Notes under the pieces: model-generated | The model's input: the letters and a program-made list of their open reading frames with translations, nothing else | Databases searched by the model: none | Told to the model about the DNA's origin: nothing | Program-made: the position numbers and the translations under genes | Part shown: piece after piece, positions 1 to 64,000 of the stretch | How the letters are laid out: every line of letters starts with the position of its first letter | Numbering within the stretch: position 1 is the first letter of the stretch | Assembly: GCA_020697715.1 (NCBI GenBank) | Contig: JAEHCO010000001.1 | Coordinates: forward strand, 2,222 to 66,221 | DNA from: Methanobacteriota archaeon | Lineage (GTDB): Archaea; Thermoplasmatota; Thermoplasmata; SG8-5; JAGLSY01 | Reading direction: 5' to 3' | DNA length: 64,000 nucleotides

Positions 1-1
1 A

Positions 2-118
2 AAGGTGGAACTCGCGGTCAGAAAAGCAATACACGGCAAGGAAGTGAAGAACAAGGACGCTCTTGGGAATCCAGAGGCTGTGGATCTATACAGGGATCTC
101 CCAGAATTGAAAACCTGA
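2..118 (+). CDS. 3' end of an unidentified protein-coding gene (5'-partial, runs off window start)
   Basis: Open frame from window edge in frame 2 (…KVELAVRKAIHGKEVKNKDALGNPEAVDLYRDLPELKT) ending at TGA 116-118; no function recognisable. Confidence 0.3.
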   Translation, partial: KVELAVRKAIHGKEVKNKDALGNPEAVDLYRDLPELKT

Positions 119-127
119 TGATGAAGT

Positions 128-553
128 TCATTCAATGGTTACTTTGACAAGTCCTTTGCCAGCAACACAATCAATATCTTCATGTGTCTTGATGATCTTC
201 AATTTCCTCTTGGCGTCAAGGCCAGGCGGATAGCATAATAGATAATGTTCACAACCCCTCTCAATACAACTGGCAGTTCCATATGTGACAGTGGAGCCTT
301 CTATCGCCTTCTTCTTGTCCATGATGATATCAAAAGGCAGTTTCTCTATCTCAACTACCTTGACACCATCCTCATGGACAGTGCATTCGTGTTTTACATC
401 CCTTACTCCGACTATCTTGTAATGACTGCCCTTATCAAGATGAAAACATATGTTCTTGACCTTGCATACCTTACATTCAGATAGGGGGCCTAGAAAGATT
501 ATCTCCGTACCCTTCTTTGCCAAATTTACTCCAACTACTGTCAACATACCCAT
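128..553 (-). CDS. Small Cys-rich protein, UPF0179-like
   Basis: 141 aa ORF with paired Cys motifs (CKVCKVKNIC, CIERGCEH); resembles archaeal UPF0179 family from memory; 1-nt overlap with upstream egsA stop. Confidence 0.45.
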   Translation of the reverse strand: MGMLTVVGVNLAKKGTEIIFLGPLSECKVCKVKNICFHLDKGSHYKIVGVRDVKHECTVHEDGVKVVEIEKLPFDIIMDKKKAIEGSTVTYGTASCIERGCEHYLLCYPPGLDAKRKLKIIKTHEDIDCVAGKGLVKVTIE

Positions 554-1632
554 TATATCACCATCGTGGTCTTGGCCAATCTTTCTGCGGCATCTGTGGT
601 CATTCCCTTGTAGCCCAATATGGTGTATCTCTCGGGCTTTATCTCATGGGCTTTGACCAAAGCATTTATCACATCTTCATTCGACAGACCAGCTGCCTTG
701 GCGGTAGTGGGAGCTCCGATTATCCAGAGAGCTTCCTTGATACTCTCCCAATCTCCACCATGAAGATACATCATCATTATGGTTCCCAGTCCACATTGCT
801 CACCATGCAGGGCTGGTTTCTCGCATATCATATCAAGAGCGTGGGAGAACTTATGTTCTGATCCACTTGCTGGTCTTGAGGATCCCGCAATGCTCATTGA
901 TACACCTGAGGATACAAGCCCTTTGACCACGGTCCAGGATGATTCCTCCAAACCTGGCCGTATATGAGATGCATTCTCTATGAGGATCTTGGCCACCATC
1001 TCGGAAAGTGTGGCGGCATAACTACTATAATCTTCATTTCTCAGCCTCTGGGCCAATTTCCAGTCCTTGACCGCTGTGAGGTTGGATATTATATCTCCAC
1101 AACCGGCCGCCAAGAGCCTATGCGGCGATTGTGATATGATACCCGTATCAGCAATGACCCCCAATGGAGTATGGGCGTCAAGTGACTTCTTAACACCATC
1201 CATTGTTATCGAGGCGCGGGATGACACAATGCCATCATGAGAGGCGGCTGTCGGAACACTTAGAAATGGAATTCCAATATTGAAAGAGGCGGCTTTGGCA
1301 ATATCAATTGGCTGTCCTCCTCCCACTCCAAGGGCGAAGCCAGCTTTTCCTTCAGTTGCCAATGAACTAACAGTGTTCACAGTATCGCCATCTGCGGTTT
1401 TTATCGTGACCATATCTATATCAAAGCCAACATCCTCCAGGAGATCCTTCACTTTATCTCCTGCAATGGATCTGGTAGTCTCATCGCATACCAGGATACC
1501 CGAATCTTGCAGGCCGAGGTGTTTACAGACCTCGGGAGCCTCATCAAGAGCATCGTGGCCGACCACGACCTCTCGGGGCAATTCCATTCTTTTACTCTTT
1601 TCAAAACCAGACATGTGCTTCGGAACTGACAA
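553..1632 (-). CDS. egsA: sn-glycerol-1-phosphate dehydrogenase (archaeal lipid backbone synthesis)
   Basis: 359 aa; N-terminal ELPREVVVGHDALDE motif and Gly-rich NAD(P)-binding stretch typical of G1PDH / iron-ADH-like fold. Confidence 0.85.
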   Translation of the reverse strand: MSVPKHMSGFEKSKRMELPREVVVGHDALDEAPEVCKHLGLQDSGILVCDETTRSIAGDKVKDLLEDVGFDIDMVTIKTADGDTVNTVSSLATEGKAGFALGVGGGQPIDIAKAASFNIGIPFLSVPTAASHDGIVSSRASITMDGVKKSLDAHTPLGVIADTGIISQSPHRLLAAGCGDIISNLTAVKDWKLAQRLRNEDYSSYAATLSEMVAKILIENASHIRPGLEESSWTVVKGLVSSGVSMSIAGSSRPASGSEHKFSHALDMICEKPALHGEQCGLGTIMMMYLHGGDWESIKEALWIIGAPTTAKAAGLSNEDVINALVKAHEIKPERYTILGYKGMTTDAAERLAKTTMVI

Positions 1633-1713
1633 AGGTCTTTAAGGATTTATAGTTGTGGACATTGCTTTATAAATAAATGAAGAATGGCTGGGCTATTAAT
1701 TAAGCCCAGCTTA

Positions 1714-2217
1714 TCACTTCAAACCTGCTTTTTTCATCAACATTTGCTTAAGCTCTTCAGGTTTTGTCATCTCCAATCCAAAGAACTCGAAGAACTTTGG
1801 CGTGGTATTGAGCATGATATTACCTTGAGCTCCACGCTCGGCGGTTATCAACCTGTGCTTCTTTAACTCATCAACATGAGGGTTAGCTGGCCGGCCTATC
1901 ATCTCCACCAGGTCCTTCTTCTTCATTGGCTGGTAGTACGCGATGAGTGCGGCTGTTTTTATCACCTCATGGGGAAGCTCACGTTGTGCCACTGTCTCGG
2001 TGGATTCCTTATATTCCTCCCTGAGCTGTAGAACATATTTCGAGCCTATCTTGGCGATCTCAAGACAGGTATTTCGATTCTTGTATGATCGAGAGAGCTT
2101 TTTGAGGGCAGAGCGAACTTGATCCACTTCCAGATCACTGGCTCTCGCTATATCCGGAACCGTCATCAGCTTACCGGAAGAGAATAATATTGCCTCAACG
2201 ACCTCGACTTCTGTCAA
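1714..2217 (-). CDS. scpB: Segregation and condensation protein B
   Basis: 167 aa; N-terminal EAILFSSGKLMTV winged-helix signature; immediately downstream of scpA and smc. Confidence 0.8.
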   Translation of the reverse strand: MTEVEVVEAILFSSGKLMTVPDIARASDLEVDQVRSALKKLSRSYKNRNTCLEIAKIGSKYVLQLREEYKESTETVAQRELPHEVIKTAALIAYYQPMKKKDLVEMIGRPANPHVDELKKHRLITAERGAQGNIMLNTTPKFFEFFGLEMTKPEELKQMLMKKAGLK

Positions 2218-2218
2218 A

Positions 2219-3181
2219 TCACACCACCGCGAGTTCTTCTAGGCTGATGCTTTCATTATCTGTCGACTGTGGCTCGGCAACCAGGCTGTCAATTGATTCT
2301 GAAACATCAATATCCTGTTCCATTCCAATTATTGGAGCAGTGTCCTCGATGTTCTTTATCATTATCTCGCCATAAGGTAATCTTTTCTGGGAAAGAGATA
2401 TCTTCTTCATCTTGGCCAGGAACAGGGATGATACAAAAACACGAACTCGATCCATCGGATCTCCATTCCATACCTGCGTAATTGGAATTGCGTCTTCGTC
2501 ACAATTACATATCCTCTGCCACGTGATGCTGATATTCTCTTCCAGATTTTCCAGGTGAAGGTTATCGGATACACAGAAAGGAACTTCAGGCTCATCAAAA
2601 TGCTTGCCTACCAATTTTCTAAGCTCTATTTCCTGGCGAGCCTCGTCAAAGGCCTCCAAAAGCGACATGAGTGAAACTTGACGTGTGGCTGTATTCCTCA
2701 CAGCCTCTTGGATGAGAGGAGCCTCACATTCCAACACGGTCTGGAAATAACCAGCGCTTGATGGCTCTTCAGGCTGTTCCATAATATCCCAACCATCGAA
2801 ATAATACTCCTCTTGTTCTGGCTTTATATCCGCATCCAGAAGAACTTTATCACTCTGCATCTTGAGAACAGACCAGGCCATGAGAATGAGTCTTCCAGCG
2901 ATTATGAAATTGACATCCTCTTCATTGTTAATTCTCTTCAGATATAATTTGGTGAATTCAGCAAGGTCCAGATCCCAAGGATCGAACTTACTCTCCATCA
3001 CCAATTGGAATGCAATAGCTACTGCTTTTTCAATAGGATCTTCGATCACCACATGCATGCCTTCATCCAATTTATGGAGTAAAGACACATAATTGTCTAT
3101 GTCCAGATCCTCATCATTCTCCTTTATTATTGCCTTGTGAAAAAGCAAATGGTTCAATATATTCTCTGTGTCGTATTTCAT
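2219..3181 (-). CDS. scpA: Segregation and condensation protein A (kleisin)
   Basis: 320 aa; FDPWDLDL motif near N-terminus; 1-nt gap to smc and scpB (operon). Confidence 0.8.
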   Translation of the reverse strand: MKYDTENILNHLLFHKAIIKENDEDLDIDNYVSLLHKLDEGMHVVIEDPIEKAVAIAFQLVMESKFDPWDLDLAEFTKLYLKRINNEEDVNFIIAGRLILMAWSVLKMQSDKVLLDADIKPEQEEYYFDGWDIMEQPEEPSSAGYFQTVLECEAPLIQEAVRNTATRQVSLMSLLEAFDEARQEIELRKLVGKHFDEPEVPFCVSDNLHLENLEENISITWQRICNCDEDAIPITQVWNGDPMDRVRVFVSSLFLAKMKKISLSQKRLPYGEIMIKNIEDTAPIIGMEQDIDVSESIDSLVAEPQSTDNESISLEELAVV

Positions 3182-3182
3182 T

Positions 3183-6100
3183 CTATCCCATCCCGTGTTC
3201 TGTATCTATGATTTCATCATCAATGTCATCCTGGCCAGGTGCATCTATCTGGCCAGTATTGCCCATATCTTTCTCGGCATCCATGCCACCCTTGATGTCC
3301 TTCAGGCTTCCCAGATCGACCTTCATAATAACTTTGGATATTCCATCGTTCTGCATTGTCACCCCTACTAAATTAGAGGCCTCTTTCAATGTCACCTCAC
3401 GAAGTGATATCTGAAGGAATTGCGCCCGCTCGGAATTCCTCTTTATCATCTGCGCGATATTGCGTGCGTTTATGGCATCGAGGTTTTGATCGACCTCATC
3501 AAGAACGTAGAAAGGCGATGGTTGGTATCTCTGAATTGCGAATATGAAGGACATGGAAACCAGACCCTTCTCTCCACCAGAAAGCGCTTCCAATCTATGC
3601 ACTTTCTTTCCCTTGGGTCTGGCCTTTATCTGAAGACCACCCTGGAAAGGATCTGCCATATTCTCTATAAGGAGCTCGGCCTCTCCACCATCCGAAAGAT
3701 CAGCGTACACGTCCTTGAACTTCTCATTTATACCATCGAAGACCTTCAGAAGCCCGGTCTTCTTTTTCTCTTTGAGCTCGCCGACAAGTTTTATCAATCT
3801 CTTTCTCTGGTCTTTCAATCTTTTTACTTCTATTTTGAGCTCTTCATGTCTGGCCTTCTGTTCATCATATGTTTCCAGTGCCAGCATGTTAACACTTCCA
3901 ATGGTCTCCAGTGTCACTTCGGACCTTCTGATTATCTTCTTCAGGGTTTCCATCGATGGTATCTTATCCTTATCTTCGAGCTTGATGTCCTTAACCGCTT
4001 CCTCGATCTCCATCAATCTCTTGGAAGCGTTCTCATACTCGATCCTCAGACCTCGGATAAAGTCCTCCTTGGTCTCCGCTCTGTGATTGAGTTTCTCTAT
4101 CTCGGCCTCGGTCTCCATCTTGGCCTTGTACACTTTGTCTCTTTTGTTCCTTGCTTCGATGAGATCCTTGCCCATGGATTCCTGTAATTTTAATTCAGCT
4201 TTAAGACTTACTTGGAGCTTCTCAACCATTTTGGACTTTGACTTGATATTCTTCTGATTTTCTTCGATCTTATTGTCAAGGTCATCCAATGTGGCCTGTA
4301 TCTCCTTCTTTCTGTCTTGATATAATTTGATCTGTGCTTTTAATGAATCCTTGCCAGCTTCCAGCTCGGATCTGATATTGACATGCTCGGATAATTTGGA
4401 CTGAAGCTCATTCATTTCCTTACCCATCTTCGCAGGCGTGTGTTTGAACAGAGTCTTTTCCATCTCATCTTTCTGAGCCTTCAGGGTCTCCACTTTGTCA
4501 GCCAGGATCATGATCTCGGATTCCACTTTCGTGATATCCTTTTCTAAGGCTATCATTTCCTTTTTCTTTGTATTGATATTATTATCCAGGACCTTGAGAT
4601 TGGTCTGAAGCTCCTTTTTCTTCATATTGAGAACTTCACTTTTACCCAGTGTTCCCCCGGTTGTGGCACCAGCCTCTTTAATATTCTTTTCAAGCTCGAT
4701 CAATTCCAACCTCAGTGAGCTTAATTCCCCACTGATCTTGTCCGCCTCATTTGTGGCCTTTCTCAGCTTCTTGGAAACATCATCCAAGGATTTCTTATCC
4801 ACGCTTCCCACTTTGATCATGGACCTGGACTTCAAGCCACCTATCATGGCTCCAGAAGCCTCGATCAATTCCCCATCTTTTGTCACGATCCTCACACCGC
4901 CCATGATCTCCCTTGCTTCTGCAAGAGAGCCCATGACCACGGTGTCTCCGAACACATATGAGAATACATCTCGATATTTCTCATCGAAATCCACCAGGTC
5001 TAAAGCGAATCCGAGTGATCTCTTGACTGCCAATTGAGCCTTGCCCCTTGGCTTCTGCATCATCATCTTATTGAGTGGAAGGAATGTCGCCCTTCCGATC
5101 TTGTTCTTCTTGAGATAGGATATACATTTCTCCGCCACTGCATCATCCTCGACGACCAGGGCCTGCATCCTTGGCCCTGCGGCCGTGTTTATCGCTGTCT
5201 CGTACTGATCATCCACCTTGACCAGTTCGGCGATAGTTCCATGAATGCCCTTTATGTCACCACGATCCCTTGCCTCCATCATCTTATCAACTGCCGCGGT
5301 GTAACCTCTGGCCACGGACTTGGAGGCCTCATTTTCAGCCTTAAGTTGATTATACTGCCTTGTCAGGGACCTTATGGCATTCTCGAGTTCTACAGCCTGC
5401 TTGGAAAGCTCTGTCTCCCTGTTCTTCTTTTTGAAAAAGCCTTCTTGCAATGCTTTCAATTCCTTGTCCGAGCTCTTTGTGCTGGAATTATGCTCCTTAA
5501 GGCGCCAATCCGTATCCTTGATCTCGAATTTCAGAGCTTTTTTGGTCTCTTCAAGCTCTGCCACTTCCTGCTTGATCCTCTTGTGTTTGTCTATGGCTCG
5601 ATCTTTTTCCAATATCGAACTCTGTACCTGGGAAGAAGCAGTGTCCATCTTGTTCTTCATATCAACTACGTCATCTTGAAGTTTAGAAATATCCGTATCT
5701 GACTTGGAGAGCTTGGACTTGTGCTTTTTCAAAGACTTATCAAGTTCCTTCATCTCACGGTCATTTTCTTTTATTTTGGCCTCAGTGGATCTGAGCTCGG
5801 TATTAAGATCATCAAGCTCTGTGTCGATCTTCTTCATGTCCAGGGCTTTCTTCTTTTTCTCGCTCTTTAGCTCGGGAATTTGTTCTTTAGAGAGCTCCGA
5901 AGAATCATTGCCTCTTGCGATCTCCACGCGTAGCCCATCTATTTTGTTCTTTAATTCCAAGTTCTCTTGTGAGCTCTTCTCAGAGAATTCCTTCTCCAGA
6001 TCATCCAATTCCGTTGTGAGCTTATCAAGTTTTTCTTTGAAAGAGTCCTTCTCGGCTTTTGTCTTGGATATCTCTTCCTCTCTCTTGTTGATCTGCTCTT

Positions 6101-6857
6101 CCATGCTTTGGATCTCATTTTCCACACTGCTCTTTTTCTTATACTCTATCTGCGCTCTGGCCAGATCAAGTTTTTCCTTGACCTCCTTGTGCTTCATCGC
6201 ACTGACCCTTTCGCCTTCCAGCTGCTTCAATTGCTTGCGGATCTCGTCCATGATGATATCGATCCTTTCAAGATTGTCATCGGTCTCTATCTTTTCAACA
6301 TTAGCAGAGTCTATGTCCTTGTCAAACCTGGTGATCCCGGCGATCTCATCCAATATCTGTCTTCTTTCCACTCCACCCATGCTGACAATATTGGTTATAT
6401 CACCCTGTTGCACGATATTGTAGCCATCCGAGGAAATTCTTGCATGAGCGAGGATATTATCGAAGTCACCCAATGTGGATTTTTTCCCATTGACATAAAA
6501 ATTACTGGTATATCCGATTTGATTCTTCGAGCGTTTGACAAGTCTGGTCAGCTTCACCTCATTGCTTGAGATCGGCAAGATATTTTCCGAATTATCGAAG
6601 GTCAAAGAGACCTTGCAAAAGGGTGCTGGCTTACCGGTCTTCCCACCATTGAATATCAGATCAGTGAGCTTGCCCGCCCTTATGGCCTTGGAGCTCCGTG
6701 GCCCTAACACGAAAAGTACAGCATCGGATACATTTGATTTTCCACTGCCATTCGGCCCCGTAATAGCCGTAAATCCATCCATGAATGGTATGGACAATTT
6801 GCCCTTGAATGATTTGAAATTCTCCACTTCAAGTTGTTTGAGATACAAACTCGTCAC
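3183..6857 (-). CDS. smc: Chromosome segregation protein SMC
   Basis: 1224 aa; N-terminal Walker A (GPNGSGKSN), long coiled-coil arms, hinge, C-terminal ABC signature (LSGGEK) and D-loop. Confidence 0.95.
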   Translation of the reverse strand: MTSLYLKQLEVENFKSFKGKLSIPFMDGFTAITGPNGSGKSNVSDAVLFVLGPRSSKAIRAGKLTDLIFNGGKTGKPAPFCKVSLTFDNSENILPISSNEVKLTRLVKRSKNQIGYTSNFYVNGKKSTLGDFDNILAHARISSDGYNIVQQGDITNIVSMGGVERRQILDEIAGITRFDKDIDSANVEKIETDDNLERIDIIMDEIRKQLKQLEGERVSAMKHKEVKEKLDLARAQIEYKKKSSVENEIQSMEEQINKREEEISKTKAEKDSFKEKLDKLTTELDDLEKEFSEKSSQENLELKNKIDGLRVEIARGNDSSELSKEQIPELKSEKKKKALDMKKIDTELDDLNTELRSTEAKIKENDREMKELDKSLKKHKSKLSKSDTDISKLQDDVVDMKNKMDTASSQVQSSILEKDRAIDKHKRIKQEVAELEETKKALKFEIKDTDWRLKEHNSSTKSSDKELKALQEGFFKKKNRETELSKQAVELENAIRSLTRQYNQLKAENEASKSVARGYTAAVDKMMEARDRGDIKGIHGTIAELVKVDDQYETAINTAAGPRMQALVVEDDAVAEKCISYLKKNKIGRATFLPLNKMMMQKPRGKAQLAVKRSLGFALDLVDFDEKYRDVFSYVFGDTVVMGSLAEAREIMGGVRIVTKDGELIEASGAMIGGLKSRSMIKVGSVDKKSLDDVSKKLRKATNEADKISGELSSLRLELIELEKNIKEAGATTGGTLGKSEVLNMKKKELQTNLKVLDNNINTKKKEMIALEKDITKVESEIMILADKVETLKAQKDEMEKTLFKHTPAKMGKEMNELQSKLSEHVNIRSELEAGKDSLKAQIKLYQDRKKEIQATLDDLDNKIEENQKNIKSKSKMVEKLQVSLKAELKLQESMGKDLIEARNKRDKVYKAKMETEAEIEKLNHRAETKEDFIRGLRIEYENASKRLMEIEEAVKDIKLEDKDKIPSMETLKKIIRRSEVTLETIGSVNMLALETYDEQKARHEELKIEVKRLKDQRKRLIKLVGELKEKKKTGLLKVFDGINEKFKDVYADLSDGGEAELLIENMADPFQGGLQIKARPKGKKVHRLEALSGGEKGLVSMSFIFAIQRYQPSPFYVLDEVDQNLDAINARNIAQMIKRNSERAQFLQISLREVTLKEASNLVGVTMQNDGISKVIMKVDLGSLKDIKGGMDAEKDMGNTGQIDAPGQDDIDDEIIDTEHGMG

Positions 6858-7257
6858 CTATCCAAATTACTGGAACAGGCAAAAAAGGTCATCTTTCGTT
6901 TGGTCTCGATCCATTATCGTATTAGCCCTGAAAGTGCTTTCTACATCCCATCCCATGTAGAGTCCGACCTTTGTCAGACAAGCAACTATATCTATTGCTG
7001 TATATATAAATGTTTCCTATTTGGTGTAAAAACTGTAAATATTAACTATATGGATTATATTTACTTATCAATATAATGAAACTAATAATCAATTAATCAT
7101 ATAATTACTGGCATGCACTGTCAGACAATATAAATAATCAATGTGTGAAAATCAGCAGATGGGCGAGATAGGTTTAAATCAAATAACTTATTTCAGGGAC
7201 ATGTAAGGACTCTAGTTCTATCTGACCCAACCAAGGGAGTCACTTACCAAACGCAAT

Positions 7258-7369
7258 GGGCCCATGGCTTAGCCTGGTTATAGCGCCCGGCTGATATGGA
7301 ACAAACCTCAAAAAAGGGTTTGTTCTCTCCGATACCGGGATGTCTCGAGTTCAAATCTCGTTGGGCCCA
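7258..7369 (+). tRNA. tRNA-Ile (anticodon GAU) with 37-nt canonical intron (7297-7333) between positions 37/38
   Basis: GGGCCCA/TGGGCCC acceptor stem, D-arm GCTT…TAGC, anticodon stem CCCGG/CCGGG with loop CTGATA-[intron]-A, T-loop TTCAAAT, discriminator A; intron contains 9-bp helix GAACAAACC/GGTTTGTTC. Confidence 0.75.
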
Positions 7370-7524
7370 CTTTTCTTTTTTCCCGATATATCAAAGATTG
7401 GAAGCCAGCTTTAGTTTCGTATATTATATGTGATCATCTTTCTATTCCATACAAGGATAAAACGCTTATATCACCTATGAATACAACCCTGTCAATAGCG
7501 CACCCAGTGTTATAACATGCATAG

Positions 7525-9117
7525 GTGAAACATATGACGGATTACATATTATCAAATTTACTCAAGAAGGCGGCAGAGCGATTCCCTGACAGGACTGCCA
7601 TATATTTTAAAGGATTAGAAATGACCTTTAGCGAACTGGACAAAAAAGCATCCAGGTTCGCCAGTGGTCTTTTGAATAATGGTATTAAAAAGGGAGATCG
7701 AGTTGGTCTATATATGCCGAATTATCCCGAATGGATAATCGCCTTTTTTGGAATTGCCAGGATGGGTGGTGTCGTGGTTCCAATGAACACCAGGTACAAG
7801 GCCAAGGAAGTTGATTACATAATGAACAACTCCGAGGCTACATCTCTCGTTATGACCTCGGATTTCATGAACTTGGATTATATCACAATACTTGATTCCC
7901 TCAGAGGTAAGATCCCCGAACTGAAGAAGGTCATCGTTCTTGGGGACAGGGTATTATCTGGAATGACTGCTTTCGATGAAATTCTGGAAGCAGGCTCGGA
8001 TCATGCCCATGACCAGGCTCTGGAAGATGCCATTTTGACCGCGAAGGAAGATGACGCGGTCTTCATCCTATACACCTCTGGAACGACCGGAGAGCCGAAG
8101 GGAGCTATGCTGACCAATCTGAACATCTCGAAAAACGCTGCCCAGATTGCTGAAGTTCTGGAGCAGAATGAGAATGACAATACTCTCATCGTAGTGCCTT
8201 TCTTCCACTGCTTTGGCTGTGTTATTGCGCTTTCGGCTTCAGTACATGCTGGATCTGGTGTGATTCCCATGCCCGCATTCGATGCAAAGGCATCACTGGA
8301 AGCCATGGAGAGATATAGGATCTCGATAGTTCATGGTGTTCCGACCATGTTCATCAACTACCTGGATGTGCTCAAGAACAAGGATTTCGATCTGGATGCG
8401 GTAAGGACCGGTGTGATGGCCGGAGCTCCCTGCCCCATAGAGGTGATGAAAGGGGCCATTGACAAGATGGGGGCCAATATCTCAATAGCCTACGGACTCA
8501 CGGAAGCATCACCCGTCATAACCATGACCAGGCTGGATGATTCCCTTGAGGACAGGGTGGAGACTGTTGGAAGAGCCTTGCCAGAACAGGAAATAAAAAT
8601 TATCGATGAGCATGGGAAGGAACTTCCCCTGGACAAGACCGGCGAGCTTGTCTCCCGGGGCTACAATATAATGAAAGGTTATTTCAAAATGCCAGAACAA
8701 ACAAGTGAGGCAATAGATGTTGACGGTTGGCTTCATTCTGGAGATCTGGCCACAATGGACGATAGAGGATATATCAGGATCGTGGGAAGAAAGAAGGAGA
8801 TGTACATATCCGGCGGCTTCAATGTATACCCCAGAGAGATCGAGGAATTCCTTTTCACCCTGCCTTACGTGGACAATGTCTCGGTCATCGGAGTCCCAGA
8901 CAAAAGACTGGGCGAGGCGGGGATGGCTGTCATCAAGTTGAAGAATGGCCACAATGCGACCAAAGAAGAACTTATCAGCCATTGCAAGGAAAATATAGCC
9001 AATTTCAAGGTTCCCAAATTCGTCTGGTTCGTCGATGAGTATCCAATGACCGAATCCGGCAAGATACAGAAGTTCAAGCTCAGGGATATGGCAGTAGAGG
9101 AATTCAAACTTGAATGA
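7525..9117 (+). CDS. Acyl-CoA synthetase / fatty-acid--CoA ligase (AMP-binding family)
   Basis: 530 aa; AMP-binding motif YTSGTTGEPKGAML and C-terminal GWLHSGDL…GRKKEM pattern. Confidence 0.85.
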   Translation: MKHMTDYILSNLLKKAAERFPDRTAIYFKGLEMTFSELDKKASRFASGLLNNGIKKGDRVGLYMPNYPEWIIAFFGIARMGGVVVPMNTRYKAKEVDYIMNNSEATSLVMTSDFMNLDYITILDSLRGKIPELKKVIVLGDRVLSGMTAFDEILEAGSDHAHDQALEDAILTAKEDDAVFILYTSGTTGEPKGAMLTNLNISKNAAQIAEVLEQNENDNTLIVVPFFHCFGCVIALSASVHAGSGVIPMPAFDAKASLEAMERYRISIVHGVPTMFINYLDVLKNKDFDLDAVRTGVMAGAPCPIEVMKGAIDKMGANISIAYGLTEASPVITMTRLDDSLEDRVETVGRALPEQEIKIIDEHGKELPLDKTGELVSRGYNIMKGYFKMPEQTSEAIDVDGWLHSGDLATMDDRGYIRIVGRKKEMYISGGFNVYPREIEEFLFTLPYVDNVSVIGVPDKRLGEAGMAVIKLKNGHNATKEELISHCKENIANFKVPKFVWFVDEYPMTESGKIQKFKLRDMAVEEFKLE

Positions 9118-9153
9118 TATAAAATTTCAAAGGAATGTTGATAGATCAGCAAT

Positions 9154-10239
9154 CTAATATCCAGCCTCAATATCCACAATATTGAGATAGTCTGTACTTC
9201 CGTCTCTCACCCTCTTGATATTCTCAATAACTTCATTCCACCTCTCCAGATCATCAAAGGGCGATGCACATCTGTGCGGTGACATCACGATATTGTCCAG
9301 CTCGTGAAAAGGATGTTCGAGCTGGTTATACGGATATTTACGGCCTTCTTCATCCTCTTCTGGCCGATAATCATACCACACGTCAATAGCTGCACCTGCT
9401 ATTGATCTGTCCTTAAGGGCTGTGAAAAGGGCCTTCTCGTCCACGATATCACCACGGCCCGTCTGTACAAGAATTCCATTTGATCCGAGTAGAGCCAACT
9501 CGGCCTTTCCGATCAGGCCGATGGTATCCTTCGTACTTGGCAAACTGATGAAAAGGATATCTATCTCTCTCAGGAATTCAGCAAGCTCGTCCGGACCATA
9601 TCGGACGAGTTGTGTTGGCCCATCATCATTGTACTTGCTCCAATCCTTACGCAGAGCGTGGAATTCCAATCGGAAATTTGATAGAAATAAATGCACATGC
9701 TGGCTGACATGCCCGAATCCGAGGAATCCGATCTTCCGATCCCTCAGTGGGATGGTCTTGGCCTTGTCATCCAGGAATCGCCAGTTTCCATCCACCATCC
9801 AATTATGGTGGATGATTATCTTGTTCATGAAAGATAGAAGAAGTCCCACTGCCCCAGTCGCTGTGAAATAAGCATTGCCATGTCCATTCGCCAATGGTAT
9901 ATCACGCCCCTCTTCCCTCAGTTCCAGGAAGAGGTCAGTTATGTGCTGCACACCCGCTCCAGGATTGATAAACAGCTTCATATTACTGGCTGCAAGAAGA
10001 AGCTCCTTGGATGGTCTCCAGCCAACTATCACATCTGCCTCACTAGCATATGGCAAATACATGTCCTCTGTCACTGTCTCGAAATTGTCATCCGAGCCAA
10101 CTGGACAAGGGTATATCATTTTCATATCTGGCAGGGCACCTTCCAGATATGACCTTAGCTCCGCGCGCACATTCCATATGAATAGAACCTTCATTGACCT
10201 AATATCGATGAAGAAGATAATATGTTTTGCCTCGCTCAC
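9154..10239 (-). CDS. D-isomer-specific 2-hydroxyacid dehydrogenase family protein
   Basis: 361 aa; NAD-binding GFLGFGHV and catalytic-domain pattern (GRGDIVDEKAL…AAIDV); start may be an internal Met. Confidence 0.7.
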   Translation of the reverse strand: MSEAKHIIFFIDIRSMKVLFIWNVRAELRSYLEGALPDMKMIYPCPVGSDDNFETVTEDMYLPYASEADVIVGWRPSKELLLAASNMKLFINPGAGVQHITDLFLELREEGRDIPLANGHGNAYFTATGAVGLLLSFMNKIIIHHNWMVDGNWRFLDDKAKTIPLRDRKIGFLGFGHVSQHVHLFLSNFRLEFHALRKDWSKYNDDGPTQLVRYGPDELAEFLREIDILFISLPSTKDTIGLIGKAELALLGSNGILVQTGRGDIVDEKALFTALKDRSIAGAAIDVWYDYRPEEDEEGRKYPYNQLEHPFHELDNIVMSPHRCASPFDDLERWNEVIENIKRVRDGSTDYLNIVDIEAGY

Positions 10240-11414
10240 TTGCCACTGCGGACGATATCCTTCACACCCTCTACCAGATCCTTGGACCCGGCCTTGGTCA
10301 GCACATCGATGGCTTTGTGTATGTTCATGACCGCCAGGTCCACCCTGCCGATCTTCATGTATATGCTTGCCAGCTCATACTGGATGACACCAAGATCATA
10401 TACCATCTTCAGACTTTCCATACGCCTTTCAGCCCTGCGGATCCATTCTATTCCCTCTTCAGGGCGATCATTGGCCACCTCTATCAATCCAGTGACGACC
10501 CACATGCAGGCCACTGCGAATTTATCTTCACTACCCTCCAAAATGACCTTGGCATTATCAAGACTGGCCTGTGCCGCGGAGATATCACCCTTGCGAATCT
10601 GGCATTCGGCCAAATTGGTCAAAAGATAGCCCAATTGTCTTTCCTTACCAGAGTCCAGAATGGATATGCCCTCCTGATACGAAATTATGGCATTATCGAA
10701 TTGCTTCATCCTCTTGTATATCTCACCCTGATTGTTCAATGCCCGGGCCAGGTCAGCTGGATTGGCCATATTCCTGTAAGTGGATACAGATAATTTAGCG
10801 GCTTGAAGTGCCTTGTCGAACTCTGCTAGCTCGTACCAGCATGAGCATAGTATACCAGCAGCTCCAGCTGTAAGCATGTTCTCATCATTCTCTAGACCGA
10901 TCTCCAAAACTTTCTCGGCCATCTGGATCGCATCCTTGTTCTTCCCACTTCGCCATAGAACATTAGCCTGGCCAGCCAATGCACGACCATACTGCACCTG
11001 GTTCTTGAAGTTCTGAACCAGTTTTTCAGCCTCCTTGAACCTCTCCATAGCACCATCACGGTTCCCCATTCGATTGAGTGTGAAGCCACTGGTATTCAGC
11101 ATCCTGGCCAGTGTCTCTCTATCATTCAATTTCCGGGCACCGTCTATCACATGGTCCGAGTACATTATATTGTCCACTAGGCGTCCTTCTATCCTTGTGA
11201 TCTCTACTAGAACATCATATATGCTCATCTTATCGCGTAGGTCGGATTCATGTGTTCCAGTCACATCATGGAGAATGGCCTTGCAGATATCCTTGGCCTT
11301 ATCATAATTCTTGGCATCTAGTGCCTGCTTCGCTTTCCCCAGCTCGGTATCGATATCAAACATATTAACAATTAACAATATGATACAAGAATAATAAAAC
11401 TTACGCATGATCAC
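10236..11414 (-). CDS. Tetratricopeptide-repeat protein with N-terminal signal/TM segment
   Basis: 392 aa; multiple 34-aa TPR-like units; 4-nt overlap with downstream dehydrogenase gene. Confidence 0.7.
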   Translation of the reverse strand: MIMRKFYYSCIILLIVNMFDIDTELGKAKQALDAKNYDKAKDICKAILHDVTGTHESDLRDKMSIYDVLVEITRIEGRLVDNIMYSDHVIDGARKLNDRETLARMLNTSGFTLNRMGNRDGAMERFKEAEKLVQNFKNQVQYGRALAGQANVLWRSGKNKDAIQMAEKVLEIGLENDENMLTAGAAGILCSCWYELAEFDKALQAAKLSVSTYRNMANPADLARALNNQGEIYKRMKQFDNAIISYQEGISILDSGKERQLGYLLTNLAECQIRKGDISAAQASLDNAKVILEGSEDKFAVACMWVVTGLIEVANDRPEEGIEWIRRAERRMESLKMVYDLGVIQYELASIYMKIGRVDLAVMNIHKAIDVLTKAGSKDLVEGVKDIVRSGK

Positions 11415-11435
11415 ATATCTGAGTTATTGGTAAGA

Positions 11436-12107
11436 TCACCAAATATACCTGTCCACCGCGCTGGTATCTTCCTCTTCAGTAGTCTGTACCTGAACTTCTT
11501 CGATCTCTTTTTCTTCCTTTTCTATCAAGCCCAGTTGGTATGCCAGACTCTTCACCAATTCCACCGCTTGGTCTTCAGGATACCCAGCCTCCACCATCTT
11601 GGTCTCGACCTCTTCCATGGGCGTGCCTTTGAGTAACTCGGCAGATCCCAAAGTGGCCATCTCCTTGGCAAAACGATTGTCCTCCTCTGTTTCACCAAGC
11701 TCGGCTATCAACCATCGGCCACCAAGTATAGTGGATTCCAATGCCAGATTGAATTCTTTCTTGTCCATATGCTGGGTGTATAGATCTGTCCTGAGGCAAA
11801 GAGTGTCATCCTCATCCATGAGAAAGAACTTGGAAAGACCCATGGCCTTGTTCTTCTTGAGAAGAGAACGGAAAACAGATTCAGCGATCTCCACTGGCTT
11901 GTCCTTTGTATATATGGCCGTTTTGACGGCAATGTAGGTGAGGTCATCATCTACCTGAATGATTATTTTGAAAGGCATCTGCTCAGTATCTATGACCATG
12001 GTACTTCCATCTTCCTCGATCATCCATCCATGGTCTACAGCTTGCTGGCTATCCTTAATGGTCTTCTCAAGCCATTTTCTTATCTTTTCCTGTGGGGAGT
12101 CGAACAT
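11436..12107 (-). CDS. Hypothetical protein with acidic C-terminal tail
   Basis: 223 aa ORF with clean codon usage; no confident family assignment. Confidence 0.4.
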   Translation of the reverse strand: MFDSPQEKIRKWLEKTIKDSQQAVDHGWMIEEDGSTMVIDTEQMPFKIIIQVDDDLTYIAVKTAIYTKDKPVEIAESVFRSLLKKNKAMGLSKFFLMDEDDTLCLRTDLYTQHMDKKEFNLALESTILGGRWLIAELGETEEDNRFAKEMATLGSAELLKGTPMEEVETKMVEAGYPEDQAVELVKSLAYQLGLIEKEEKEIEEVQVQTTEEEDTSAVDRYIW

Positions 12108-12194
12108 AGATGGGGAATCGGAATCATATGATAAAATATTTTCCAGAATAATATATGACCCAGAGCGGTGTTGGTCGCATTCTATTGCTTAGAA

Positions 12195-12824
12195 CTATTC
12201 CTGCCCGTCTTCTTCCTTAACAGCGGGCTTATCAGCCTCTGGAACCTGGCCTTGTGCTTCAGATGGTACAACAGGTGCCTCCCATCCAATGGGCTTTAGC
12301 TCGTCCTCATCATCAGCAGCCTCTTCCAACATCTGGTACCATTTTAAGGTATCAGACCTGAGTACCGCCCTTTCACGTTTGAATATGTGTGAAAGGAGTG
12401 CGTATTCACCTACGACCTTTCCTATAATGGTCGATACAAGAGCAACCGGGAATATTGTTACAATGGCTATCGATATATTCTGAATGACAAATACATAATA
12501 GAGGCCTATAAAGTCTCCAGCTACCCCGAACAATAGGGGTGAGAAAAGGGACAATGATATCAGTGATACTGCGGATATAGTCATTATTATGGAAGCGAAA
12601 ACTGAATGATGTAGCTCATCCATTGTTGTCAGGATGCCCAAAATAAAGCCGCAGAACAGGGGACTTATGAAAAGGATCTCACCACTCAGTGAGAGGCCCG
12701 TGGCGAATTTCAGGAAATTGCCACCAAAGAAAAAGGCCACTATAACTCCAGCGGATATAGACCATATCAGAAGCTTCAGCTTCCTTTTATTATCCATAGC
12801 ACCTGTATTTACATCATCCTGCAT
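12195..12824 (-). CDS. Multi-pass membrane protein with acidic cytoplasmic tail
   Basis: 209 aa; 4-5 hydrophobic helices then Glu/Asp/Pro-rich C-terminus; overlaps upstream gene by 11 nt. Confidence 0.5.
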   Translation of the reverse strand: MQDDVNTGAMDNKRKLKLLIWSISAGVIVAFFFGGNFLKFATGLSLSGEILFISPLFCGFILGILTTMDELHHSVFASIIMTISAVSLISLSLFSPLLFGVAGDFIGLYYVFVIQNISIAIVTIFPVALVSTIIGKVVGEYALLSHIFKRERAVLRSDTLKWYQMLEEAADDEDELKPIGWEAPVVPSEAQGQVPEADKPAVKEEDGQE

Positions 12825-13395
12825 TTACACTCACCTTGTCTCCATAATAGAACATGATAGAATCCTGAAGCCCACTGGAACCCATTATCTTGTAATGAGC
12901 CCTGCCCTGTATCAACACATATCCTGAACCATCTTCTGTGACATCCGTCAACTTTGAATAATATTCATTGTCAGAGTCAAATGTTATCGGTATATTGTAC
13001 ATTTGGCCGGTCCCTGCTTCCAATATATCATTTCCACTTGCGGAAGAGGTTATCATGCCAATATAATCATTGTAATCGGGACGAACTATAGGTTCATCGG
13101 AGATATATATCGAATATTCAATAAGATATATGTCAACGTCCAATCTGCTTTCAATATTAGAGACCGCGATATTTACATTTACGATCGAGTGATTATCTAA
13201 ATACGTAACGGATACTGAATCATCACCGTATGGCACATACGCACCAATATTCATCTGTGTCTCGGTTACTTTAGCATATTCATTGGATATGTAATAGATA
13301 CCATAAGCAGATATGAGAGCAGTAATTATTATACAGATGCCGATGATCTCAATGATCTCGCTTCTTTTTTTTATCTTGCCTGTATCGCTCATCAT
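12814..13395 (-). CDS. Membrane-anchored extracellular protein (single N-terminal TM)
   Basis: 193 aa; N-terminal hydrophobic helix then hydrophilic Tyr/Ser/Asp-rich domain; promoter carries conserved TTGTAC motif. Confidence 0.5.
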   Translation of the reverse strand: MMSDTGKIKKRSEIIEIIGICIIITALISAYGIYYISNEYAKVTETQMNIGAYVPYGDDSVSVTYLDNHSIVNVNIAVSNIESRLDVDIYLIEYSIYISDEPIVRPDYNDYIGMITSSASGNDILEAGTGQMYNIPITFDSDNEYYSKLTDVTEDGSGYVLIQGRAHYKIMGSSGLQDSIMFYYGDKVSVNAG

Positions 13396-13427
13396 ATGGA
13401 GAATGTCAGACTAATATAAAAGCGAAG

Positions 13428-13470
13428 TTGTACGGTTTTTTGTATAATATAAAATCTTTGTGGTACAGGC
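13428..13470 (-). promoter_or_regulatory. Conserved promoter/operator motif, copy a (TTGTACGG-N-TTTTGTATAATAT-N-TTTGTGGTACA)
   Basis: About 45-bp motif shared with 23232-23286 and 24505-24545; 33-75 bp upstream of the 12814-13395 start; contains TATA-like TTATATTA on the gene strand. Confidence 0.45.
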
Positions 13471-13560
13471 TTTTGTATTCCTACCATTTATAATATCCAG
13501 AACATGAAGAGATACCATATTGAAAATTAATAAAAATATAAAATTCGAAAATTAATGGGA

Positions 13561-13587
13561 TCAGCTTCGGCCTACGACCGAAGCTGA
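13561..13587 (-). terminator. Perfect 10-bp-stem hairpin followed by T-rich tract, likely terminator of the opp operon
   Basis: TCAGCTTCGG-CCTACGA-CCGAAGCTGA inverted repeat 17 nt downstream of oppF stop; T-rich run on gene strand. Confidence 0.5.
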
Positions 13588-13603
13588 CATTATGTTTTTC
13601 CTA

Positions 13604-14713
13604 TCAGGCTACCTGACGAGCTTCTGGAGCTTCAGTTGCTGGCTCGGTCTTTTCAGCAGCCTTCACCTGATCCTCAAAGGTTGGGATCTTAGGTTCATCC
13701 GTGCGGAAGTTTATATCTCCTGCAAAGTGGCATTGTATGAAGTGACCGGTCTTGATCTCCTTGGTATCAGGCTTCTTCTCCTTACATATATCCTTTGCAT
13801 AAAGACATCTTGGGTGGAATGAACATCCAGAAGGTATGTTCATAGCTGATGGAAGATCTCCCTTGATCTCCGTCCTGCCACGCTCCATAGCCGGATCTGG
13901 TATCGGAACCGCGGAAAGAAGAGCTCTGGTGTATGGGTGATTAGAGTCGTGTATGATCTCCTCAGCTGGTGCGTATTCCACAATATTTCCCAGATACATA
14001 ACAGCGATATGATCGCTCATGTACCTTGACACGGAAAGATCGTGTGTTACGAACATGAAGGGGATATTGTATCTATCCTTCAGACCTAGCATGAGGTTCA
14101 TAATTCCTGCCCTGATCGATACATCCAGCATGGATACAGGTTCATCAGCCACTATGAACTCCGGCCTTAATGCCAGTGTTCTCGCGATAGCAACCCTCTG
14201 TCTCTGTCCACCACTCAACTCGTGTGGGTATCTTCCCATGTATTCGGAGGATGGTTTCAATTCCGCATACTCAAGTGCCTTTGCGACCATGTCCTCTCTT
14301 TCCTCATAGGATTCTCCAACACCGTGAACGAGCAATGGCTCCACCACTGTGCCGAATACCGTGAACCTTGGATTCAGAGATTCATATGGATCCTGGAAGA
14401 TCATCTGGACCTTTCGCCTGAAATCTTTCAGTTCAGAACCTTTCTTCGCGGCAATGTCCTCACCCTGGAAGAACATGTTACCTGCAGTGGGGTCTTCCAA
14501 TCGCACAAGGAGTCGACCGACCGTGGTCTTACCACAGCCACTCTCTCCAACAAGTCCAAGGATCTTTCCCTTTTTGACCTGGAATGAGATATCATCGACC
14601 GCATGTACGAACATAGATTCCTTACTCATCAATGATGATAGGAAACCTCCGGACATTTCGAAATATTTTCTTAGATTCACCACATCGAATATTACATCAT
14701 CGTCTGCCATCAT
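13604..14713 (-). CDS. Oligopeptide/dipeptide ABC transporter ATP-binding protein (OppF/DppF-like)
   Basis: 369 aa; Walker A GESGCGKTT, ABC signature LSGGQRQR, Walker B, C-terminal Opp-type extension. Confidence 0.9.
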   Translation of the reverse strand: MMADDDVIFDVVNLRKYFEMSGGFLSSLMSKESMFVHAVDDISFQVKKGKILGLVGESGCGKTTVGRLLVRLEDPTAGNMFFQGEDIAAKKGSELKDFRRKVQMIFQDPYESLNPRFTVFGTVVEPLLVHGVGESYEEREDMVAKALEYAELKPSSEYMGRYPHELSGGQRQRVAIARTLALRPEFIVADEPVSMLDVSIRAGIMNLMLGLKDRYNIPFMFVTHDLSVSRYMSDHIAVMYLGNIVEYAPAEEIIHDSNHPYTRALLSAVPIPDPAMERGRTEIKGDLPSAMNIPSGCSFHPRCLYAKDICKEKKPDTKEIKTGHFIQCHFAGDINFRTDEPKIPTFEDQVKAAEKTEPATEAPEARQVA

Positions 14714-15738
14714 CTCACCTCCTTCAATTGGCCATTGAACAGCTCAAGCGCGAAATGACACAAGGAAAAGTGGTTTGGTTCAACCTCGATCGTCTCTGGT
14801 TCCTGGTCCTTACATATTTCCTTTGCATATTTGCATCTTGGATGGAATTTACATCCAGATGGTGGGTTTGCAAGGTCAGGTGGTGAACCAGGGATAGAAT
14901 AGAGTGGTTTCTTCTCACCAATGATACTTGGGAAAGAAGCAAGCAGACCCATAGCGTAAGGGTTCGCCGGTCTCTCAAATACCGCATCTATATCACCGTA
15001 CTCGAAGATCCTTCCAGCATACATGATACCTATCTTCTCAGCCACTTCCGCGACCACAGATATATCATGAGTGATGATGATCATAGCCATGCCCAGTTTC
15101 CTCTGAAGATCTCTGATCTCCGCCAGGACACGATCCTGCATGATCACATCCAATGCAGTCGTTGGTTCATCAGCTATAATGAGCTTCGGGTTGCAGGCAA
15201 GAGCCATAGCGATCATACCCCTCTGTCTCATTCCACCACTGTACTCGTGTGGATATCCATCTATTCTCTCAGAATCAAGCCCAACGAGCTTGAAAAGCTC
15301 AAGAACTCTTTTTCTTGCTTCCTGCTTAGTGATATCATCATGAGCCCTTATGGCTTCCGCTATCTGGTCTCCGACCTTAAATACAGGATTGAAAGCATTC
15401 ATCGCACTCTGGAAGATCATAGCTACTTCATCCCATCTAAAGTCGACCATGGTATTCTCCACGAACTTCTTTCTCTTTCTGGGGGATAGAGCCATTTCCT
15501 CTTCGCTTCCGGCAATGACCGTACCGTCGAAGGTTATCGTACCTTCGACGATGTCACCGTTATCTGGAAGAAGCCTGGTGATCGCATAGGCTGCTGTTGT
15601 CTTACCACATCCAGATTCACCGACAAGGCCAAGGGTCTCCCCTCTGTCCAGCTTTAGTGTTACTTTCTCGACAGCCTTGACTGTTCCTCTTTGAATGCCG
15701 TAATGCACACTTACATTATCTATTTCTAACAGTGCCAT
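14710..15738 (-). CDS. Oligopeptide/dipeptide ABC transporter ATP-binding protein (OppD/DppD-like)
   Basis: 342 aa; Walker A GESGCGKTT, signature YSGGMRQR; 4-nt overlap with oppF-like gene. Confidence 0.9.
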   Translation of the reverse strand: MALLEIDNVSVHYGIQRGTVKAVEKVTLKLDRGETLGLVGESGCGKTTAAYAITRLLPDNGDIVEGTITFDGTVIAGSEEEMALSPRKRKKFVENTMVDFRWDEVAMIFQSAMNAFNPVFKVGDQIAEAIRAHDDITKQEARKRVLELFKLVGLDSERIDGYPHEYSGGMRQRGMIAMALACNPKLIIADEPTTALDVIMQDRVLAEIRDLQRKLGMAMIIITHDISVVAEVAEKIGIMYAGRIFEYGDIDAVFERPANPYAMGLLASFPSIIGEKKPLYSIPGSPPDLANPPSGCKFHPRCKYAKEICKDQEPETIEVEPNHFSLCHFALELFNGQLKEVR

Positions 15739-15743
15739 TTAAA

Positions 15744-18047
15744 TCACCTCCTCCTCAATCTTGGATTAACGATCTCATCAAACGCCCTTCCAAGAAGGAA
15801 GAAAGACAAACATATCAGAGTGATACATATGCCAGGCGGCAATAGCCACCACCATGCGGTCAATGCATTTGCATGCTGAACGAAGTTCAACATCATTCCC
15901 CAGCTCATAGTACGCGGGTCACCCAATCCAATGAAACTCAATGAAGCTTCAGAAAGGATAGCACCACTGACATAGAAGGTCATGTACAGAACAGCCAATG
16001 GGAGAATGTTCGGAGCTATGTGCCTGAACATGATCCTCGTTTTGCTTGCTCCAGTGACCCTGGCTGAGTCGATGAAAGGCCTTTCCTTCAAAGTAAGGAC
16101 CTCTGATCTTATGACCCTGGCAGTTCCACCCCAACCTACAATACCAATTATGAACACGATATTGAACACACTCGGTTCCATCAGCGCCGCAAGAATAATA
16201 AGCAGCGGAAGGCCAGGAAGTGTCAAGATAACATCAGTGAACCTCATCAATATTATATCGACATTACCACCGTAATAACCTGAGACCAAACCTACGAGCA
16301 TACCTATGCTAATAGAGAATATAGCCGCAGCGAAACCGACCAATAGAGCTATTCTGGAACCCAGAAGAAGCTGGCTGAGAATATCTCTACCCTGAGCATC
16401 TGTGCCTAGTGGGTATTCAATACCACTTGCTGGCTTCTCATCATCTGGTACTGCCCATGTTGGCTTCAATGGAGCGATCATGGTTCCAGTACATCTGTGA
16501 GAATATACCTTTCCAGGCATAGGGTTACCATCTGAATCCAGGTATGAAGTGACAATAACCACTTCTCCCTCACCAATATGCTGAGATGTTTCGAGAGCGA
16601 AATCATCGTATACGATAGGTGAACCAAATGTCACGCCTTGTAAGTTCTTTCTCCATTTGACTATACCAGTCGCATCCAGACCATATATCTGGGTGAAATC
16701 ATCTGTTGGAGTTGCTGTGTCATTGGTATTCTTCACTGCGACAAAGATAAGTCTTGAGTAGACAGAGTCATAATATGGTGCTGCCACACAGGAAGTGTCC
16801 AAAACACCTTTGAGAGTTGTGTCAAAGTCCATCTTCACCATTGACTCAGCAGTGTCCACTCTTGCAGTTGTTGATAATCTATAGATATGGCCAGTATCTG
16901 AACCAACCACAAGCTCATCACCATCGGCTCTAACAGATGGTGAAGTAAGGTTTCCGAGATCAAGTTCTGTAAGTGTTACGTCGATCTTGTATCCACCTTC
17001 CCATCCAGTCAATGGTGTCAGATCAGCTGTCAATACATGAACCCTACCATCATCCGTCGATGCATAGACATTGGTTGCAGCACATACTGGAAATGATGAC
17101 CAATGGTCCCTTCTGTCATTAGCAGCTATCTCACCGGGATTGTCTCCAGGGTAATCATATAATGGATCATATAGATCATATTCACCGATCTTAGTTCCAT
17201 CCGATGTATTGAATGCGTAGATGATACCATCGCTAGATCCAACATAGACCTGTTCACCAGTAGAAGATATCGCTGGTTGAGTCAGTGTTGAATTTGATAC
17301 CTGGATGGTAGCCCTGATAGTGTACGAACCATCTATAATGTATAATGAGCCAGATTCAGTAGATGCGGCAAAGAGATCATCGCTGTTTAGAGTACTAACC
17401 GCATCCTGATAAATATCCACACCGGAAACAGAAGCACCTAGAATGAAAGTCTCTACATCATCACCTGATGGTGGATATTCTGAATCTAATCCATCATGAA
17501 GGAGATACAGGACACCACTCTGTGTTCCAAAGAGCAGTCTGAAATCCATTCCATTCGGGCTCCTCTTGGCTCCGAAGTTCATAGCTTCAACATTGGTCGT
17601 GATCTCAGAGTTGGTCTCAAATGCACCTGACCATCCTCGCCATGCTTTGCTTCCATCAGCTGATGATTTGGCATAAAGACCATAAGGCGATATGACCGAA
17701 TTCATATCGCTAAGAGGCAGACCACCCGCCACATAGAACCTGTCAACTTGCTTGGCATTTGCAGAGGGTATTATCCTCGCAGCCGCACTGTTAGTCACTA
17801 TTCCATTGGTTGTCTGGTCCAAGAAATTCTCAACATTGACCACGTCCTCATCAGGAGCAAACCAGTCTATCGGATGCTTCAATCCCATGAAGGGGGAGGC
17901 AGCTGCGATCAAAATGAAAGCGATCATTATTCCAAGTCCCAGAAGACCTACTTTATTCTCCTTAAAGAGATTCCAGTTATGTGTAAATGAACGTCTTGAG
18001 TCTCTGAACTTTTCTTTTATTTGTTTTGATGTAACCATTTTTCTCAC
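15744..18047 (-). CDS. ABC peptide transporter permease (OppC/DppC-like) with about 450-aa extracytoplasmic insertion after TM1
   Basis: 767 aa; canonical DppC N-terminal TM and C-terminal core (LGTDAQGRDILSQ…); insertion has beta-propeller-like repeats (YVGSSDGIIYAF, VYASTDDGRVHVL). Confidence 0.8.
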   Translation of the reverse strand: MRKMVTSKQIKEKFRDSRRSFTHNWNLFKENKVGLLGLGIMIAFILIAAASPFMGLKHPIDWFAPDEDVVNVENFLDQTTNGIVTNSAAARIIPSANAKQVDRFYVAGGLPLSDMNSVISPYGLYAKSSADGSKAWRGWSGAFETNSEITTNVEAMNFGAKRSPNGMDFRLLFGTQSGVLYLLHDGLDSEYPPSGDDVETFILGASVSGVDIYQDAVSTLNSDDLFAASTESGSLYIIDGSYTIRATIQVSNSTLTQPAISSTGEQVYVGSSDGIIYAFNTSDGTKIGEYDLYDPLYDYPGDNPGEIAANDRRDHWSSFPVCAATNVYASTDDGRVHVLTADLTPLTGWEGGYKIDVTLTELDLGNLTSPSVRADGDELVVGSDTGHIYRLSTTARVDTAESMVKMDFDTTLKGVLDTSCVAAPYYDSVYSRLIFVAVKNTNDTATPTDDFTQIYGLDATGIVKWRKNLQGVTFGSPIVYDDFALETSQHIGEGEVVIVTSYLDSDGNPMPGKVYSHRCTGTMIAPLKPTWAVPDDEKPASGIEYPLGTDAQGRDILSQLLLGSRIALLVGFAAAIFSISIGMLVGLVSGYYGGNVDIILMRFTDVILTLPGLPLLIILAALMEPSVFNIVFIIGIVGWGGTARVIRSEVLTLKERPFIDSARVTGASKTRIMFRHIAPNILPLAVLYMTFYVSGAILSEASLSFIGLGDPRTMSWGMMLNFVQHANALTAWWWLLPPGICITLICLSFFLLGRAFDEIVNPRLRRR

Positions 18048-18051
18048 CTCC

Positions 18052-20025
18052 TCACAATTGAACCCTCGGGTCTAGATATGCATACAATATATCGGCAAAC
18101 ATGTTTCCGAGAACGGTCATCAATGCCATTATGTAGAATGCACCCTGAACGATTGGATAGTTGTGTGTTAAAGTTCCTCTAACGAGGAGCGTTCCCATTC
18201 CAGGCCACGAAAAGATCGTTTCTGTCAACACACCACCACTGATGATACCACCGAGTGAAAGTGCCATCGATGTCACAACAGGCAACATCGCGTTCCTTGC
18301 TGCGTGTCTGTACACGACCTGTCTGGTCTTCAGACCCTTTGCCTTGGCCGTTGTAATGAAATCCTCACCCATGACCTCAAGCATAGAGCTTCGCATCAGA
18401 AGGATAGTGCCTGCAAGACCTAAGACCGTCAAGGTCATCAGTGGTAAGGTCAAATGCCATAACACATCAAGGAAATATTCCATACCTAAAAGTGTCTCAC
18501 CTGTAGCAGAAACACCTCCAAGACCACTTAGAGGGAACCATTCAAGTTGAACAAAGAACACCCATTGAGCTATCAAAGCAGACCAGAAGATCGGCATAGA
18601 ATACAAGAATAGTGTTACCACGATTGTACCTAATTCAATAGCTGTACCTCTTCTCCATGCAACTACGACACCAACTACAATACCTATCATGTAGCTCAAT
18701 ATCAAAGAGCTTCCGAAAAGAAGTAGAGTTGGTGGCACTCTTTCTATGATAACATCCCATACTGGTCTGTTATCTTCGAAGGAATTGCCAAAATCGAACA
18801 GAAGCATTGATTTCATATAGAAAGCGAATTGTTCGAACATTGTCCTGTCCACAATATCAGTAGGATGACTCAGAAAGATCGTTGCTACATGCCCATCTGG
18901 TTGGGTTATAACTCCTTCCAAAGCACCGGCAACTCTGTCCCCATTGCTCTTAGTGGCTGATACATTCACCATTATGGTGGGAATTGATGCCTGATCATAG
19001 ATGAATGGGTATTCGGCTTCTAATCCTTCACCGACCCTGTGCATTGTGAAATCCGACAGGATCGTTGAGTCTGCTGGTAATACAAGACTGGAAGAAGCAG
19101 CATTGACAGGGAAAGATGAAGATATCTCAATTCCATTATCTGTCTCAACCACCATACTGAACATACCATTTATCGCAATAGGATAAGAACCATTGAACCA
19201 GGTTCCATCTTGTGTGAGAGTTAATGGTTGGGATGTGATATTGTCTGGTGATGTCACTCTGATATCAGCGGTTGTCGCACCTTCTATTTGTGTCGAAATT
19301 ATGATATTTTCGCCATTGACAGCCACCTCATTATCGGCCATTGCAGTTCCAAGGTTCCACATTTTGAATGATGGAGTAACTGCCACGATATCATCTGATA
19401 AATCCGTAGTCACTTCGAACGTCATAGCTGCAGTTGCAATATTCTGATAGATGTCCCTTGCCTCAAACACAACTGTGTAATTCCTGTTAGCACCAACAAT
19501 AGACGTGTGATCGATCAATGCCATGTATGCACCAACTACGACCTCATTCATGACGAGATCGGAAGTGGTTTCATACCCAGGGTCCGTGACACTGTACTTA
19601 ACATTCCTTATACCCGCCACATCTTCGGCTTCAAATATCACAGCAATGGTGCTATTATCTAATGCCAGTGCGTCAATATTCCATATTGAAGGCGGGTTAA
19701 GATCAGTAATTGTGGGATCCATATTTACATCAAATGATGTCTGAACAGTATCCCCTTCAGTCTCGACCTCGATAGTATAATGTCCAATCCTCGTTGGGTT
19801 GAAATTATATATGAAATGATTTCCCGGATATTCTACCTCTTTGGCGAAACCATATCTCAAGGCTATTTGATCCTTTTCAATCTCTGTTATTCCTGGCTTC
19901 ATGAAAAGGCCCATTGCCGCATCTCCAGGCATCAGCCTGAACAATACGAACAAAAGCACCAGGACAATCAACAGGGTGACTACCATATGTATGGTTCGTT
20001 TAACCAGATATTTCCTCAATCTCAT
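18052..20025 (-). CDS. ABC peptide transporter permease (OppB/DppB-like) with about 350-aa extracytoplasmic insertion after TM1
   Basis: 657 aa; DppB-type N-terminus and C-terminal permease core; inserted beta-rich Ig-like domain. Confidence 0.8.
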   Translation of the reverse strand: MRLRKYLVKRTIHMVVTLLIVLVLLFVLFRLMPGDAAMGLFMKPGITEIEKDQIALRYGFAKEVEYPGNHFIYNFNPTRIGHYTIEVETEGDTVQTSFDVNMDPTITDLNPPSIWNIDALALDNSTIAVIFEAEDVAGIRNVKYSVTDPGYETTSDLVMNEVVVGAYMALIDHTSIVGANRNYTVVFEARDIYQNIATAAMTFEVTTDLSDDIVAVTPSFKMWNLGTAMADNEVAVNGENIIISTQIEGATTADIRVTSPDNITSQPLTLTQDGTWFNGSYPIAINGMFSMVVETDNGIEISSSFPVNAASSSLVLPADSTILSDFTMHRVGEGLEAEYPFIYDQASIPTIMVNVSATKSNGDRVAGALEGVITQPDGHVATIFLSHPTDIVDRTMFEQFAFYMKSMLLFDFGNSFEDNRPVWDVIIERVPPTLLLFGSSLILSYMIGIVVGVVVAWRRGTAIELGTIVVTLFLYSMPIFWSALIAQWVFFVQLEWFPLSGLGGVSATGETLLGMEYFLDVLWHLTLPLMTLTVLGLAGTILLMRSSMLEVMGEDFITTAKAKGLKTRQVVYRHAARNAMLPVVTSMALSLGGIISGGVLTETIFSWPGMGTLLVRGTLTHNYPIVQGAFYIMALMTVLGNMFADILYAYLDPRVQL

Positions 20026-20101
20026 TTAAACATCTCCGATTCCTTCCTATCTATCTCTCTCGGGACTCCCGAAAAAAAGAAAAGGAAGGGCACTAGCTAA
20101 G

Positions 20102-23089
20102 CTAGGCCCTTATTCTTCTGAACACTGCTGTTGCGACAGCTGTGATCGAGAACAATGAAGCGATCAGCAAGAACGAGGGGAACGGTGTCTCCTGTTCAGT
20201 ACCGGGAGTGACAGTATCCTCATCAACATCTAGTATACCGTCTCCATCATCGTCGTCATCGTCTACGTCTGGGATGCCGTCATTGTCATCATCAGTGTCG
20301 GTGGCATCTGGAATACCGTCGCCGTCAGTATCGATTTCAACGGTGCCAGGGCCAGTGACCTCATCCAGATTAATGACATTTATCGGGATGGACTGTGTTC
20401 CATTCTTGTAGTCCTTCATATTGCCACCATCCGAATACTGACCGAATGCTATCACACTTACTGTGTACTCTTTGTCTGCGTCTATGTCCGCTGCCTGGAA
20501 CGAGAAGGTCGCTTCTCCGTTTGAATCTGTTGTTGCGAACAATGGCGAGACTATGGGACCTTCAGGGTCCACCTGTATCACCACATTCATTCCAGATAAT
20601 GGTTCATAATCATTACCATTCTTGGTCACAGTCGCAGTAACACTTGTCAAACCAGGTGCATCAGCTGCATCCTTATCATCCACCACATCAGGGTTGGCTT
20701 CCAGCTGTACTGCAAGGAAGTCCACACCTTCTGGATATGCGGTCATCAAGGTCAGTTTATTAGGTGCATCGTCGTATCCTTCGATCTCCGCACTCTTGAT
20801 CTCAATAAGAATACCTGAACCGTTCTTGTAAAGATCTGGGTACAATAATTCATCGTTTGGAACATATGGTGCTGTGAAAGTGGTTCTCAATTTCCCAGTT
20901 GAATCTGTTGTTCCATTGTATACGGACAGTGTTCCATTGGTCACTGCGAGTTCGACAAATGCGTTCTTGACTGGCTCTCTTGTAAGAGATCCATCAGCGT
21001 TCTTCGTGATCCCTGTAATAAGTACATCTACATCGGCAGTTGCATTAGATTCGATAGCTGATACTGTGTTAACGAATCTGGCATTCAACCACTTGTTTGA
21101 TGGTGGTCTCAGTTCAAGGATGGATCTCCAGTTGTATATGGAACCTGATGATCCTGTTACCCAGCCTGTGAACCTGTCTGCACGGTAAGCTTCGATATTG
21201 GTCCTGAAGTAGAGAACATCGTATGGCAGATCGTAAGCAATTGCCGCCTGAGCATCCAATATAAGGTTAAGCCTAGCATCTTCATCTCCAGTTTCCCTTG
21301 CATTATCGATTATCTCATCGAAACTGGTATTGGAATATCCTGGGTAATTCTGACCTGCTGCTGCTGTGCTGGAATGGAAGAAAGCATACAAGAAATCTGT
21401 TGGATCGCTACCAATGCTCCATCCAAGAATGTACATGTCAAAGTCCCTTTGATCAATATGGTTGACAATGGTTCCGAAATCCATAGCAATGGACTCTGCA
21501 TATATACCAACATCCTGCATCTGCTTGGCTATCATCAATCCAGCCTGTGCTCTTATCGGATCATAATCTGCAGGTGGTGTATATATCTCTATTTTGCCAC
21601 CATCTGCATTGCCGATGTTCGAGCCATCTGGGTTAAGCCACCAGTTACCATTTCCTGGCTCGGCTCCTGGATTGGTCAATTTATATCCAGCCCTTGAAAG
21701 AATATCTTTGGACTCCTCTGGGTCAAATGCATACCTTGGAATTGTATCATTGTACCATGTACTGATAGATGATACAGGTCCATCTCCAGGTATACCGAAG
21801 TTCTGAAGCAGTCTCTGAACAATGGTCTGCTTATCGATACAGTGAGCTATGGCCTTCCTTAGTGGCATACCTACATCATTACCATTATCGTCGTATCCGA
21901 AGGATCTCTTGTTTGGTCTCATATTGTAAGCCAAGTAGAAGAAACCTTTCTCAGCAGATTGCTTGACACCAAGATCTGGCTCGTTCATTATTTCCTGAAC
22001 GAAGGTTGGTGGAATGGACCATGCAATGTAGTCCACATCATTGTTCTTCAGAGCCAATACGGCCTGTTCTGCTGTCTTGTAGATCTTGAAAACCATTGCC
22101 TCGATGGTGGGTTGTTTTGCAACTTCATTGACATCGTAGGTAGGGTTCCAGCCCTCTTTGTAAAAGTGCTCCCTGTATGTGGTGATCTTTGAGCTAACAC
22201 CGACATTCCATGAGGAGAACTTGAATACTCCACTGCCAACTGGGTTTGGGTTGTCCCAAGCCAAAGCTGCTCCGGAATCCCATGCTTGTGGGCTGTCCTT
22301 GGTGTAGCCTGGATCTGACCAGATGAGCATTCCATCCTGTGGCTGTCCTGATTCTGTGTATCCCCATACGTGGTATGGGATTAAGAAAGCTGATAGTGTG
22401 TTCCTGAAAAAGTCAGCGAAAGGTGTCTGGAGCTCGAACCTCAGTCCGGCCTGCAGTTTATCCGCACTCTCGTAAACCTTCTGGATGTGTAGGTAATTTG
22501 TGTCAGTGTGGTTTGTGCCGGCTTCTCCGCCCTTGTCCATCAAACACTTGACACTGGATACCCAGTCTGGAAGCTGTGACTGAACGTGATATGCGAACAT
22601 AACATCTCTAATGGTCATCTGTGTTCCATCATGCCATGTCACGTCTGTAAAATCGTAGAAGATCGTTGTCTCAGCGAGACCTGTCATTCCAGGATCCCAG
22701 TCTTCCTCTGGTGTGAATCCAAAGATGCCCTGGTTCATGTCGTCCCAGCCCCAGGCGTCATCCGCGCCCTTGCCGGTACCATTGGCAGAGCCAACGGCTA
22801 TGTAAGGGATTATCTCATCCGTGTTTGGATCGGAGTTAAGTGGACCCTCATAGAGATATCCAATAACATTCCATGTCCAGACATCCCCTGCAACTAGGGG
22901 ATTCAGGGTCTTGAGATCATCCTGCATAGCTACTTTCAAAATATATGTGTCATCTTCACTCTGTCTTGTACCCGCATCTGGGGCCGCAACAGCTACTGGG
23001 AAAGCGCTTAATACCATCACAAATACAAATGCTATTGATAAAGCTGCTATCCCCTTGCTCCTAATACTATCATTTTTGACCATTGTCAT
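20102..23089 (-). CDS. ABC transporter substrate-binding protein (family 5, peptide/nickel type) with C-terminal Ca-binding repeat and TM anchor
   Basis: 995 aa; signal peptide, SBP family-5 core, C-terminal DTDGDGIPD…DDDNDGIPD thrombospondin-type-3-like repeats then hydrophobic anchor. Confidence 0.8.
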   Translation of the reverse strand: MTMVKNDSIRSKGIAALSIAFVFVMVLSAFPVAVAAPDAGTRQSEDDTYILKVAMQDDLKTLNPLVAGDVWTWNVIGYLYEGPLNSDPNTDEIIPYIAVGSANGTGKGADDAWGWDDMNQGIFGFTPEEDWDPGMTGLAETTIFYDFTDVTWHDGTQMTIRDVMFAYHVQSQLPDWVSSVKCLMDKGGEAGTNHTDTNYLHIQKVYESADKLQAGLRFELQTPFADFFRNTLSAFLIPYHVWGYTESGQPQDGMLIWSDPGYTKDSPQAWDSGAALAWDNPNPVGSGVFKFSSWNVGVSSKITTYREHFYKEGWNPTYDVNEVAKQPTIEAMVFKIYKTAEQAVLALKNNDVDYIAWSIPPTFVQEIMNEPDLGVKQSAEKGFFYLAYNMRPNKRSFGYDDNGNDVGMPLRKAIAHCIDKQTIVQRLLQNFGIPGDGPVSSISTWYNDTIPRYAFDPEESKDILSRAGYKLTNPGAEPGNGNWWLNPDGSNIGNADGGKIEIYTPPADYDPIRAQAGLMIAKQMQDVGIYAESIAMDFGTIVNHIDQRDFDMYILGWSIGSDPTDFLYAFFHSSTAAAGQNYPGYSNTSFDEIIDNARETGDEDARLNLILDAQAAIAYDLPYDVLYFRTNIEAYRADRFTGWVTGSSGSIYNWRSILELRPPSNKWLNARFVNTVSAIESNATADVDVLITGITKNADGSLTREPVKNAFVELAVTNGTLSVYNGTTDSTGKLRTTFTAPYVPNDELLYPDLYKNGSGILIEIKSAEIEGYDDAPNKLTLMTAYPEGVDFLAVQLEANPDVVDDKDAADAPGLTSVTATVTKNGNDYEPLSGMNVVIQVDPEGPIVSPLFATTDSNGEATFSFQAADIDADKEYTVSVIAFGQYSDGGNMKDYKNGTQSIPINVINLDEVTGPGTVEIDTDGDGIPDATDTDDDNDGIPDVDDDDDDGDGILDVDEDTVTPGTEQETPFPSFLLIASLFSITAVATAVFRRIRA

Positions 23090-23231
23090 TACCTCCTTAT
23101 ATGATATCCAGCAACGTAAATTCTGATGGAATTCAAGTCCGCTGTAAGTGGTGACTATATTTATATTTTATTGGAATTTGTTTTAGTCATCATTAGTTGA
23201 TATAACATCAGTTCATGGTATAAAAGCAAAC

Positions 23232-23343
23232 TTGTACAGATTTTTGTCTAATATAAATGGTTTGTGGTATAAGGCTTTGTACAAAACATTGTTCTAATGA
23301 TCGATCGGAGCGAATATAACGCCAAAAATCGAGACTTGTACAA
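23232..23343 (-). promoter_or_regulatory. opp operon upstream region with conserved motif copy b and three TTGTACA(A/G) palindromic half-sites
   Basis: Motif at 23232-23286 matches copies a and c; TTGTACA at 23232, 23278 and 23336. Confidence 0.5.
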
Positions 23344-23400
23344 ATATGATAATTATTATGAAATAATCAAGTGATTGAATAAGTAAATGATATTATATGA

Positions 23401-24468
23401 TCAGGCAAGTTCATCATTTATGAAATAATGTTTCTTAACACCACTTCTCTCGAACCTAAGAATGTCCTTTCTTACAAGTATATTGAGATTGTAACTTATA
23501 GATTGCTGGCTCATTCCCAATCCTAATGCTATCTCAGACTGGGTCATACCTTCTGCCTGCCTCAGACAATCTATTATGCTAAGCTGGAGATCACTCAACC
23601 TAATTCCCTTGTTCTTAGAGTGCTTGACACCCATTGGATAGAAACGTTTGTAGGTTCCATCTCTATGGGATTTGACAAAGCCCTGCATCTCCAATGTTCT
23701 AAGATGATGGGATAAAGTGCCATTTGTGACCTTCAATTCCTGCTTTATCGCATTATAATGGGAACCTGGATGAGATATGATATGTCCATATATCTGACCT
23801 CGAACGAAATGGTCGAGAACCTCTTCCTTCTTAACTCGAGAGTAAAGCGGGATGAAGACCAGTTTGAGCATACCATATTTACCGACCTCGGTAGCTATGG
23901 CCCCTAGGCCAAGTAATAGAAGAGTGCTTGCCCCTATGTACAAGACCTCCTTCTCTATCTGTGTTATAGGAATAGGAACTGGATCATCAACAGCATCATC
24001 TATGGGTTCATCAGGAAGAAAAAGGATCGTGACCTCCATTGAATCAACAGCGGCCTCATACCCATTATAGGTGGCTAGGGCATTCAGAAGTATGGTATTG
24101 TCCTCGGTCACATATCCAACAATTATGAATTGCGATATGCCATCTATATTAGTCACATCTTCTATAGCGGTTATCGTGACATTGTCAGGAAGGGTGGATG
24201 TCAGGTTCACATTAGCTCCCTGCACTGGCCATTCATTTTCCATGACCTTCACGGTGACATATAAAGAATCATTGGAATTCACAACATCCTGATCTATTAA
24301 GAATTCTATATCAAGATAGCCTTCACTAATACTTGTATCAGAAGATGAGAACATATCATCCGCGCTGACGATAGGCATGAGGGAAAGAGCAGTAAGTGAT
24401 AGAGCTAGTACTACCAAAATACCTATGAAATAGCCTTCTCGGCAAGCTCCGCTCTCATTCCTTCTCAT
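23401..24468 (-). CDS. Membrane-anchored transcriptional regulator with two C-terminal winged-HTH domains (ArsR/MarR-like)
   Basis: 355 aa; N-terminal signal/TM, extracellular domain, second TM, then wHTH segments (YNAIKQELKVTNGTLSHHLRTLE; MTQSEIALGLGMSQQSISYNLNILV). Confidence 0.65.
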   Translation of the reverse strand: MRRNESGACREGYFIGILVVLALSLTALSLMPIVSADDMFSSSDTSISEGYLDIEFLIDQDVVNSNDSLYVTVKVMENEWPVQGANVNLTSTLPDNVTITAIEDVTNIDGISQFIIVGYVTEDNTILLNALATYNGYEAAVDSMEVTILFLPDEPIDDAVDDPVPIPITQIEKEVLYIGASTLLLLGLGAIATEVGKYGMLKLVFIPLYSRVKKEEVLDHFVRGQIYGHIISHPGSHYNAIKQELKVTNGTLSHHLRTLEMQGFVKSHRDGTYKRFYPMGVKHSKNKGIRLSDLQLSIIDCLRQAEGMTQSEIALGLGMSQQSISYNLNILVRKDILRFERSGVKKHYFINDELA

Positions 24469-24504
24469 AATTATAAATATGTAACCGGAGGTATATAAAG
24501 AGAT

Positions 24505-24545
24505 TTGTACGCGGTTTTGTCTAATATTTAAGGTTTGCGGTTTAT
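24505..24545 (-). promoter_or_regulatory. Conserved promoter/operator motif, copy c
   Basis: TTGTACGCGGTTTTGTCTAATATTTAAGGTTTGCGGT, 37-70 bp upstream of the wHTH regulator start; shares identical 13-mer TTTTGTCTAATAT with copy b. Confidence 0.45.
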
Positions 24546-25070
24546 TGAATGTAAAACAGCAGGAATTATACCCATCGCTGTACAGGTCTCCAGGGATAGT
24601 CCTTTTTGCGTTATGTCCAGATGATGGTTTCCGACCTCGAACACCTTCTTTGGAAGACCATGCGGACCGAGGCCAATGAGTAATAGCACAGATTTGCCTC
24701 TTTTGACCTGACTGGCCACTTCATCTGGAGCGATGCTTTTCTTCGCATCAGGCTTGCGAGTTGTGACGATCACATCACCAAATTGCGGAGGGAAACCTTT
24801 TTTCGGCATATCAAAAGCTTGAAAGCGACCAGCCTCGGCCAGTTCTATCAAGTACTGGCCGTTGTCTCCTATCGAAGTTGTTTCGGAGATCCACTCCACG
24901 ATATCTGCTGGTGTGCGCATTTCCCGATCATAGGGAAAGCCGAATGTAACTAGATTACAATCGAATGCCAGAGCGACCGGACCAGCTCTGGCCAGTGCCC
25001 TTCTGTGGGCTTCCCTTATCTTCTTCGGATCATAGCAATTGTACAGACCGAGGGTCATTCTTCCGGGCAT
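24528..25070 (-). CDS. SPOUT-class RNA methyltransferase-like protein (possibly tRNA 2'-O-methyltransferase)
   Basis: ORF track gives 24528-25262; the 5' extension would overlap folD, so start placed at internal Met (MPGRMTLGLY…); C-terminal knot-like motifs VLLLIGLGPHGLPK and LSLETCTAMGIIPAVL. Confidence 0.45.
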   Translation of the reverse strand: MPGRMTLGLYNCYDPKKIREAHRRALARAGPVALAFDCNLVTFGFPYDREMRTPADIVEWISETTSIGDNGQYLIELAEAGRFQAFDMPKKGFPPQFGDVIVTTRKPDAKKSIAPDEVASQVKRGKSVLLLIGLGPHGLPKKVFEVGNHHLDITQKGLSLETCTAMGIIPAVLHSINRKP

Positions 25071-25122
25071 GAGAGGGGACAATAGCCAATATTCAAATAG
25101 GCTTTTGGGTATATTCGACCGG

Positions 25123-26001
25123 ATGACAGCCAAGATCATTGATGGGAAGGGTATTGCGGAACAGGTGAAAGAGGAGCTTGGGCCAGCTATTAAGAGTTTG
25201 GGCGAAAGAGGTATAATCCCTGGACTGGCTGCCGTCATAGTGGGGGACGACCCCGCATCCAAGACCTATGTTGCGATGAAAGAGAGAGCATGTGATAGGC
25301 TGGGCATCAATAGTTTTGTGCATCGGCTTCCAGAGGAGACCACGGAATCCGAGCTACTGGCACTTGTTCAAGACCTGAATACCGATGATAAAATTCATGG
25401 CATCCTGGTCCAGATGCCAGTGCCCGATCATATCGACTCCAACAAGATACTAGATGCCATTGCCCAGGCAAAGGATGTGGACGGATTCAGCGCCGATTCC
25501 CTGGGAAAGATCATGTCCGGCAGGGAGTACTTCGTCCCCGCCACCCCCTTGGGCGTCATGGTCCTACTCGAAAGGTCGGGGATCGACCCATCTGGAAAGC
25601 ACGCTGTCATTGTTGGTCGAAGCAATATCGTGGGCAAACCACTGGCCAACCTCCTGATGCAGAAAAAGCAAGGAGCGAATGCCACGGTCACCATTTGCCA
25701 TTCCCGGACACCTGACGTGAGTGTTTTCACACGTCAGGCCGATATTCTTATCGCGGCCATCGGAGTGCCTGGATACATCAAGGCAGATATGGTCAAGCCT
25801 GGAGCTGTGATCATAGATGTGGGAATTAACAGCGTGGACGACCCAACGAAAAAGCGAGGCTACCGTCTTGTCGGAGATGTGGATTTTGATGCGGTATCGG
25901 AAGTGGCCAGTGCCATAACTCCGGTTCCCAAAGGTGTGGGGCCGATGACTATCGCGATGTTGATGAGTAATGTCGTCAAAGCCGCCGAGAATGGGCTTTG
26001 A
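25123..26001 (+). CDS. folD: Bifunctional 5,10-methylene-tetrahydrofolate dehydrogenase/cyclohydrolase
   Basis: Start placed at ATG 25123 (MTAKIIDGKG…); FolD motifs YVAMKERA, GILVQMPVP, VIVGRSNIVGKP. Confidence 0.9.
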   Translation: MTAKIIDGKGIAEQVKEELGPAIKSLGERGIIPGLAAVIVGDDPASKTYVAMKERACDRLGINSFVHRLPEETTESELLALVQDLNTDDKIHGILVQMPVPDHIDSNKILDAIAQAKDVDGFSADSLGKIMSGREYFVPATPLGVMVLLERSGIDPSGKHAVIVGRSNIVGKPLANLLMQKKQGANATVTICHSRTPDVSVFTRQADILIAAIGVPGYIKADMVKPGAVIIDVGINSVDDPTKKRGYRLVGDVDFDAVSEVASAITPVPKGVGPMTIAMLMSNVVKAAENGL

Positions 26002-26089
26002 CATCACATTATCATACGATGAGTAATGTTGTTAAGGCTGCGACAAAAAGTTAACACCCCGTTAACTTTTTGATTTTTAGATATCTGGC

Positions 26090-28591
26090 TCAGCCCAATC
26101 TATCATACGGATTCTGGGATTCCACATACGAAACAGTACCCTCTTCGGATGGTTTCCCTTCTTCTATTTTTAGGTGACCGCTCTCATCATATTCGTCCTC
26201 ATCTGGCTCAGGCATGTCTGGATCCCTATCATCAGGATGTTGAGACTCAGGCTTTCGTCCAAAACCAAGGCCAGCCAGAACTCCCAGGATACCGGCTATC
26301 GCAGGTGCGATGACCGCCCAAAGAGGGATCTTCTCCTTTTCCACAACCCGAACTTCATCCGTGCCATTGAAGGTCAGAGTAGGCGCATCCAGGAAGTCCG
26401 CCACACCATCACCGTCCGAGTCCGGGGGAAGGGACGTGGCATCAAGAGGATCGGAGCCTGCCAGTATCTCGACGATATCACGCCAGCCATCGCCATCCGA
26501 GTCAGAATCCTCCAATCCATCGGTGAGGTTCAGGGTCTGATTTTGATAAATGACATTGGTATTGTTGCTATACTCGGTCAGATTGGACCAGACCGTGCCA
26601 TTGCTGTACTCGGTCAAGTTCGCCCACTGGGTGCCATTATTGTATTCTGTGAGATTCGCCCACTCTGTGGAGTTGGTGAAGTCTGTGAGATTGTTGTATA
26701 TCTGCTTCTCGATGAAATCTGGATCCATGAAATCCGCCACACCGTCGAGGTCAGCGTCGCCTGGCATGCTGGAATTGTCGGTCGTGTTCGTGCCGGATAT
26801 CACCTCTATTATGTCCAGCCAGCCATCATCGTCATCATCGGTATCTGCGTTATTGCCGATTCCATCGCCATCCGTGTCCAGGCTTTCGAGTGGATCAAAG
26901 GGGAAGATGTCATTGGTGTCCGGAACACCATCATCATCATCATCCAGATCCACAGAATCTGCCAGTCCATCACCGTCAAAGTCAGCAGAGATGGCAAGTG
27001 TGAATTGGGTTGATACCGCATTCCCATTATTGTCTGTGGCTGTCACTTCAACTTCGTAGCTTCCTGCCATATCTGGCCAGCCAGATAGGACCCCGCTGGC
27101 TGAGTCCATCCACAGCCAACTTGCATTGGTATTGATGCTCCATGTATGTGTGTCAGCTCCATCAACATCTGTAAGATCATAATCATTTGAATATAGCTGA
27201 CCAGCTTGGCCAGCGAAGATGTTGGCTGTGTCGATTGTCTGAAGGTCGTTGGTGTTCAGGGCATTGATGATGACATTTGTAGTGAAGGAACGGCCATATC
27301 CGTCTGTCGTGTTGTAAGTGAATCCATCGGTGCCAGTCCAGTTGGCATCAGGCAGGACCGACAGATTATTGCCAGAAAAGGAAACCTGGCAATTTGTTCC
27401 ATTTGAAAAGCCAGTTATCGTGAACTCGTTCTGGTCTGGTGCGTCATTGGCCAGCACGTTGATTATCGTGCTGGTGTCTTCTGTAATATTGAACTCGTCC
27501 CACAATGGGGTGTAGCCCCAGACTATCTTATAGATATTCAGCTCGCTTGGACCATTGTTAATACCTGTGGCAATATACTTATCGTCAGGACTCCATACCG
27601 CACACTGGGTGGTCAAGCCATAGGACACAGTAGAAATCAAAGTTAAGGTTATTCCATCGAAGAAAAAGAGGTAGCACTCTGGATTTCCTCCTGAGACACC
27701 AGCGACAATTAGGTAACGACCGTCAGAGCTCCAGTCTGCTGATAAGAGCGAGTTTGCTGAATTGAAGCTATCGATTATAGTTAGGGTATTACCATTAAAC
27801 ATCAGAACACTACACTCATATCCACCAGCTCCAGTGTCGCCTGAGATAGCCAAGTATTGACCATCAGGCCTCCAATTGACATCCTCTACATGAGCACCGT
27901 GTGAAAATTGAGCGACCATTATCAATGAAGATCCTGTAAAAAAGAGAACACGCACCTCAACAGCTGCATTGGTATCACCGCCCATTGCAAGATAGTTGCC
28001 ATCAGGGGACCAGTGTACGTCATTTACATCAGCACCGTGGTTGTAGCTGTCTAACTGGAAAAGGCTGGTACCATCAAAAATGAGGATCCAGACTAAATTG
28101 TCCACGCCACAGGAGGCAATATAATTGCCGTTTGGGCTCCAAGATACAGATAATACATCTGCCGAAGTAATGAAGCTGTCTATTTGGGTCAACATTGCTC
28201 CATTGAAAGCGAACACTCTAACACTATCATCCATACCACCCACAGCAATGTACTGGCCGTCTGGGCTCCAGTCGACAGCGTAACAGCTGAAGGCAAACGA
28301 ATAGCTGTCTATCTCATAGAGGTTATTGTTTAGTAAACGCAATACCCTAAGATTATCGCTTAGGCTTGCGATGGCCACATATTGGCCATCGGGGCTCCAT
28401 GCAATATCTCTAATCCCGTCATTATCATCATATTGCTCCAACAAGAATTTATCGGCGTATTGGGTCTCGAAAGTGGGACTTACTGCCTCTTGAGGCTGTG
28501 CTCCTTTTACATTGTCCAGCATCATAAACAATGAGCTGAAAACTAACATTAAACTTATCATCAATACGGTAATTTTCCTCATATCCTTCAC
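26090..28591 (-). CDS. Large membrane-anchored surface protein: beta-propeller head, Ig-like domain, Ca-binding TSP3-like repeats, NxT sequon stalk, TM, acidic tail
   Basis: 833 aa; signal peptide; seven WSPDGQY(I/V)A-type repeats; DFDGDGLADSVDLDDDDDG…; 12-aa repeats EWANLTEYNNGT; C-terminal hydrophobic helix and Asp/Glu/Pro tail. Confidence 0.75.
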   Translation of the reverse strand: MKDMRKITVLMISLMLVFSSLFMMLDNVKGAQPQEAVSPTFETQYADKFLLEQYDDNDGIRDIAWSPDGQYVAIASLSDNLRVLRLLNNNLYEIDSYSFAFSCYAVDWSPDGQYIAVGGMDDSVRVFAFNGAMLTQIDSFITSADVLSVSWSPNGNYIASCGVDNLVWILIFDGTSLFQLDSYNHGADVNDVHWSPDGNYLAMGGDTNAAVEVRVLFFTGSSLIMVAQFSHGAHVEDVNWRPDGQYLAISGDTGAGGYECSVLMFNGNTLTIIDSFNSANSLLSADWSSDGRYLIVAGVSGGNPECYLFFFDGITLTLISTVSYGLTTQCAVWSPDDKYIATGINNGPSELNIYKIVWGYTPLWDEFNITEDTSTIINVLANDAPDQNEFTITGFSNGTNCQVSFSGNNLSVLPDANWTGTDGFTYNTTDGYGRSFTTNVIINALNTNDLQTIDTANIFAGQAGQLYSNDYDLTDVDGADTHTWSINTNASWLWMDSASGVLSGWPDMAGSYEVEVTATDNNGNAVSTQFTLAISADFDGDGLADSVDLDDDDDGVPDTNDIFPFDPLESLDTDGDGIGNNADTDDDDDGWLDIIEVISGTNTTDNSSMPGDADLDGVADFMDPDFIEKQIYNNLTDFTNSTEWANLTEYNNGTQWANLTEYSNGTVWSNLTEYSNNTNVIYQNQTLNLTDGLEDSDSDGDGWRDIVEILAGSDPLDATSLPPDSDGDGVADFLDAPTLTFNGTDEVRVVEKEKIPLWAVIAPAIAGILGVLAGLGFGRKPESQHPDDRDPDMPEPDEDEYDESGHLKIEEGKPSEEGTVSYVESQNPYDRLG

Positions 28592-28648
28592 CCTGATTAT
28601 CTCTAAAAGGTAATCGGGCGGCGGGATAATAACATTTCCGTAATATTG

Positions 28649-31600
28649 TTAAGGAGTGTCTGGCTCCTCAGTTTCTTCAGCCTCTACCTCAGGTTCAGCC
28701 TCTGGTTCCGGTGTCTCTTCCGCAACCTCTGGTTTCCTTCCGCTTACTCCACGCTCTGCGAAGAAAACAGCCAGTGCTCCAAAGACTATGGCTGCAATCA
28801 ATGCTCCATAGGCCCATGTCGGGGTTTCTGAGACTGTTTCGGTTATTGTGACAGGGTCGGTAGTTTCATTGTTCCAAATGGTGTTGTTGTGATACTCGGG
28901 AATTGTGGTGTTGTGATACTCAGGAACCGTCTCATTGTTCCATATCGTGTTATTACTGTATTCAGTAACATTGTCCCAGACGGTTTGATTCACTGTCTGG
29001 TTATCCCATATTGTTTGATTGTTATATTCTATCACAATCAGAAAATCAGGATCCATATAGTCTGCCACGGTGTCATTATCAACATCTGATGGTATGGATG
29101 TATTGTCCAGTGGATCAAATCCACCAGCGATCTCTATGGCATCGTTCCAACCGTCCCAGTCATCGTCCAGATCTGCATTGTTACCGATTCCATCACCGTC
29201 TGTATCTGTATCCTCAGTTGGGTCTAGTGGGAGATCATCAGAGGTATCTGGAGTGCCATCATTATCATCATCTAGATCGGTTTTATCTGGATCCCCATCT
29301 CTGTCGGAATCCAGATTAACTGTTAGAATGAATGTTTGAGTATCGATTCCACCGTTACCATCGTCCACGATGATCTCAACATTGTAAGTGCCATCCTCAG
29401 TAGTGCTGGGTGTTCCGCTTATAATTCCACTGCTATCTATTGTAAGCCAACCAGTTGCGTTTCCTGCCAAGCTCCAGGTCGTTGATGGATCATCTGTGGA
29501 ATCATAATCCACCTCGTACAGTGCACCAGTGTTTGTAATTTCAATATCATTCGTTGTAATAATTGGTTCTGAATTTATCACTATGAGAGTGTAATTGAAG
29601 TATCCTTCTCGATTGATTGAATCTATTGCTGTGATATTGGCATAATATGTGCCCACATCTAAATTCTCTGGAGTTCCTGTCAGAACTCCAGAGTCTGAAA
29701 CAGACAACCAGCCAGTCATATTTGTATCAAGGTTCCAGTCAGTGATGGTGTTAAAGCCTGGATGAGGTTGAGGAGTACAATCAAGATCGATTACATAGAT
29801 CGAATCCTCCAAACATGTGTCCATAGCTGTAACTTGTGTAGTGGTCACTATTAGGGATATCGGCGTCAAGAAAGGATATGTTACCGTCTCCATAATGCCC
29901 CAGATATCAGTGAAATCCCAGCCTGTAAAAGTTAATTCCTGCTTCATCTCGATAGTGGTCTTGCCGATCCCGCTGGCAGTGCTCGGATTGCCGGATGTAT
30001 TGGTATCCCAGAAGCAGTTCATGGTGGAGTTAAGATCAATTCCTGCAAAGCCGCCAATTGAACTAGCTCCACTAGCATTTCCTGTGCTGTAGGAATTCAT
30101 AATAAAGCCAATAACATTATTTTGTCCAACAAAGCCACCGATCATACTACCGCTACTGGCATTACCAGTGCTATAGGAGTTCGTGATATCACCGCCATTA
30201 CATCCTACGAAGCCACCAACATTACCTGCAGTTCCGTTGGCACTGCTAGTACTGTAGCAGTTCGTGATAGCACCAATATTATATCCTACGAAGCCACCGA
30301 TCCACTGAACTCCGCTGATGACACCACCAGTGCTGTAGCAGTTCGTGATGGAGCCGTCATTATTATATCCTGCAAAACCACCAACATAATTTCCACTTCC
30401 AATGGCACTGGCACTAGCATCGCCAGAGCTATAGCAGTTTGAAATGGTGGCGCCGGGAGCATTTCGACCTACAAAACCACCAACATAATCACTAATTCCA
30501 AATATCCCACTAGCACTTGCACTGCCAGTACTGTAGCAATTCATTATAGAATCAGCATTCTGGCCAACGAAACCTCCAATATATAATTCGTACCCTATGG
30601 CATTCCCAATACTGTAGCAGTTTGTGATGGGGCCATCGTTCTGGCCAACGAAACCTCCTATCTGGATCGTACCGCTGGCACTGTCTGTGCTATAGGAGTT
30701 GGAAATATTGCCAGCATTACTTCCGATGAAACCACCTATATTACTATTGCCAGATGCACTGCCCTGGCAGTATGAATTGGTGATTGTGTTCGTATTCGCT
30801 CCGGCGAAGCCACCAACATAGGTTCCCCCGTTAGTGTTTCCGGTTGAATAGCAGTCGTCAATATTATTCTCATTGATTCCCACAAAACCACCTACATTAT
30901 CACCACTGCCTGTAACCATCCCAGTTGAATAACTGGAAGTGATCGGACCATGGTTCCAGCCCACAAAACCTCCGAATTTGTTACTTGTCGAATTTACTAG
31001 TCCCGTACTATAACAAATATCAATTATGTGACCAAAGGTGCTGTATCCCATGAAGCCGCCAATAGTTCCAGCCCCCGAAACATTACCTGTACTGTAACTG
31101 TTGGTTATTGAGCCCCCATTTCCACCAGATCCGGCAAAGCCCCCACTGTATGAGCCTGAAACATCCCCAGTGCTGTAGCAGTATGAAATGTCAGTATTAG
31201 TAGCCATATTGCCGATAAAACCGCCAGTTGATTGTGGGCCTGATACAAGACCTGTGGCATAGCAGTTGGTTATTTCTCTCGATGAATGGAATCCAGTAAA
31301 TCCCCCGGCATTATTACCGATGGCAGTAGCATTGCCAGTTGCATAGCAATTATTAATTGTGCTTTGACTTGTACCGACAAATCCTCCAACACGATCACCT
31401 GTTCCAGTTGCATCACCTGTACTAAAACAATTAACGATTATTCCATTGAAACCACTATCATGTCCAATAAAGCCACCGACATCATCTCGCCCATCGGCTG
31501 AGCCAGTGCTGTAACAGTTAGTTAATTGACTGTCATCATTCAATCCAATAAACCCACCAATCTCATCAGATGTACCAATTGCTGTTGCTTCGCTGTGGCT

Positions 31601-32359
31601 GTCAGAAACCGTACCATAATTTACTCCTAAGAGCCCTCCAACCTGATTGGAGCCCGAAGCGATACCAATACTACTGAGGTTTTGCAATGAGCCAGCACTG
31701 AGCCCGATCAAAACACCAATATAGACATTGCCAGTGGATGTGCCGTTGGAATTACAATCACTTATGATTGATGAACCACTTGAGGAACCAAGCAAGAGCC
31801 CTGCATAGCTGGTATTTGTATTTACTGAACCCTGACAGGAGATCCCCGTAATGATCCCTGAAGCACTACCGGCTAAACCTCCAACAGTATGATTACCTTT
31901 TATGTTAAGGCCAATGAAGATGATGTCCCTGATCTCGCTGTTTGGACCGGCATGACCAAAAAGTCCGACATAGCGTTGAGAGGAACGGTTGATGAAAAGG
32001 TCATTAATACTGTAGCCCTGGCCATCTAAGGAACCTTGAAAATCATCGACCCAATTACCAATTGGATCAAAACCCTCGAAGGCAGAACCATTTAAGTTCC
32101 ATGTTGAGGTCGCGCTGGCATCGATATCATTCATCAGAACATAATGGGCATTCAGATCCAGCTCCATTTCCTGAAGCTGGTTCACATTTGTTACCTGATA
32201 TGGATCTCCAGGAGTTCCGACACCCCCGCCTGAGAACAATGGGGCAGGAACTATCTCCATTCCCTCAACATCCGTAGTCATGTCCAGCATCACGAATGAT
32301 GAGCTGAAGATCATAGCTAAACTTATCAATAATGTAATAGATTTTTTCATATCCTTCAC
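28649..32359 (-). CDS. Giant surface protein with GLUG-motif repeat array, Ig-like domains, TSP3-like Ca-binding repeats, NxT sequon stalk, TM anchor
   Basis: 1236 aa; signal peptide; more than 20 repeats of VGGFVGxNxGxITNCYSTG type; C-terminal module paralogous to 26090-28591 and 32416-35610. Confidence 0.75.
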   Translation of the reverse strand: MKDMKKSITLLISLAMIFSSSFVMLDMTTDVEGMEIVPAPLFSGGGVGTPGDPYQVTNVNQLQEMELDLNAHYVLMNDIDASATSTWNLNGSAFEGFDPIGNWVDDFQGSLDGQGYSINDLFINRSSQRYVGLFGHAGPNSEIRDIIFIGLNIKGNHTVGGLAGSASGIITGISCQGSVNTNTSYAGLLLGSSSGSSIISDCNSNGTSTGNVYIGVLIGLSAGSLQNLSSIGIASGSNQVGGLLGVNYGTVSDSHSEATAIGTSDEIGGFIGLNDDSQLTNCYSTGSADGRDDVGGFIGHDSGFNGIIVNCFSTGDATGTGDRVGGFVGTSQSTINNCYATGNATAIGNNAGGFTGFHSSREITNCYATGLVSGPQSTGGFIGNMATNTDISYCYSTGDVSGSYSGGFAGSGGNGGSITNSYSTGNVSGAGTIGGFMGYSTFGHIIDICYSTGLVNSTSNKFGGFVGWNHGPITSSYSTGMVTGSGDNVGGFVGINENNIDDCYSTGNTNGGTYVGGFAGANTNTITNSYCQGSASGNSNIGGFIGSNAGNISNSYSTDSASGTIQIGGFVGQNDGPITNCYSIGNAIGYELYIGGFVGQNADSIMNCYSTGSASASGIFGISDYVGGFVGRNAPGATISNCYSSGDASASAIGSGNYVGGFAGYNNDGSITNCYSTGGVISGVQWIGGFVGYNIGAITNCYSTSSANGTAGNVGGFVGCNGGDITNSYSTGNASSGSMIGGFVGQNNVIGFIMNSYSTGNASGASSIGGFAGIDLNSTMNCFWDTNTSGNPSTASGIGKTTIEMKQELTFTGWDFTDIWGIMETVTYPFLTPISLIVTTTQVTAMDTCLEDSIYVIDLDCTPQPHPGFNTITDWNLDTNMTGWLSVSDSGVLTGTPENLDVGTYYANITAIDSINREGYFNYTLIVINSEPIITTNDIEITNTGALYEVDYDSTDDPSTTWSLAGNATGWLTIDSSGIISGTPSTTEDGTYNVEIIVDDGNGGIDTQTFILTVNLDSDRDGDPDKTDLDDDNDGTPDTSDDLPLDPTEDTDTDGDGIGNNADLDDDWDGWNDAIEIAGGFDPLDNTSIPSDVDNDTVADYMDPDFLIVIEYNNQTIWDNQTVNQTVWDNVTEYSNNTIWNNETVPEYHNTTIPEYHNNTIWNNETTDPVTITETVSETPTWAYGALIAAIVFGALAVFFAERGVSGRKPEVAEETPEPEAEPEVEAEETEEPDTP

Positions 32360-32415
32360 CCGGCTTCCTCTGAATGGGAATCGGGTGGCAAGATAATAAC
32401 ATTTCCGTAATATTG

Positions 32416-35400
32416 TTAAGAAATGTCTGGCTCCCCTTGCCCTTCAGCCTCAACCTCAATTTCAGCATCTGGCTCTGGAGATCCTTCCACACCCTCCGGC
32501 TTTCCACCACTTCCACCTCTGGTGAATCCAATAACAGCCAGCACACCCATAACGACAGCCGCGATGACCGCGCCCCAGGCCCATGCCGGGGTCTCGATGA
32601 CCGTGTCCTGTGTGGATGGATCGGCGGTGCCATTATTCCAAACAGTTGTATTATGATATTCTGGAATTGTGTTATTGGCCCATTCGGTCGTGTTGTGGTA
32701 TTCTGGAATTGTCTCATTGTTCCATATTGTTTGATTGTGATACTCTGGAACTGTCTCATTGTTCCAGATGGTCTGATTGTTGTACTCTGGAACTGTCTCA
32801 TTGTTCCAGATGGTCTGATTGTTGTACTCTGTGACAATGAGGAAATCAGAATCCATGAAATCCGCTATGCCGTCATTGTCATCGTCTGGTGGAAGATCAG
32901 TGTCATCCAATGGGTCAAATCCACCTGCAATTTCGACTGCATCGTCCCAGTTATCATTGTCATCATCATCATCCACCGAATCGTCAATTCCATCGCCATC
33001 ATTATCTGATACCATTGTCGGATCAAGTGGGAAGTCATCAGAGGTATCTGGAGTGCCGTCATTGTCATCGTCCAGGTCTGTGGTGTCCGGTTGACCGTCA
33101 TTGTCTGTATCCAGATCCACAGTAAGGGTGAATATCCGGGTGTCATTGGCACCGTTCCCATCATCAACTGTGACCTCGACATTGTAGATACCTGCCTGCG
33201 CATTGTTGGGTGTTCCGGACAATATTCCGTCATTGTCTATTGAAAGCCAGCCTGTGACATTACCGGACAGGTTCCAGGTCGTGGATGGGTCATCTGTGGA
33301 ATCATAATCGACCGAGTACAATGCTCCAGTGTTGGTGCTCGGAACATCTGGGGTTGTTATACTGGGGCCCATGTTCTCCACATCGAAGGTGTAATTATAG
33401 AAGCCTTGGTGGCCCACAGGATCCGTGGCCGTGATATTTGCATAGTATGTGCCTACATCCACGTTCAAAGGAGTTCCAGATATTACTCCAAATGAGGATA
33501 TGGACAGCCAGCCTGTGGCATCGGTTTCCAAGCCCCATTGCATCATGCCAGATCCAGGAAGAGGTTGAAGGGCTGAATCAAAAACGATCATGTAATTTGA
33601 ATCTTCAATAGCCGTGTCCATCATGGTCACTTGCCCTGTCGAGATAATTGTGGAGAACGGAGTCAGGTATGGGTATGAAGTGGTCTCCATAATGCCCCAG
33701 ACATTTGTGAAGTTCCATGGCGGGTTGAATGTCGCTTGCTGCTTCATCTCAGCAGTGGTCTTACCAGTTGCACCAGTAAGTCCGCCAGCGCCGATTCCTA
33801 TTCCTGTTACAGAAGTGTCGGTATCCCAAAAACAATCTATGATAGCGCCAGAATTGTTATATCCGGCAAAGCCACCCGAATTGAGATTACCGATTGCCCT
33901 ACCTGTGCTGTAACAATTCTTTATCGTGCCAATGCCCCATACATATCCTGTGAATCCACCAACCCGGTCATTACCAATAGCATTTCCCATGCTGTAGCAG
34001 TTCGCGATGATACCGTGGTTCTGTCCTGAAAAACCACCAACATATTCAATTGTTCCAATAGAGCTCCCAGTACTGTAGCAGGCAGTGATCGATCCAACTT
34101 CATTGATACCCACAAAACCACCAACATAACTATCTGTTCCAGTTGCACCCCCTGTGCTGTAGCTTGCCGTTATCGGTCCTTCGTTCCATCCTACAAAACC
34201 ACCAATATACATATGTCCACTGGCACTACCTGTGCTGTAGCAATTTGTGATCGTGCCGACATTGGTCATAAACCCCGCGAAGCCCCCAACATAATCAAAA
34301 ATTCCTGTGGCACTGCCAGTGCTGTAGCAATTTGTGACCTGGCTATTATCAATATATCCAACGAAACCACCAACATACATATCTCCATTTACAATACCGG
34401 TGCTGTATGAGTTTATGATCGTGCCGCCAATATTAAATCCAACGAAGCCGCCGACATAATGATCGATCGATGTGGCATCTCCTGTGCTGTAGCAGTTAGA
34501 GGCGGTATTGCCATTAAGACCGATGAAGCCGCCGACATTGTTAGCACCGCTGGCATCTCCTGTGCTGTAGCAGTTAGAGACGGGATTGCCATTAAGACCG
34601 ATGAAGCCACCGACATGATCATCACCACTGGCATTGCCAGTACTGTAGCAGTTAGAGACGAGATTGTTATTAAGACCGATGAAGCCACCATAATAATCTC
34701 CCGATGCAAAAGAGATGGCATTGCCGGTGCTGTAGCAGTTTGTTATAGTGCCACTGTTACTTCCTGTGAATCCTCCTGCATAATCATCGACCCCATTGGC
34801 ATCTCCCGTACTATAGCAATTTATTATGTCTGCCTGATTTTGGCCTACAAAGCCTCCTGTATACTCAACTGCGGTTGACGTGCCAGTACTGTAGCAATTG
34901 GAGATATTACCTACAAAATTAAGTCCTACAAATCCACCAGCGGTCCATGAGATACCATTTACAGAACTGGTACTGTAGCAGTAAGTGATAGTGCCACCAT
35001 TATTTGTTCCAACAAGCCCGCCAACATCAAAGATTCCAGTTACGTATCCTGTGCTGTAACAGTCAGTGATCGTGCCCATATTTCTTGCAACCAAGCCTCC
35101 AACAGTATCTTGGCCATCTATATCTGAATTGTTCAGGCCAATGCCAGTTAAGCTGGCTGTTTCGCTGATAATGCCAAAGAGGCCAACTTGATCTGTGGTG
35201 GAACGGTTTATTATCAAATTAATTATTTCAAAGCCCTGGCCATCCAGAGAGCCATTGAACTTCGATGTGGTATTACCAATTGGTGTAAACCCTGCGCCAG
35301 AATCCCAGATATTGGTAATTGTGGCATCGATATCATTGCCCAATACGTAACTTGCATTCATGTCCAAGCGTATGTAATACAAATCAAGAACATCCTCCAC

Positions 35401-35610
35401 AATGTAAGGGTTGCCAATACTACCATCTCCACCACCGAAAGCTCCTCCGGCAAGTGGGACAGGGCCGGGAACAATTTCCTCACCCTCTACATTCGCGGTC
35501 ATATCCAGCATCACAAAAAGTGAGCTGAGAACTAGCATAGAACTGATAATTAATGTGGCTGTTTTCTTCATGATATCATTTCCCCTATCAATGTGAGGGA
35601 AATGCACCAT
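32416..35610 (-). CDS. Giant surface protein, paralog of 28649-32359 (GLUG repeats, Ig-like, TSP3-like repeats, sequon stalk, TM anchor)
   Basis: 1064 aa; same architecture and near-identical C-terminal module; downstream flank ATAATAACATTTCCGTAATATTGTTAAG duplicated after both paralogs. Confidence 0.75.
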   Translation of the reverse strand: MVHFPHIDRGNDIMKKTATLIISSMLVLSSLFVMLDMTANVEGEEIVPGPVPLAGGAFGGGDGSIGNPYIVEDVLDLYYIRLDMNASYVLGNDIDATITNIWDSGAGFTPIGNTTSKFNGSLDGQGFEIINLIINRSTTDQVGLFGIISETASLTGIGLNNSDIDGQDTVGGLVARNMGTITDCYSTGYVTGIFDVGGLVGTNNGGTITYCYSTSSVNGISWTAGGFVGLNFVGNISNCYSTGTSTAVEYTGGFVGQNQADIINCYSTGDANGVDDYAGGFTGSNSGTITNCYSTGNAISFASGDYYGGFIGLNNNLVSNCYSTGNASGDDHVGGFIGLNGNPVSNCYSTGDASGANNVGGFIGLNGNTASNCYSTGDATSIDHYVGGFVGFNIGGTIINSYSTGIVNGDMYVGGFVGYIDNSQVTNCYSTGSATGIFDYVGGFAGFMTNVGTITNCYSTGSASGHMYIGGFVGWNEGPITASYSTGGATGTDSYVGGFVGINEVGSITACYSTGSSIGTIEYVGGFSGQNHGIIANCYSMGNAIGNDRVGGFTGYVWGIGTIKNCYSTGRAIGNLNSGGFAGYNNSGAIIDCFWDTDTSVTGIGIGAGGLTGATGKTTAEMKQQATFNPPWNFTNVWGIMETTSYPYLTPFSTIISTGQVTMMDTAIEDSNYMIVFDSALQPLPGSGMMQWGLETDATGWLSISSFGVISGTPLNVDVGTYYANITATDPVGHQGFYNYTFDVENMGPSITTPDVPSTNTGALYSVDYDSTDDPSTTWNLSGNVTGWLSIDNDGILSGTPNNAQAGIYNVEVTVDDGNGANDTRIFTLTVDLDTDNDGQPDTTDLDDDNDGTPDTSDDFPLDPTMVSDNDGDGIDDSVDDDDDNDNWDDAVEIAGGFDPLDDTDLPPDDDNDGIADFMDSDFLIVTEYNNQTIWNNETVPEYNNQTIWNNETVPEYHNQTIWNNETIPEYHNTTEWANNTIPEYHNTTVWNNGTADPSTQDTVIETPAWAWGAVIAAVVMGVLAVIGFTRGGSGGKPEGVEGSPEPDAEIEVEAEGQGEPDIS
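32657..32840 (-). repeat. In-frame 42-bp tandem repeat (about 4.4 copies, two identical) encoding 14-aa double-sequon units (PEYHNQTIWNNETV)
   Basis: Units start at 32657, 32699, 32741, 32783, 32825; 32741-32782 is identical to 32783-32824. Confidence 0.8.
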
Positions 35611-35642
35611 ATGGCATAATTACTTTTAGATTGTTAATTGAA

Positions 35643-36680
35643 TTACAACAGCTTGCCCCACCTGGAAGGTTCCCTGCCCTTCCAGTTGCCCTTGTTGTAA
35701 GCATACCCGGCTATCAGCGGCAATGCGATGGTGGCCTCTGCCCAAACCATCTGCTCATGGTTGGTCTCTACTTTTCCCCATGAACTGGCTTCCTTCAGGG
35801 TGCTGCCGGATAATGCGCCATCGCGCTCGTCAGCCACTGTGATCTGTATCGCGTATTTGTGCATGCGGACATCCTCCAGGAGCTTGCCAGATGGGTCAAC
35901 TTCGACACCCAGGACAGTGTCCTGTACGAAGTTCTTGGGCACTCCGCCGCCTATCATGAAGATGCCGGATTGCTTGCTGGCTGTTACCAAGGCTACCAGT
36001 TCCCTGAAATCAGCGACCGAATCAATGCTCAGATGCAGATCCGGGTTCTGACGCTGGTGATCCAATAGACCGAATCCCGCACTGCAATCCGAGAAAGCTG
36101 GGCAGAAGATCGGAACATCCATCTTGTAGGCCGCGTGAATGACCGAGTCATCCACCTTCGGTCCCTGTTCATCCAGATACTTGCCCATCTCCTTGATGAA
36201 CTCGCGAGATGAATAGGGGCGCTTTTCGAGTTTGTCCGCTATCACTTTCACTGTCTGGTCGCACACGCGCAATTCTTCTTCATCTATGAACGTATCATAT
36301 ATTCTATCAATATGTAATTCGCGGAGATCATTGTCATCCACAAATGGTGTGCCGATGTAGTGCTTGAATCCAATGGCCTCGAAGAAATCCATGTCCACAA
36401 TTACCGCGCCAGTCGAGACAATTGCATCGATCATATTGTTCATTATCATGTCATGAACAATTTTCTTCAAACCTGCTGAGAAGAGGGAGCCGGACATACA
36501 AAGGATCACCTTGCAATCATGGTCAGCCAGCATCATGTCGTATATCTTGGCCGCGCGTGATAGATTGCGAGCCTGGAAAGCCATGCTGGACATCGACTCC
36601 ACGATATCTACAACGTCATGCTCTTTCATGTCATAATGCTCTATCAGGTCTTTGAGAAGGTCTTCTTTTTTCAGGTTCAT
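35643..36680 (-). CDS. dys: Deoxyhypusine synthase
   Basis: 345 aa; DHS motifs including MIGGGVPKNF and NAD-binding segment ILCMSGSLFSAGL. Confidence 0.85.
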   Translation of the reverse strand: MNLKKEDLLKDLIEHYDMKEHDVVDIVESMSSMAFQARNLSRAAKIYDMMLADHDCKVILCMSGSLFSAGLKKIVHDMIMNNMIDAIVSTGAVIVDMDFFEAIGFKHYIGTPFVDDNDLRELHIDRIYDTFIDEEELRVCDQTVKVIADKLEKRPYSSREFIKEMGKYLDEQGPKVDDSVIHAAYKMDVPIFCPAFSDCSAGFGLLDHQRQNPDLHLSIDSVADFRELVALVTASKQSGIFMIGGGVPKNFVQDTVLGVEVDPSGKLLEDVRMHKYAIQITVADERDGALSGSTLKEASSWGKVETNHEQMVWAEATIALPLIAGYAYNKGNWKGREPSRWGKLL

Positions 36681-36889
36681 ATGATCACATCTTATTGATT
36701 AGATAATTAATATTTGTAATGATAATAGATATTTAGTTCTTTTCAAAGAAGGCCTTAAACTTTAATTATTCGATAGATATTACCATCGGACATAAGGGAT
36801 GCATTCGAAGATCGGCCTTTATTGCAAGGCCAGCTTGTCTAATTAATATGGTAAATGCCAGCATTCCTTAATATCAACATAATGAAGGG

Positions 36890-38953
36890 ATGGAAATGGC
36901 AGTCTCAACAGCAGAGAAATTGGCGCAGGGTCAGAAAGAGATATCGATCGGAGAGTTCTTCCAGAGGAACAAGCAGATCCTGGGATTCGACTCATTGACC
37001 AGAGCTTTATTGACATCTGTGAAAGAGGGTGTGGACAATTCTCTGGATGCTTGCGAGGAAGCCGGAATTTTACCAGATATTTATGTCGAGATCGAGCAGA
37101 TATCCAAGATCGAGTTCAAGATCACGATGGAGGATAATGGACCCGGCATTGTCAAGCGACAGATCGCCAATGTCTTCGGCCGGCTTCTGTATGGTTCCAG
37201 GTTCCATGCGATCCGCCAATCCCGTGGCCAGCAGGGTATTGGGATTTCAGCCGTTGTAATGTACGGTCAGCTGACAACCGGAAAACCAACTTACGTTATT
37301 TCCAAGACCGAGAAGGAAGAGGCCGCCCACTGGATGAACCTCGTGCTCAATACGAAGAAGAATCGAGCGGACATTATCGAAGAAGATTTCAAGATCTGGG
37401 AGGGCAAGGAGCATGGAACCCGAATTGAAGTTTATGTCAATGCCCGATATACCGCGGGTAAGCAATCGGTTCTCGAATATCTGAAGGGAACTGCAATTGT
37501 CAACCCACATGCTCATATCACTTTCAAAGACCCGGCTGGGGAGATCCATGAGTTCAAGCGCGTGAGTGAGGATATACCACGCCAGACCAAGGAAGTCAAG
37601 CCACATCCGAAAGGAATAGAACTTGGCCATTTCCACAATATGGCCAAGGCATCCAGTCATCGCCGCATGGTCGCGTTTCTAACTGACGAGTTCTCCAGGG
37701 TCAGCCCCCGTGTTGCCAAAGAGATACTTGAGAAGGCCGGGGTTCGGGAGAAGAAAAGCCCCAAGACCCTGAGCATCCAGGAAGCGAAGGCAGTTGTCAA
37801 GGCCATCGATGCAGTGAAGATCATGGCTCCCCAGACCGATTGCCTGTCACCCATTGGCCCCACGCTTATCAAGAAGGGGCTGCGTAATGTTCTCAGTGGT
37901 CTTAAACCGAAGTTCTACGCGCCCCCTATCACTCGTGATCCGAGTGTTTACTCCGGCCACCCATTCCAAGTTGAGGTCGGTATGGTCTATGGAGGCCAGC
38001 TACCCAAGGACAAGCAAGTGGAGATACTCAGATTCGCCAATCGCGTGCCGTTGCTGTACCAGCAGGGTGGGGATGTGATCACCAATGCCATCTCCAAGGT
38101 GGACTGGCGGCGCTATGGACTTGAACAACGTGGCGGCAAGGGAATTCCCTATGGGCCAGCGGTAATCCTCGTGCATGTGGCTTCCACCCAGATACCTTTC
38201 ACCAGCGAGTCCAAAGACGCGATCGCCAATATCAAGATCATCGACAGCGAGATAGAGCGGGCGTTGAGATTATGCGCCCGTAAATTAAAATCACATCTCA
38301 GCAAGAGCGCGACCAAGGCCAAGAATCGAGAGAAGTTCAATATTGTTCAGATATTGCTTCCGGAGATCGCGAAGAAATCCGCCAATATCGTGGGCAAGCC
38401 AGTGCCCAAACTTGGCAAGACCATCACCAGCATCATGGACGTGATCTGGATAGATGATTCCATCGAGTATGACAAGAAGAGGCACAAGGTGCAGGTTGAC
38501 GTATATAATTACACATCGACCATCAAGAAAATGAAACTGTACGCGGAGCTTCCGATGGATGATATCGATATGAAGAAGTTCGATCCGGAGCCTGATGATA
38601 TAAATGGCGACAAGGTGCAGTGGAATATTAATAGGATAGCCAGTACCGACAGCTATCCTATTAAATTCGAATTAAAGGGTCTGGAAAAGGAAGAGTTCAA
38701 CGATGTTGAGGTTTATTTCAGTGATATGAACCCGGCCATCGTGATCGGAGCCGACATGCTGCCGGGCGACTGGAACCTGGATGATAAAAGGATCACGGCA
38801 GCGGCGCAGTCCTTGTTTGACTATGACGAGGCCGTGAGCAAGACCAAGAAACCGGACGATGATGATGATCTGGACTATGACGATGTGGCCGAGGTCCTGG
38901 ATGATGACAATGGCATTGGAGATAGTGCGGAGGTGATCTCAAATGACGAATAG
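36890..38953 (+). CDS. top6B: DNA topoisomerase VI subunit B
   Basis: 687 aa; GHKL/Bergerat ATPase motifs (EGVDNSLDA, GxxGxG-like loop), transducer domain, acidic C-terminus; overlaps top6A start by 11 nt. Confidence 0.9.
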
Positions 38954-40046
38954 TGACGACAGACACCAGAAAGCAGTGGAAGAGCTTTACAAGATAGCGG
39001 ACAGCGTGTACAAGCAGATCGATAAAGGCCAGATACCGAAGATGGAGATCCCGCTGAGGTCGAAGAAAAATATTCAATTCGCTCCCAGAAAAGGCGTATG
39101 GAAATACGGGAACATGAAAGGCGTACGCAGTGCGAAGAAGCTCAATGGGGCCTACATGCTCCTGCGAACGATGTACATGCTGGAGTTCATCCAGGACATG
39201 ATCAAGGACAGCAAATCATCCACCCTGAGAGAAATGTACTACATATCCGAGGGCTGGGACAAGGGCAAGTTCGGGTCCCAGGACGAGTCAAATAATCTGG
39301 CCGAGGACCTTGAGATAATTACAGCGTGTATGAGGGAGGACTTCAAGCTCCGCCCTGAAGAGGATGGAGCCAGAGTTATCGGCAATCTCACTTTGGAAGA
39401 GGTCAACAGAAAGGGAATTAAAAAGAGAATAAACTGCCAGGACGATGTCGGCGACAGTGGATACAGCATACCGTACAATGTGGAATCCGACAAGGTGAAC
39501 TTCATCGAGACCGATGCGAAGTTCGTCATGGCTGTCGAAACTGGTGGTATGTTCGACAGGTTGGTGGAGAATGGATTTGACGAGGATTCAAATGCAATTG
39601 TACTGCATCTCAAGGGACAGCCAGCGAGATCAACCAGGCGGATGATGAAGCGACTGAACGAGGAGATGAATCTACCAATTCTCGTATTCACGGATTGCGA
39701 TCCATGGTCCTTCAGAATTTATTCATCGATAGCATACGGGGCCATAAAGACAGCTCACATTTCAGAATACCTGGCCTGTCCAAGTGCGGTGTACATCGGC
39801 ATAACCACCGACGACATACTGACCTACGACCTGCCGACCGACAAATTAAACGCACAAGATGTCAAGGCACTCAAGTCCGAGCTAACAGACCCGAGGTTCA
39901 AGGATAGGTTCTGGCGCGATGAGATCGAGCTGATGTTAAAAATAAACAAAAAAGCAGAACAGCAAGCACTGGCCAAGTATGGTCTGAACTTCGTGACGGA
40001 TAAGTATCTGCCGGAGAAGTTGACGGAACTGGGTATGCTGGATTAA
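38943..40046 (+). CDS. top6A: DNA topoisomerase VI subunit A (Spo11-like)
   Basis: 367 aa; winged-helix region and Toprim segment ([17 protein letters not shown]) characteristic of Top6A/Spo11. Confidence 0.9.
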
Positions 40047-40493
40047 TTCATTATAAATGCACAAGAGCTCCGAGCAGGCCAATGGGGGTAGGGATTGGCC
40101 AGTGGAGGAGCTGGGTGGGGGGCCGACCCATAGGATGGGGTGGGCAATATTGCAATGTATCAGCAAGGCATCTTATATTCGAACATGCCCCGGGGCGAGT
40201 GTATTTTGTGTTAAATGCACAAAATAATAGTTCGAGAAGCAAAGCGATTCGAACTATGACGCAGACCCGGGGTACTATATTCTATATCTCAGTGAGTGAC
40301 AGTTGCGATGTGCCAGCAAAAAAATATCCTCCTCGCTCTCTCAATGCGAGGAGTCAAATAGAGCCCCGCCAGGAGTTCAACGATGGGCGGGGGCCTTATC
40401 CACACCCAGCTTAGCAAACTTATATCTCTGCAAGGGTGGGCATATTCAATGAATATTCATGGTGGGGGCGGTAAGCGGGCTAAATACCCGAAC
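40047..40493. ncRNA. Candidate structured non-coding RNA region (identity and strand unresolved)
   Basis: No protein-like ORF; G-rich and locally GC-enriched; several perfect hairpins (GGCCAAT-N10-ATTGGCC at 40077-40100, AGTTCGA-N13-TCGAACT, CTCCTCGC-N9-GCGAGGAG, GCCCCGCC…GGCGGGGGC). Confidence 0.3.
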
Positions 40494-41552
40494 CTAGAAA
40501 GCGTTGATAATCGTGTCCAGATCTTCCTTCGTCAATCCCGGATGCACCGGCAGGCTCAGCACCTCTTCCGCGGCCTTATCCGAGTTATCCAAGCCTTTGC
40601 TTCCATAATCAGATAGCAGGTCGAACTTGTGCAGGGATTTGGGGTAATACACACCTGATCCGACACCATTGTCCCTGAGCTTCTGGATGACATTGTCCCT
40701 ATCCTGCACTCTTATCGTGTACTGGTGGAAAACATGGCGGTAGCCATCTGGTACGTATGGAGTGACGATGCCTTTTGCTTTCAATCCTTCTGTTAAGTAA
40801 GCGGCATTTGCGATCCTGGCCTTGGTCATTTCTTCAAGTTTGGCAAGCTGGACAACGCCGATGGAGGCCGCGATGTCGGTCATTCTGAAATTGTATCCCA
40901 GGAATTCGTACACATAGCGGTCGGCCATGCCGTGGTTCCTGAACTTCTTGGCCAGGTCGTTTATCTCATCATCATTTGTCGTGATGATGCCGCCCTCGCC
41001 GGTTGTCATGTTCTTTGTTGGATAGAAGCTGAAACTGGCTGCATCTCCCATGGAGCCAGTGGTCTTCCCGTTCATGGCAGCTCCGTGAGCCTGGCATGAG
41101 TCTTCGAGAATCTTTAGACCATGCTGAACACCGAGCTTGTTTATCTTCTCCATGTCAGCTGACAGTCCGAAAATATGGACTGGCATGATGGCCTTTGTTC
41201 TTGGAGTTATCTTCTCAGCTATTGAATCAGGAGAGATATTGAAGGTCTTTGGATCTATATCCGCGAAGACCGGGGTCGCTCCCGTGAATAAGATGGATGT
41301 CGCACTGGCCACGAAGCTGAAAGGAGTTGTTATGACCTCATCGCCCTTGCCGATGCCCATTGATAATAGGGCGAGGTGAAGGGCCTGGGTTCCGTTTCCC
41401 ACCGCGATGCCGTGTTTCGCTCCGCAGTACTCGGCGAATTTTTCTTCCAATTCGGCGACTTTCTTTCCCTGAGCCAGCATACCGGATTGCATAACGGCTT
41501 TCACTGCCTCGAACTCGTCATCCCCTATCTGGGGGCTTGCTACGTTTATCAT
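40494..41552 (-). CDS. DegT/DnrJ/EryC1/StrS-family PLP-dependent sugar aminotransferase (WbpE-like)
   Basis: 352 aa; PLP-lysine region and family motifs (MPVHIFG, SFSFYPTKNMTTGEGG). Confidence 0.85.
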   Translation of the reverse strand: MINVASPQIGDDEFEAVKAVMQSGMLAQGKKVAELEEKFAEYCGAKHGIAVGNGTQALHLALLSMGIGKGDEVITTPFSFVASATSILFTGATPVFADIDPKTFNISPDSIAEKITPRTKAIMPVHIFGLSADMEKINKLGVQHGLKILEDSCQAHGAAMNGKTTGSMGDAASFSFYPTKNMTTGEGGIITTNDDEINDLAKKFRNHGMADRYVYEFLGYNFRMTDIAASIGVVQLAKLEEMTKARIANAAYLTEGLKAKGIVTPYVPDGYRHVFHQYTIRVQDRDNVIQKLRDNGVGSGVYYPKSLHKFDLLSDYGSKGLDNSDKAAEEVLSLPVHPGLTKEDLDTIINAF

Positions 41553-41553
41553 A

Positions 41554-42183
41554 TTACAATCTCCTGTGATCTTTTGGTGTTTCGCCTATTTGTCTAGCTG
41601 GCACACCTGCCATGATGGCGAAGTCCGGTACATCCTTCGTAACTACCGCGCCAGCTCCAATAACCGTATCCCTGCCGATCTTCACTCCTGGCAGGATCGT
41701 CGTATTGGCTCCTATCCTGGCATGGTCACCGACTCTCGCTCCTATCAAATTGATATCACCGCGACCCATGTACTTGTCATTCGTGAAGCACGCGCGTGGT
41801 CCGATAAAGACATCGTCGCCGATTATCGTGTTCGTTGGAATGTAAACACCTGTCTGGATGGATGTGCGATTCCCGATCTTGCACTGGTCCTCGATGACCG
41901 TGCTGGTACCGATTATAACCTGGTCGCCGATCTCTGTTTCTTCCCTTATGAGAGCGTGATGGCCAGTCTGGCATCTATCACCCATTTTCACATCCGTGTA
42001 GATGATCGTGTAATCCCTTATAACGCAGTTCTCTCCAAGTATCGAGCCGCGGGTCTCATTCTCGCGACCAGATATCATCAGTTCTTTGTCATGCTTTCCT
42101 GGATGGCCGATAACAGCAGTTTCTGCCACATATGTTCCATCACCTAGCTTGGTATCTCCAAGTATCCTTCCCATATTCATCAC
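41554..42183 (-). CDS. Hexapeptide-repeat sugar N-acetyltransferase (WbpD/PglD-like)
   Basis: 209 aa; left-handed beta-helix hexapeptide repeats across most of the protein; 1-nt gap and 4-nt overlap with neighbours. Confidence 0.8.
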   Translation of the reverse strand: MMNMGRILGDTKLGDGTYVAETAVIGHPGKHDKELMISGRENETRGSILGENCVIRDYTIIYTDVKMGDRCQTGHHALIREETEIGDQVIIGTSTVIEDQCKIGNRTSIQTGVYIPTNTIIGDDVFIGPRACFTNDKYMGRGDINLIGARVGDHARIGANTTILPGVKIGRDTVIGAGAVVTKDVPDFAIMAGVPARQIGETPKDHRRL

Positions 42184-43187
42184 TCCAGATCAATTTTCCT
42201 TCCAGTTTTAACGGATTCTATCGCGGCCTGGCAGACCTTGATCGTCTCCAGACCATCCTCACCGGATACGAGCGGTTCTCTCTTGTCCCGAATTGCTTCG
42301 AGGAAATCCACCAGTTCGTTCATGAGAGGTTCTTTCTTTCTTAGTGAAATGTCACGTATATCGAATTCAAGTGGGATATGCGACATATCTGAATTATCAA
42401 AAGCACGTACCTGGGAGGATGATATCCTCGCACTCTGAGTGATATAATCAAGCTCAACAAAGTTCTTCATGCACGTGAGCGAGAGCTTGCGCACTTTCAT
42501 GGGTGTCAACCAATTTATCTCGATGAAGCCAGTTGTACCGTTTTCGAAGTCAAGAAGTATGTTCGCATGATCCTCGAAAACATCATTGGCCTGCTTTCCA
42601 CCAAGTGCATAGACGCTCTTGATCGGGCTGCCGATGAGATAGCGGAGAGCATCGATATCATGAACACCCAGATCCATTACCACTCCCACATCCCGTATCC
42701 TTGCCGGGAAGGAACTAACGCGCCTGGCGGTGATAGTTACCACATCACCGAACTTCTTGGAAGCTATGGCTTCCTTGCCGAACTTCACCACTGGATTATG
42801 CCTCTCGATAAGACCGACCGCGAGGGTGAGGTTCGCATCCCTTGCCGCATTGATCAATGTCTGGGATTCCTCAATAGTGGAGCAGATGGGCTTCTCGATA
42901 AGCACATGCTTTCCAGCCGCGATCGCATCCATCGCGATCTGAAAATGCGTAACTGTCGGAGTCGCTATTGACACCGCTTCGATGTCAGAGGCAAGAAGTT
43001 CATGATAATCCTCATATGCCTTTGCTCCGAACTTTTCCGCAAGCTCACCGGCTGTCTTGAAATCCACATCGGATATTGCATCCAGAACACCAATATCTGA
43101 ATATACCCGGGCGTGGTTTCGACCCATTGAGCCAACACCTATAACTCCTACACTTATCTTACCTTCAAAGCTAGTCATCGCGAGCAC
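42180..43187 (-). CDS. Gfo/Idh/MocA-family NAD-dependent sugar oxidoreductase (WbpB-like)
   Basis: 335 aa; N-terminal Rossmann motif VGVIGVGSMGRNHARVY and EKP motif (LIEKPI). Confidence 0.85.
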   Translation of the reverse strand: MLAMTSFEGKISVGVIGVGSMGRNHARVYSDIGVLDAISDVDFKTAGELAEKFGAKAYEDYHELLASDIEAVSIATPTVTHFQIAMDAIAAGKHVLIEKPICSTIEESQTLINAARDANLTLAVGLIERHNPVVKFGKEAIASKKFGDVVTITARRVSSFPARIRDVGVVMDLGVHDIDALRYLIGSPIKSVYALGGKQANDVFEDHANILLDFENGTTGFIEINWLTPMKVRKLSLTCMKNFVELDYITQSARISSSQVRAFDNSDMSHIPLEFDIRDISLRKKEPLMNELVDFLEAIRDKREPLVSGEDGLETIKVCQAAIESVKTGRKIDLE

Positions 43188-43337
43188 CTAAGATACAATA
43201 GATATAAAGTTTTACCTTTTATGACATAAGATGATAAATGAATAAAAATTATAAGTGGGCTGAGGCGGATCGAGAAAAATACGAAGCTTTTTTCGACATA
43301 GCCTCGGTTCACGATTAAAATCAAAAAGAAAACAAAG

Positions 43338-43479
43338 TGGGCCGAGGCGGATTTGAACCGCCGATCTTCGCCTTGCTGATTGCATGTCAGAAATTTCTGG
43401 CATGCAACTGTAAGGGCGACGTCAGATGGAGTGAAATGTAAGCGAACTTGCCATTTCAAAACCCCTAGACCACCGGCCC
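43338..43479 (-). tRNA. tRNA-Val (anticodon UAC) with two introns: about 34 nt in the D-loop and 35 nt at canonical 37/38
   Basis: Gene-strand 5' GGGCCGGTGGTCTAG…TGACGTCGCC-CTTACA-[GTTGCATGCCAGAAATTTCTGACATGCAATCAGCA]-AGGCGAAGATCGGCGGTTCAAATCCGCCTCGGCCC-A; exons give a canonical 73-nt tRNA; exact D-loop intron boundaries not resolved. Confidence 0.6.
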
Positions 43480-43591
43480 GCGGTATTTCGGGGATTGGCG
43501 AAGTGGTATTTATTTCTGTGGTTTGATATGGTTTTTGTCAAAACCTTTAAAATGATGGTGGATATCACCTTAACATCCACAGCAAGAGTAT

Positions 43592-43724
43592 GCGAGGGTA
43601 GCTAAGCATGGTCAAATTGACCTGCAACCACTGACGAATCAACAGCGTTTGCAATCAAGGCTAACGGCGATAGACTCAAGATCTATTCCTTAGTGGTTCG
43701 CCGGTTCAAATCCGGTCCCTCGCA
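43592..43724 (+). tRNA. tRNA-Leu (anticodon CAA, type II) with about 48-nt non-canonical intron in the D-loop (about 43617-43664)
   Basis: GCGAGGG/CCCTCGC acceptor stem, D-loop AGCATGGTCAAA, intact anticodon arm ATAGA-CTCAAGA-TCTAT, 13-nt variable arm, T-arm GCCGG-TTCAAAT-CCGGT, discriminator A; 6-bp helix GGTCAA/TTGACC spans the exon-intron junction. Confidence 0.6.
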
Positions 43725-43876
43725 CCTTTTTATTTTTTGAGATAGCAGACTGTATTTTACACATACCCAGCAAGAATATGAAGCGAACGAGCAGGGTCAC
43801 CCGAGTTTTCTTTTGCAATGGAATACTTGTTCTTTTGGAGGGTGACCCAGCACAGTGAGCGTAAAAGAAAAGGCTT

Positions 43877-43900
43877 CCGTTTGAATCCGGTCCCTCGCAC
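43877..43900 (+). repeat. Direct repeat of the tRNA-Leu 3' end (20 of 20 nt identical: AATCCGGTCCCTCGCACCTT), att-like remnant
   Basis: Second copy 173 bp downstream of the tRNA; T-arm upstream of the repeat is degenerate, so not a functional tRNA. Confidence 0.5.
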
Positions 43901-43901
43901 C

Positions 43902-44612
43902 TTATTTTACCATATTTTGTATCATCTCAACAAGCCTATCGATGATGACCTCATTGGCTTTTTCTCCGAATTCCTTCGATGCAAGCTGGGGATCTCCCAT
44001 GACACCAGTTGGGAAGTATTTTTCAGGGTGCTTGAGTATCATAAAAGGTGGGAAATTTGGATGATTGGATTCGGCAGTTCCCTTTACCAGATCAGGGCGT
44101 ATGGCCATCACCCGCGAGGTCTCGATCATGCCCGCATGCCCGTCATTGACAGGTATCTCGATCTCGTTCATCGTGTACGCGATATCATAATCCGAAAGTA
44201 CCATCAGATTAATGTCCTCATCATGGGCTTCCAGAACAGTCTCACCTGCAAGCTTCAGCGCGGTCATGTGAGTTCGTCCAGCATGACCGGATAGGACCAC
44301 GATATTCCTGAATCCCATCCTGATCAACTCGGACAGGATGTCCTCCATCATCATCCGCAGAGTTTCGAATCTGAGTGTTATGGTTCCCGGGAAGTTCTTG
44401 GTGCTCGAACACTGTCCGTATTTCAAAATAGGTAACAGATAGGCTCCCAATCGCTCTGAAACTACTTCCGCAACATATTGGGGTTGCAAACAATCGGTGG
44501 ACAGGGGAAGATGTGGCCCATGCTCCTCTATCGCACCCAGTGGTAATATCGCGATAGAGCTCTCATTCACTTTTTCCCTTATCTCTTCAGTGGTCATTTC
44601 CTCCAATAACAT
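43902..44612 (-). CDS. Creatininase-family amidohydrolase (possibly ArfB-like formamide hydrolase)
   Basis: 236 aa; creatininase signature ILPLGAIEEHGPHLPLSTD and metal-binding His/Glu/Asp pattern. Confidence 0.8.
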   Translation of the reverse strand: MLLEEMTTEEIREKVNESSIAILPLGAIEEHGPHLPLSTDCLQPQYVAEVVSERLGAYLLPILKYGQCSSTKNFPGTITLRFETLRMMMEDILSELIRMGFRNIVVLSGHAGRTHMTALKLAGETVLEAHDEDINLMVLSDYDIAYTMNEIEIPVNDGHAGMIETSRVMAIRPDLVKGTAESNHPNFPPFMILKHPEKYFPTGVMGDPQLASKEFGEKANEVIIDRLVEMIQNMVK

Positions 44613-44631
44613 GTTATCCCTCTTTACTAGT

Positions 44632-44701
44632 TCATGATTTTGTCCATGATTATTTCATGATTTTCTCATATTCATTCATGATCGCTCATAGTCACTCATG
44701 A
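44632..44701. promoter_or_regulatory. Helically phased array of seven (T)CATGA(T) palindromic hexamers, spacing 9-13 bp
   Basis: TCATGA-like sites at 44632, 44645, 44655, 44666, 44676, 44687, 44696; starts 20 bp upstream of the creatininase-family start codon, in the divergent intergenic region. Confidence 0.4.
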
Positions 44702-44915
44702 TATACAAATGAAATCTTATAATTAACCTAAGGTAATCTTTATTATCAGTTAATCCATTATTGATTGTATAAATGGCACATAGGAGGCCTATTAGATAAC
44801 TCCAGCAAATCCGTCAGCAGAAGCCTCAATAGTCTTTGAGCGACTTTTCTCAGATTATCTTCAGACCCTTTCAAAGAGCGGAAGCATTAATCTTCACATC
44901 AAGAAGCTTCAGAAG

Positions 44916-46472
44916 ATGGCTGAGACACTCACCATACTGAAAGGCGTCAGTATAAATGATGACGGCCAGGTATCCATGGATCTCAGAGAATGGAGCATTG
45001 AGGATATCGTATCCACCATGAGCAAGGTGTTCGATTCGCTGATCGCGGTCTCCGCTATCACCAAAGGTGATGAAAAGGCCTACCTGGAAGCGGATGATTC
45101 CGTAATGAGGATAAAAAATCAATTCAAGTCCCAATTTGTCTCACTTGGCATAGAGAAGCATATCCTGAAGGGAGGTTTGAGATCCCATCTGGACGTGGGA
45201 ATTGAAGGAGCGGATAAGGTATTGGGGGGAGGGATCCCCAAAGGCAATACCATATTATTGCTCGGACCACCTGGAAGTGAGAAATACTTATTCGCATACC
45301 AATATATAATCCAGGGACTGAGGGATGGAAGTGCATGTCTTATCAGCACATCGGTCACTGACCATAAAGGAATGAAGAACAATCTTTCAAAGTTGAAGAT
45401 CAAGCCATCCACATTCGAGGGCCAGGGATTATTGAAGACCATCGACTGGTATTCTTATAAGAAAGAAAATCTGGTGGGTGTGGAGGATGATGGAAATGTT
45501 TTCAGAGCGTCCAAGGACATAACCAATCTTGATATCGCGATAGGATCGGCTGTCAACAAGCTCTCCTTTGCCCCGACAAAAAGAGCGATGCTGGATATAA
45601 TATCACCAGCACTCAATATCTATGATCATTCCATGGTCATAGAGTTCGTTCAAAAGGAGAAGAACCTATTGAAGACTAAGGGCTTCACGACACTTCTGGT
45701 GGTTGAGAGCGGAGCTCATGATGAAAGAACATTGTCCACTCTTAAACATCTTTCAGACGGTGTGTTGATTATCGAGAAAGGCAGCAAAGGCCAGCTTACA
45801 TTCAAAGTAGAAGCTTTATCTGGCATGAAGTTCGACCAGAAGGCCCATCGCATCAAGGTGACCAAGAAAGGTCTGGAGATCATTTCCAATGTGAAGGATG
45901 AAAGCTCCATATTACAGGATCTGCAAGAAATACCAGCGATTGACAAAATAACAGCAGAAAAACTTATCGAGGCTGGCTTCACCAGCATGGAAAAATTGGA
46001 AAAGGCGAAGAAGTCGGAACTGGAAAGTGTTACAGGCATTGATGCGAATGTGTCCAATAAGATCTACGAATACATACATTCTGTAGAATATTCAAAGAAG
46101 ATAATAGAGAGAAAGAGCCAGAACTGGGTAAGGAAAGGATTGCAATTCATTGGTAAAAAAGAGATAGACAAGGGAATGCAAAGTTTCCAGAGGGCGATAG
46201 AGATCCACCCCAAGAACTCAAGTGCGTGGCTGGAGATGGCCAGGCTTCTTTACAATGAAGGTAGCAAAGATGATTCCAGAAAATGCTTTGACAAAGCTTT
46301 GGAGATCGATCCCACATTGGCAAAAGAATGGTTCGATAAGACCGAGGTACAGGAAGCTGGATGGGGCTGTCCCGTATGTGGGTTCTACATAAAGGAAGAA
46401 AATATCGAATGCCCTGAATGTGGTGTCATATTCAGTGTTGAAGAAAGAGAGAGCCAGAGGGATCAAATATGA
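44916..46472 (+). CDS. KaiC/RecA-like domain protein fused to helix-hairpin-helix, TPR and C-terminal zinc ribbon
   Basis: 518 aa; KaiC-like core (GIEGADKVLGGGIPKGNTILLLGPPGSEKY) with atypical P-loop lacking GK[ST]; HhH (IPAIDKITAEKLIEAGF…VTGIDANVSNKI); TPR-like pair; CPVCG…CPECG; start uncertain. Confidence 0.65.
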   Translation: MAETLTILKGVSINDDGQVSMDLREWSIEDIVSTMSKVFDSLIAVSAITKGDEKAYLEADDSVMRIKNQFKSQFVSLGIEKHILKGGLRSHLDVGIEGADKVLGGGIPKGNTILLLGPPGSEKYLFAYQYIIQGLRDGSACLISTSVTDHKGMKNNLSKLKIKPSTFEGQGLLKTIDWYSYKKENLVGVEDDGNVFRASKDITNLDIAIGSAVNKLSFAPTKRAMLDIISPALNIYDHSMVIEFVQKEKNLLKTKGFTTLLVVESGAHDERTLSTLKHLSDGVLIIEKGSKGQLTFKVEALSGMKFDQKAHRIKVTKKGLEIISNVKDESSILQDLQEIPAIDKITAEKLIEAGFTSMEKLEKAKKSELESVTGIDANVSNKIYEYIHSVEYSKKIIERKSQNWVRKGLQFIGKKEIDKGMQSFQRAIEIHPKNSSAWLEMARLLYNEGSKDDSRKCFDKALEIDPTLAKEWFDKTEVQEAGWGCPVCGFYIKEENIECPECGVIFSVEERESQRDQI

Positions 46473-47413
46473 GCTTGGGCAAGAAGGCCTTCGCCTCGGC
46501 TCCCTGTAGCTTGACATTATTGGGATATGACCTACACGATCATATTGGAACCTCTGTGGGGATCGCACTGGATAAGCGAATAAAATGTGAGACCATGATA
46601 TCGGAAAGCTTCATGGTCAATAACGATGTCTATGATGGGAACAAATATCCTTATGTTAGGGCGGCTCTGCTTCATGGATGGAGCGATATTGACACCCCTG
46701 TCTCATTCGAGATAGATGATATTACGATCCCAGATAATGTCAGTGGCTATGGACCTGGACATATCGCCTCCACCCTGGGTTCCCTGTCAATGATGAACGA
46801 CAATCTGATGTTCGAGGATATCTTATTGAAAGGCCATGAGATATTGAAGGAGAATGATAGCAAGATGGGGGTATTGGGACTATCCACCGCTATCAATGGA
46901 TATGGCACTGTATTATCCAATGAGATCGGCAAAGGCCACTTATGGAGTGTGGGAAAGGGGAAGAAAGCGAGGCACATCCATCATCTCGACATGCCGGATA
47001 TGACATTCGTTCTCGCATTTCAGAAGGGTGGATCTGGGAAAGAGGATTTCTCTGGAAAGTTCAATAATTTCGCCAGGCGTCAGAGTGGCTTCTTCAAAGA
47101 CATGCTGAAGGATTCGGCAAAGCTGGCTAAAAAAGGTCTTCAGGCTTTGGAGCGTGGGGATATGGAAGGGCTTGGCCAGGCCATGAACGAGACCGACAAG
47201 TTGACGAAGACGATGGGCATGTACACGCCAGAACTGAAAGTCGTGGCCGACCTGTGCAGGAGCCAGGCATTTGGAGCGAGGCTTTGCATATCGGAGAAAC
47301 ATGCGTATGTGGTGACTTTGACCAATGAGCCGGAAGAATTGGCCAGCAATATCCGGGAAAAGGGACATATCGCGATGGTCGCTGGCATATCCCGCGATGG
47401 ATTGCAGATATAA
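46469..47413 (+). CDS. GHMP-kinase-like protein (divergent; function unassigned)
   Basis: 314 aa; weak GHMP-type motifs (APCSLTLLGYDLHDH…, Gly/Ser-rich loop PGHIASTLGS, C-terminal GARLCISEKHAYVVTL); 4-nt overlap with upstream gene. Confidence 0.4.
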   Translation: MSLGKKAFASAPCSLTLLGYDLHDHIGTSVGIALDKRIKCETMISESFMVNNDVYDGNKYPYVRAALLHGWSDIDTPVSFEIDDITIPDNVSGYGPGHIASTLGSLSMMNDNLMFEDILLKGHEILKENDSKMGVLGLSTAINGYGTVLSNEIGKGHLWSVGKGKKARHIHHLDMPDMTFVLAFQKGGSGKEDFSGKFNNFARRQSGFFKDMLKDSAKLAKKGLQALERGDMEGLGQAMNETDKLTKTMGMYTPELKVVADLCRSQAFGARLCISEKHAYVVTLTNEPEELASNIREKGHIAMVAGISRDGLQI

Positions 47414-47502
47414 ACAAACACTCTAAAGGGTTGATAAATTTAGTCGTGTTAGTTTTTCTAATCGCTAGTAATACATTGAATTTAGGCGATTAGAAAGAAC
47501 CT

Positions 47503-47600
47503 AGTCGGTTGCCGTAAGCCCATCTATGAAAATTTAGCTTAACTCGAAGCCATATAAGCTTCGAGAAATCGGGTTTTATGGCCTTGGATGAGAACATTCA
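47503..47600. other. Conserved intergenic element, copy 1 (17-mer AGTCGGTTGCCGTAAGC plus 8-bp-stem hairpin), candidate sRNA or terminator
   Basis: 17-mer at 47503-47519 identical to 52015-52031; hairpin CTCGAAGC-CATATAA-GCTTCGAG at 47543-47565; shared downstream TTATGGCC; between convergent genes. Confidence 0.3.
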
Positions 47601-47624
47601 GGCACTTTTTGGGCATGATAGTTC

Positions 47625-49367
47625 TCACATTTCTTCAGGGGCCACAATACCCAGCGTGTTCAGCGCGTTCTGAAGTACCATCTTGGAGCATTTTACCAGA
47701 TTCAAACGCGCCTCCATGATATCCGCTTCCGCGCTGAGAACCGGGCAATCTCTGTAAAATTGATTGAAGAGGGATGCCAGCTCGTAGGTGTATGACGCCA
47801 CAAGGTGGGGTGTCCTGTCATCCGCGCATTTGATTATGAGTGAAGGGAACCTGGCCAGTGCTTTTATCAAGCTTATCTCGGACTCATGGATCAGAAGTCC
47901 GGGGTCGAAGTCATTCGGAGCATCCGTATTCCTCAGGATGCTGCTCGCTCTGGCATGGGAGTATTGAATGAAAGGCGCGCTATTTCCTTCAAAGTTCATG
48001 GCCTCCTCCCATTTGAAGGTCATTTGCTTTTCCGCCTGCACCCGGATGATATTGTAGCGTATGGCACCGACACCCACGGTCTCCGCTATGCCCAGCTTGA
48101 TCTCTTCAGGAAGCTCCGGTCTTTTCTTTTCAACTTCCGCCAGTGCCCTTGACACGGCCTCTTCGATGAGGTCATCCATGTAGACAACCTGGCCCTTGCG
48201 TGTGGACATCTTGCCCTCTGGCAAGGACACGAAGGCGTAGAATATGACCTCGACCTTTTTCTCATAATCCAGTACCTCATTGAGGGCTATGCTGACTGCC
48301 TCTGCTTTGAGTTTGTGATCCTCACCCAGCACATTGATCATATGGTCAAAATTATTATGTTTATCAATGTGGTAAGCTATGTCACGTGTTGTGTAAAGGG
48401 ACGTACCATCACTTCTTGTAAGGAACAGCTTGTTCTCCCTACCATGTATACCGAATTTCTCAAGATCCAGATACAGCGCGCCATCATCCTCGCCTGTCGA
48501 TTCACTGGCTCTCAGTTTTTCAACTACTTCCGCCACACTACCGTCCCTGACATATTTTGATTCCAGGTCGAATTTATCATAATGAATATCCAATCTCATC
48601 ATGGGAACCAACATCCCTTCCAAAATGTCCTCACAGTTCTTCTTCACCTTCTTGGATATGTCAGCCTCTCCATCTTCCTCATAAAGTGAAATGAGCTTAT
48701 TGATCTCATTATTGATATTGGGATCCTCAGCCATCAGCCTGTTAGCTTCCTGGTAGAATTTCACGAACTTGTGGTCCGCCCTGTCGCTCTCCACATCCAA
48801 TCCAGTGATATTCTCATGGCCCCAGGTGAGAATAACTAATTGTTTTCCCATGTCATCAACGTAAAAATGAACATCCAGATCATATCCTCTTTTTCTCAGG
48901 ATACGCGCCATCGTGTCCCCGATTATTGGATTGCGAGCCCGGCCTACATGAAGCGGGCCAGTTGGGTTCGCACTGGTATGTTCGAGGATAATCTTGGGAG
49001 CCTGATCCTCGAATTCGAAGGAACCATATCTATCCTTCATGCGAAATACCATTTCCATGGTTTTCCCGGCCAGTACTTTCCTATCAATGTAAAAATTAAC
49101 ATAAGGGCCCACATTCTCTATCTTTTCGAATAGAGGATTCGCGCCAATGCCAGCCACCAATTTCTCGGCCAGTTCCTGTGGTTTCATACCCAGTGGCCCA
49201 GCTAATGAGAAACAAACAAAGGCATAATCACTGTGCTGGTGTAATTTCAATGGTGGTAGGTAGAGCTCATTCCCACCCAGGGAATCCAAGGCCTTTCTCA
49301 TCTGGGCATTTGCTTCTTTATCGAATAAGGCCAGTGGGTTGAACTTTTCTAAATTATCGACATCCAT
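47625..49367 (-). CDS. argS: Arginine--tRNA ligase
   Basis: 580 aa; class I HIGH-type motif (ANPTGPLHVGRARN), ArgRS anticodon-binding C-terminal domain. Confidence 0.9.
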   Translation of the reverse strand: MDVDNLEKFNPLALFDKEANAQMRKALDSLGGNELYLPPLKLHQHSDYAFVCFSLAGPLGMKPQELAEKLVAGIGANPLFEKIENVGPYVNFYIDRKVLAGKTMEMVFRMKDRYGSFEFEDQAPKIILEHTSANPTGPLHVGRARNPIIGDTMARILRKRGYDLDVHFYVDDMGKQLVILTWGHENITGLDVESDRADHKFVKFYQEANRLMAEDPNINNEINKLISLYEEDGEADISKKVKKNCEDILEGMLVPMMRLDIHYDKFDLESKYVRDGSVAEVVEKLRASESTGEDDGALYLDLEKFGIHGRENKLFLTRSDGTSLYTTRDIAYHIDKHNNFDHMINVLGEDHKLKAEAVSIALNEVLDYEKKVEVIFYAFVSLPEGKMSTRKGQVVYMDDLIEEAVSRALAEVEKKRPELPEEIKLGIAETVGVGAIRYNIIRVQAEKQMTFKWEEAMNFEGNSAPFIQYSHARASSILRNTDAPNDFDPGLLIHESEISLIKALARFPSLIIKCADDRTPHLVASYTYELASLFNQFYRDCPVLSAEADIMEARLNLVKCSKMVLQNALNTLGIVAPEEM

Positions 49368-49369
49368 CT

Positions 49370-50593
49370 CTATCCCACCTTGTATCGGAGAATGGCCGCC
49401 AGACCATTGAAGGCCTTCATCAGCATTTCTCCTTCTTCCGAATCCATTGAGATCAATTCCACTGTCGTGCCATAGCTTTCGGCATTCACATATAGCCCTT
49501 CGATGACATCCGCTTCCTCATCGATGGCCACATCCCCCGAGCATTTTTTGCATTTTATCTGATTTGGATCATTGATCATCTCCTGACCAGATACGCCGCA
49601 ATCCTTACAGGTGTATTTCACCCGGTATCTGTCAACTCCCTCAGATACCATCAGGACATCCACTGCCCCGGCATTCAGGGTTTCATAGACCTCGACCTCG
49701 CCGTATGCGGTCAAGCCACCATCTGGCTTGCGAAGTTCGTCCATGAACCTTCGCATCAGCTCCTTTTCCTTGGATATGTCCATATCCTTCAGGGTCATTG
49801 TGGCATTTTCCAGAAGCTCTTTAAGGCCGTATTCGTCAGTATAGCCAGTATCAAATGTATTGAGGATCTTGCTATTCAATGCGTGATTGAGATAATTCTT
49901 ATCCGCGAAGAAATTCTTGGTGCTTCCCGGCCCACCAAGGATAATGCCCTTCAAGCCTTCGATCTCCAGAAATGCATCGTCTGCAATTCCAGCAACTTTC
50001 TTGTAATACTCATGGGCTGATATTTCAATTAATCTTTCAAATCTCTGAGCGGACTGGCCACCCTGTCGATGCTTGCCCATGATCCTTGATTGGATATTCT
50101 TCACCACTTGCAATCTCTTGCCGTTCAGGATACCGATGGTCGCCTCGCTCCTGTCGATCACTATGAGGCCCAGAGTTTCCTTTTCAATGAGCATGTCCTC
50201 CAGAGCGTCCAGGTAAAAATACGAATCACATCTGTAAAGGAATGTGGAGATCGGTTCCGGTGGCTCGATGATGAAACTTACTGCAACTGTCTGATCACCG
50301 CCAGCAGCCTTGTGCCCGACGAAGAAGGCCAGGCCATTTTCAGGCACTGCTTTATAATTCTTCAATCGGCCCATTATGGACTCGATGGCCCAGGACACGT
50401 TCTTCTTTGTTGTTCTGGACTTGATATTGGATGACTGGGAAGCCTCATTCCTGAGATATGATACGACATCGTGCACCATCTTCTTCTGCGGAATATGGAG
50501 TGATATCAGCTCGGTCGCTCTACCCTTGATGCTCTGGATCTCTCTGATCTGTCGCTTGAACTCGTATCTCGCTAATGCATCTGGCTTTGCCAT
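49370..50593 (-). CDS. prf1: Peptide chain release factor aRF1
   Basis: 407 aa; NIKS codon-recognition motif (SSNIKSRTTKK) and GGQ peptidyl-hydrolase motif (HRQGGQSAQRF); C-terminal zinc-ribbon-like CxxC pair. Confidence 0.9.
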   Translation of the reverse strand: MAKPDALARYEFKRQIREIQSIKGRATELISLHIPQKKMVHDVVSYLRNEASQSSNIKSRTTKKNVSWAIESIMGRLKNYKAVPENGLAFFVGHKAAGGDQTVAVSFIIEPPEPISTFLYRCDSYFYLDALEDMLIEKETLGLIVIDRSEATIGILNGKRLQVVKNIQSRIMGKHRQGGQSAQRFERLIEISAHEYYKKVAGIADDAFLEIEGLKGIILGGPGSTKNFFADKNYLNHALNSKILNTFDTGYTDEYGLKELLENATMTLKDMDISKEKELMRRFMDELRKPDGGLTAYGEVEVYETLNAGAVDVLMVSEGVDRYRVKYTCKDCGVSGQEMINDPNQIKCKKCSGDVAIDEEADVIEGLYVNAESYGTTVELISMDSEEGEMLMKAFNGLAAILRYKVG

Positions 50594-50726
50594 GTATTGT
50601 CCTCGGTATTATATCGGGCACAAGGTATCCACCTTTATATATTTTATATGTTTGAGTTTGAGCACTCCCGCACTCATTATCAATAGCAAGTATGAAATAT
50701 TGATATCTGATTGTTCATGCGATAAT

Positions 50727-51410
50727 ATGGATAATGTAGTTATCTCAATAGGCGGCTCGATACTGGTACCGGACGATCATGATACCTCTTACATCAAGGA
50801 ACTGGCAGACATGCTTCTGAGGATCAAGAAGGATGCGAAGCTGTTCATCGTCGTGGGCGGTGGTCGAATAGCCAGATATTATATTCGACTTGGTCGTGAC
50901 CTTGGAGCTGATGAGTCCTATCTGGATGATGTTGGAATTGCTGTTACCAGGCTCAATTCCCGAATGCTGATTACCGCACTTGGGGACAGTGCTTATCACG
51001 TGCCAGCCGAGAGCTTTGACGAGGCGATCATGGCCTCTAAAAATCATGATATCGTGATAATGGGTGGCACACATCCAGGACACACGACAGACGCAGTTTC
51101 CGCCATGCTGGGTGAGCGTGTTGGAGCTGTTCGATTGATCAATGCCACATCCGTTGACGGTGTTTATACATCCGATCCGAAGAAGGACCCGGATGCCAAG
51201 CGCCTGCCCACGGTCAGTTTCCCCGAGCTGGTGCGCATCTGCCTGCAAGTCGAAGGCGGAGCTGGACCCAATGTGGTCTTCGATCCATTGGGTGCGAAGA
51301 TAATTGCAAGATCTGGTATCGAGACACGGATCGTGCACGGTCGTGAGCTAGTGGAACTGGAGAAGGCCATACTTGGCAAGGATTTCCACGGTACCATTGT
51401 ATCAGAATGA
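50727..51410 (+). CDS. pyrH: UMP kinase (archaeal type)
   Basis: Start placed at ATG 50727 (MDNVVISIGGSIL…); amino-acid-kinase fold motifs IVVGGGRIAR, VIMGGTHPGHTTD. Confidence 0.85.
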   Translation: MDNVVISIGGSILVPDDHDTSYIKELADMLLRIKKDAKLFIVVGGGRIARYYIRLGRDLGADESYLDDVGIAVTRLNSRMLITALGDSAYHVPAESFDEAIMASKNHDIVIMGGTHPGHTTDAVSAMLGERVGAVRLINATSVDGVYTSDPKKDPDAKRLPTVSFPELVRICLQVEGGAGPNVVFDPLGAKIIARSGIETRIVHGRELVELEKAILGKDFHGTIVSE

Positions 51411-51424
51411 GGGGTGTTTGAGAT

Positions 51425-51982
51425 ATGGGAGATAAAATAAGGAGTTTCATCGCTGTCGATATAGGCCGCGTTCCTGAGCTCTTGAAATTCGTCAAGGCTT
51501 TGAGAGATATAGATTCAGATCTCAAGTTCGTAAAGCTGGATAACCTTCATATAACCTTGAAATTCTTGGGTGATATCGATGAGGAATTGGTTCCGGAGAT
51601 CGAGAGCTTTATGAGGAAGGCAGTTGAAGGACATGGACCTTTTGAAATGGATCTGAAAGGTACTGGTGTGTTTCCCAATTACAAAAGGATATCAGTGGTA
51701 TGGGCCGGCCTTGAGAAGACAGAGGTCTTGGCCGATATCGCAGATAAGCTGAACAACAACTTGACCATGATGGGGTTCCGTCAGGAAAGAAGGGGATTCT
51801 CACCTCATATCACGATCGCGAGAGTGGGGAACACTCTGGATACGATCGGCTTGCCGGAAACCGTCAAAAAGTTCGAGAACTTGGAGTTCACCACACTTAA
51901 GGTCGAGAGGATCATTTTGAAGAAATCCGAGCTCACACCTAAGGGTCCGATCTACTCGGATGTTGTAACTGTTGAGCTATAA
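51425..51982 (+). CDS. thpR: RNA 2',3'-cyclic phosphodiesterase (2H phosphoesterase, LigT/ThpR)
   Basis: 185 aa; two H-x-T-x motifs (HITLKFLG and HITIARV) at the expected spacing. Confidence 0.8.
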   Translation: MGDKIRSFIAVDIGRVPELLKFVKALRDIDSDLKFVKLDNLHITLKFLGDIDEELVPEIESFMRKAVEGHGPFEMDLKGTGVFPNYKRISVVWAGLEKTEVLADIADKLNNNLTMMGFRQERRGFSPHITIARVGNTLDTIGLPETVKKFENLEFTTLKVERIILKKSELTPKGPIYSDVVTVEL

Positions 51983-52014
51983 CTGGCACCTATTGAAAAG
52001 GAAATACGAGGGGC

Positions 52015-52110
52015 AGTCGGTTGCCGTAAGCTCATCATAAAACATCAACTGGATGCGGCGAACCAAACGCCGCACGTTCGAGCTTATGGCCCTAATGATC
52101 CACTAATAGA
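52015..52110. other. Conserved intergenic element, copy 2 (17-mer AGTCGGTTGCCGTAAGC plus 7-bp-stem hairpin)
   Basis: 17-mer at 52015-52031; hairpin TGCGGCG-AACCAAA-CGCCGCA at 52054-52074; then CGTTCGAGCTTATGGCC as in copy 1; between convergent genes. Confidence 0.3.
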
Positions 52111-52122
52111 TTCTCAGTGTTT

Positions 52123-52527
52123 TCATTTCTTATATTTGTGGATCAACATCTTGTCCCAGTCCACATCATTCTCAAAGCCCTTGCTTTTCAGATATCGACT
52201 CATGGACTCGGTGACCCTGGCCACTTCCAATGACTTGGCTGAATGGTAATGTCCGTAGATGTACATCTCCAGGTCATCTGATTCTTCCTGGATCGGGAAT
52301 ATCATTCTCATGCGTCCCTGGCGATTGTAACCTTCTGGCTTCTTGTTCTTTTCCAGATCGATGAGGTTCTCCTTTATCATCATATTGACCACCTCTTCCT
52401 CTTCGGGTGTCTGGTCCGTGTCCTCCAGGAACTTGAGGTACATCTCTGAGAATATAGGTGTGAAGTCCTTGTATTGCACACCCTTGTCAAATTTTATGTG
52501 TCCGCTTCTTACTTTCATATTGATCAC
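52123..52527 (-). CDS. Hypothetical small acidic protein
   Basis: 134 aa ORF downstream of pilin gene; no recognisable family. Confidence 0.4.
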   Translation of the reverse strand: MINMKVRSGHIKFDKGVQYKDFTPIFSEMYLKFLEDTDQTPEEEEVVNMMIKENLIDLEKNKKPEGYNRQGRMRMIFPIQEESDDLEMYIYGHYHSAKSLEVARVTESMSRYLKSKGFENDVDWDKMLIHKYKK

Positions 52528-52649
52528 TTTTCTATACTATCCAAAATAGGATGGAGTGATATTTAATGGTTGTGGCTAAGAATTCGAATGTGTTATTCGG
52601 ATCAGAAATGAGAATAATAATAATAATAATAAGTAAAGAGGAACAAGCA

Positions 52650-52695
52650 GAGAAGGATAATAAAAAAGAGAAGATTTGCGGGTCCGAAGACCCGC
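52650..52695 (-). terminator. Hairpin (GCGGGTC-CGAA-GACCCGC) followed by T-rich tract, terminator of pilin gene
   Basis: Perfect 7-bp stem with tetraloop at 52678-52695, 30 nt downstream of pilin stop; T-rich run on gene strand. Confidence 0.5.
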
Positions 52696-52724
52696 ATTAA
52701 CTTAGTTGATTAGCGATAGCTGGC

Positions 52725-53231
52725 TTACATATTCAGTAAGCTGCCGCCGCTCATCTGGATCTCTTGTCCGTCTAGGTCGACTATTGTAATTTCGTATTCA
52801 CCAGCCTGTGCGTTTGCCCAGGTCAATGTTACGTAGTCTCCACTGTTTATAAGAGAGTTGGCTCCGATATCAGTTGCTACTGCAGTGATATCCTGTCCAG
52901 CGCCAGATTTTGCAACAGAAATTGCTGTTGGCGGATTGGCATCAAACGATAATACATAACTAGTGGAATTAACACCAGCTATTGTTATTGTTATGTCTGT
53001 CCATTCGATATCTGTGCTGAACGATCCGAACTTCATTGTTGCGGTTGTTGAAGAGTCCTTATCGAGCTCTGACCAGTTTCCTGTTGCAGCTACACTGCCT
53101 CCACCGCCAAAGTCCATGACCATGACGTAAAGCACAGCAGCCAAAACCACGGTGATAGCGACCATCAAAATGGTAGCAATAACCGGAGACACTGCGTCGT
53201 CCTTCTTTCTTATATTCCATGTGTTTTTCAT
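52725..53231 (-). CDS. Archaeal type IV pilin-like protein (class III signal peptide)
   Basis: 168 aa; N-terminus MKNTWNIRKKDDAVSPVIATILMVAITVVLAAVLYV matches the prepilin-peptidase-processed motif; beta-rich Thr/Ser-rich C-terminal domain. Confidence 0.65.
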   Translation of the reverse strand: MKNTWNIRKKDDAVSPVIATILMVAITVVLAAVLYVMVMDFGGGGSVAATGNWSELDKDSSTTATMKFGSFSTDIEWTDITITIAGVNSTSYVLSFDANPPTAISVAKSGAGQDITAVATDIGANSLINSGDYVTLTWANAQAGEYEITIVDLDGQEIQMSGGSLLNM

Positions 53232-53367
53232 ATATTTTGTCCTCCTGTAGACTATAAGCCTACGTAATTATAGATTACAAGGACAATATATTTATAGTTT
53301 TCTCAAAATAATACGGCAATCAACGTATATACATACGGCAAATACCGATGCATTGTGCCTCAAAGGA

Positions 53368-54120
53368 TCATATGTTCTTTGCGGATATACCCTTATCATC
53401 TATGTTGCATGATAAGATCTTAGTTTTCTCTGGGTGATTCCTCACCTTCCTTATCAGCAGATTCCTTGTGAAAGTGGAGCCCTCTCTGAGCCTCTCCAGT
53501 TCTATTGTGATATCCACTATATCCTGGACACCACTTTCCACGCGATTGTCAAAAACCCCTTTCAGCATCGTGACGAGGGCTATGCCATTATTTAGTTGAG
53601 TATGAGCCTTGATGGTCCTTATGGCGGAAAGCACATCAGCCTCATCATAATACTCTAGGAAGAAATCCAGAGAATCCAATACGATCCTAAATGGTGGTTT
53701 GAGCTTCGATATACCATATGTGAGCGTGGTCAGGAAATTGACATCCATGCTTTGTTCAGCCTGGGCGGCATTGAATTGCTTGATATCTCGCATTTTCAAT
53801 CCTTCCTGGCGATACTTGCTAACTTCCAGGTTCTTGGCCAGAACCTTCTCATAATACATCTTGCCGATATTCACGACCCTGATATCCTGCTTCCACCCGA
53901 ATTCACCCATGGCGGTCTTAACAGCCTCATCACTTTCAGTGGTGGAGAAATAGGTAACGTTCTCATTTCCTATTCCAGCTGCTGCAAACTGCTTGGCAAA
54001 TAGCTCGACACCGGTTCCGGGTATACCGGTGATCAATATCGTACATCCTTTCGGAACACCATCCATCAGGGATTTATCCAGCTCCTTCACACCTATGCTG
54101 GTAGTTTCGATCAAACTCAT
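53368..54120 (-). CDS. KaiC/RecA-like ATPase domain protein (third of triad)
   Basis: 250 aa; P-loop-like GIPGTGVELF (non-canonical) and KaiC-type fold; 4-nt overlap with upstream gene. Confidence 0.7.
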   Translation of the reverse strand: MSLIETTSIGVKELDKSLMDGVPKGCTILITGIPGTGVELFAKQFAAAGIGNENVTYFSTTESDEAVKTAMGEFGWKQDIRVVNIGKMYYEKVLAKNLEVSKYRQEGLKMRDIKQFNAAQAEQSMDVNFLTTLTYGISKLKPPFRIVLDSLDFFLEYYDEADVLSAIRTIKAHTQLNNGIALVTMLKGVFDNRVESGVQDIVDITIELERLREGSTFTRNLLIRKVRNHPEKTKILSCNIDDKGISAKNI

Positions 54121-54689
54121 TCACCCCCTATGGTTATCGTGGTATCACATACCAACTTCATCATATTGGATATCTCTTCAGTGCTGAACTCTTCCATTGT
54201 GAAGACCATGGAATAGGCATCCTTGGCTCTCAGATTGTTTATGAATATATGCAAGAATTCGGACAGGATCTTCATATTATTGTGAATACCCAGGGCATTT
54301 ATGGCATCTAAAACAATGACATTGTTCTTGCCATCTGATTTCCTTATGAGGTATTCCACCTTCAGCATGATGTTCTCCAGCATGGTGGGGCTTTCCACAT
54401 AGAGCACGTTCTTGTATTTCTTGGCCCCTCCGACCATGATATGGGAAACACAGTCCACGAAGTAAATATTGGTAAGATCGATCTCCAGGATCTTCAAGAC
54501 ATCGATTATTGAATGTGATGGAATAGCCACCGTGATGTAGATGACATTCAAATTCTTCTTATTGGCGAAGATATCCACTATTCCCCTTATGGCATCGAAA
54601 TAACTATCACTGACTATCTTCAGGTTTATAGCGGATGAAGGTGGGAGCTCATGAAGCTCATCTGCCAGATCGCCAGGTGATTTGATCAT
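54117..54689 (-). CDS. KaiC/RecA-like fold protein lacking recognisable Walker A (second of triad)
   Basis: 190 aa; matches C-terminal part of KaiC-like fold (NVIVLDAINALG) without P-loop; 4-nt overlaps on both sides. Confidence 0.5.
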   Translation of the reverse strand: MIKSPGDLADELHELPPSSAINLKIVSDSYFDAIRGIVDIFANKKNLNVIYITVAIPSHSIIDVLKILEIDLTNIYFVDCVSHIMVGGAKKYKNVLYVESPTMLENIMLKVEYLIRKSDGKNNVIVLDAINALGIHNNMKILSEFLHIFINNLRAKDAYSMVFTMEEFSTEEISNMMKLVCDTTITIGGE

Positions 54690-55438
54690 AGACCACCACC
54701 GCCCTTGAGCAATGGAACAAGTAATACGCCCGCGGGTGTCAGATCCAGAACATATTTCGCTCTGGAATGTACTGTTCCTCTCATTTTCACCACTTGCAAT
54801 GTCCTCAGAAGGTCTCCCCTCCGCTCATAATTCCCCATAAGGACGATACCATCCGCGATGGCTTCCTCCACCCCGTAGAGCGAGTACCTGTCGGCAGATG
54901 GTGATATTTCGGATATCAGAAGACTGGTGCAACCCCTGGTAGAAAGAGCTTTTCCTATCTTCAATATGAATTCCCTTATCTTCTCCTCTGTTTTCAATCT
55001 GTAGCAAACGGAGGTTATGGAATCTATGACCAATCTTTTGACAGAAAGCTCATCCACGAGGTTACCCAGTGCACGAACCAGAGTGTCGACATCCTCCAGA
55101 CTGAACTCCACATTTGTCAAACCCAATCTCTCATAGATGACTGGCATATCGACGAATGCCAGTTTTCCTGTTTTTATCAGGGATTCCTCAAAGAAATCAT
55201 ATGGGATGACATTCGTGGTAAGTTTCTCAGATGATTCTGTAACTGAAACAAAAAGTGAATTCTCATCGGCCAGAGCCCCATGCACTAAAAATTCAAGGGA
55301 CAGTGTGGTCTTTCCAGTACCGCAACTGCCTGTGAACAAAATGGTATTTCCTCTGGGTATTCCTCCATTTAGAATATTATCCAAACCATCTATTCCTGTA
55401 ACGCAACGTTCTCTCTCAATGATATTTTCTGAGGCCAT
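54686..55438 (-). CDS. KaiC/RecA-like ATPase (first of triad; canonical Walker A)
   Basis: 250 aa; GIDGLDNILNGGIPRGNTILFTGSCGTGKTTL Walker A, Walker B (RLVIDSI), KaiC-type C-terminus. Confidence 0.75.
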   Translation of the reverse strand: MASENIIERERCVTGIDGLDNILNGGIPRGNTILFTGSCGTGKTTLSLEFLVHGALADENSLFVSVTESSEKLTTNVIPYDFFEESLIKTGKLAFVDMPVIYERLGLTNVEFSLEDVDTLVRALGNLVDELSVKRLVIDSITSVCYRLKTEEKIREFILKIGKALSTRGCTSLLISEISPSADRYSLYGVEEAIADGIVLMGNYERRGDLLRTLQVVKMRGTVHSRAKYVLDLTPAGVLLVPLLKGGGGL

Positions 55439-55591
55439 GATTTCCGTTCTCCAATATAGCTAACCATATTTTAATCATTTGCATAAGGATGGATTAATTT
55501 GTAATTACCTGCAAATCTATTTATAAGTCTTAACAGATATATAAAAAACTGTCCATAACATCAAGCAGACATCAAGTAGGAGACTGGCACT

Positions 55592-58500
55592 TTGAGCGAT
55601 TCCACACTTTACCTATGCCCATTTTGTGGCGCCTTCATAAACGAGGAGGCCGAGGTTTGTCCCAATTGCAGCAAACCATTGGAAGAGGAGGTGGAAGGTG
55701 GATTCGAGAAAGAGCTGGATGATCTTATAGATGAAGATCTCAATGCCATGTCAGGAAGTGAATCCTGTCCCAGATGTGGAAAGCAGCTGGAAGAAGGATC
55801 ATTAGAATGCCTGGATTGCAATATGAAGATCGAGGATGGACTGGAACCCGCATCTGAAGGAGAAGAGGAAGGAGTGGCTCTATTCCTTTGTTCAGGATGT
55901 GGGGCTTTTATCAATTCGAATTCCAATGAATGCCCCAAATGTGGTATTTCACTTGATGATGAGGCTGAAGAAGAACATGATTTTGTAGAATATGATAATG
56001 AATTGCTGGATCTCCTTGTTGAGAATGAGCCAGATGAAGAAGATGAGCTTATCCTGGAGTTGGATAGCATAGATGATCCAGAAGATCTGATATCGGTCAT
56101 TGACAAGATGCCGGATATTGAAGATGAAGAGCTATTCGATGATGAACCAGATATCGTACTTGATCTTGATCTGGCAGATGACGATCCGGAAGGCGATCTT
56201 CTTCACATGAACATTGATGATGAAATAGAGAAGACCAGGATAGTGGAATCCATTAGCGAAAGGGTAGCCGGAGAAGTGGCTATCGAAAGTGATAGTGGAG
56301 ATGAGATCATGCTCTGTGGAGAGTGTGGAGCATTTGTCTCCCAATCTTCAAAGGAATGTAATGTTTGTGGAAATGACATAAGACCTGGCAGCCATCTGGC
56401 TATTGAAAAAGATGAGATCCCCTCAGAGAATGATGGCGAAAATACAGAGACCGCCCTGAGGTCCATACTTGGGATATTGGATGATGTCATACTTGATCCG
56501 GATCCAATGGCAGATCATGAGGATGATATTGGCATATGCCAGAAATGTGGAGCTTTCATACCTCATGGCGAGAGTGCGTGTCCCGTATGTCATGCGGACA
56601 AAAAGAGTCTTCCAGATATCATATACACGGAACTGCCTATAGATGATCATGATTCTATGTCCATTTGCGGGGATTGTGGAGCTTTTGTCAAATCCGATTC
56701 AGATACATGTAATGTTTGTGGAGCCAAGGTCGATGCCGATATGCTAAGATCCATAGAGCCAGATGATGTCTTGGAGATGGGGATGGATGCGGATGACCCA
56801 ATGGATATTCTGAAAAAAGCACTGGGTGTGCTGGAATTACGAGATACGACACCAGAGGAAAGGATCGGTGGAGAACTGGATCTATGTCCGGATTGTGGTG
56901 CTTTCGTCTCAGCTAATGCCAAATCATGCTCCATTTGTGGCAGCGATCTGATCCAGGGCACGGATATAAGCCTGGATGATGGCATAGTCATGGATCTGGA
57001 TGATGGATCGGTCATTCTTTCAGACAGTGTTTGTCCCAATTGTGGCTCCAAGTTCGGGGTCGGGGCAGGAGATTGTGAGGTTTGTGGCTTCACATTCCTC
57101 GGTGATGAAAGTGATCATGACGAGAAGGAAATGTCCTATGAAGACAGGGTGGACATATCGGATATCATAGAATTCGAGGTTCCAGAATTGACAAAGGAAA
57201 GCGCTATCGATCACCTCAATGAAATGGAAGATGATATGGATGATCTAATTCTGGATGAAGTAAAGCCTGAATCATCTGCCGAGGTTAAGAGTGGGGAACT
57301 ATCCAATGAAGAAAAGCTGGCCAGGATAGAAAAGGCCTATGAAGAAGGGCAACTTAGCAAGGCCAATTACATAATCAACAAGGCCAAGTTCTACGGACTT
57401 GTTCAGGAAATGAATGAGATAGAAGATGACCTGGATGAGCTTTTGATAGATATTGATGAGACGATGGCCGAGACCGTGGAAGTGCCGACCGAAGAGGATG
57501 AAATAGAAAGTCTGGAGCTTGGAGATCTTCATCTGAATATCGATCCAGATGCTCAGGACGACGAGGATACCCAGCCAGATGTGGAAATGGAATATGATGA
57601 TCTGTCCCTTTCAGAAGATGACATCAAAGAAGGCATCCATGACGGAAAATATGATGATATCATCGAATTCGATGATCAGGATCTGGATCTAACCCAGGAT
57701 GATACTTATCAGGAAGATCTGGATGAGCATATTGAAACTTATGAGGAAGAGGATGAGACCTCGAAAGAGGATGAAACCTCGGATGAGGATGTCATATACG
57801 AAGAGGTCGAGGTCTATGTGGACGAAGATGGCCAGGAAATAGAATATGAAGAGGTCGAGGTAAATGAGGATGACATCGAAGAGTATGAGGAGGATGTCGA
57901 TGATCCTGAAGGAACCGATTTAGATGATCATGACCCCGAGGAAACATATTTCGAAGAGGAAGACGAGATCCATGTACCCTTCAGATCACATGCCATGGCG
58001 GAGACCACTGGAGGACCGCAATATCTCAATCATTCCGGATGGGAATATGGTGTCATCGCATCACTTCTTACATCCCTCTTCTATGTCGCGCTTTCCTCAT
58101 ACATACCCATCAATCCCATATCATTGGCCATAATATTTGGCGTGATACTTATCTTCGCCTTCATAATGATGGTCACATCAAGATCCATATTCATGAAAGG
58201 CGATCTGTACCGTGGTTCCGTGTTCATGATAGGCGGAGTGATAATTTCTTTCATCCTGCTCCATTGGTTCGCGGATATCATGATCGATGATCCGATGGTG
58301 GACAAAATGCTACTGTCGATAGGAATAATGATGATCGGTATAGGAATAATCTGGATAAGGGGCAAGATCCGATATATCCATCTCTGGTTATCCGGCACCA
58401 TATTCCTATTTCTGTTCTCCATAGGAGAGCTTTATTATTTCGAGCAATGGGCCTATTCCCCCATCCAGCCACCAGGAGCGATAGTGGCTGGGATCGGGAT

Positions 58501-59152
58501 ATCTCTGATCGTGGCCAGTTCCATACTGCTGGCCTATGAGAGAAGTCTACACACTTCGATAGAGACGGAGATCGTTCGAGGAGATATGGACTATCTCAAT
58601 AAGAATTACAAGAAGGCATTGCATTCCTATGATAGGGCGCTTGAGAAAAGCACCCTGAAGACCGAATCCGCATTGAAGGCAGATGATACCAGGGAATACG
58701 ATGTCCCATGGTACAGTAAAGGTGCGACCCTGATATTGATGGGTAATTTGAAAGAAGGAATTGAATGTCTGGATATGGCTCTATCCATAAATCCCAATAA
58801 CGAGGTCGCATGGGTGAGCAAGGGAAATGCCTATTCAAAGCTCGGGGACATGAGCAGTGCTTTGGAATCATATAACAATGCATTGATCGCGAACCCCAGA
58901 TACATAATAGCCTGGAACAATAGAGGTAATGCATTTGCCAGGAAGGAGAATTATATCGAAGCCCTGAAGAACTATAACAGGGCGATCAAGCTGGATCCAG
59001 ATTATAAGGACGCGTGGATCAATAAGGGCTATGTCCTGATGAAGATGGGAAAGCAGGATGAGGCGCTCAAATGTGTGTCGATGATAGGGGAGAAAAAGAT
59101 GGGACAGCATGGAGCAGCCAGTACCAATGGCAGTACTAAGGCCTCTGCCTGA
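55592..59152 (+). CDS. Giant membrane protein: eight N-terminal CxxC-N(9-11)-CxxC zinc ribbons, acidic linker, about six TM helices, C-terminal TPR repeats
   Basis: 1186 aa, TTG start; ribbons such as CPFCGAFINEEAEVCPNCSKP, CSGCGAFINSNSNECPKCGIS, CGDCGAFVKSDSDTCNVCGAK; hydrophobic block (…VIASLLTSLFYVALSSY…); four or more 34-aa TPR units. Confidence 0.7.
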   Translation: MSDSTLYLCPFCGAFINEEAEVCPNCSKPLEEEVEGGFEKELDDLIDEDLNAMSGSESCPRCGKQLEEGSLECLDCNMKIEDGLEPASEGEEEGVALFLCSGCGAFINSNSNECPKCGISLDDEAEEEHDFVEYDNELLDLLVENEPDEEDELILELDSIDDPEDLISVIDKMPDIEDEELFDDEPDIVLDLDLADDDPEGDLLHMNIDDEIEKTRIVESISERVAGEVAIESDSGDEIMLCGECGAFVSQSSKECNVCGNDIRPGSHLAIEKDEIPSENDGENTETALRSILGILDDVILDPDPMADHEDDIGICQKCGAFIPHGESACPVCHADKKSLPDIIYTELPIDDHDSMSICGDCGAFVKSDSDTCNVCGAKVDADMLRSIEPDDVLEMGMDADDPMDILKKALGVLELRDTTPEERIGGELDLCPDCGAFVSANAKSCSICGSDLIQGTDISLDDGIVMDLDDGSVILSDSVCPNCGSKFGVGAGDCEVCGFTFLGDESDHDEKEMSYEDRVDISDIIEFEVPELTKESAIDHLNEMEDDMDDLILDEVKPESSAEVKSGELSNEEKLARIEKAYEEGQLSKANYIINKAKFYGLVQEMNEIEDDLDELLIDIDETMAETVEVPTEEDEIESLELGDLHLNIDPDAQDDEDTQPDVEMEYDDLSLSEDDIKEGIHDGKYDDIIEFDDQDLDLTQDDTYQEDLDEHIETYEEEDETSKEDETSDEDVIYEEVEVYVDEDGQEIEYEEVEVNEDDIEEYEEDVDDPEGTDLDDHDPEETYFEEEDEIHVPFRSHAMAETTGGPQYLNHSGWEYGVIASLLTSLFYVALSSYIPINPISLAIIFGVILIFAFIMMVTSRSIFMKGDLYRGSVFMIGGVIISFILLHWFADIMIDDPMVDKMLLSIGIMMIGIGIIWIRGKIRYIHLWLSGTIFLFLFSIGELYYFEQWAYSPIQPPGAIVAGIGISLIVASSILLAYERSLHTSIETEIVRGDMDYLNKNYKKALHSYDRALEKSTLKTESALKADDTREYDVPWYSKGATLILMGNLKEGIECLDMALSINPNNEVAWVSKGNAYSKLGDMSSALESYNNALIANPRYIIAWNNRGNAFARKENYIEALKNYNRAIKLDPDYKDAWINKGYVLMKMGKQDEALKCVSMIGEKKMGQHGAASTNGSTKASA

Positions 59153-62100
59153 CCTGCATGATGCATATTCCGATCATGGTTGCCAGGATCAATGAGAAGA
59201 TATTACTGAACTCGTCAATAATGATTATATCGACCGATGCCACATCACTATCCGGCAGAAGCATGTAGCCACTGGAAGTAGTGTAATTCAATAGTGCCCA
59301 ATTATCAACAGGGCCAGCAAGTGGCGTCGCATTGACTGTCACATTGATGAATATCGCGTATGAGCCGGGCGCGATATTTGTGAAGTACCAGCTAATATCC
59401 TGACCCAGTATTGTCGAAGGAGCTGGAACCGCGCTGTCGAAGATAATTCCAGAGGGTAATGTGTCATTTATCCAGACATTGCCCGCATTGGTCGAGCCAG
59501 TATTATTGTAGAAGATGGTGTACATGATGGTGTCATTGGCATAGGCGGTTGTGACATTGGCGGTCTTCTGGATATCTATAACAGGCCGCTGGCAGGTGAC
59601 ATTGGCCCATGAGGTCTCGGTTCCCAGAGAGTATGTCAAAGTGGCGGAATTGGATAATAATTCCAGATCGGTCGCATTGGCATTCACCTGCACCTCGATG
59701 GTTATGAGATTCGTACTCTGTCTGGGAATCTGGGTGAAGGTCCAGCCAAGATCCTGGCCAACTATCGTCACGGGCAATGGATTGGCGACCACATAATCGA
59801 CATTCGCTGGAAGTACATCATCTATCTGAACATTCCAGGCCTTTCCCAAACCTGTATTATTGTACCATATCTCGTAGGTTATCAGATCGCCTGGTTGGGC
59901 AGTGGTCACATTGGCTGTTTTGGATATGGACATATTGGGGAGTTTAGGTGCCAGTGGATCAATGGGGTCAGAAAGCTCTATTTCTTCTAGCCCAGTCGAT
60001 CGGGATGACCTTGCGGCCTCGGCATTGTGCCTGATACTATTGGTCTCATCCTCCATACCCAGCCAGTCTGACATTTCGATGGCGATGGAGATATCAGATT
60101 GCCTGGATATTCCAAGAAGTCCAAGGGGCACGCCTACCTCAATCCGGGATAGATCATTGGCCCCGGATGCTTTGCCGAGATATGTCCATGGAGTGCTCGC
60201 GGACATCTCCTCATATGAGTATATCTCGCTGGATAGTATCTTATTGTATTTGCCAGTTATAAGGATTAAATGGTCAGCTCCAAGCTGACCATTTAAATAA
60301 TGGCCTGTTTCGATATCATCATCCGCGTCTATGTATATCAACAGATGATCCATACCTTTTCTCTCAATGTGCCTCACAGGGCCGATATAACGGCTTATGA
60401 ACCTGCCAGAATAATTCGCATCATAGCTCTGGGGGATGGTGGTATTGAGCCAATTGTCAACACCTCCAGCATCGTGATCCACTACACCGTCGCCATCACG
60501 ATCCCCATTAGAATTCGCATCATCGACACCGTCATTATTAAAATCATGAGCATATGAGCCATCAGGGCCATCCAGCACATCCGGGACACCATCATTGTCC
60601 GAGTCCAAATTAGGAGAAGTCTGAGTGACATTTTGAGCCGATGGTGTTGATCTGATCCTCAGCACTGGTATTGCGGATCCTCCCATGGCCACCCCACCCA
60701 CGGATGTGTAGATGTTCAGCTCATCATCCATATTCATGCGGTAATCCCTGATATCCACATTCCTGTTCAGGAACTTCAGCTTTGCAGGATCCTTTCCTGG
60801 AACTACCTGATCATTGGCCGCATCGATATTTGGAGGTGTCGATTGCCAGTCTCCAAATGCTCCATCTATCGTCGTACCAGATGGTTGGCCATAGTGTTTG
60901 AGAGATGGTGCACTTACTATCATGTCCAAGTTGACGGTGTCGATCATGCCCACATTCAAAGGCATGAGGCCGATGGTCTGGCCATTCTCTGTCCCGGTCA
61001 ATGTGGATGAAAGAATAAGTTGAGTGATTTCAGACGGCGATAGTGGCATGGGGTCGAATAATTCCAAATGAAGGACCTGGCCGTCCACCTGCATCGAGGA
61101 TAGGCCAACCACCTCGTCAATGACAGGTTCTATCAGGCCATTATCATTCATATCCTTGTATAATGTGAATTGTGAAAGAATATCCGGACTGGATGTTCCC
61201 AATATACGGAAGTCGAGTGAGTCGATCTCCACCTCATCCTCATAGCATACGAGTTCGAAGGAGCAAGAGAGAACATCATCTCTTGCCAGTATATCATTCG
61301 AAGGGTCAGTGATCGACCTTATAGACAGGGATGCGGTATTGGGGATCATTATGCCATCGGAAGTGTCTGTATTTCCTTCGGAATCACTTGTCATGACAAG
61401 GACTGATGGTGACTGGTCTGCCAGATCGCTCATGGCCGTTCTCAGTTCGATCTTATCTCCACTCACCTTACTGGATACCGAGGATATATACATGAACCCA
61501 CTCCAGTCATCAGGATCATGATCATTATCGAATCTCAATAGTTCAGATGCTTCCACATGATTATCATAACCATGAACATCTATCAGGACATCGGCGCCCA
61601 GATTGTCGATGGAATAGCCAGTGCGATTATTCCCATCTGCATCTAGGAAGATATAGATGGAATCCACACCACTGCCATTCGCACTACCACCTTCCATCAT
61701 GGTCCCGTCAACTTGTAGGAAAATGTCAAGATATGGATGATCCAATGAAAATCTAGTATCTACCAGATCTATATCAGGGTTTATGACATCCGATACTTCA
61801 TCGGCATAGGATGTGAACTTATTCCAGTCACTGAAAGCTCCGTCTATCGAGATATCTCGTGTGTCACCATTATTCATATTCTCGGTGAATATCGGCACAT
61901 AGAGTATCAAAGATATCACAATGACAATGGATAAAAAGCCGATCTTCCACCTACGTGCTTTTTGACGATTCCTTCTCAATATAGCCATATCCTGCTTTCT
62001 CTCAACCAAGGAATCACCATTTATGAAACCATCGCCATTAACTATGCCAGAGCCGTTGACCAGGCCATTCGTTAACCCATTGGTCAAGCCATTGGTACGA

Positions 62101-63953
62101 CCTTGACCATTTGTGATTCCATTCGTCCTACCCTGCCCATTCGTTAACCCATTGGTACGGCCTTGACCATTGGTGAGACCGTTCGTTCTTCCCATACCAT
62201 TTGTAAGGCCGTTCGTCCTACCCTGGCCATTAGTTAATCCATGGGCACCACCTTGACCATTGGTCAAACCATTTGTCCTACCTTGACCATTGGTAAAGCC
62301 TTGAGCATGACCGAATTTCCTTCTCATCTTTTCAGAAAGTTCAAGATCATTGGAATGGGATATCTTCTCGGCATCCACATCGTATACCAGAGAATCCAAT
62401 ATGGACTCCAATTCTTCTTCCGTATAGTCCTCTTCTTGATCGTCCACACACTCATCCTGATCGATGACCTCGAATGACTGGTCATCATCATCGTCCTCAT
62501 CATCTAAATCAAATTCAAGGGAATCAAGAAGATCCTGCATCTCTTCATCTGACTCGACCTCATCCATATCCGTATAGCCCAATTCCAATGGATCTTCAAT
62601 TATCTCTCCATCTAAACCGAAAATAATGGGAGTTGGAGCAGTATCCGGCTCATCAGTCTCATCAAGATCAAGAACAAGAGATTCGAGAAGATCGTCCATG
62701 TCTTCATCTGGCTCATCTTCAAGGATTAGCTCGGGTTCATGTTCAATATCATCTTCAAACTCTTCACCCTCAAGATCCAGACCCAATTCTGCCAGGTCGT
62801 CCAATCCATCCAATTCCAATAAGAGCCAGTCCTCTTTGAATGCCTCATCAGAGCCCTGGTCAAGATCAGATATATCGTCATCATCGTGCTCGACCACCTC
62901 GATCCTTTCCAGCTCTTCATCCTTCAATTCCAATAATTCCAGGGAGAACATCTCGTCCTCCAATTCAGCCATTTCAGATCTGAGGATATCGTCCTTCATC
63001 ATGCCCTTCTCTTCGATCTCCATCTGCTTACAGTTCGGGCATGAACTGGAATCTCCCATAACGAAGGTGCCGCAGGACTCGCAGACCGTGAACCCTATGG
63101 TTGGAACTGTCTCGAGAAGGTCTATTTCCTCTTCAGGGTCCTCATCCGGTTCATCCAGCTCCCTGGATAATACCTCATTCACTTCCTTGGACAGGACATT
63201 CACATCTCCGATCTCATCCTCCAGATCACCCAGGGAATTGATGATGGCCTCATCCAGCTTGAATTCCTTCATGTCTATGACATCGTCACAGTTCGGACAG
63301 CTTTCTGCCCCACTGCCCAGGAATGCTCCACAGGATCCGCATATACCAATATCTAGATCCGGGGCGGTCTCAAGCCTATCCACCTCTGGTTCATCCACCA
63401 GGTCCATTTCCAATATCTCATCGATCTCGGAAGATAGCATCTCGCCACATTTGGGACACGTGTCCACATCCCCCTCCACAAATGTCCCGCAGGAACTGCA
63501 CATTTGGAAATCGATCTCCGGTATCGTCTCAAGGAGATCGTCATGCTCATCTGCCAGTTCATTGCCCAATGCTTCTGCGGTGATATCTTGACTGAATATC
63601 TCACCACAGACCCCGCAATCCTCGGATATGGAGCTGATCAATGCACCACAACTCGAGCATCTGGATAATATCTCATCAGTTACATCATCCTCATCTTCCT
63701 CCACCGTGGTGTAACATATTGGACAGACCGCACTGTGCTCGTTCAGAAATGCTCCGCAGTTCCCACATAGGTAAAATTTGATATCAGCAGCATCTTCGCC
63801 AACTGAAAGCCCCAGGAAATTGATTATGTTCTCGATCGCGCCTTTCTCATCCAAGATAAGATCCGAGGTCGAAATACGAGTGCCAGTAATGGAGCCGACA
63901 TCGACTGGCTGACCCAATTGAACATGCATCCGATTCACAATATCATGGTTCAC
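59136..63953 (-). CDS. Giant membrane/surface protein: five or more N-terminal zinc ribbons, acidic region, GxTNG decapeptide repeats, TM, about 1000-aa extracellular region with DUF11-like repeat domains, C-terminal TM
   Basis: 1605 aa from GTG start; reading frame stays open upstream to the window end, so the N-terminus may be truncated; ribbons CGNCGAFLNEHSAVCPICYT etc.; repeats GLTNGQGRTN about nine times; domains TANVTTAQPGDLITYEIWYNNTG and TANVTTAYANDTIMYTIFYNNTG. Confidence 0.7.
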   Translation of the reverse strand: MNHDIVNRMHVQLGQPVDVGSITGTRISTSDLILDEKGAIENIINFLGLSVGEDAADIKFYLCGNCGAFLNEHSAVCPICYTTVEEDEDDVTDEILSRCSSCGALISSISEDCGVCGEIFSQDITAEALGNELADEHDDLLETIPEIDFQMCSSCGTFVEGDVDTCPKCGEMLSSEIDEILEMDLVDEPEVDRLETAPDLDIGICGSCGAFLGSGAESCPNCDDVIDMKEFKLDEAIINSLGDLEDEIGDVNVLSKEVNEVLSRELDEPDEDPEEEIDLLETVPTIGFTVCESCGTFVMGDSSSCPNCKQMEIEEKGMMKDDILRSEMAELEDEMFSLELLELKDEELERIEVVEHDDDDISDLDQGSDEAFKEDWLLLELDGLDDLAELGLDLEGEEFEDDIEHEPELILEDEPDEDMDDLLESLVLDLDETDEPDTAPTPIIFGLDGEIIEDPLELGYTDMDEVESDEEMQDLLDSLEFDLDDEDDDDDQSFEVIDQDECVDDQEEDYTEEELESILDSLVYDVDAEKISHSNDLELSEKMRRKFGHAQGFTNGQGRTNGLTNGQGGAHGLTNGQGRTNGLTNGMGRTNGLTNGQGRTNGLTNGQGRTNGITNGQGRTNGLTNGLTNGLVNGSGIVNGDGFINGDSLVERKQDMAILRRNRQKARRWKIGFLSIVIVISLILYVPIFTENMNNGDTRDISIDGAFSDWNKFTSYADEVSDVINPDIDLVDTRFSLDHPYLDIFLQVDGTMMEGGSANGSGVDSIYIFLDADGNNRTGYSIDNLGADVLIDVHGYDNHVEASELLRFDNDHDPDDWSGFMYISSVSSKVSGDKIELRTAMSDLADQSPSVLVMTSDSEGNTDTSDGIMIPNTASLSIRSITDPSNDILARDDVLSCSFELVCYEDEVEIDSLDFRILGTSSPDILSQFTLYKDMNDNGLIEPVIDEVVGLSSMQVDGQVLHLELFDPMPLSPSEITQLILSSTLTGTENGQTIGLMPLNVGMIDTVNLDMIVSAPSLKHYGQPSGTTIDGAFGDWQSTPPNIDAANDQVVPGKDPAKLKFLNRNVDIRDYRMNMDDELNIYTSVGGVAMGGSAIPVLRIRSTPSAQNVTQTSPNLDSDNDGVPDVLDGPDGSYAHDFNNDGVDDANSNGDRDGDGVVDHDAGGVDNWLNTTIPQSYDANYSGRFISRYIGPVRHIERKGMDHLLIYIDADDDIETGHYLNGQLGADHLILITGKYNKILSSEIYSYEEMSASTPWTYLGKASGANDLSRIEVGVPLGLLGISRQSDISIAIEMSDWLGMEDETNSIRHNAEAARSSRSTGLEEIELSDPIDPLAPKLPNMSISKTANVTTAQPGDLITYEIWYNNTGLGKAWNVQIDDVLPANVDYVVANPLPVTIVGQDLGWTFTQIPRQSTNLITIEVQVNANATDLELLSNSATLTYSLGTETSWANVTCQRPVIDIQKTANVTTAYANDTIMYTIFYNNTGSTNAGNVWINDTLPSGIIFDSAVPAPSTILGQDISWYFTNIAPGSYAIFINVTVNATPLAGPVDNWALLNYTTSSGYMLLPDSDVASVDIIIIDEFSNIFSLILATMIGICIMQVRQRP
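62020..62310 (-). repeat. In-frame 30-bp tandem repeat (about 9 copies) encoding GLTNGQGRTN decapeptides
   Basis: Recurrent CCATTGGT…CCTTGACC units on plus strand at 30-bp period inside the giant gene. Confidence 0.6.
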
Positions 63954-64000
63954 GAAACTGGGAGAGATGACATGAACGGACGTGATATCCTTATCCTGCA

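Follow-up and report, generated by a model that had tools for sequence, protein, structure and literature searches.

Gene content and organization of the transporter unit

The 64-kb stretch of archaeal DNA analyzed here, which we refer to as the window, contained genes for a family-5 substrate-binding protein (SBP), an OppB/DppB-like permease, an OppC/DppC-like permease, and 2 ATPases, all located on the minus strand (Table 1). Domains were assigned with Pfam and NCBIfam and transmembrane (TM) segments by hydropathy. The initial annotation of the locus as an Opp-type ABC importer was borne out by the identification of SBP_bac_5 in the binding protein, BPD_transp_1 in the 2 permeases, and oligo_HPY in the 2 ATPases. 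As expected for the type I importers of the Opp/Dpp group (PepT, TC 3.A.1.5), a cluster C/family-5 SBP was encoded alongside the transporter, the 2 BPD_transp_1 permeases were distinct and of the OppB and OppC types with an EAA loop in each, and the oligo_HPY domain was C-terminal in both ATPases. Judged from the sequences, the core needed for transport has its full set of components and is of the canonical type.

The unit is larger than initially described, since a gene for a membrane-bound transcription regulator and genes for 2 small conserved membrane proteins, here called sA and sB, also belong to it. The resulting 8-gene unit has the order wHTH regulator, SBP, OppB, OppC, OppD, OppF, sA, and sB.

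Table 1. Features of the transporter unit, with positions given in the window
Feature	Position	Strand	Length	Details
sB, small conserved polytopic membrane protein	12195..12824	-	209 aa	
sA, small conserved membrane protein	12814..13395	-	193 aa	
Promoter/operator module, second copy	13391..13496	-		Directly upstream of sA; core 13415-13434
GC-rich hairpin (candidate terminator)	13561..13587	.	10 bp	Past OppF stop, then T-rich on minus strand
OppF-like ATPase	13604..14713	-	369 aa	ABC_tran, oligo_HPY, CX5CX6CX16C
OppD-like ATPase	14710..15738	-	342 aa	ABC_tran, oligo_HPY C-terminal domain, CX5CX6CX16C
OppC/DppC-like permease	15744..18038	-	764 aa	From ATG 18038
OppC P1-loop insertion	16443..17876	-		Residues 58-535 (767-aa numbering)
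OppB/DppB-like permease	18052..20025	-	657 aa	
OppB P1-loop insertion	18853..19851	-	333 aa	Residues 59-391
Oligo-T tract TTCCTTTTCTTTTTTT (candidate partial terminator)	20072..20087	-		17-32 nt past SBP stop codon
SBP gene	20102..23089	-	995 aa	
SBP C-terminal TM anchor	20120..20176	-		Residues 972-990; hydropathy, SBP comparison
3 thrombospondin-type-3-like Asp repeats in SBP	20219..20332	-		Residues 920-957; regular expression
Big_1-like Ig domain in SBP stalk	20489..20689	-		Residues 801-867; Pfam
Promoter/operator module ahead of SBP gene	23195..23300	-		
Membrane-bound transcription regulator	23401..24468	-	355 aa	Pfam, TM segments

The OppC frame was listed as 15744-18047(-), corresponding to 767 aa from a GTG codon at 18047. 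The true start is almost certainly the ATG given in Table 1, because it is preceded by a GGAGGTG Shine-Dalgarno sequence and the resulting protein equals the database protein P0001 in length. The OppD and OppF proteins were 97% and 93% identical, respectively, to their counterparts in L001, one of the related loci examined.

The sA protein contains an N-terminal TM segment (residues 14 to 32) followed by a β-rich ectodomain of about 160 aa, and a homolog was located after the OppF gene in L001, L005, L007, L009, and L011. With the sA protein of the window as query, phmmer identified the homologs in L001 (2.6e-84), L005 (6.2e-17), L009 (4e-12), and L011 (1.7e-07), and returned no match to the counterpart in L007. 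A profile built from 6 sequences, including that of the window, matched each of them with E ≤ 4e-61, a value that is circular by construction. The sB protein, the gene for which overlaps that of sA by 11 nt, has about 5 TM segments and an acidic C-terminal tail. Three sB homologs (P0284, P0288, and P0296) come from contigs equal in length to those of cassette members (256996, 16726, and 29600, respectively) and are therefore probably encoded on the same contigs. The sA and sB genes were located 8 to 21 nt behind the OppF gene in the related cassettes (L001, L005/6, L007/8, L009, and L011), and neither protein matched any Pfam family.

No second Opp system and no paralogous inserts were found elsewhere in the window. 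Furthermore, BLASTP comparisons among the SBP stalk, the OppB insert, the OppC insert, the regulator ectodomain, and sA revealed no significant similarity. It was also noted that the window is abundant in large surface proteins with Ig and propeller domains. The region looks chromosomal, with genes for SMC, Topo VI, and ArgRS close by; it has a uniform composition and contains no tRNA genes.

Folded modules in the P1 loops of both permeases

Alignment of the OppB-like permease with E. coli DppB paired residues 6 to 58 with DppB residues 4 to 56, and residues 392 to 656 with DppB residues 58 to 336. This corresponds to a clean insertion of 333 residues after the first TM helix, close to the 350 residues estimated initially. 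Similarly, residues 540 to 765 of the OppC-like permease aligned with residues 74 to 299 of DppC, leaving about 465 extra residues, where about 450 had been estimated. The BPD_transp_1 domain covered residues 448 to 655 in OppB and 582 to 766 in OppC, and the matches to BPD_transp_1_N (OppB residues 5 to 38) and OppC_N (OppC residues 25 to 54) were confined to the first TM helix. Hydropathy placed TM1 at residues 14 to 32 in OppB and 33 to 51 in OppC, with the next TM segment at residues 437 and 566, respectively.

The inserts follow TM1 with the positively charged N-terminus inside, are acidic and poor in Lys and Arg, and contain N-glycosylation sequons, in agreement with the extracytoplasmic location originally proposed. 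The sequon frequency was 0.6 to 2.1 per 100 aa in ectodomain segments (0.8 to 1.5 in the 2 permease inserts), and 0 to 0.6 per 100 aa in membrane and cytoplasmic parts.

The P1 loop of each permease is predicted to bear an autonomous folded module. For OppB, AlphaFold2 modeling and fold searches suggested about 4 tandem β-sandwich domains of the Ig/FN3/CBM-like type. When the insert was divided into 33 ten-residue blocks, 27 had pLDDT values of 85 to 94. The OppC model had a mean pLDDT of 83, with values mostly of 85 to 97 in the insert and local dips to about 57 to 67. The pTM values were 0.57 for OppB and 0.70 for OppC, which leaves the inter-domain geometry open.

The OppC insert is probably an eight-bladed β-propeller of the PQQ/BamB-like type. 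The propeller-like repeats reported initially were recovered as a PQQ_2 match of 31.3 bits (cut-off 27.6), and the AlphaFold2 model matched Cake8 (TM-score of 0.82 on the target), BamB, and YxaL with a Foldseek probability of 1.0. Sequence matches were obtained to 3hxj and to Cake proteins. Its strands are arranged as expected for about 8 blades, a count that comes from the prediction only. The same eight-bladed PQQ-like fold is present in BamB, YxaL, and archaeal PQQ-repeat propellers (3q7m, 7dxn, and 3hxj) as well as in Cake8 (6tjg), but the sequence identity is only 12% to 18% and the OppC propeller is located within a transporter loop rather than in a separate lipoprotein. The best Foldseek matches were to non-catalytic scaffolds (BamB, YxaL, and the designed Cake proteins), and no PQQ-dependent dehydrogenase was present among the 50 matches listed.

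The same propeller was also identified as a free-standing, TM-anchored surface protein (P0008 to P0011, P0135, P0137, and P0138), and in one case its gene adjoins another surface propeller gene. The OppC propeller has additional loops that are missing from BamB-type proteins and even from its own free-standing paralogs. One of these, at residues 294 to 315 with the conserved motif AAN.RRD.WSS, was present in the fused propellers and missing from the free-standing paralogs. Loops limited to the fused propellers are candidates for transporter-specific contacts.

The permease cores were 94% to 99% identical to those of the nearest relative, whereas the inserts were only 65% identical, in keeping with a conserved machine with exposed, rapidly evolving modules. 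Across lineages, the OppB insert varied in size from about 200 to 350 aa with sequence identities falling to 14% to 30%, and the OppC proteins of some lineages contained additional nested Kelch or GH-like propellers, such as the GH32/GH130-like module nested in P0208.

[quoted passage not shown] In the DppB protein of Mycobacterium tuberculosis, this hairpin acts as a "scoop" that enters the SBP and releases the substrate (PMC10954201). Within the hairpin, Y403, M407, and G413 were invariant across 42 long OppB proteins, and E398, Q399, F400, L408, F412, S415, and P421 were nearly invariant in the same set.

The binding protein, the regulator, and non-coding elements

The SBP consists of a signal peptide, an enlarged family-5 (cluster C) core at residues 45 to 650 approximately, an Ig-like stalk, and a C-terminal TM anchor. 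SBP_bac_5 matched residues 149 to 575 (E = 2.8e-48, 165 bits, cut-off 32.4), and the nearest solved structures were AppA, DppA, and another family-5 SBP. It exceeds DppA in length by about 460 aa, where an excess of about 400 aa had been estimated initially, and the C-terminal extension (residues 651 to 995) accounts for about 345 of these. The orthologous SBPs at 7 loci were 910 to 977 aa long.

The Big_1 match in the stalk (E = 6.8e-8, 32.9 bits) was slightly below the cut-off of 34.9. In the precomputed Pfam matches of the orthologous SBPs, Big_1 was seen in L007/8 and L011 (faint) and in L009 (weak), and a weak match to Invasin_D3 was seen in L009 only.

According to the initial annotation, the SBP ends in calcium-binding Asp repeats and a TM anchor. 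The repeat motifs are present, with 3 exact matches to DxDxDGxxDxx[DE], but they are no general feature, being absent from all 7 homologous SBPs (L001, L002, L004, L005, L007, L009, and L011). Among the 8 SBPs compared, the sequences thus identify the repeats as a genome-specific insertion. Despite the 3 exact motifs, the TSP_3 family of Pfam was not reported for the SBP at E ≤ 0.01, so that it is the motif itself that points to calcium binding. The TM anchor was confirmed. A conserved PFP(S/A) motif lies ahead of it and a basic tail, RRIRA, behind it; a TM segment with a basic tail was present in all 8 SBPs compared, and the PFP motif in 6 of them. C-terminal TM anchors are previously known from archaeal Opp-class binding proteins. 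No PFP-TM-basic terminus was found on the other surface proteins of the window, and we therefore make no claim for an archaeosortase.

In DppA and OppA, a conserved Asp (D408 and D419, respectively) contacts the α-amino group of the ligand. DppA D408 faces a gap in the SBP, within the family motif LGW(S/R)IGSDPTDF where the alignment is locally uncertain, and peptide specificity is therefore unsupported. Peptides are the default substrate of the family, and for this SBP they are a default rather than an established assignment.

The regulator contains a signal peptide or TM segment at residues 15 to 33, an acidic Big_1-like ectodomain, a TM segment at residues 175 to 193, and a cytoplasmic part with 2 winged-helix domains (HTH_HVO_0163_N and MarR/HTH_20). 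In L001, L005/6, L007/8, L009, and L011, a homolog is encoded immediately ahead of the SBP gene.

The promoter/operator module ahead of the SBP gene contains the core motif TGTACAAGTTTGCTTTTATA at 23219-23238, and further TTGTACAA palindromes were located at 23277-23284 and 23336-23343. The 20-nt core motif occurred exactly twice in the 64 kb, where 0.01 occurrences are expected. A module of about 65 nt was common to the regions upstream of the SBP and sA genes and to both of the equivalent regions in L001.

The T-rich stretch noted initially right after the SBP stop codon corresponds to the oligo-T tract, which is plausible as a candidate partial terminator. The tract does not hold as a general feature: only L001 and L002, the closest relatives, have kept it, while it is weaker in L004, gives way to a GC hairpin in L005, and is missing from L007. 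The hairpin past the OppF gene is likewise a candidate terminator. A search of the long leader and intergenic regions against Rfam identified no riboswitch or known RNA at E ≤ 0.1.

Distribution and possible role of the ectodomains

The same permease lengths were found in at least 9 other assemblies, and long OppB proteins formed at least 143 clusters in the Thermoplasmatota MAGs sampled. Permeases of equal length are in effect the norm for the orthologous system across these MAGs, an outcome that the initial annotation had named as counting against its reading. It follows that the architecture is a trait conserved in the family and not a peculiarity of this genome; it is not unique, but its biological interest is retained. 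The cassette was conserved in L001, L005/6, L007/8, L009, and L011. L010 contained the long permeases with no adjacent SBP, regulator, sA, or sB gene. Open frames of 657 to 995 codons that turn up with equal lengths in independent assemblies are not due to chance. The architecture was not described in the literature that we searched, which covered subscription journals thinly, so this absence is no proof of novelty.

Few membrane machines are as well understood as the type I ABC importers. To our knowledge, their permeases are normally nearly bare on the outside, the P2 loop of MalF being the textbook exception; here, both permeases are predicted to bear folded ectodomains of 330 to 470 aa, placed in precisely the loop that deals with the binding protein. 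The subunits and folds match those of DppBCDF/OppBCDF in E. coli and DppABCD/OppABCD in M. tuberculosis (8z1v, 8z21, 8wd9, and 8j5q), with which the system shares a family-5 SBP, six-TM BPD_transp_1 permeases, ATPases with oligo_HPY tails and Cys motifs, and a conserved hairpin in the P1 loop of subunit B. However, the canonical P1 loops are only about 60 aa (B) and 25 aa (C) long, so that the 333 and roughly 465 extra residues, the longer, TM-anchored SBP, and the additional sA, sB, and membrane-bound regulator set the present system apart.

Extracytoplasmic domains are fused to the permease in OpuA and GlnPQ from organisms that lack a periplasm. Those domains are SBPs, whereas the inserts described here are predicted β-sandwiches and a propeller that lack the SBP fold, and the SBP is encoded by a separate gene; the system is thus not a fused-SBP permease of the OpuA/GlnPQ type. 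In type VII ABC proteins (MacB, LolCDE, and FtsEX), TM1 and TM2 are likewise separated by a large extracytoplasmic domain. Membership in that class, which has a four-TM domain of the FtsX type and no SBP, was rejected because the TM domain here is a six-helix BPD_transp_1 domain and the system includes an SBP.

For a docking cradle, the closest functional parallel is the P2 domain of MalF in the E. coli MalFGK2-E complex, an Ig-like domain in a permease loop that embraces the binding protein. No homology is claimed. MalF P2 comprises about 180 aa in the loop between TM3 and TM4 of a single subunit in another importer family, whereas the modules described here are present on both subunits, are 2 to 3 times larger, and include a propeller.

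The interpretation that we favor, with about even confidence, is that the 8-gene unit encodes a working Opp/Dpp importer in which the ectodomains serve as a scaffold around the tethered SBP. In a single-membrane cell, which has no closed periplasm, the ectodomains of OppB and OppC would form a protein-protein scaffold or cradle around the docking site, probably with the participation of sA and sB, and would contact the SBP and hold it over the translocator. Transport itself would follow the usual course, in which the SBP docks, the scoop loop releases the substrate, and ATP drives alternating access. The Ig-like ectodomain of the regulator may sense the state of the surface assembly, or the ligand, and the duplicated operator module would let the regulator control both transcription units jointly. 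The top Foldseek matches of the OppC insert were to BamB within the BAM complex, and since BamB-type propellers are known protein-protein scaffolds, in this case on a membrane machine, a scaffold function is suggested for the propeller.

Surfaces that are adaptive or face a ligand would account for the variability of the inserts no less well than would a fixed docking cradle, and the lack of partner genes beside the long permeases in L010 counts against the cradle explanation. The ectodomains might instead bind polymeric or particulate substrates, or recruit or contain hydrolases, so that breakdown products would arise beside the SBP, as in an archaeal single-membrane analog of a utilisome. 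This possibility extends the idea of a substrate-capture complex in the initial annotation, a role that the ectodomains may have, and we consider it unlikely but arguable. A more far-reaching and doubtful proposal is that the unit is an unrecognized archaeal surface uptake machine and a counterpart of the SusCD utilisome, with the importer as its base, an extracellular platform, lineage-specific Kelch or GH32/GH130-like propellers that capture or process polymers, and a transmembrane regulator that reads the platform. If so, the platform would consist of the Ig-like chain of OppB, the OppC propeller, the stalked SBP, sA, and sB.

It is also conceivable, but quite unlikely, that the modules and the SBP stalk merely tie or space the transporter to the S-layer or glycocalyx and have no role in the transport cycle. 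The free-standing, TM-anchored propellers, one of them encoded next to another propeller gene, the many large Ig and propeller surface proteins of the window, and the acidic, sequon-bearing composition typical of archaeal envelope proteins all speak for such a role. It would, however, leave unexplained why the modules are kept on both permeases of this transporter only across deep divergence, why the insertion lies beside the SBP-contacting P1 hairpin, and why the translation of sA and sB is coupled to that of the ATPase genes.

A surface assembly that mainly signals ligand or occupancy to the wHTH regulator, with transport being secondary, would account for the regulator with an Ig-like ectodomain kept beside the cassette in 5 lineages and for the duplicated operator-like module before both transcription units in 2 species. 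We regard this as improbable, because ATPases and TM cores conserved at 93% to 99%, together with EAA loops and a scoop hairpin that are intact, speak for real transport, because adjacency of regulator and transporter genes is common in ordinary substrate-induced operons, and because L010 lacks the regulator. Finally, there is next to no chance that the long permeases are mis-joined ORFs or assembly or frameshift fusions with neighboring surface-protein genes, since the insertion points are clean, each insert lies between TM1 and TM2 with canonical permease sequence on either side, and independent assemblies from NCBI, JGI, ENA, and Logan show uninterrupted architectures of the same lengths. 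Nothing was found that speaks for such an artifact.

The system appears to be widespread in uncultured Thermoplasmatota and would represent a natural experiment in how binding proteins work at a surface that lacks a periplasm. The benthic MBG-D/Thermoprofundales, which belong to this phylum, are considered recyclers of detrital protein in sediments, and in metagenomic surveys of MBG-D such genes are simply labeled "dipeptide/oligopeptide/nickel ABC transporter". If the ectodomains do capture substrate, the unit could be central to, and overlooked in, the feeding of these archaea. Further products of the analysis are 2 new families of small membrane proteins, a wHTH regulator that spans the membrane and has a candidate operator, and a propeller module that moves between a form standing on its own and one embedded in a transporter.

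Organization of the importer cassette

The window is part of an ordinary archaeal chromosome, with genes for SMC, topoisomerase VI and ArgRS, an even base composition and no tRNA genes within its 64 kb. Its closest relatives in database searches were uncultured Thermoplasmata and Thermoplasmatota MAGs. The genes for the family-5 binding protein (SBP) and the 2 long permeases are co-directional on the minus strand, and are followed directly by 2 ATPase genes that encode the Opp-specific oligo_HPY domain (table below). The genes for OppB, OppC, OppD and OppF are tightly spaced, each preceded by a GGAGGTG site. The GTG codon at 18047 that starts the oppC reading frame is located inside this Shine-Dalgarno sequence, and the true start is almost certainly the ATG at 18038, which gives a protein of 764 aa, the same length as the identical database protein P0001. 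The oligo_HPY tails of both ATPases also contained a CX5CX6CX16C motif (OppD residues 296-327, OppF residues 297-328), which we take to resemble a [4Fe-4S] site that has been reported in the OppD of mycobacteria.

Features of the cassette in the window
Feature	Position	Strand	Characteristics
Regulator	23401-24468	-	Signal peptide or TM, Ig-like ectodomain, second TM, two winged-helix domains
Candidate promoter/operator module, upstream of SBP gene	23195-23300	-	Alignment with sA copy
SBP	20102-23089	-	ORF, 995 aa
OppB/DppB-like permease	18052-20025	-	ORF, 657 aa
OppC/DppC-like permease	15744-18047	-	ORF from GTG
OppD-like ATPase	14710-15738	-	ABC_tran + oligo_HPY
OppF-like ATPase	13604-14713	-	ABC_tran + oligo_HPY
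Candidate promoter/operator module, upstream of sA	13391-13496	-	Alignment with SBP copy
sA	12814-13395	-	Single-pass, beta-rich ectodomain
sB	12195-12824	-	About 5 TM helices

The order regulator, SBP, OppB, OppC, OppD, OppF, sA and sB was common to 5 divergent loci. No Pfam family was found for sA or sB, and sB homologues sit on contigs that match in length those with other members of the cassette, and are probably the same ones. The distance from oppF to sA/sB was only 8 to 21 nt in distant loci; in the window and in L001, one of the 2 most closely related loci, a predicted terminator hairpin lies between them, along with a duplicate of the candidate promoter/operator module located upstream of the SBP gene. 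This module, of about 65 nt, contains a pair of TATA-like boxes as well as repeats of a GTAC(C)A(C)AA box, and its 20-nt core occurred exactly twice in the 64 kb, versus 0.01 times expected. Copies were located at both equivalent places in L001 (4780-4885 and 14364-14469), and the duplication is thus shared with a second species. It was also noted that a CesT/Tir-chaperone-like protein of 223 aa, encoded just downstream of sB (11436-12107, minus strand), was 95.5% identical in L001, and far more conserved than sA and sB (70% to 76%).

The oligo-T tract located 17 to 32 nt past the SBP stop codon corresponds to the T-rich stretch that the initial annotation had read as a sign of partial termination. 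Termination at oligo-T is established in archaea. Among the relatives examined, the tract was conserved only in L001 and L002, the other closely related locus.

Ectodomains of the permeases and the binding protein

The BPD_transp_1 cores identified with Pfam and NCBIfam were confined to the C-terminal ends of the permeases (OppB 448-655, OppC 582-766), while the BPD_transp_1_N and OppC_N domains reached no further than the first TM helix. Hydropathy placed TM1 at residues 14-32 in OppB and 33-51 in OppC, with the next helices at residues 437 and 566. Alignments to solved structures matched OppB 6-58 and 392-656 to residues 4-56 and 58-336 of E. coli DppB, which leaves a clean insertion of 333 aa between neighbouring positions of canonical DppB, and matched OppC 540-765 to DppC 74-299, with about 465 extra residues after TM1. 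These figures are close to the approximately 350 and 450 aa proposed in the initial annotation, and the propeller-like repeats it had described in OppC were recovered as well. The OppC insert is predicted to form a PQQ-type propeller, with a PQQ_2 hit above the Pfam cut-off, sequence matches to 3hxj, an archaeal protein with PQQ repeats, and to the Cake designs, and Foldseek matches with a probability of 1.0 to the eight-bladed Cake8 (TM-score 0.82), BamB and YxaL. The AlphaFold2 models, inferred from family alignments, had mean pLDDT values of 81 for OppB and 83 for OppC, and the inserts were the best-predicted parts of both (mostly 85 to 97, apart from a few local dips). Both inserts are predicted to be extracellular because of the positively charged N-termini, their acidity, their low Lys+Arg content and their N-glycosylation sequons, of which there were 0.6 to 2.1 per 100 aa in ectodomain segments (0.8 to 1.5 in the two permease inserts) versus 0 to 0.6 in membrane and cytoplasmic parts.

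In the binding protein, SBP_bac_5 covered residues 149-575 (Pfam and NCBIfam), and the C-terminus is extended by about 345 aa, a segment that contained a Big_1-like Ig domain and ended in a TM segment (residues 972-990) and a basic tail. The extension and the membrane anchor thus agreed with the initial annotation. The Asp repeats it had listed beside them are indeed present, as three exact DxDxDGxxDxx[DE] motifs at residues 920-957, but they represent an insertion restricted to the window genome and were absent from all 7 orthologous SBPs examined. In 6 of the 8 SBPs compared, a conserved PFP(S/A) motif directly preceded the TM segment and the basic tail (window 20177-20191, residues ~967-971). 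This three-part layout resembles archaeosortase-type sorting signals; it was not found in any other surface protein of the window. The solved structures nearest to the SBP bind peptides; in other organisms, ligands of this SBP class also include sugars, metals and opines. The amine-binding Asp408 of DppA aligned to a gap in the family-conserved LGW(S/R)IGSDPTDF motif, where the alignment is locally uncertain.

Distribution and diversification

The SBP gene and the two long permease genes were also identified in L001, L002 and the related locus L004, as well as in far more distant Thermoplasmatota contigs (L005/6, L007/8, L009 and L011). False joining of separate genes was excluded as the source of the long permeases, since the three long genes recur in separate loci. 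A database search with OppB recovered at least 143 clusters; among the 120 listed, all had lengths of 456 to 685 aa, and all those with an organism name were Thermoplasmata, Thermoplasmatota, Proteinoplasmatales or 'Euryarchaeota' MAGs. The initial annotation had stated that its reading would fail if equally long permeases were the norm in this lineage, which, given these clusters and the near and distant loci, is in effect the case; the long permeases are therefore a family trait and not unique to the window. When 1.8 billion representatives were searched with a profile of the propeller insert, permeases with the OppC-propeller fusion fell into about a dozen clusters at 50% identity.

Some OppC-like permeases of 1,050 to 1,100 aa contained a second propeller nested within the PQQ propeller, which was of the Kelch type in P0145, P0164 and L011 (7531-10764), and a GH32N/GH130-like module in P0208. 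Free-standing, TM-anchored versions of the OppC propeller were also identified (P0008-P0011, P0135, P0137, P0138 and positions 1372-3477 of locus L012), and were 45% to 48% identical to the window insert, a closer match than that of inserts from distantly related OppC fusions (25% to 35%). This suggests that the propeller module moved recently between free-standing and embedded states. Some of the free-standing propellers had DxDGDG Asp repeats after the TM segment, and one had as its neighbour the gene of a different surface propeller (Beta_propel). At the variant locus L010 (8001-14259), genes for a long OppB (638 aa), a long OppC (746 aa) and the two ATPases were present, but those for the SBP, the regulator, sA and sB were missing from their vicinity; the small ORFs beside them showed no homology to either sA or sB.

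Each sequence and fold criterion tested assigns the system to the Opp/Dpp (PepT) type I importers. As all NCBIfam equivalog scores were below their cut-offs, it has no orthologue among the named systems. The cassette proteins sit in the databases under generic names, and among the papers searched, those on benthic Thermoplasmata (MBG-D/Thermoprofundales) mentioned only generic 'dipeptide/oligopeptide ABC transporters', and none described this architecture. Neither permeases that carry a fused binding domain nor ABC systems of type VII resemble it more than superficially, and tests of membership in either class were negative. The P2 loop of MalF is the nearest functional analogue.

Proposed working and other large proteins

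The transport core is intact and strongly constrained, with identities of 93% to 97% to L001 for the ATPases and, to the nearest relative, of 94% to 99% for the permease cores versus 65% for the inserts. [quoted passage not shown] In the M. tuberculosis DppABCD transporter, the P1 hairpin acts as a 'scoop loop', which is inserted into the binding protein to release the substrate (PMC10954201). We conclude that the system is probably a working binding-protein-dependent importer. We infer that the beta-sandwich chain of OppB, the BamB-like propeller of OppC and the stalked, tethered SBP, probably together with sA and sB, could form a surface scaffold that, in a cell lacking a periplasm, would keep the SBP positioned above the translocator. 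The arrangement of the domains is not fixed by the permease models (pTM 0.57 to 0.70). Certain loops of the fused propellers were missing from the free-standing paralogues and are candidate contact sites.

A platform that both captures and processes substrates at the cell surface would fit the way in which extra propellers, among them the GH-like one, are nested as modules, as well as the CBM-like matches, but no hydrolase was found in or near the cassettes and we consider this unlikely. A role of the ectodomains as envelope spacer or anchor appears somewhat less probable still, and signalling via the adjacent regulator is improbable. The window also encodes other large proteins. Clustered at 26090-35610 on the minus strand are genes for three secreted proteins of very large size, whose signal peptides are almost identical: one of 833 aa that combines a WD40 propeller with Big_9/He_PIG domains, and two GLUG-motif/He_PIG proteins (1,236 and 1,064 aa) that each carry a C-terminal TM anchor and an acidic tail. 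Furthermore, the 3' ends of two convergent giant genes share 17 nt; these genes encode a protein of 1,186 aa with double-zinc-ribbon and TPR domains (55592-59152, plus strand) and one of 1,605 aa with a double zinc ribbon and DUF11/DUF7619 repeats (59136-63953, minus strand).

Follow-up and report, generated by a model that had tools for sequence, protein, structure and literature searches.

A 33-bp direct-repeat promoter module as the predicted operator of a membrane-anchored winged-helix regulator beside an Opp-type transporter operon in Thermoplasmata

We find that an Opp/Dpp-type ABC transporter operon, the gene for a winged-helix (wHTH) protein next to it and a nearby membrane-protein gene share a promoter module that is built from a 33-bp direct-repeat unit and is conserved at the same promoters across related Thermoplasmata. 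On balance we favour the reading, predicted from sequence, that this module is the activating operator of the adjacent membrane-anchored regulator and defines a small, dedicated and autoregulated regulon. The DNA analysed is a 64-kb window from an uncultured Thermoplasmata archaeon, in which the genes of interest all lie on the minus strand in the order DUF531, 355-aa wHTH regulator, Opp/Dpp-type ABC operon, 193-aa membrane-protein gene and an overlapping 209-aa gene. Relatives of the regulator carry the names Thermoplasmata, Methanomassiliicoccales or Proteinoplasmatales SG8-5. Literature searches on HVO_0163, on archaeal membrane-bound winged-helix regulators and on oligopeptide regulators of Thermoplasmata returned no prior description of the family, the motif or the regulon.

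Results

Three copies of one motif lie at three promoters

The pattern TTGTAC-N4-TTTTGTMTAATAT-N6-TTTGYGGT matches the window three times with no mismatch, at 13428-13464, 23232-23268 and 24505-24541, in each case on the plus strand and thus antisense to the genes, and it finds no match in 100 dinucleotide shuffles. A first-pass annotation of this DNA had placed a motif upstream of three transcription units, and the copies are indeed present there, each beside a promoter; the spacers it gave, N3 and N4, have to be replaced by N4 and N6, as the consensus in its literal form returns no match even when three mismatches are allowed. All three copies are intergenic, with the box-2-like part of the copy at 24505 falling within the 3' end of DUF531. 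A search of the window for the core ATAYTANACAAAA-N4-GTACAA with up to three mismatches recovers these three sites and one three-mismatch match inside an ORF at 43905, and a 41-column weight matrix scores the three sites at 54.5-56.8 bits, with no further position in the window above 18 bits and a shuffle maximum of 3.1.

Neither Rfam, at the gathering threshold, nor ARAGORN finds anything at the motif. Rfam's sole match within the 64 kb is to a tRNA (7258-7369, plus strand; 49.4 bits), which ARAGORN misses and whose length of 112 nt suggests an intron-containing archaeal tRNA. Avoidance of GTAC as a restriction or methylation site was considered and rejected, the observed/expected ratio being 1.08, and a box 1-box 2 pattern with an N6 spacer was likewise discarded, its four matches being at the chance level and the true spacer being N5.

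The two additional TTGTACAA palindromes noted earlier at opp are found at 23277-23284 and 23336-23343 and are the only two in 64 kb; at least two such palindromes occur in 13 of the 100 shuffles. The one at 23336-23343 is missing from the closest relative and is probably incidental or lineage-specific (Table 1).

The full module consists of two tandem copies of a 33-bp unit

Read on the gene strand, the unit of 33 bp is tACAAA-N5-GTAC(C/A)A-N7-TTTWTAT; within it, two direct TAC(A/C)A boxes stand at a spacing of 12 bp (tACAAA-N5-GTACMA), and a TATA-type element comes 7 nt after them. Full modules share the consensus ttTACAAA...ctGTACCAcAAag.aTTTATATTAtACAAAA..CtGTACAA.TTTGcTTTTATA, and the profile self-similarity of full modules peaks at an offset of 33 bp (0.344, compared to at most 0.167 at other offsets), from which we conclude that the module is a tandem duplication of this unit. 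The opp and membrane-protein promoters contain two units, that is, four direct TAC boxes with a spacing of 12-21-12, while the regulator's own promoter has the proximal unit alone because DUF531 coding sequence takes up the remaining space. The TATA-type element of the upstream unit is the TATA-like element inside the module, whose presence on the gene strand had been pointed out in the first-pass annotation; that of the downstream unit is the TATA box nearest the gene and is the functional one. The coordinates of these elements are collected in Table 1.

The same annotation described TTGTACA palindromic half-sites, a description that does not survive comparison with relatives, which keep only the TACAA(A) half (e.g., cattacaaac, cttacaaaag). 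The conserved form is one of four direct repeats in a 33-bp tandem unit rather than a palindromic organisation, and the core ACAAAA-N4-GTACAA is not self-complementary and lacks the dyad of a MarR/ArsR-type operator.

Table 1. Coordinates of the promoter modules, their elements and the associated genes in the 64-kb window; box and TATA sequences are as read on the gene strand
Feature	Position	Strand	Remarks
opp distal promoter P1: two-unit module + TATA	23219-23284	-	kept in L001, L003, L005, L030, L058, L066, L077, L100-L103
P1 box 1, GTACAA	23277-23282	-	gene-strand reading
P1 box 2, ATACCACAAA	23261-23270	-	gene-strand reading
P1 TATA-like element + box 3, ATATTAGACAAAA	23242-23254	-	gene-strand reading
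P1 box 4, GTACAA	23232-23237	-	gene-strand reading
P1 TATA, CTTTTATA	23219-23226	-	gene-strand reading
Second conserved opp TATA-like element with A-rich BRE-like flank, AAAATATAAATATAG	23155-23169	-	about 62 nt downstream of P1
Third TTGTACAA palindrome, upstream of opp module	23336-23343	.	missing from closest relative L001
Regulator promoter: single proximal unit + TATA	24492-24527	-	arrangement shared by orthologous regulators; variant cores in distant lineages
Regulator promoter TATA-like element + box 3, ATATTAGACAAAA	24515-24527	-	
Regulator promoter GTACAA	24505-24510	-	
Regulator promoter TATA, TTTATATA	24492-24499	-	
Degenerate box-2-like AAACCGCAAA	24534-24543	-	within DUF531 3' end (stop 24528-24530); poorly conserved in relatives
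Membrane-protein promoter: two-unit module + TATA	13414-13478	-	kept in L001/L032, L003, L080, L091
Membrane-protein promoter box 1, ATACAA	13473-13478	-	
Membrane-protein promoter box 2, GTACCACAAA	13457-13466	-	
Membrane-protein promoter ATATTATACAAAA	13438-13450	-	
Membrane-protein promoter box 4, GTACAA	13428-13433	-	
Membrane-protein promoter TATA, TTTTATAT	13414-13421	-	
Putative regulator, 355 aa	23401-24468	-	TM 12-30, Ig-like 52-149, TM 173-192, winged helices 214-278 and 293-350
opp operon, Opp/Dpp-type ABC transporter	13604-23089	-	995-aa SBP_bac_5 binding protein, permeases of 657 and 767 aa, two ATPases
Third transcription unit	12195-13395	-	193-aa single-pass membrane protein (12814-13395) and overlapping 209-aa membrane-protein gene (12195-12824)

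The boxes sit just upstream of the TATA box

On the gene strand, 5-6 nt separate the end of the last box (box 4, about -42 to -37) from the TATA box downstream in each of the three window promoters. In the regulator promoter the TATA box covers positions -31 to -24, counted from the ATG at 24468, and the geometry of the membrane-protein promoter suits the second ATG of that gene, at 13392. Since an archaeal TATA box is centred 26-27 bp upstream of where transcription begins (PMC5512572), the placement of these elements about 24-27 nt before the ATG indicates that the regulator and membrane-protein transcripts are probably leaderless; further first genes in the window show a comparable, leaderless-like geometry. 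The BRE positions at the module promoters read tctc, tcgc and ttgc and are pyrimidine-rich, those of several other promoters in the window being A-rich, in a lineage without a BRE consensus.

The opp module differs in its position, 143 nt upstream of the ATG, where it has its own TATA box. The second conserved TATA-like element downstream of it (Table 1) is followed by a conserved segment containing GAATTC (~23120-23140) and by a Shine-Dalgarno sequence, and may be either a leader element or a proximal promoter (P2) that has an operator of its own. The whole element (23105-23169, minus strand) consists of a consensus-like A-rich BRE and TATA, AAAACTATAAATATAG, located 60-100 nt downstream of the module, after which come CACC..TTCAC..CGCCAC, an GGAATTCC...GGATTTC segment and then the Shine-Dalgarno sequence. 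It is kept in L001, L003, L005, L030, L035, L040, L050, L062, L064, L077 and L100-L102, at a distance from the module that differs among lineages. For the conserved leader RNAalifold predicts 3 base pairs (-0.7 kcal/mol), none of them with covariation, which leaves an RNA structure unsupported.

The adjacent gene encodes a predicted membrane-anchored protein with two winged helices

Pfam assigns PF24266 (HTH_HVO_0163_N) to residues 223-282 of the putative regulator and HTH_20/MarR to residues 291-343, with a weak Big_1 match at 62-126. HTH_20, MarR_2, MarR and HTH_5 all score above their cut-offs, identifying winged-helix domains of the MarR/ArsR type, and the DNA-binding domains also match the Penicillinase_R family; sequence matches in the PDB, to 5duk and to the ArsR protein 6uvu, cover each winged helix separately. 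There is no Trans_reg_C or HAMP match in Pfam, and no homology to ArnR or ToxR/CadC by that measure.

In an AlphaFold2 model (mean pLDDT 82; pTM 0.39, a value expected for flexibly linked domains) two transmembrane helices flank a beta-sandwich and the two winged helices follow, with the boundaries listed in Table 1; the hydrophobic segments are also evident in the alignment. As modelled, and with its membrane insertion predicted, the protein belongs to the functional class of membrane-bound one-component transcription factors. Foldseek relates it to Ig-like S-layer and macroglobulin domains and to tandem-winged-helix proteins such as RPC34, ESCRT-II and ScpB. A paralogous relation between its Ig-like ectodomain and the Big_1 domain in the opp binding protein was considered and rejected as unsupported (BLASTP E = 1.2).

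In an alignment of 32 sequences both recognition helices are invariant (NGTLSHHL and SQQS.SYN), and the ectodomain is highly variable. The invariance of the recognition helices parallels that of the DNA core, a co-conservation with which binding by another factor is also compatible.

Module and regulator are conserved together

In the loci of relatives with regulators of 73%, 71% and 56% identity, the gene order DS-FolD-DUF531-wHTH-opp-190-aa gene is preserved and the corresponding promoters bear the module; the wHTH, opp and membrane-protein promoters all have it in L001, L003, L005, L030/L091 and L058/L032. Between the regulator gene and opp in L005 lie a DDE_Tnp_1 transposase and several small ORFs (11255-15289), the module staying at the opp promoter, and in L101 (7003-7553) the whole module and about 170 bp of flank are tandemly duplicated ahead of the gene for the opp binding protein; in the distal copy an insertion of 1 nt separates box 3 further from box 4, and a good TATA is lacking.

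We scanned 185,579 genomes, one per species and all distinct from the window's own contig, with the pattern ATAYTANACAAAA-N4-GTACAA, and find 93 loci, with 27 core sites in Thermoplasmata and 71 sites in other taxa. Each of the 27 has the extended architecture. A TATA-type element lies 4-7 nt downstream of 26 of the 27 Thermoplasmata sites compared to 3 of the 71 elsewhere, which are chance matches, and an upstream ACC box accompanies 19/27 and 3/71, respectively. The core positions in this set are invariant by construction, being the search pattern itself, and the evidence for conservation comes from the flanks and from loci fetched independently. Four further lineages, with regulators 38-44% identical, were retrieved by protein alone and so independently of the DNA pattern; in all four the wHTH and opp genes are still paired and each of the two promoters has the module, despite different other neighbours. 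A homologue of the regulator is encoded directly upstream of every motif-bearing opp promoter with enough flank, down to 40% identity, and in lineages at ~40% identity the regulator's own promoter has a variant core, e.g., ATATGATACAAAG-N4-GTACAA-N5-ATTAAATA. A site at both the regulator's own promoter and the adjacent target promoter, conserved across species, is the arrangement of an autoregulated local regulon.

Copies of the core number 2-3 per scanned genome and fall at orthologous promoters; in SF.bin11, the 73%-identical relative, for which the scan covers the whole genome, and in RS_8_37 the exact core is confined to the same three promoters, which extends the motif scan beyond the window as had been suggested. 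The weight matrix gives real sites in related loci 31.8-62.6 bits, and over 325 kb of such loci it detects no additional site besides the upstream unit in L052 (19.4 bits, exactly 33 bp upstream). Across this related DNA there are none of the copies in coding sequence or at unrelated intergenic positions that would speak for chance occurrence. Among the matches listed from a scan of metagenomes with the core pattern, only L116, L130 and L174 are genuine, and an unrelated marine coding sequence dominates the others.

The genes downstream of the Thermoplasmata sites encode the regulator, the opp SBP_bac_5 protein or a membrane protein of 187-192 aa, with exceptions in L054 and L089. The exceptions are a 408-aa secreted protein (L054; site 5116-5156, minus strand) and a 917-aa secreted repeat protein (L089; two sites), and in L052 a module copy (3947) lies upstream of a second opp-type binding-protein paralogue. 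In L052, L054 and L089 no regulator gene is found within the 8 kb of sequence covered. The regulon may extend to secreted proteins in some lineages.

Properties of the neighbouring genes

The Opp permeases (15744-20025, minus strand) are unusually large, with long extracytoplasmic insertions in which orthologues show faint PQQ_2/beta-propeller and DUF7743 matches, and the opp binding protein has C-terminal Ig-like domains and a membrane anchor. The 193-aa membrane protein has no Pfam match and is fast-evolving, with only 3 homologues among 5.8 billion proteins; its predicted ectodomain resembles a generic LEA_2/ApaG/TMEM106B-like beta-sandwich in a fold search (one of five AlphaFold2 models was confident). 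The ORFs called for DUF531 (24528-25262, minus strand; 244 aa, TTG start) and FolD (25039-26001, plus strand) overlap by >200 nt. DUF531 orthologues are 179-182 aa long, which places its true start probably further downstream and makes the overlap an ORF-calling artefact.

Elsewhere in the window, two 130-nt stretches on the minus strand (28592-28720 and 32360-32488) are 88% identical. They span the coding sequence for the acidic C-terminal tail of the upstream gene and the promoter region of tandem paralogues that encode giant secreted WD40/Ig-domain proteins (26090-28591 and 28649-32359). This second shared upstream region is most simply explained by tandem gene duplication.

Discussion

Many related genomes retain the module in front of the same genes, so that it is very probably the binding site of the adjacent regulator. 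An autoregulated regulon tied to this wHTH gene, as first proposed from the window alone, is strongly favoured by comparative genomics, with binding by the wHTH protein itself a matter of inference. We propose that the membrane-anchored protein would bind one unit per molecule, with each of its tandem winged helices contacting one box; from just upstream of the pyrimidine-rich, apparently non-consensus BRE, the bound regulator would help TBP and TFB to load and, on a signal received through its extracellular Ig-like domain, would switch on three targets: its own gene, the opp operon and the LEA_2-like membrane-protein gene. That the sites lie upstream of an apparently non-consensus BRE makes activation the most likely outcome of binding. 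Binding just upstream of the BRE, at promoters whose BRE/TATA elements are weak, is typical of archaeal activators (PMC5512572), and this upstream-activating position is the one that the boxes occupy in the window (3/3) and, by their distance to the TATA-type element, at nearly all Thermoplasmata sites (26/27). A more far-reaching version is tentative: the regulator could represent an undescribed family of archaeal membrane-tethered factors that couples the sensing of extracellular peptide or protein to activation, with two winged helices reading the direct-repeat pair and the upstream unit serving as a second TBP landing site or tandem promoter.

The sign of regulation is the point at which another reading comes closest, namely that the same protein on the same operator is an autorepressor, its binding at boxes 3 and 4 covering the upstream TATA-like element and blocking TFB and TBP, and an extracellular or membrane signal de-repressing opp. 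The DNA-binding domains match MarR, ArsR (HTH_5), HTH_20 and Penicillinase_R, and winged-helix proteins of these types are mostly repressors of adjacent transporter genes; moreover, box 4 touches the distal edge of the BRE, such that exclusion of TFB is plausible, box 3 is fused to the conserved TATA-like element, and opp has a separate, strong-looking proximal promoter (TATA/BRE 62 nt downstream). We nonetheless regard repression as rather unlikely, as all boxes are upstream of the functional TATA box and none covers it or the transcription start, over which characterised archaeal repressors usually act (PMC5512572), and a non-consensus BRE, which these promoters seem to have, is typical of those that depend on an activator. 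The identity of the binding protein is a separate matter, and another trans-acting factor, for instance one of the Lrp/AsnC or TrmB type encoded elsewhere, might bind the module, leaving the wHTH gene a mere member of the regulon. The protein-site link is inferential, the boxes are AT-rich like many archaeal operators, and the sites in L052, L054 and L089 lack a regulator gene within the 8 kb covered; yet in every lineage examined the regulator gene adjoins the motif-bearing opp promoter, its own promoter always has a unit even where all other neighbours differ, the direct-repeat pairs suit a tandem winged-helix protein, and recognition helices and site are co-invariant, all of which makes a different factor improbable.

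A scheme that dispenses with a dedicated regulator, in which two TATA-type elements 32-33 bp apart form tandem core promoters whose flanks are read by a specialised TBP or TFB paralogue, accounts for the TATA-type element that ends every 33-bp unit in the same register, and in L100 a TBP gene is found a few kb away. It fits poorly with a module that is limited to two or three promoters per genome and travels with the wHTH gene, with the single unit at the regulator promoter and with the different, A-rich BRE of other promoters in the window, and we consider it very unlikely. The repeats might also be non-regulatory remnants of mobile elements or products of local duplication, and the duplication of roughly 170 bp in L101 shows that the region can duplicate. 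However, synteny of the copies holds across lineages with regulators of only 40-73% identity, the stretches between boxes vary freely, and there are just three copies in 64 kb, with no terminal inverted repeats and no resemblance to MITE- or REP-like elements. A structured RNA is hard to reconcile with the lack of an Rfam match at the module and with its location upstream of the predicted start of leaderless genes. The syntenic conservation together with the Rfam and RNAalifold results effectively excludes these non-regulatory and RNA readings.

Taking the module as the predicted activating operator of the adjacent regulator, its layout would work most like that of the EarA sites in the Methanococcus fla promoter. 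At the fla promoter of Methanococcus maripaludis, too, four 6-bp boxes lie directly upstream of a weak BRE/TATA in an activator-dependent arrangement, and EarA is thought to recruit TFB (PMC5512572). The EarA box, TACATA as quoted in PMC6396743, shares its TACA core with the boxes described here. Beyond the layout the two differ: EarA is a small soluble protein that acts on archaellum genes, whereas in the present module the tandem unit is 33 bp long and has a TATA-like element within it, and the predicted target is a peptide transporter. ArnR and ArnR1 of Sulfolobus acidocaldarius are membrane-anchored archaeal factors that activate via two cis boxes in the target promoter, but in ArnR the HTH is N-terminal, a HAMP/sensor domain follows and the two TM helices come last, at the C-terminus, and the boxes are inverted repeats, TCGAC-N5-GTCGA (PMC6396743). 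In the present regulator this order is reversed, with TM, Ig-like ectodomain and TM preceding two C-terminal winged helices; the domain families are unrelated, and an extracellular sensor would be paired with direct-repeat boxes.

In bacteria, ToxR and CadC combine an extracytoplasmic sensor and a cytoplasmic winged helix in one polypeptide, bind direct repeats beside the core promoter and usually activate; they have an N-terminal OmpR-type (Trans_reg_C) domain with a single winged helix and serve the sigma-70 machinery rather than TBP/TFB. The MarR/ArsR local regulators provide the winged-helix domain families and the precedent of autoregulation from beside a transporter operon, but in their classical form they are soluble homodimers on inverted repeats that overlap the promoter, in contrast to two winged helices in one membrane-anchored chain with direct repeats upstream of TATA. 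Ptr2 and TFB-RF1, in the account given of them in PMC5512572, likewise have sites upstream of BRE/TATA at sub-optimal promoters and activate by recruiting TBP or TFB. They differ in being soluble proteins of the Lrp or other families, with palindromic sites and no link to an ABC transporter. Since domain order and domain families differ, and the sites are direct rather than inverted repeats, the system stands outside the EarA, ArnR and ToxR/CadC families. What we describe is a small new regulon and no new principle, as local, autoregulated control of a transporter from upstream of TATA is already familiar.

For uncultured archaea the known cis-regulatory motifs are very few, and characterised archaeal activators or membrane-bound transcription factors number only a handful. 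The loci described here offer a sharply defined 33-bp unit, a clear candidate protein with a soluble DNA-binding fragment that could lend itself to expression and a compact, conserved set of targets, which renders the control of peptide uptake by sediment Thermoplasmata (including Proteinoplasmatales SG8-5 and Methanomassiliicoccales-related lineages) testable in vitro without cultivation, and the motif lets annotators recognise the regulon in metagenome-assembled genomes. If the reading of membrane-tethered sensing is true, this would be a regulatory design unreported in archaea, in benthic lineages that are considered protein degraders.

Follow-up and report, generated by a model that had tools for sequence, protein, structure and literature searches.

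A probable type-I transmembrane one-component transcription factor beside an Opp/Dpp/Nik-type ABC operon in an uncultured Thermoplasmata archaeon

Judging from its sequence and structural model, the gene described here most likely encodes a one-component transcription factor with type-I transmembrane topology, the source being an uncultured Thermoplasmata archaeon. Our preferred reading, which we hold to be probable, is that the protein is a membrane-tethered, autoregulated factor that reads a direct-repeat operator and controls the neighbouring ABC operon, likely as an activator. The gene lies within a 64-kb stretch of DNA that was analysed as a whole (the window), and has the following features.

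23401..24468, minus strand: regulator gene, ATG start, 355 aa; domain order signal peptide, Ig-like ectodomain, transmembrane helix, juxtamembrane helix, wHTH1, wHTH2
24361..24468, minus strand: predicted signal peptide, aa 1-36; basic n-region, hydrophobic core aa 15-33 (KD peak 2.42), V-S-A cleavage motif
24019..24321, minus strand: predicted extracellular Ig-like beta-sandwich, aa ~50-150; AF2 strands aa 51-149, pLDDT >96
23893..23958, minus strand: predicted single transmembrane helix, aa 171-192; KD19 peak 1.93 at aa 175-193; AF2 helix 171-192
23836..23889, minus strand: juxtamembrane helix, aa 194-211; [ST]E-x-G-K-Y...P-L-Y-S-R in alignment A1; AF2 helix 194-211
23635..23829, minus strand: wHTH1, aa 214-278, recognition helix TNGTLSHHLRTLE; PF24266, AF2, PDB 5duk_A (E 4.5e-7)
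23419..23592, minus strand: wHTH2, aa 293-350, ArsR-type, recognition helix SQQSISYNLNIL; HTH_20, MarR_2, HTH_24

Domain architecture and topology

The regulator ORF is a real, conserved gene, since 245 homologues are found at E<=1e-3, nearly all of them 320-355 aa long and with the identical domain set. By this protein, the nearest genome to the source is MAG SF.bin11 (GCA_020696385.1, 73% identity). The first-pass annotation had proposed an extracellular domain, a transmembrane segment and two cytoplasmic winged-HTH (wHTH) domains, and this architecture is borne out by profiles, the AF2 model (mean pLDDT 85), the charge distribution and the signal peptide.

The signal peptide appears to be Sec-type and cleavable: before residue 37, position -1 is Ala in 49 of 53 homologues and position -3 is A/V/S/T in 50 of the 53, forming a signal-peptidase motif. 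A type IV-pilin-like or lipoprotein signal was considered and rejected, there being no lipobox and the R-E-G-Y motif not being conserved. The hydrophobic core of the signal peptide and the transmembrane helix are the only two hydrophobic peaks in the protein, and the transmembrane helix is kept in 53/53 homologues. Mean K/R content across the alignment is 4.7 in the 25 residues after this helix versus 0.8 in the 15 before it, and the ectodomain contains 28 D/E versus 2 K/R. Because of the basic N-region, the signal-peptidase motif, the acidic ectodomain and the K/R-rich side after the transmembrane helix, the HTH domains are predicted to sit in the cytoplasm, with the Ig-like domain outside the cell. 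The topology check proposed with the annotation, made here by hydrophobicity, cleavage motif and K/R distribution, thus places the HTH domains on the cytoplasmic side.

The ectodomain has a generic Ig fold with no evident pocket, its sequence is poorly conserved, and it carries three N-x-S/T sequons (at N66, N88 and N96); an acidic, Pro-rich linker (aa 150-170) connects it to the transmembrane helix. Its match to Pfam Big_1 is weak and under the cut-off, while Foldseek retrieves the SbsC S-layer Ig domains, an MG4 domain and the ZirS C-terminal domain. Shared ancestry with the Ig-like region of the neighbouring binding protein is unsupported, as BLASTP of the ectodomain against the binding protein found no similarity (best E 3.2). 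On the other side of the membrane, E194, G196, P207, L208, Y209 and R211 of the juxtamembrane segment are invariant in alignment A1, and this segment is also conserved in paralogues.

Both wHTH domains pass curated cut-offs in Pfam and NCBIfam, which answers the HTH profile search that had been suggested as a check. In wHTH1, PF24266 (HTH_HVO_0163_N) matches aa 223-282 with 53.5 bits (cut-off 31), a match present in all members of the regulator family examined. In wHTH2, HTH_20 (52.6 bits), MarR_2 (46.1) and HTH_24 (44.4) match aa 291-343, all over their cut-offs, as is HTH_5, and the NCBIfam ArsR/SmtB profile HTH_metalloreg (NF033788) reaches 66.8 bits (cut-off 55). In the AF2 model, aa 214-278 and aa 293-350 each form an alpha1-alpha2-alpha3-beta-beta unit. 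Taken singly, the domains agree closely in structure with ArsR repressors that bind DNA (6uvu, PagR and the AspA-DNA complex), wHTH2 matching AntR (6uvu) with an rmsd of 1.2 A over 62 aa at 32% identity. The whole tandem module, modelled as the cytoplasmic part only, has weak matches (TM <=0.35, rmsd >9 A), with the tandem winged-helix proteins RPC34, ESCRT-II Vps22, ScpB and SelB at the top; the use of a solved analogue of the tandem arrangement as a guide to binding geometry was dropped for this reason.

The neighbouring transporter

Downstream of the regulator, the following genes are found.

20102..23089, minus strand: giant membrane-anchored solute-binding protein, 995 aa; SBP_bac_5 (Pfam), C-terminal Big_1-like region, poly-Asp stretch, transmembrane anchor
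13604..20025, minus strand: two enlarged permeases (657 and 767 aa) and two ATPases of an Opp/Dpp/Nik-type ABC transporter (Pfam, NCBIfam)
12195..13395, minus strand: two membrane-protein genes under the third operator, encoding 193 aa (N-terminal transmembrane segment and ectodomain) and 209 aa (multiple transmembrane segments)

The binding-protein gene is the next gene after the regulator, followed by the two BPD_transp_1 permeases, the second of which (767 aa) carries a beta-propeller insert, and by the two ABC_tran ATPases with oligo_HPY C-terminal regions; with SBP_bac_5, the Pfam components of an Opp/Dpp/Nik (PepT-type) importer are complete. Earlier, the regulator had been called the first gene upstream of a peptide transporter. 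It does lie directly upstream of an Opp/Dpp/Nik-type operon, but the word "peptide" is not established: neither the binding protein nor the permeases reach an NCBIfam equivalog cut-off, the best equivalogs (Opp4A, Opp4B and Opp4C) falling far short (for example, 90 versus 650 bits), and nickel, dipeptide and glutathione models also match. The 193-aa and 209-aa proteins have no Pfam or NCBIfam match. A homologue of the 193-aa protein comes after the second ATPase in loci L009, L022, L025, L036 and L044; its gene is within the operon in four lineages, and where the gene stands apart, it carries an operator and a TATA box of its own.

Conservation of the adjacency of regulator and transporter, also put forward as a check, was assessed in the 37 Thermoplasmata orthologous loci with enough downstream sequence, and it holds. 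The binding-protein gene begins 146-745 bp after the regulator in 29 of these loci and 3-7.4 kb after it in six more (35/37 within 7.4 kb), and the pairing persists down to ~40% identity. The genes upstream of the regulator, by comparison, change with lineage (DUF531/FolD, RHH/FtsZ, LSM/PGM and DZR/AFOR).

A shared operator at three promoters

A 26-nt operator, TAkACAAAA-N5-TACAAAT, a direct repeat with a 12-bp period, adjoins the BRE/TATA of three promoters within 11 kb: those of the regulator gene, the binding-protein gene and the two-gene membrane-protein unit 3' of the ATPases.

24503..24528, minus strand: operator of the regulator promoter; half-sites GACAAAA (24515-24521) and TACAAAT (24503-24509), 12 bp apart
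24492..24499, minus strand: TATA box TTTATATA of the regulator promoter, 31 nt 5' of the ATG
23231..23281, minus strand: operator of the binding-protein/ABC operon; four direct half-sites starting at 23281, 23269, 23248 and 23236 (spacing 12, 21, 12)
23219..23225, minus strand: TATA box TTTTATA of the binding-protein promoter, after the operator and ~130 nt 5' of the ATG; invariant columns in alignment A2 (15 binding-protein promoters)
13427..13477, minus strand: third operator; four direct half-sites starting at 13477, 13465, 13444 and 13432
13414-13421, minus strand: TATA box of the third operator, 26 nt 5' of the ATG at 13395

The regulator promoter thus has a single pair of half-sites, whereas each target promoter has two. 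The PWM score is 36.4 bits at the regulator promoter, 33.5 for the proximal pair at the binding-protein promoter (23230-23255) and 33.0 for the third operator, which was absent from every training set; with a matrix trained on other genomes, the respective values are 34.1, 29.9 and 32.3 bits. This other-genome matrix finds exactly three sites in the window (29.9-34.1 bits), the next best scoring 11.2, and the best score over 200 dinucleotide shuffles is 18.4 bits. Across 805 kb of related loci, matches of >=25 bits lie upstream of regulator or binding-protein genes, plus one after the last ATPase of L009, where the third operator also occurs; in L043, the operator is likewise found at another binding-protein paralogue, which lies on the opposite flank of the regulator. 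Among 39 orthologous loci, 27 carry the operator in the promoter of the regulator gene (the other 12 score <14 bits); at the binding-protein gene it occurs in 32 of 35, and it is conserved across distantly related uncultured archaea. The motif that the first-pass annotation had noticed in the regulator's own promoter is therefore real and specific, and is conserved in both regulator and binding-protein promoters. Paralogues that have TPPTVNYH in the wHTH2 recognition helix, as opposed to SQQxxSYN, have neither the operator nor the transporter nearby. Bacteroidota loci from the genome scan (L067-L075) proved to be spurious single-HTH matches and were kept as negative controls only.

In the regulator promoter, the operator shares nucleotides with the stop codon of the DUF531 gene that lies upstream, and the distance from TATA box to ATG implies a leaderless mRNA; this geometry is repeated at other loci. 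The operator-adjacent TATA boxes stand 31 and 26 nt before the start codons of the regulator and the 193-aa gene, respectively, which marks them out as the working ones. The TATA boxes beside the operators are near-consensus, the last half-site ends 3-5 nt from the TATA box, and no half-site overlaps the TATA box or lies 3' of it in the three promoters. In the binding-protein promoter, a second, strongly conserved TATA-like element is found closer to the ATG, and the operator-linked promoter may therefore not be the sole promoter of this gene. The leader was also considered as an RNA element and rejected as such (no Rfam match; RNAalifold -0.2 kcal/mol, with no compensatory pairs); its conservation is more likely to reflect a second promoter at the DNA level.

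Proposed mechanism and alternatives

From the co-occurrence of the two, we infer that the regulator binds the operator; the signal, the sign of regulation and any proteolytic release are likewise points that we infer. In the mechanism that we propose, the tandem wHTH module would bind the TACAAA(A/T) direct repeat with its 12-bp period directly upstream of BRE/TATA, and the regulon would consist of the regulator's own gene, the Opp/Dpp/Nik-type ABC operon and the two-gene membrane-protein unit. As all operator sites lie upstream of BRE/TATA, the regulator is most likely an activator, which would aid the recruitment of TFB/TBP and, at its own promoter, would set up a positive autoregulatory loop. 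More speculatively, the input may be an extracellular cue on substrate availability that the ectodomain reads directly, or by touching the permease ectodomains or the membrane-anchored binding protein. The transmembrane and juxtamembrane helices join the ectodomain to the wHTH pair almost without a linker, and the cue could be relayed through this conserved segment by a change in oligomerization or helix packing. The regulator would remain in the membrane and act locally on genes whose membrane-protein products insert nearby.

The recognition helices are nearly invariant among orthologues, as are the half-site cores, and variation across lineages, judged by eye, was too small for convincing helix/half-site covariation. 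Within one protein, the recognition helices of wHTH1 and wHTH2 differ, while the half-sites of a pair hardly differ; one chain reading one pair is therefore not the sole geometry, and head-to-tail binding of one domain from each of two chains is equally possible.

The same protein, operator and regulon could also work with the opposite sign, the regulator blocking TFB/TBP beside the BRE and being freed from DNA by the extracellular signal, with negative autoregulation and induction by substrate. We regard such a repressor as possible but unlikely. The distance of the last half-site from the TATA box means that it abuts or overlaps the BRE position, an activator might be unneeded where the TATA boxes are so close to consensus, and ArsR/MarR-type wHTH proteins are mostly repressors; however, none of the three promoters has a half-site over or beyond its TATA box, sites upstream of BRE/TATA go with activation in characterized archaeal dual regulators such as TrmBL1 and SurR, and ArnR, a characterized membrane-bound archaeal factor, is an activator.

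It seems improbable that the membrane form is a latent precursor from which signal-triggered cleavage, in or near the transmembrane and juxtamembrane segment, frees a soluble tandem-wHTH fragment in the manner of Notch or SREBP. Because wHTH1 begins ~3 residues past the juxtamembrane helix, DNA would have to come very near the membrane, which leaves room for proteolytic release; such release would also fit the [ST]ExxKY...PLYSR motif, conserved family-wide as strongly as the DNA-binding domains, and the adhesin-like ectodomains of the family, comparable with Notch-type receptors. On the other hand, no protease gene is conserved in the regulator neighbourhoods of orthologous loci, the tightly conserved adjacency of regulator and targets suits a diffusion-restricted factor better than a soluble one, and the bacterial ToxR and ChiS work while membrane-embedded. 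We consider it very unlikely that a different, soluble factor reads the operator and that the tandem winged helices contact other proteins, as in ScpB or ESCRT-II, the membrane protein being an accessory or scaffold of the transporter. The top whole-module folds do belong to proteins that mostly bind proteins or RNA, but these matches are weak, whereas the single domains superpose well on DNA-binding repressors and both pass curated DNA-binding HTH profiles; moreover, paralogue loci lack the operator, whereas most orthologous loci have it in the promoter of the regulator gene itself.

A wider receptor family and its significance

The transmembrane and tandem-wHTH module terminates at least 386 protein clusters (50% identity) of 200-1830 aa, with diverse, adhesin-like ectodomains (FG-GAP, beta-helix, cadherin, CARDB and beta-propeller). 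The occurrence of the same cytoplasmic tail on hundreds of ectodomains suggests a general, hitherto undescribed archaeal device for outside-in signalling, and the family appears to be a large, unstudied one of surface receptors that read DNA directly. A bolder extension, which we think rather doubtful, is that this tail serves as the shared output part of a large archaeal type-I receptor family, whose ectodomains would be of adhesin-, glycan- or protein-binding types and which would turn contact with extracellular polymers or partner proteins directly into promoter-specific transcription, as Notch does. The Ig-like ectodomain of the transporter-linked member would then read the substrate-loaded, membrane-anchored binding protein, and signalling would proceed either by oligomerization induced on the tandem direct repeats or by a regulated liberation of the tail.

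One-component membrane-bound transcription factors had been called uncommon at the outset, which is an overstatement given a census count of about four transmembrane transcription regulators per archaeal genome (PMC10269533). What is rare in this class is characterization, not occurrence: in the literature searched, ArnR and ArnR1 were the only experimentally studied archaeal examples found. In the same literature, HVO_0163 was mentioned solely in an acetylome paper, and nothing turned up on the regulator family in Thermoplasmata.

It is poorly understood how archaea, in which two-component systems are not abundant, sense their surroundings, and the regulator locus addresses this gap. It offers a clear topology, a sharply defined operator and a three-promoter regulon, with paralogues that have a different recognition helix and no operator as natural controls, and although the organisms are uncultured, the regulator is directly testable in vitro. 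The source Thermoplasmata lineages are thought to eat detrital protein (one related genome is labelled Proteinoplasmatales), which makes the control switch of a large, unusual uptake system ecologically interesting.

Comparison with known systems

Like ToxR, CadC and TcpP, the regulator combines an extracytoplasmic domain, one transmembrane helix and a cytoplasmic winged-helix part in one chain. The ToxR box is TNAAA-N5-TNAAA. Regulators of this type bind direct repeats upstream of the core promoter and regulate from the membrane (PMC10629549, PMC10269533). Their topology runs the other way, the present protein having its sensor at the N terminus, behind a signal peptide, and its DNA-binding part at the C terminus. 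Instead of one OmpR/PhoB-type domain there are two ArsR/MarR-type wHTH domains, which would work with archaeal machinery (TBP/TFB). The regulator has no N-terminal Trans_reg_C domain, this profile giving no match even at E<=1, and no transmembrane segment followed by a C-terminal periplasmic sensor.

With ArnR and ArnR1 the regulator shares being archaeal, membrane-bound and one-component, ArnR of Sulfolobus acidocaldarius being a membrane-bound activator (PMC6396743). In ArnR, an N-terminal HTH is followed by a cytoplasmic HAMP-like and sensor region and two C-terminal transmembrane helices, with no sizeable ectodomain; the present regulator has the reversed order and no HAMP match. ArnR, from Thermoproteota, is a regulator of archaellum and pilus genes whose binding sites are inverted repeats, in contrast to the direct repeats associated with the regulator here.

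ChiS of Vibrio cholerae, a membrane-embedded DNA-binding regulator of an uptake system with a binding protein, is activated by the ligand-loaded chitin-binding protein CBP and brings its promoter to the membrane (PMC11856585). By analogy, it may serve as a working model for an ectodomain that reads the adjacent binding protein, although ChiS is derived from a hybrid sensor kinase, with two transmembrane helices and an unrelated DNA-binding domain, and the contact between regulator and binding protein here is hypothetical.

At the domain level, both wHTH domains are members of the ArsR/SmtB, MarR and PF24266 families. ArsR/SmtB and MarR proteins are small soluble homodimers that act on inverted repeats and respond to intracellular ligands, the ArsR/SmtB metalloregulators having residues that sense metals or metalloids, whereas here two non-identical domains are fused in a membrane-tethered protein of 355 aa associated with direct repeats. 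TrmB resembles the regulator in being an archaeal wHTH protein encoded beside a binding-protein-dependent ABC operon, but TrmB is cytoplasmic and senses imported sugars via a C-terminal effector domain, while the present protein spans the membrane and has an ectodomain; the TrmB profile match is sub-threshold (20.8 versus 25.6 bits). TrmB is described as lying with a binding-protein-dependent ABC sugar operon that it controls (PMC4158304). Under the definition of transmembrane transcription regulators of Demey et al. (2023), a DNA-binding domain, at least one transmembrane region and regulation of transcription from the membrane, the regulator is a predicted member of this class, with two wHTH domains over Pfam and NCBIfam cut-offs and a predicted transmembrane helix.

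Architecture and membrane topology of the regulator

The first-pass annotation had described the regulator as combining an extracellular domain, a TM segment and two cytoplasmic winged-HTH (wHTH) domains. This architecture is confirmed by Pfam, NCBIfam, topology analysis and an AlphaFold2 model built with 53 homologues as input (mean pLDDT 85), the protein features being those of the model:

23401..24468, minus strand: regulator gene, ORF of 355 aa
aa 11-30: N-terminal helix
aa 51-149: beta-sandwich (pLDDT >96)
between beta-sandwich and TM helix: disordered, acidic, proline-rich linker
aa 171-192: TM helix
aa 194-211: second helix
aa 214-278 and 293-350: two alpha-alpha-alpha-beta-beta units

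Both wHTH domains exceed Pfam cut-offs, as the HTH claim had anticipated: aa 223-282 match PF24266 (HTH_HVO_0163_N, 53.5 bits against a cut-off of 31), aa 291-343 match HTH_20, MarR_2, HTH_24 and MarR, each above cut-off, and the NCBIfam ArsR/SmtB subfamily model scores 66.8 bits (cut-off 55). In structure comparison the single wHTH domains closely match DNA-binding ArsR-type repressors, with AntR (6uvu) superposing at 1.2 Å over 62 residues (32% identity) and PagR and the AspA-DNA complex as further matches. The tandem arrangement has weak analogues only (RPC34, ESCRT-II, ScpB, SelB and PF0095; TM ≤0.35). Big_1 matches below threshold at aa 62-126, and the modelled ectodomain, similar to the S-layer SbsC Ig domains, complement MG4 and the ZirS C-terminal domain, is a generic Ig fold without an obvious pocket.

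On the Kyte-Doolittle scale, averaged over 19 residues, aa 15-33 and 175-193 are the only segments above 1.6. The first resembles a Sec signal peptide with a basic n-region; 49 of 53 homologues have Ala at position -1, and 50 of 53 have A, V, S or T at -3. Between the two stretches lie 2 K/R versus 28 D/E and three N-glycosylation sequons, and mean K/R is 4.7 in the 25 residues after the second stretch versus 0.8 in the 15 before it. The signal-peptide features and this charge asymmetry place the HTH domains in the cytoplasm; neither an HTH domain placed outside the cell nor a missing HTH profile match was found, and the orientation originally claimed stands.

Conserved linkage to an elaborate ABC transporter

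The genes around the regulator are as follows:

13604-23089, minus strand, first of the ABC transporter genes: binding protein, 995 aa, SBP_bac_5 (Pfam)
within 13604-23089, minus strand: two enlarged BPD_transp_1 permeases, 657 and 767 aa (Pfam)
within 13604-23089, minus strand: two ABC_tran+oligo_HPY ATPases (Pfam)
upstream of the regulator: DUF531 gene and divergent folD

The transporter belongs to the Opp/Dpp/Nik class, and it approaches no NCBIfam equivalog cut-off. Its binding protein has a poly-Asp stretch, a Big_1-like C-terminal region and, at the C-terminus, a TM anchor; its permeases bear large inserts that include a PQQ/BamB-like beta-propeller in one of the two. The transporter is unusually elaborate, and these features are kept in all related loci. 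Just beyond folD, three very large predicted surface proteins (833, 1236 and 1064 aa) are encoded in a row (26090-35610, minus strand); the first has a WD40 propeller, Big_9 and He_PIG, and it shares with the second acidic DxDxDG-type repeats, stalks rich in N-x-S/T and a TM anchor at the C-terminus.

Homologues of the regulator (n=245) are nearly all 320-355 aa long and come from Thermoplasmata or Thermoplasmatota MAGs. On the contigs inspected, the giant binding protein and the permeases again follow homologues at 73, 56, 44, 43, 45 and 40% identity, and the preceding genes vary (DUF531/FolD, RHH/FtsZ, LSM/PGM, DZR/AFOR); only the closest relatives keep DUF531 beside the regulator. Scanning a single genome of each species yielded 58 archaeal loci; 42 have the orthologue signature, and for 37 of these the sequence continues at least 1.5 kb downstream. 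The regulator's position as first gene upstream of the transporter proved to be conserved: the binding-protein gene lies 146-745 bp downstream in 29 of the 37, 3-7.4 kb downstream in six more, and is absent in two.

Four loci of one clade (L023, L031, L038, L055) have the binding-protein gene ~7.4 kb downstream; its operator there is a weaker variant with a CACAG/CACAA first half-site, and in the regulator's own promoter no operator is detectable. In L003/L012 (~11100-15700) small ORFs and an IS element with a DDE_Tnp_1 transposase have been inserted between the two genes, and both operators are kept.

The operator and its regulon

The operator, TTTATAyTAkACAAAA-N4-GTACAAAT followed by a TATA box, occurs in both promoters of all seven first loci. 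Fifteen aligned target promoters show a 33-bp unit repeated in tandem, with four half-sites in direct orientation that start at 0, 12, 33 and 45 and a TATA-like stretch after each pair; the regulator's own promoter has the proximal pair only. The recognition helices of the two wHTH domains differ and the half-sites are nearly identical, therefore two DNA geometries are possible: either one chain occupies each half-site pair, or two chains each contribute the same domain, bound head-to-tail in the manner of the OmpR/ToxR family.

A 26-nt matrix trained on sites from other genomes only scored 34.1 bits at the regulator's own promoter, upholding the claim of a shared motif there, 29.9 at the binding-protein promoter and 32.3 at 13426-13451, in front of the gene that follows the last ATPase and encodes a membrane protein of 193 aa; the next-best match in the window has 11.2 bits and the maximum over 200 dinucleotide shuffles is 18.4. 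Throughout 805 kb of related archaeal loci, matches of at least 25 bits lie before the regulator or a binding-protein gene, plus a site after the last ATPase in locus L009, and in 180 kb of bacterial control loci there were two matches, both <18 bits. At 14 bits or more, the operator precedes the binding-protein gene in 32/35 loci and the regulator in 27/39. The regulator's operator overlaps the DUF531 stop codon (24528-24530), with 59 nt between the two genes. In L006 (~9100-9400) the operator and promoter region of the binding-protein gene is tandemly duplicated (~190 bp), the half-site spacer being one base longer in one copy.

That the operator determines co-regulation is supported by two natural experiments. 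On the complete chromosome CP070767 (L043, 5570-9398), a giant SBP_bac_5 protein of 1242 aa with repeated Ig-like domains at its C-terminus is encoded upstream of the regulator as a second paralogue and has its own operator, so that the regulator is flanked on both sides by operator-bearing binding-protein genes. The 193-aa gene directly follows the ATPases in four lineages; in the window and L009 it is ~200 nt apart from them and has its own operator and TATA. It and a second small gene (12195-13395, minus strand) encode proteins of 193 aa, with an N-terminal TM and beta-rich ectodomain, and 209 aa, multi-TM with an acidic tail. Neither has a Pfam or NCBIfam match; both belong to the same regulon as the ABC operon, lie inside it in other lineages, and may be unrecognised transporter accessory subunits.

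Promoter geometry and sign of regulation

24492-24499, minus strand: TATA box of the regulator promoter, starting 31 nt before the ATG

With the TATA box of the 193-aa gene starting 26 nt before its ATG, these distances imply leaderless transcripts for both genes and show the operator-adjacent TATA to be functional. The last half-site stops 3-5 nt short of TATA, on its upstream side, and so abuts the position of BRE; in the promoters examined, TATA is neither overlapped by a half-site nor followed by one. In the characterised archaeal regulators TrmBL1 and SurR, binding upstream of the core promoter is associated with activation. The same is true of ArnR (PMC6396743). By analogy, this placement favours an activator with positive autoregulation. 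The original interpretation is supported overall, extracellular sensing and DNA binding being inferred. The operator, regulon and natural controls make the regulator immediately testable.

Downstream of the operator-linked TATA and ahead of the binding-protein ATG is a second, very strongly conserved TATA-like element (23105-23170, minus strand), AAAAyTATAwATATAGTCACC, then GGAATTCC..GGGATTTC; it recurs at the equivalent position in L009, L010, L012, L013, L017, L019, L022, L025, L036 and L005; GC-richer lineages have a GC-rich 120-200-nt leader in its place. It may act as a further promoter, perhaps a constitutive one, or as the site of another regulator.

A wider, probable receptor family

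Paralogues of 474-1154 aa from other loci of the same genomes share with the regulator the TM, the juxtamembrane motif [ST]ExxKY...PLY[ST][KR]...LDHFVRGQIYGY and both wHTH domains, and have large, different ectodomains. Their second recognition helix reads TPPTVNYH versus SQQxxSYN in regulator orthologues, and their loci have no operator and no transporter nearby. An exhaustive search with aa 176-355 gave, clustered at 50% identity, 386 clusters at E≤1e-30 and 2324 at E≤1e-10; among the 150 listed, the module lies near the C-terminus of proteins of ~155-1830 aa. Eight long members have ectodomains with Big_7 and CarboxypepD_reg, FG-GAP and He_PIG, beta-helix/NosD and Glucodextran_B, cadherin, SBBP propeller, or CARDB and NPCBM_assoc. 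Such a conserved output module with variable surface-type inputs is a hallmark of a receptor family, which these proteins appear to form. Hundreds of proteins, 200-1830 aa in length (L051-L065; P0127-P0265), carry this TM-juxtamembrane-tandem-wHTH tail behind adhesin-like ectodomains (FG-GAP, beta-helix, cadherin, CARDB, SBBP), with several per genome, e.g. three in MAG RS_9_17. Database names of the homologues are generic (e.g. "winged helix-turn-helix transcriptional regulator"), and our literature search found no paper describing the family; the regulator opens a large, unstudied receptor family in archaea.

Comparison with known systems

With a DNA-binding domain and a TM region, the regulator qualifies as a transmembrane transcription regulator as Demey et al. 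define the class operationally (PMC10269533). Contrary to what had been assumed, the class is not uncommon, since such proteins average ~4 per archaeal genome (PMC10269533). A ToxR-like receptor was rejected, there being no Trans_reg_C domain and a reversed topology, as was a relative of ArnR (PMC6396743). ChiS may be the closest functional model: it controls an uptake system, is activated by that system's binding protein once ligand is bound, and recruits DNA to the membrane (PMC11856585).

What the first reader, a model, noticed from the sequence alone, without database searches (positions are those of the whole stretch)
26090..35610. Three tandem giant surface proteins with swapped head domains on a shared C-terminal anchoring module
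One beta-propeller-headed and two GLUG-repeat-headed proteins share the same C-terminal cassette: thrombospondin-type-3-like Ca-binding Asp repeats, an NxT-sequon repeat stalk, a TM helix and an acidic tail. The 3' flanking DNA is also duplicated after both GLUG paralogs. This indicates domain shuffling or duplication producing a variable cell-surface repertoire.
Basis: partly seen in the sequence, partly recalled or inferred. Interest (0 to 1): 0.7.

Follow-up and report, generated by a model that had tools for sequence, protein, structure and literature searches.

The report
Archaeal surface-protein paralogs sharing one anchor
Three neighbouring genes of an uncultured Thermoplasmata archaeon encode membrane-anchored, sugar-coated surface proteins with different outer 'heads' on the same stalk-and-anchor module; this is a real but fairly ordinary modular adhesin-like family.

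Summary
Genes A (26090-28582), B (28649-32350) and C (32416-35571), all on the minus strand, share three parts:
- an N-terminal signal peptide;
- a C-terminal cassette: He_PIG Ig domain, Cys-free thrombospondin-type-3-like Asp repeats, a sequon-dense stalk, a TM helix and an acidic tail;
- a promoter-like sequence upstream.

A carries a 7-bladed WD40 propeller. B and C carry GLUG beta-solenoids, which a confident model places with the non-catalytic beta-helix of IgA1 proteases.

The cassette aligns at non-acidic positions too, so it is not merely low-complexity sequence.

The genome is archaeal. Named relatives are Thermoplasmata or Thermoplasmatota.

In a syntenic relative (L088), the same slot between the DHS and FolD genes holds two GLUG genes and no WD40 gene. 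WD40-headed homologues sit alone at other loci. Other contigs carry two or three tandem GLUG genes.

The anchor motif TETPxWAWGAxIAA…GFxRGG also occurs behind Laminin_G, PKD, Big_7 and cadherin-like heads.

The head swap is old and mosaic, not recent or local. A's cassette groups with the WD40-type cassettes, while its tail motif (…PYDRLG) is shared with a GLUG-headed protein.

The most likely function is Ca2+-stiffened, N-glycosylated type I surface binding proteins. This is inferred, not shown.

It is a new member of a known kind, of modest interest.

The parts
26090..28582 (-). Gene A, 830 aa from the ATG at 28582. The ORF lister starts at GTG 28591; the public gene call (P0241, 811 aa) starts later and cuts off the signal peptide.
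   Evidence: N-terminal alignment with paralogs and relatives
27512..28462 (-). A head: 7-bladed WD40 beta-propeller (aa 41-357)
   Evidence: PF00400 95 bits; PDB 2ymu E 5e-48; seven WSPDGxY motifs; AF2 pLDDT >90
26987..27499 (-). A spacers: Big_9/cadherin-like Ig domain (aa 362-442) and He_PIG Ig domain (aa 448-532)
26378..26986 (-). A cassette: TSP3-like Asp repeats (aa 533-620), NxT sequon stalk (aa 623-690) and a second TSP3_bac-like unit (aa 691-735)
26093..26332 (-). A TM helix (aa about 751-775) and a 55-aa acidic cytoplasmic tail ending …SYVESQNPYDRLG
28649..32350 (-). Gene B, 1233 aa from the ATG at 32350: signal peptide, GLUG beta-solenoid (about 21 GG[FLV]xG turns), 2 He_PIG domains and the cassette
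28652..29563 (-). B cassette: last He_PIG domain, TSP3-like repeats, stalk (28841-29038), TM (28751-28822) and acidic tail
32416..35571 (-). Gene C, 1051 aa from the ATG at 35571 (the ORF and the public call P0121 start at 35610)
33637..35490 (-). C head: GLUG beta-solenoid (aa 28-645), including 78-84 nt tandem repeats that are 84-90% alike at 34444-34689
   Evidence: AF2 pLDDT 93; Foldseek hits to the IgA1-protease beta-helix; TRF
32419..33360 (-). C cassette: He_PIG, TSP3-like repeats (32857-33117), stalk built from 42-nt repeats (32617-32856), TM (32521-32592) and acidic tail (32419-32520)
28625..28650 (-). Conserved 26-mer AACAATATTACGGAAATGTTATTATC directly after the B stop codon and about 40 nt upstream of the A start; reads as a BRE/TATA-like promoter element
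32392..32417 (-). Identical 26-mer directly after the C stop codon, upstream of B
26044..26072 (.). Hairpin with flanking T/A runs between the convergent genes A and FolD; terminator-like end of the array

Best explanation
This is a tandem array of three paralogous type I membrane glycoproteins of a Thermoplasmata archaeon.

Each protein has the same layout:
- a Sec-type signal peptide;
- a ligand-binding head, either a 7-bladed WD40 propeller (A) or a GLUG beta-solenoid (B, C);
- Ig-like spacers;
- a Cys-free thrombospondin-type-3-like Asp-repeat segment that probably binds Ca2+;
- a disordered stalk packed with N-glycosylation sequons;
- a strongly conserved TM helix;
- an acidic cytoplasmic tail.

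The proteins most likely act as adhesin-like or receptor-like binders held away from the membrane on a glycan-shielded stalk. Each gene appears to have its own BRE/TATA-like promoter and GGTGA ribosome-binding site.

The family diversifies in four ways: tandem duplication, expansion of repeats inside the head and the stalk, gain and loss of genes at the locus, and occasional recombination that recombines head, cassette and tail.

Shown: the architecture, the homology, the fold class and the locus variability. Inferred: surface exposure, glycosylation, Ca2+ binding, adhesion and promoter function.
For: Architecture and homology:
- Domains and pairwise homology.
- Archaeal context (Topo VI, eRF1, DUF531, intron-bearing tRNA).
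- Named relatives are Thermoplasmata or Thermoplasmatota.

GLUG head:
- Modelled at pLDDT 93 as a beta-solenoid.
- Best PDB matches are the beta-helix of IgA1 proteases: 3n6z at E 1e-6, and 6xja and 7uvl at probability 1.0.
- No HExxH motif.

Other parts:
- WD40: 7 blades, with 2ymu at E 5e-48.
- The cassette profile hits the type 3 repeats of COMP and thrombospondin-1/-2, E 7e-5 to 1e-3. It also retrieves hundreds of PF02412/PF18884 proteins.
- Homologous cassettes in relatives pass the TSP3_bac cut-off.
- The stalk has 10-12 sequons per 90 aa (0 of 300 shuffles reach this) and is predicted disordered.

Comparative loci:
- Syntenic locus with 2 GLUG genes.
- Tandem arrays in other contigs.
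- WD40-headed homologues elsewhere.
- Anchor motif behind many head types.
- Mosaic tail shared with GLUG-headed P0365.

Topology and expression signals:
- P0361 has cytoplasmic zinc ribbons after a weak anchor-HMM match (E 8e-8). This supports a retained type I topology.
- Promoter-like elements are conserved across relatives.

Literature:
- GLUG proteins are proposed adhesins in Methanimicrococcus (PMC9723798).
- Thrombospondin genes are linked to adhesion in Poseidoniales (PMC6461757).
Against: - No ligand, expression, glycosylation or localisation data exist.
- TSP_3 and TSP3_bac Pfam models are below threshold on the three window proteins themselves.
- The TSP3 segment is modelled with low confidence, pLDDT about 55.
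- Adhesion is an inference by analogy.
- The unusually conserved TM segment could mean something other than a passive anchor.
Confidence: 0.72

Rival explanations
1. They are the cell's envelope (S-layer-like or glycocalyx) structural proteins, not adhesins. The stalk and TM helix would play the role of the SlaB or halobacterial S-layer anchor, and the heads would tile the surface.
For: The layout matches archaeal S-layer glycoproteins: signal peptide, glycosylated stalk and C-terminal TM anchor (PMC3387779). The TM segment is very highly conserved, which would suit lateral packing. The three genes are adjacent and each has its own promoter-like element.
Against: - No Pfam or NCBIfam S-layer model matches. 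The only trace is 10 bits against a cut-off of 600.
- Heads differ in fold within one array.
- Gene number and head type differ between close relatives.
- The heads are only about 40-54% identical to those of L088, while the neighbouring genes are 72-96% identical.
Confidence: 0.13
2. The conserved TETPxWAW motif, TM helix and basic cluster form a new C-terminal sorting signal that a sortase-like enzyme cleaves (as with PGF-CTERM and archaeosortase). The mature proteins would then be lipid- or wall-linked rather than TM-anchored.
For: - The layout is tripartite and conserved in 42 of 490 retrieved proteins, whatever the head.
- Some members have tails of only about 9-15 aa after the helix, for example P0371 and L087.
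Against: - No known CTERM sorting model matches.
- Most tails are 30-60 aa long.
- Tails carry conserved motifs of their own (…PYDRLG in A and P0365), or zinc-ribbon domains in P0361, whose anchor match is weak. Both point to a retained cytoplasmic tail.
- No archaeosortase-like gene was seen among the ORFs scanned; several shorter ORFs in the window were not scanned.
Confidence: 0.1
3. The GLUG proteins are surface-tethered enzymes (a protease or a polysaccharide depolymerase), not binders.
For: - The best fold matches are IgA1 proteases.
- Weaker matches are tailspike depolymerases, PL6 lyases and alginate epimerases.
- Many distant GLUG homologues carry Peptidase_M26_N.
Against: - B and C contain no M26 catalytic domain and no HExxH motif.
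- The matched region of the IgA1 protease is taken here, from prior knowledge and not checked, to be its non-catalytic beta-helix.
- Matches to the carbohydrate-acting enzymes have probability below 0.6 and TM-score of about 0.2.
Confidence: 0.05
4. The C-terminal resemblance is only Asp/Asn-rich low-complexity composition.
For: The region is rich in D, N, T and E, and is repetitive.
Against: - Composition-adjusted BLASTP gives E 6e-44 and 1e-25.
- W, Y, F, P and G columns are invariant.
- The He_PIG domain and the TM block are conserved.
- Homologues with the same order of parts occur in other genomes.
Confidence: 0.01

Closest known systems
GLUG-motif surface proteins (Pfam PF07581), including the beta-helix domain of M26 IgA1 proteases and the putative adhesin-like GLUG proteins of Methanimicrococcus blatticola (PMC9723798)
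   Same: B and C score 175-188 bits on PF07581. The model is a beta-solenoid whose best PDB matches are IgA1 protease structures (3n6z, 6xja, 7uvl). They are secreted, membrane-bound and multi-copy.
   Different: They have no M26 catalytic domain and no HExxH motif. The anchor is a C-terminal TM cassette with TSP3-like repeats and a sequon stalk. The host is Thermoplasmata.
Thrombospondin type 3 repeats (PF02412) and bacterial TSP3 repeats (PF18884); 'thrombospondin genes' reported in Poseidoniales (PMC6461757)
   Same: They carry DxDxDGxxDxxD units. The profile matches the type 3 repeats of COMP and TSP-1/-2. The segment is predicted as irregular coil without regular secondary structure. The implied role is Ca2+-dependent and extracellular.
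   Different: There are no cysteines or disulfides. The Pfam models are below threshold on the window proteins. There are only 3-6 units. The repeats are embedded in an archaeal type I membrane protein.
Archaeal S-layer glycoproteins and binding proteins with a glycosylated stalk and C-terminal TM anchor (Sulfolobales SlaB, halobacterial S-layer glycoprotein, crenarchaeal oligopeptide-binding proteins; PMC3387779)
   Same: They share a Sec signal peptide, a glycosylation-rich stalk just outside the membrane and a single C-terminal TM segment.
   Different: The stalk is N-sequon based (NxT every 7 residues) rather than Ser/Thr-rich. There is no homology to known S-layer families. The heads are interchangeable. 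No PGF-CTERM-type signal is present.
Prokaryotic secreted WD40 / beta-propeller proteins (for example Nostoc WD40 2ymu; TolB/PD40)
   Same: A has a bona fide 7-bladed WD40 propeller with very regular blades.
   Different: The propeller is exported and displayed on an Ig, TSP3, stalk and TM anchor that it shares with GLUG proteins.

Membership tests
GLUG motif proteins (PF07581) | Repeated GLUG motif scoring above the Pfam gathering cut-off | tested here: met
   B 187.7 bits and C 174.7 bits against a cut-off of 20.5
GLUG motif proteins (PF07581) | Beta-solenoid fold like the GLUG region of IgA1 proteases | tested here: met
   AF2 pLDDT 93; Foldseek 3n6z at E 1e-6, and 6xja and 7uvl at probability 1.0
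M26 IgA1-specific metalloproteases | Zn-metalloprotease catalytic domain with HExxH | tested here: not met
   No Peptidase_M26_C/N hit on B or C; no HExxH
WD40 repeat beta-propellers (PF00400) | WD40 repeats above the cut-off, forming a closed propeller | tested here: met
   95.2 bits against 27; 2ymu at E 5e-48; 7 blades, pLDDT >90
Thrombospondin type 3 / TSP3_bac repeats | Pfam PF02412 or PF18884 above the gathering cut-off | tested here: not met
   A: TSP3_bac 21.6 bits against 25. B: TSP_3 E 0.42. C: no hit. Homologous cassettes in relatives do pass: P0393 30.1, P0371 32.0, P0131 29.3, P0401 31.3 bits.
Thrombospondin type 3 / TSP3_bac repeats | Repeated DxDxDGxxDxxD Ca2+-binding consensus, alignable to solved type 3 repeats | tested here: met
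   3-6 motifs per protein; the profile hits COMP 3fby at 7e-5, TSP-1 1ux6 at 4e-4 and TSP-2 at about 1e-3
Thrombospondin type 3 / TSP3_bac repeats | Disulfide-bonded Cys pairs, as in the eukaryotic type | tested here: not met
   No Cys in any cassette; all Cys lie in the heads
Thrombospondin type 3 / TSP3_bac repeats | Ca2+ binding | not testable with these tools
   Needs ITC or a structure with Ca2+
Archaeosortase/exosortase C-terminal sorting signals (PGF-CTERM and relatives) | Match to a curated CTERM model; a short basic tail right after the helix | tested here: not met
   No CTERM model at E <= 10; tails in the window proteins are 34-55 aa and acidic
Archaeal S-layer glycoproteins | Homology to a known S-layer family | tested here: not met
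   No Pfam or NCBIfam S-layer hit; only a 10-bit trace on the TM region against a cut-off of 600
Archaeal S-layer glycoproteins | Signal peptide, glycosylated stalk and C-terminal membrane anchor | tested here: met
   glycosylation itself is not testable here
Archaeal S-layer glycoproteins | Most abundant envelope protein, forming a lattice | not testable with these tools
   Needs proteomics or cryo-ET

The most novel reading that the evidence does not exclude
The highly conserved block TETPxWAWGAxIAAxVxGxLA…GFxRGG(x)KPE, together with the sequon stalk, is a Thermoplasmata-specific surface-display module. It could be a new sorting or processing signal, or a TM oligomerisation and docking unit that ties many different heads into one glycoprotein coat linked to a cytoplasmic partner through the tail. 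On this reading the family would be the main organiser of the poorly understood cell envelope of these archaea.
Probability: 0.15. Interest if true: 0.6.

Novelty: new member of a known kind. Interest (0 to 1): 0.33.

Why it matters
Uncultured Thermoplasmatota are, as far as I know, common in marine and sediment habitats, and I know of little work on their cell surfaces. This locus gives a clean, alignable definition of an anchoring cassette: Ig spacer, Cys-free TSP3-like repeats, N-glycan stalk, conserved TM helix and acidic tail.

That cassette can be used to list the surface-displayed proteins of these genomes and to see which binding heads each lineage deploys (GLUG, WD40, PKD, lectin-like, cadherin-like).

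The work also flags that all three public gene calls start at a different codon from the one inferred here, and that two of them (A and B) cut into the signal peptide.

It does not reveal a new mechanism.

Tried and rejected
It gave no close relative.
- The metagenome scan with the stalk, TM and tail segment found nothing.
- The metagenome scan with Topo VI-B found one 2.4-kb contig, which was not used further.
- Exact-sequence look-ups of the window's Topo VI-B and of P0121 were not on record.
- The closest cassette hits of the first protein search lie on contigs of 1.4-3.7 kb, too short for context.
- A recent gene conversion between B and C was tested by third-codon-position identity and rejected: about 0.4-0.65 throughout.
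- A simple orthology (C = L088_G1, B = L088_G2) was rejected. Both heads match G1 best. By cassette, C is nearest G2 and B nearest G1.
- ARAGORN found no tRNA, although Rfam finds an intron-containing one.
- The sigma-70 promoter scan is at background level and does not apply to archaea.
- The profile search with the stalk and TM profile was dominated by proteins that match only the TSP3_bac-like unit. A local anchor HMM was needed to pick out true anchor carriers.
Full report
**What is there**

The region 26090-35610 holds three consecutive minus-strand ORFs: A (26090-28591), B (28649-32359) and C (32416-35610).

The three N-termini align with each other and with relatives (MKKTA…LSSLFVMLDM…VEG). 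A GGTGA motif lies 5 nt upstream. Together these point to the ATGs at 28582, 32350 and 35571 as the real starts. The proteins are then 830, 1233 and 1051 aa, which is large but not giant. The public gene calls start elsewhere: P0241 is 811 aa, P0122 is 1221 aa and P0121 is 1064 aa. Two of them (P0241 and P0122) cut into the signal peptide.

**Domains**

- A carries WD40 repeats (PF00400, 95 bits against a cut-off of 27), a Big_9/cadherin-like Ig domain and a He_PIG Ig domain.
- B and C carry the GLUG motif (188 and 175 bits against 20.5) and two He_PIG domains each.
- A's closest solved relative is a Nostoc WD40 protein, 2ymu, at E 5e-48.
- A has seven WSPDGxY blades.
- The full-length model of A shows these parts:
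  - a confident propeller (aa 41-357, pLDDT >90);
  - two Ig domains;
  - an irregular Asp-rich segment (pLDDT about 55);
  - a disordered stalk (pLDDT <40);
  - one TM helix (aa 754-774);
  - a disordered tail.

The head of C, modelled with 30 homologues, is a beta-solenoid at pLDDT 93 and pTM 0.91. Its best PDB matches are a Bacteroides 'putative IgA1 protease' (3n6z, E 1e-6) and the S. pneumoniae and G. haemolysans IgA1 proteases (probability 1.0). Tailspikes, lyases and epimerases match only weakly. None of the three proteins has an HExxH motif, so I read the head as a binding or scaffold domain, not an enzyme.

**Is the shared C-terminus real?**

Yes.
- Composition-adjusted BLASTP gives B vs C 55% over 905 aa, A vs B 47% over 256 aa (E 6e-44) and A vs C 37% over 369 aa (E 1e-25).
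- The three-way alignment has invariant W, Y, F, P and G columns, not only D and N.
- The parts come in the same order in all three:
  - He_PIG domain;
  - 3-6 DxDxDGxxD units;
  - a GFDPLD…DxDxDGxADFMDPDF unit;
  - a stalk of EYHNxTIWNNxTVP-type repeats;
  - the motif ETPxWAW followed by the TM helix;
  - a basic cluster RGGxGxKPE;
  - an acidic tail.
- Sequons reach 10-12 per 90 aa, which 0 of 300 shuffles reach.
- Within the window the cassette occurs only in these three genes.

**The TSP3 claim**

On the window proteins the Pfam models stay below threshold: TSP3_bac scores 21.6 against 25 bits on A, TSP_3 has E 0.42 on B, and C has no hit.

Three results still support the reading:
- A profile of the three cassettes hits the type 3 repeats of COMP (3fby, 7e-5), thrombospondin-1 (1ux6, 4e-4) and thrombospondin-2.
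- The profile retrieves hundreds of PF02412/PF18884 proteins.
- Homologous cassettes in relatives pass the TSP3_bac cut-off.

The cassettes contain no cysteine. They are therefore the Cys-free prokaryotic kind, and Ca2+ binding is inferred.

**The 'duplicated 3' flank'**

It is confirmed and reinterpreted. 28601-28750 vs 32368-32517 is 77% identical, and the similarity runs on into the next gene's signal-peptide codons (D14/D15).

An identical 26-mer, AACAATATTACGGAAATGTTATTATC, follows the stop codons of both C and B. None is expected by chance. Synonymous sites of B and C look close to saturation (third-position identity about 0.4-0.65), so this non-coding identity implies selection.

The element reads as a purine-rich BRE followed by a TATA-like TTATTAT, about 40 nt upstream of the ATG. 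Similar elements (…GTTAATTATGCC, …AATGTTATTACC) sit at the same distance upstream of homologues in other genomes. I infer that each gene has its own archaeal promoter. This is not shown.

A hairpin with flanking T and A runs at 26044-26072 closes the array against the convergent FolD gene.

**Organism and relatives**

The window is archaeal: Topo VI A and B, eRF1, DUF531, an HVO_0163-type HTH protein, SMC/ScpA and an intron-bearing tRNA. It comes from a 956-kb NCBI contig. Named relatives of the proteins are 'Thermoplasmata archaeon' or 'Thermoplasmatota'.

Locus L088 (GCA_030634565.1) is syntenic:
- Its gene order is DHS (96% aa identity), GLUG gene G1, GLUG gene G2, FolD (88%), DUF531 (84%), HTH (72%) and SBP (77%).
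- It has two GLUG genes and no WD40 gene.
- The GLUG proteins are only 48-55% identical to B and C.

Other loci:
- Full-length WD40-headed homologues of A (46% identity, same signal peptide and cassette) sit alone beside UbiA or FTR1 genes in other contigs.
- One contig has three tandem GLUG-cassette genes, two of them with 94% identical cassettes. Another has two.
- In a further relative (Topo VI-A 84% identical), a GLUG-cassette gene lies just after the Topo VI genes.

Gene number, head type and position therefore vary between related genomes.

**History of the head swap**

- In a cassette-only tree, A groups with the WD40-headed homologues (57-58% identity), not with its neighbours B and C (43-45%). 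The WD40-on-cassette architecture is therefore old, and A was added to this array or lost from L088.
- A's distinctive tail (GFGRKPESxHPD…SY[VA]E[ST]Q[NT]PYDRLG) is shared with the GLUG-headed protein P0365. The WD40-headed homologues lack it.
- Between the window and L088, heads and cassettes give different nearest neighbours.

The family is mosaic. Recombination has reshuffled head, cassette and tail more than once, but not recently in this window.

Length also evolves by internal repeats. The stalk of C has 42-nt repeats that are 91% alike, and its head has 78-84-nt GLUG repeats that are 84-90% alike. The number of GLUG turns ranges from 6 to 21 among paralogs.

**Family-wide view of the anchor**

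A profile of the stalk, TM helix and tail found 716 representatives at E <= 1e-3, but most of them match only the TSP3_bac-like unit.

A local HMM of the TETPxWAW, TM helix and basic-cluster block found the anchor in 42 of the 490 proteins retrieved. Their heads are:
- GLUG, alone or with Laminin_G_3, cadherin-like domains or an M26_N-like region;
- WD40;
- PKD;
- Big_7;
- cadherin-like domains only;
- He_PIG x7 followed, after a weak anchor match (E 8e-8), by cytoplasmic zinc ribbons.

This supports the idea of 'one anchor, many heads'. The zinc-ribbon member argues that the tail is cytoplasmic and retained. No curated CTERM sorting model matches.

**Interpretation**

The best reading is a paralog array of type I, N-glycosylated, probably Ca2+-stiffened surface binding proteins.

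The literature treats GLUG proteins of a gut methanogen as probable adhesins of unknown function (PMC9723798). It treats 'thrombospondin' genes of Poseidoniales as adhesion-related (PMC6461757). A signal peptide, glycosylated stalk and C-terminal TM anchor are a known archaeal way to anchor surface proteins (PMC3387779).

Rival readings are less supported but not all excluded: an S-layer-like structural role, a cleaved sorting signal, and a tethered enzyme. The low-complexity artefact is refuted.

**Verdict**

This is a new, unannotated member of a known kind of system, with one modestly new element: the conserved anchor cassette. Interest is about 0.33.

Noticed in passing
40494-43187 (-): DegT/DnrJ aminotransferase, hexapeptide acetyltransferase and GFO/IDH/MocA oxidoreductase lie in a row. 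This trio is typical of acetamido-sugar nucleotide synthesis. It sits 5 kb from the sequon-rich surface genes and may supply an N-glycan sugar.
   Followed up: no
13604-23089 (-): An oversized Opp/Dpp-type ABC system. The SBP_bac_5 binding protein is 995 aa and has a Big_1 domain. The two permeases are 657 and 767 aa with large extra-membrane inserts, one of them PQQ/beta-propeller-like (aa 225-483).
   Followed up: no
55592-59152 (+) and 59136-63953 (-): Two very large proteins: 1186 aa with multiple double zinc ribbons plus TPR, and 1605 aa with N-terminal zinc ribbons plus DUF11/DUF7619. One weak anchor-HMM match (P0361) and one GLUG/He_PIG homologue (P0191) also carry zinc-ribbon domains; those of P0361 lie after the putative TM helix.
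   Followed up: partly
7258-7369 (+): A 112-nt tRNA, presumably intron-containing, is found by Rfam at 49 bits but missed by ARAGORN.
   Followed up: no
35643-36680 (-): The deoxyhypusine synthase is about 60-68% identical to homologues in Ignavibacteria and Bacteroidota MAGs, and 96% identical to the one in the related archaeal contig L088. It is an unusually widely shared, bacterial-like version.
   Followed up: partly
28582, 32350, 35571 (start codons): The public gene calls for all three genes start at different codons from the ones inferred here: P0241 is 19 aa short, P0122 is 12 aa short and P0121 is 13 aa long. Signal peptides would therefore be missed or distorted in automated annotation.
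   Followed up: yes
L085 1547-7129: Two of three tandem GLUG paralogs in a related metagenome contig have 94% identical cassettes (their last 200 aa or so are identical) but different head lengths. This points to recent duplication or gene conversion in that lineage. The array is flanked by PemK and AbiEii toxin-type genes.
   Followed up: partly
44916-46472, 53368-54120, 54686-55438: Three KaiC-like ATPase genes lie in the window. One is fused to HHH and TPR domains.
   Followed up: no
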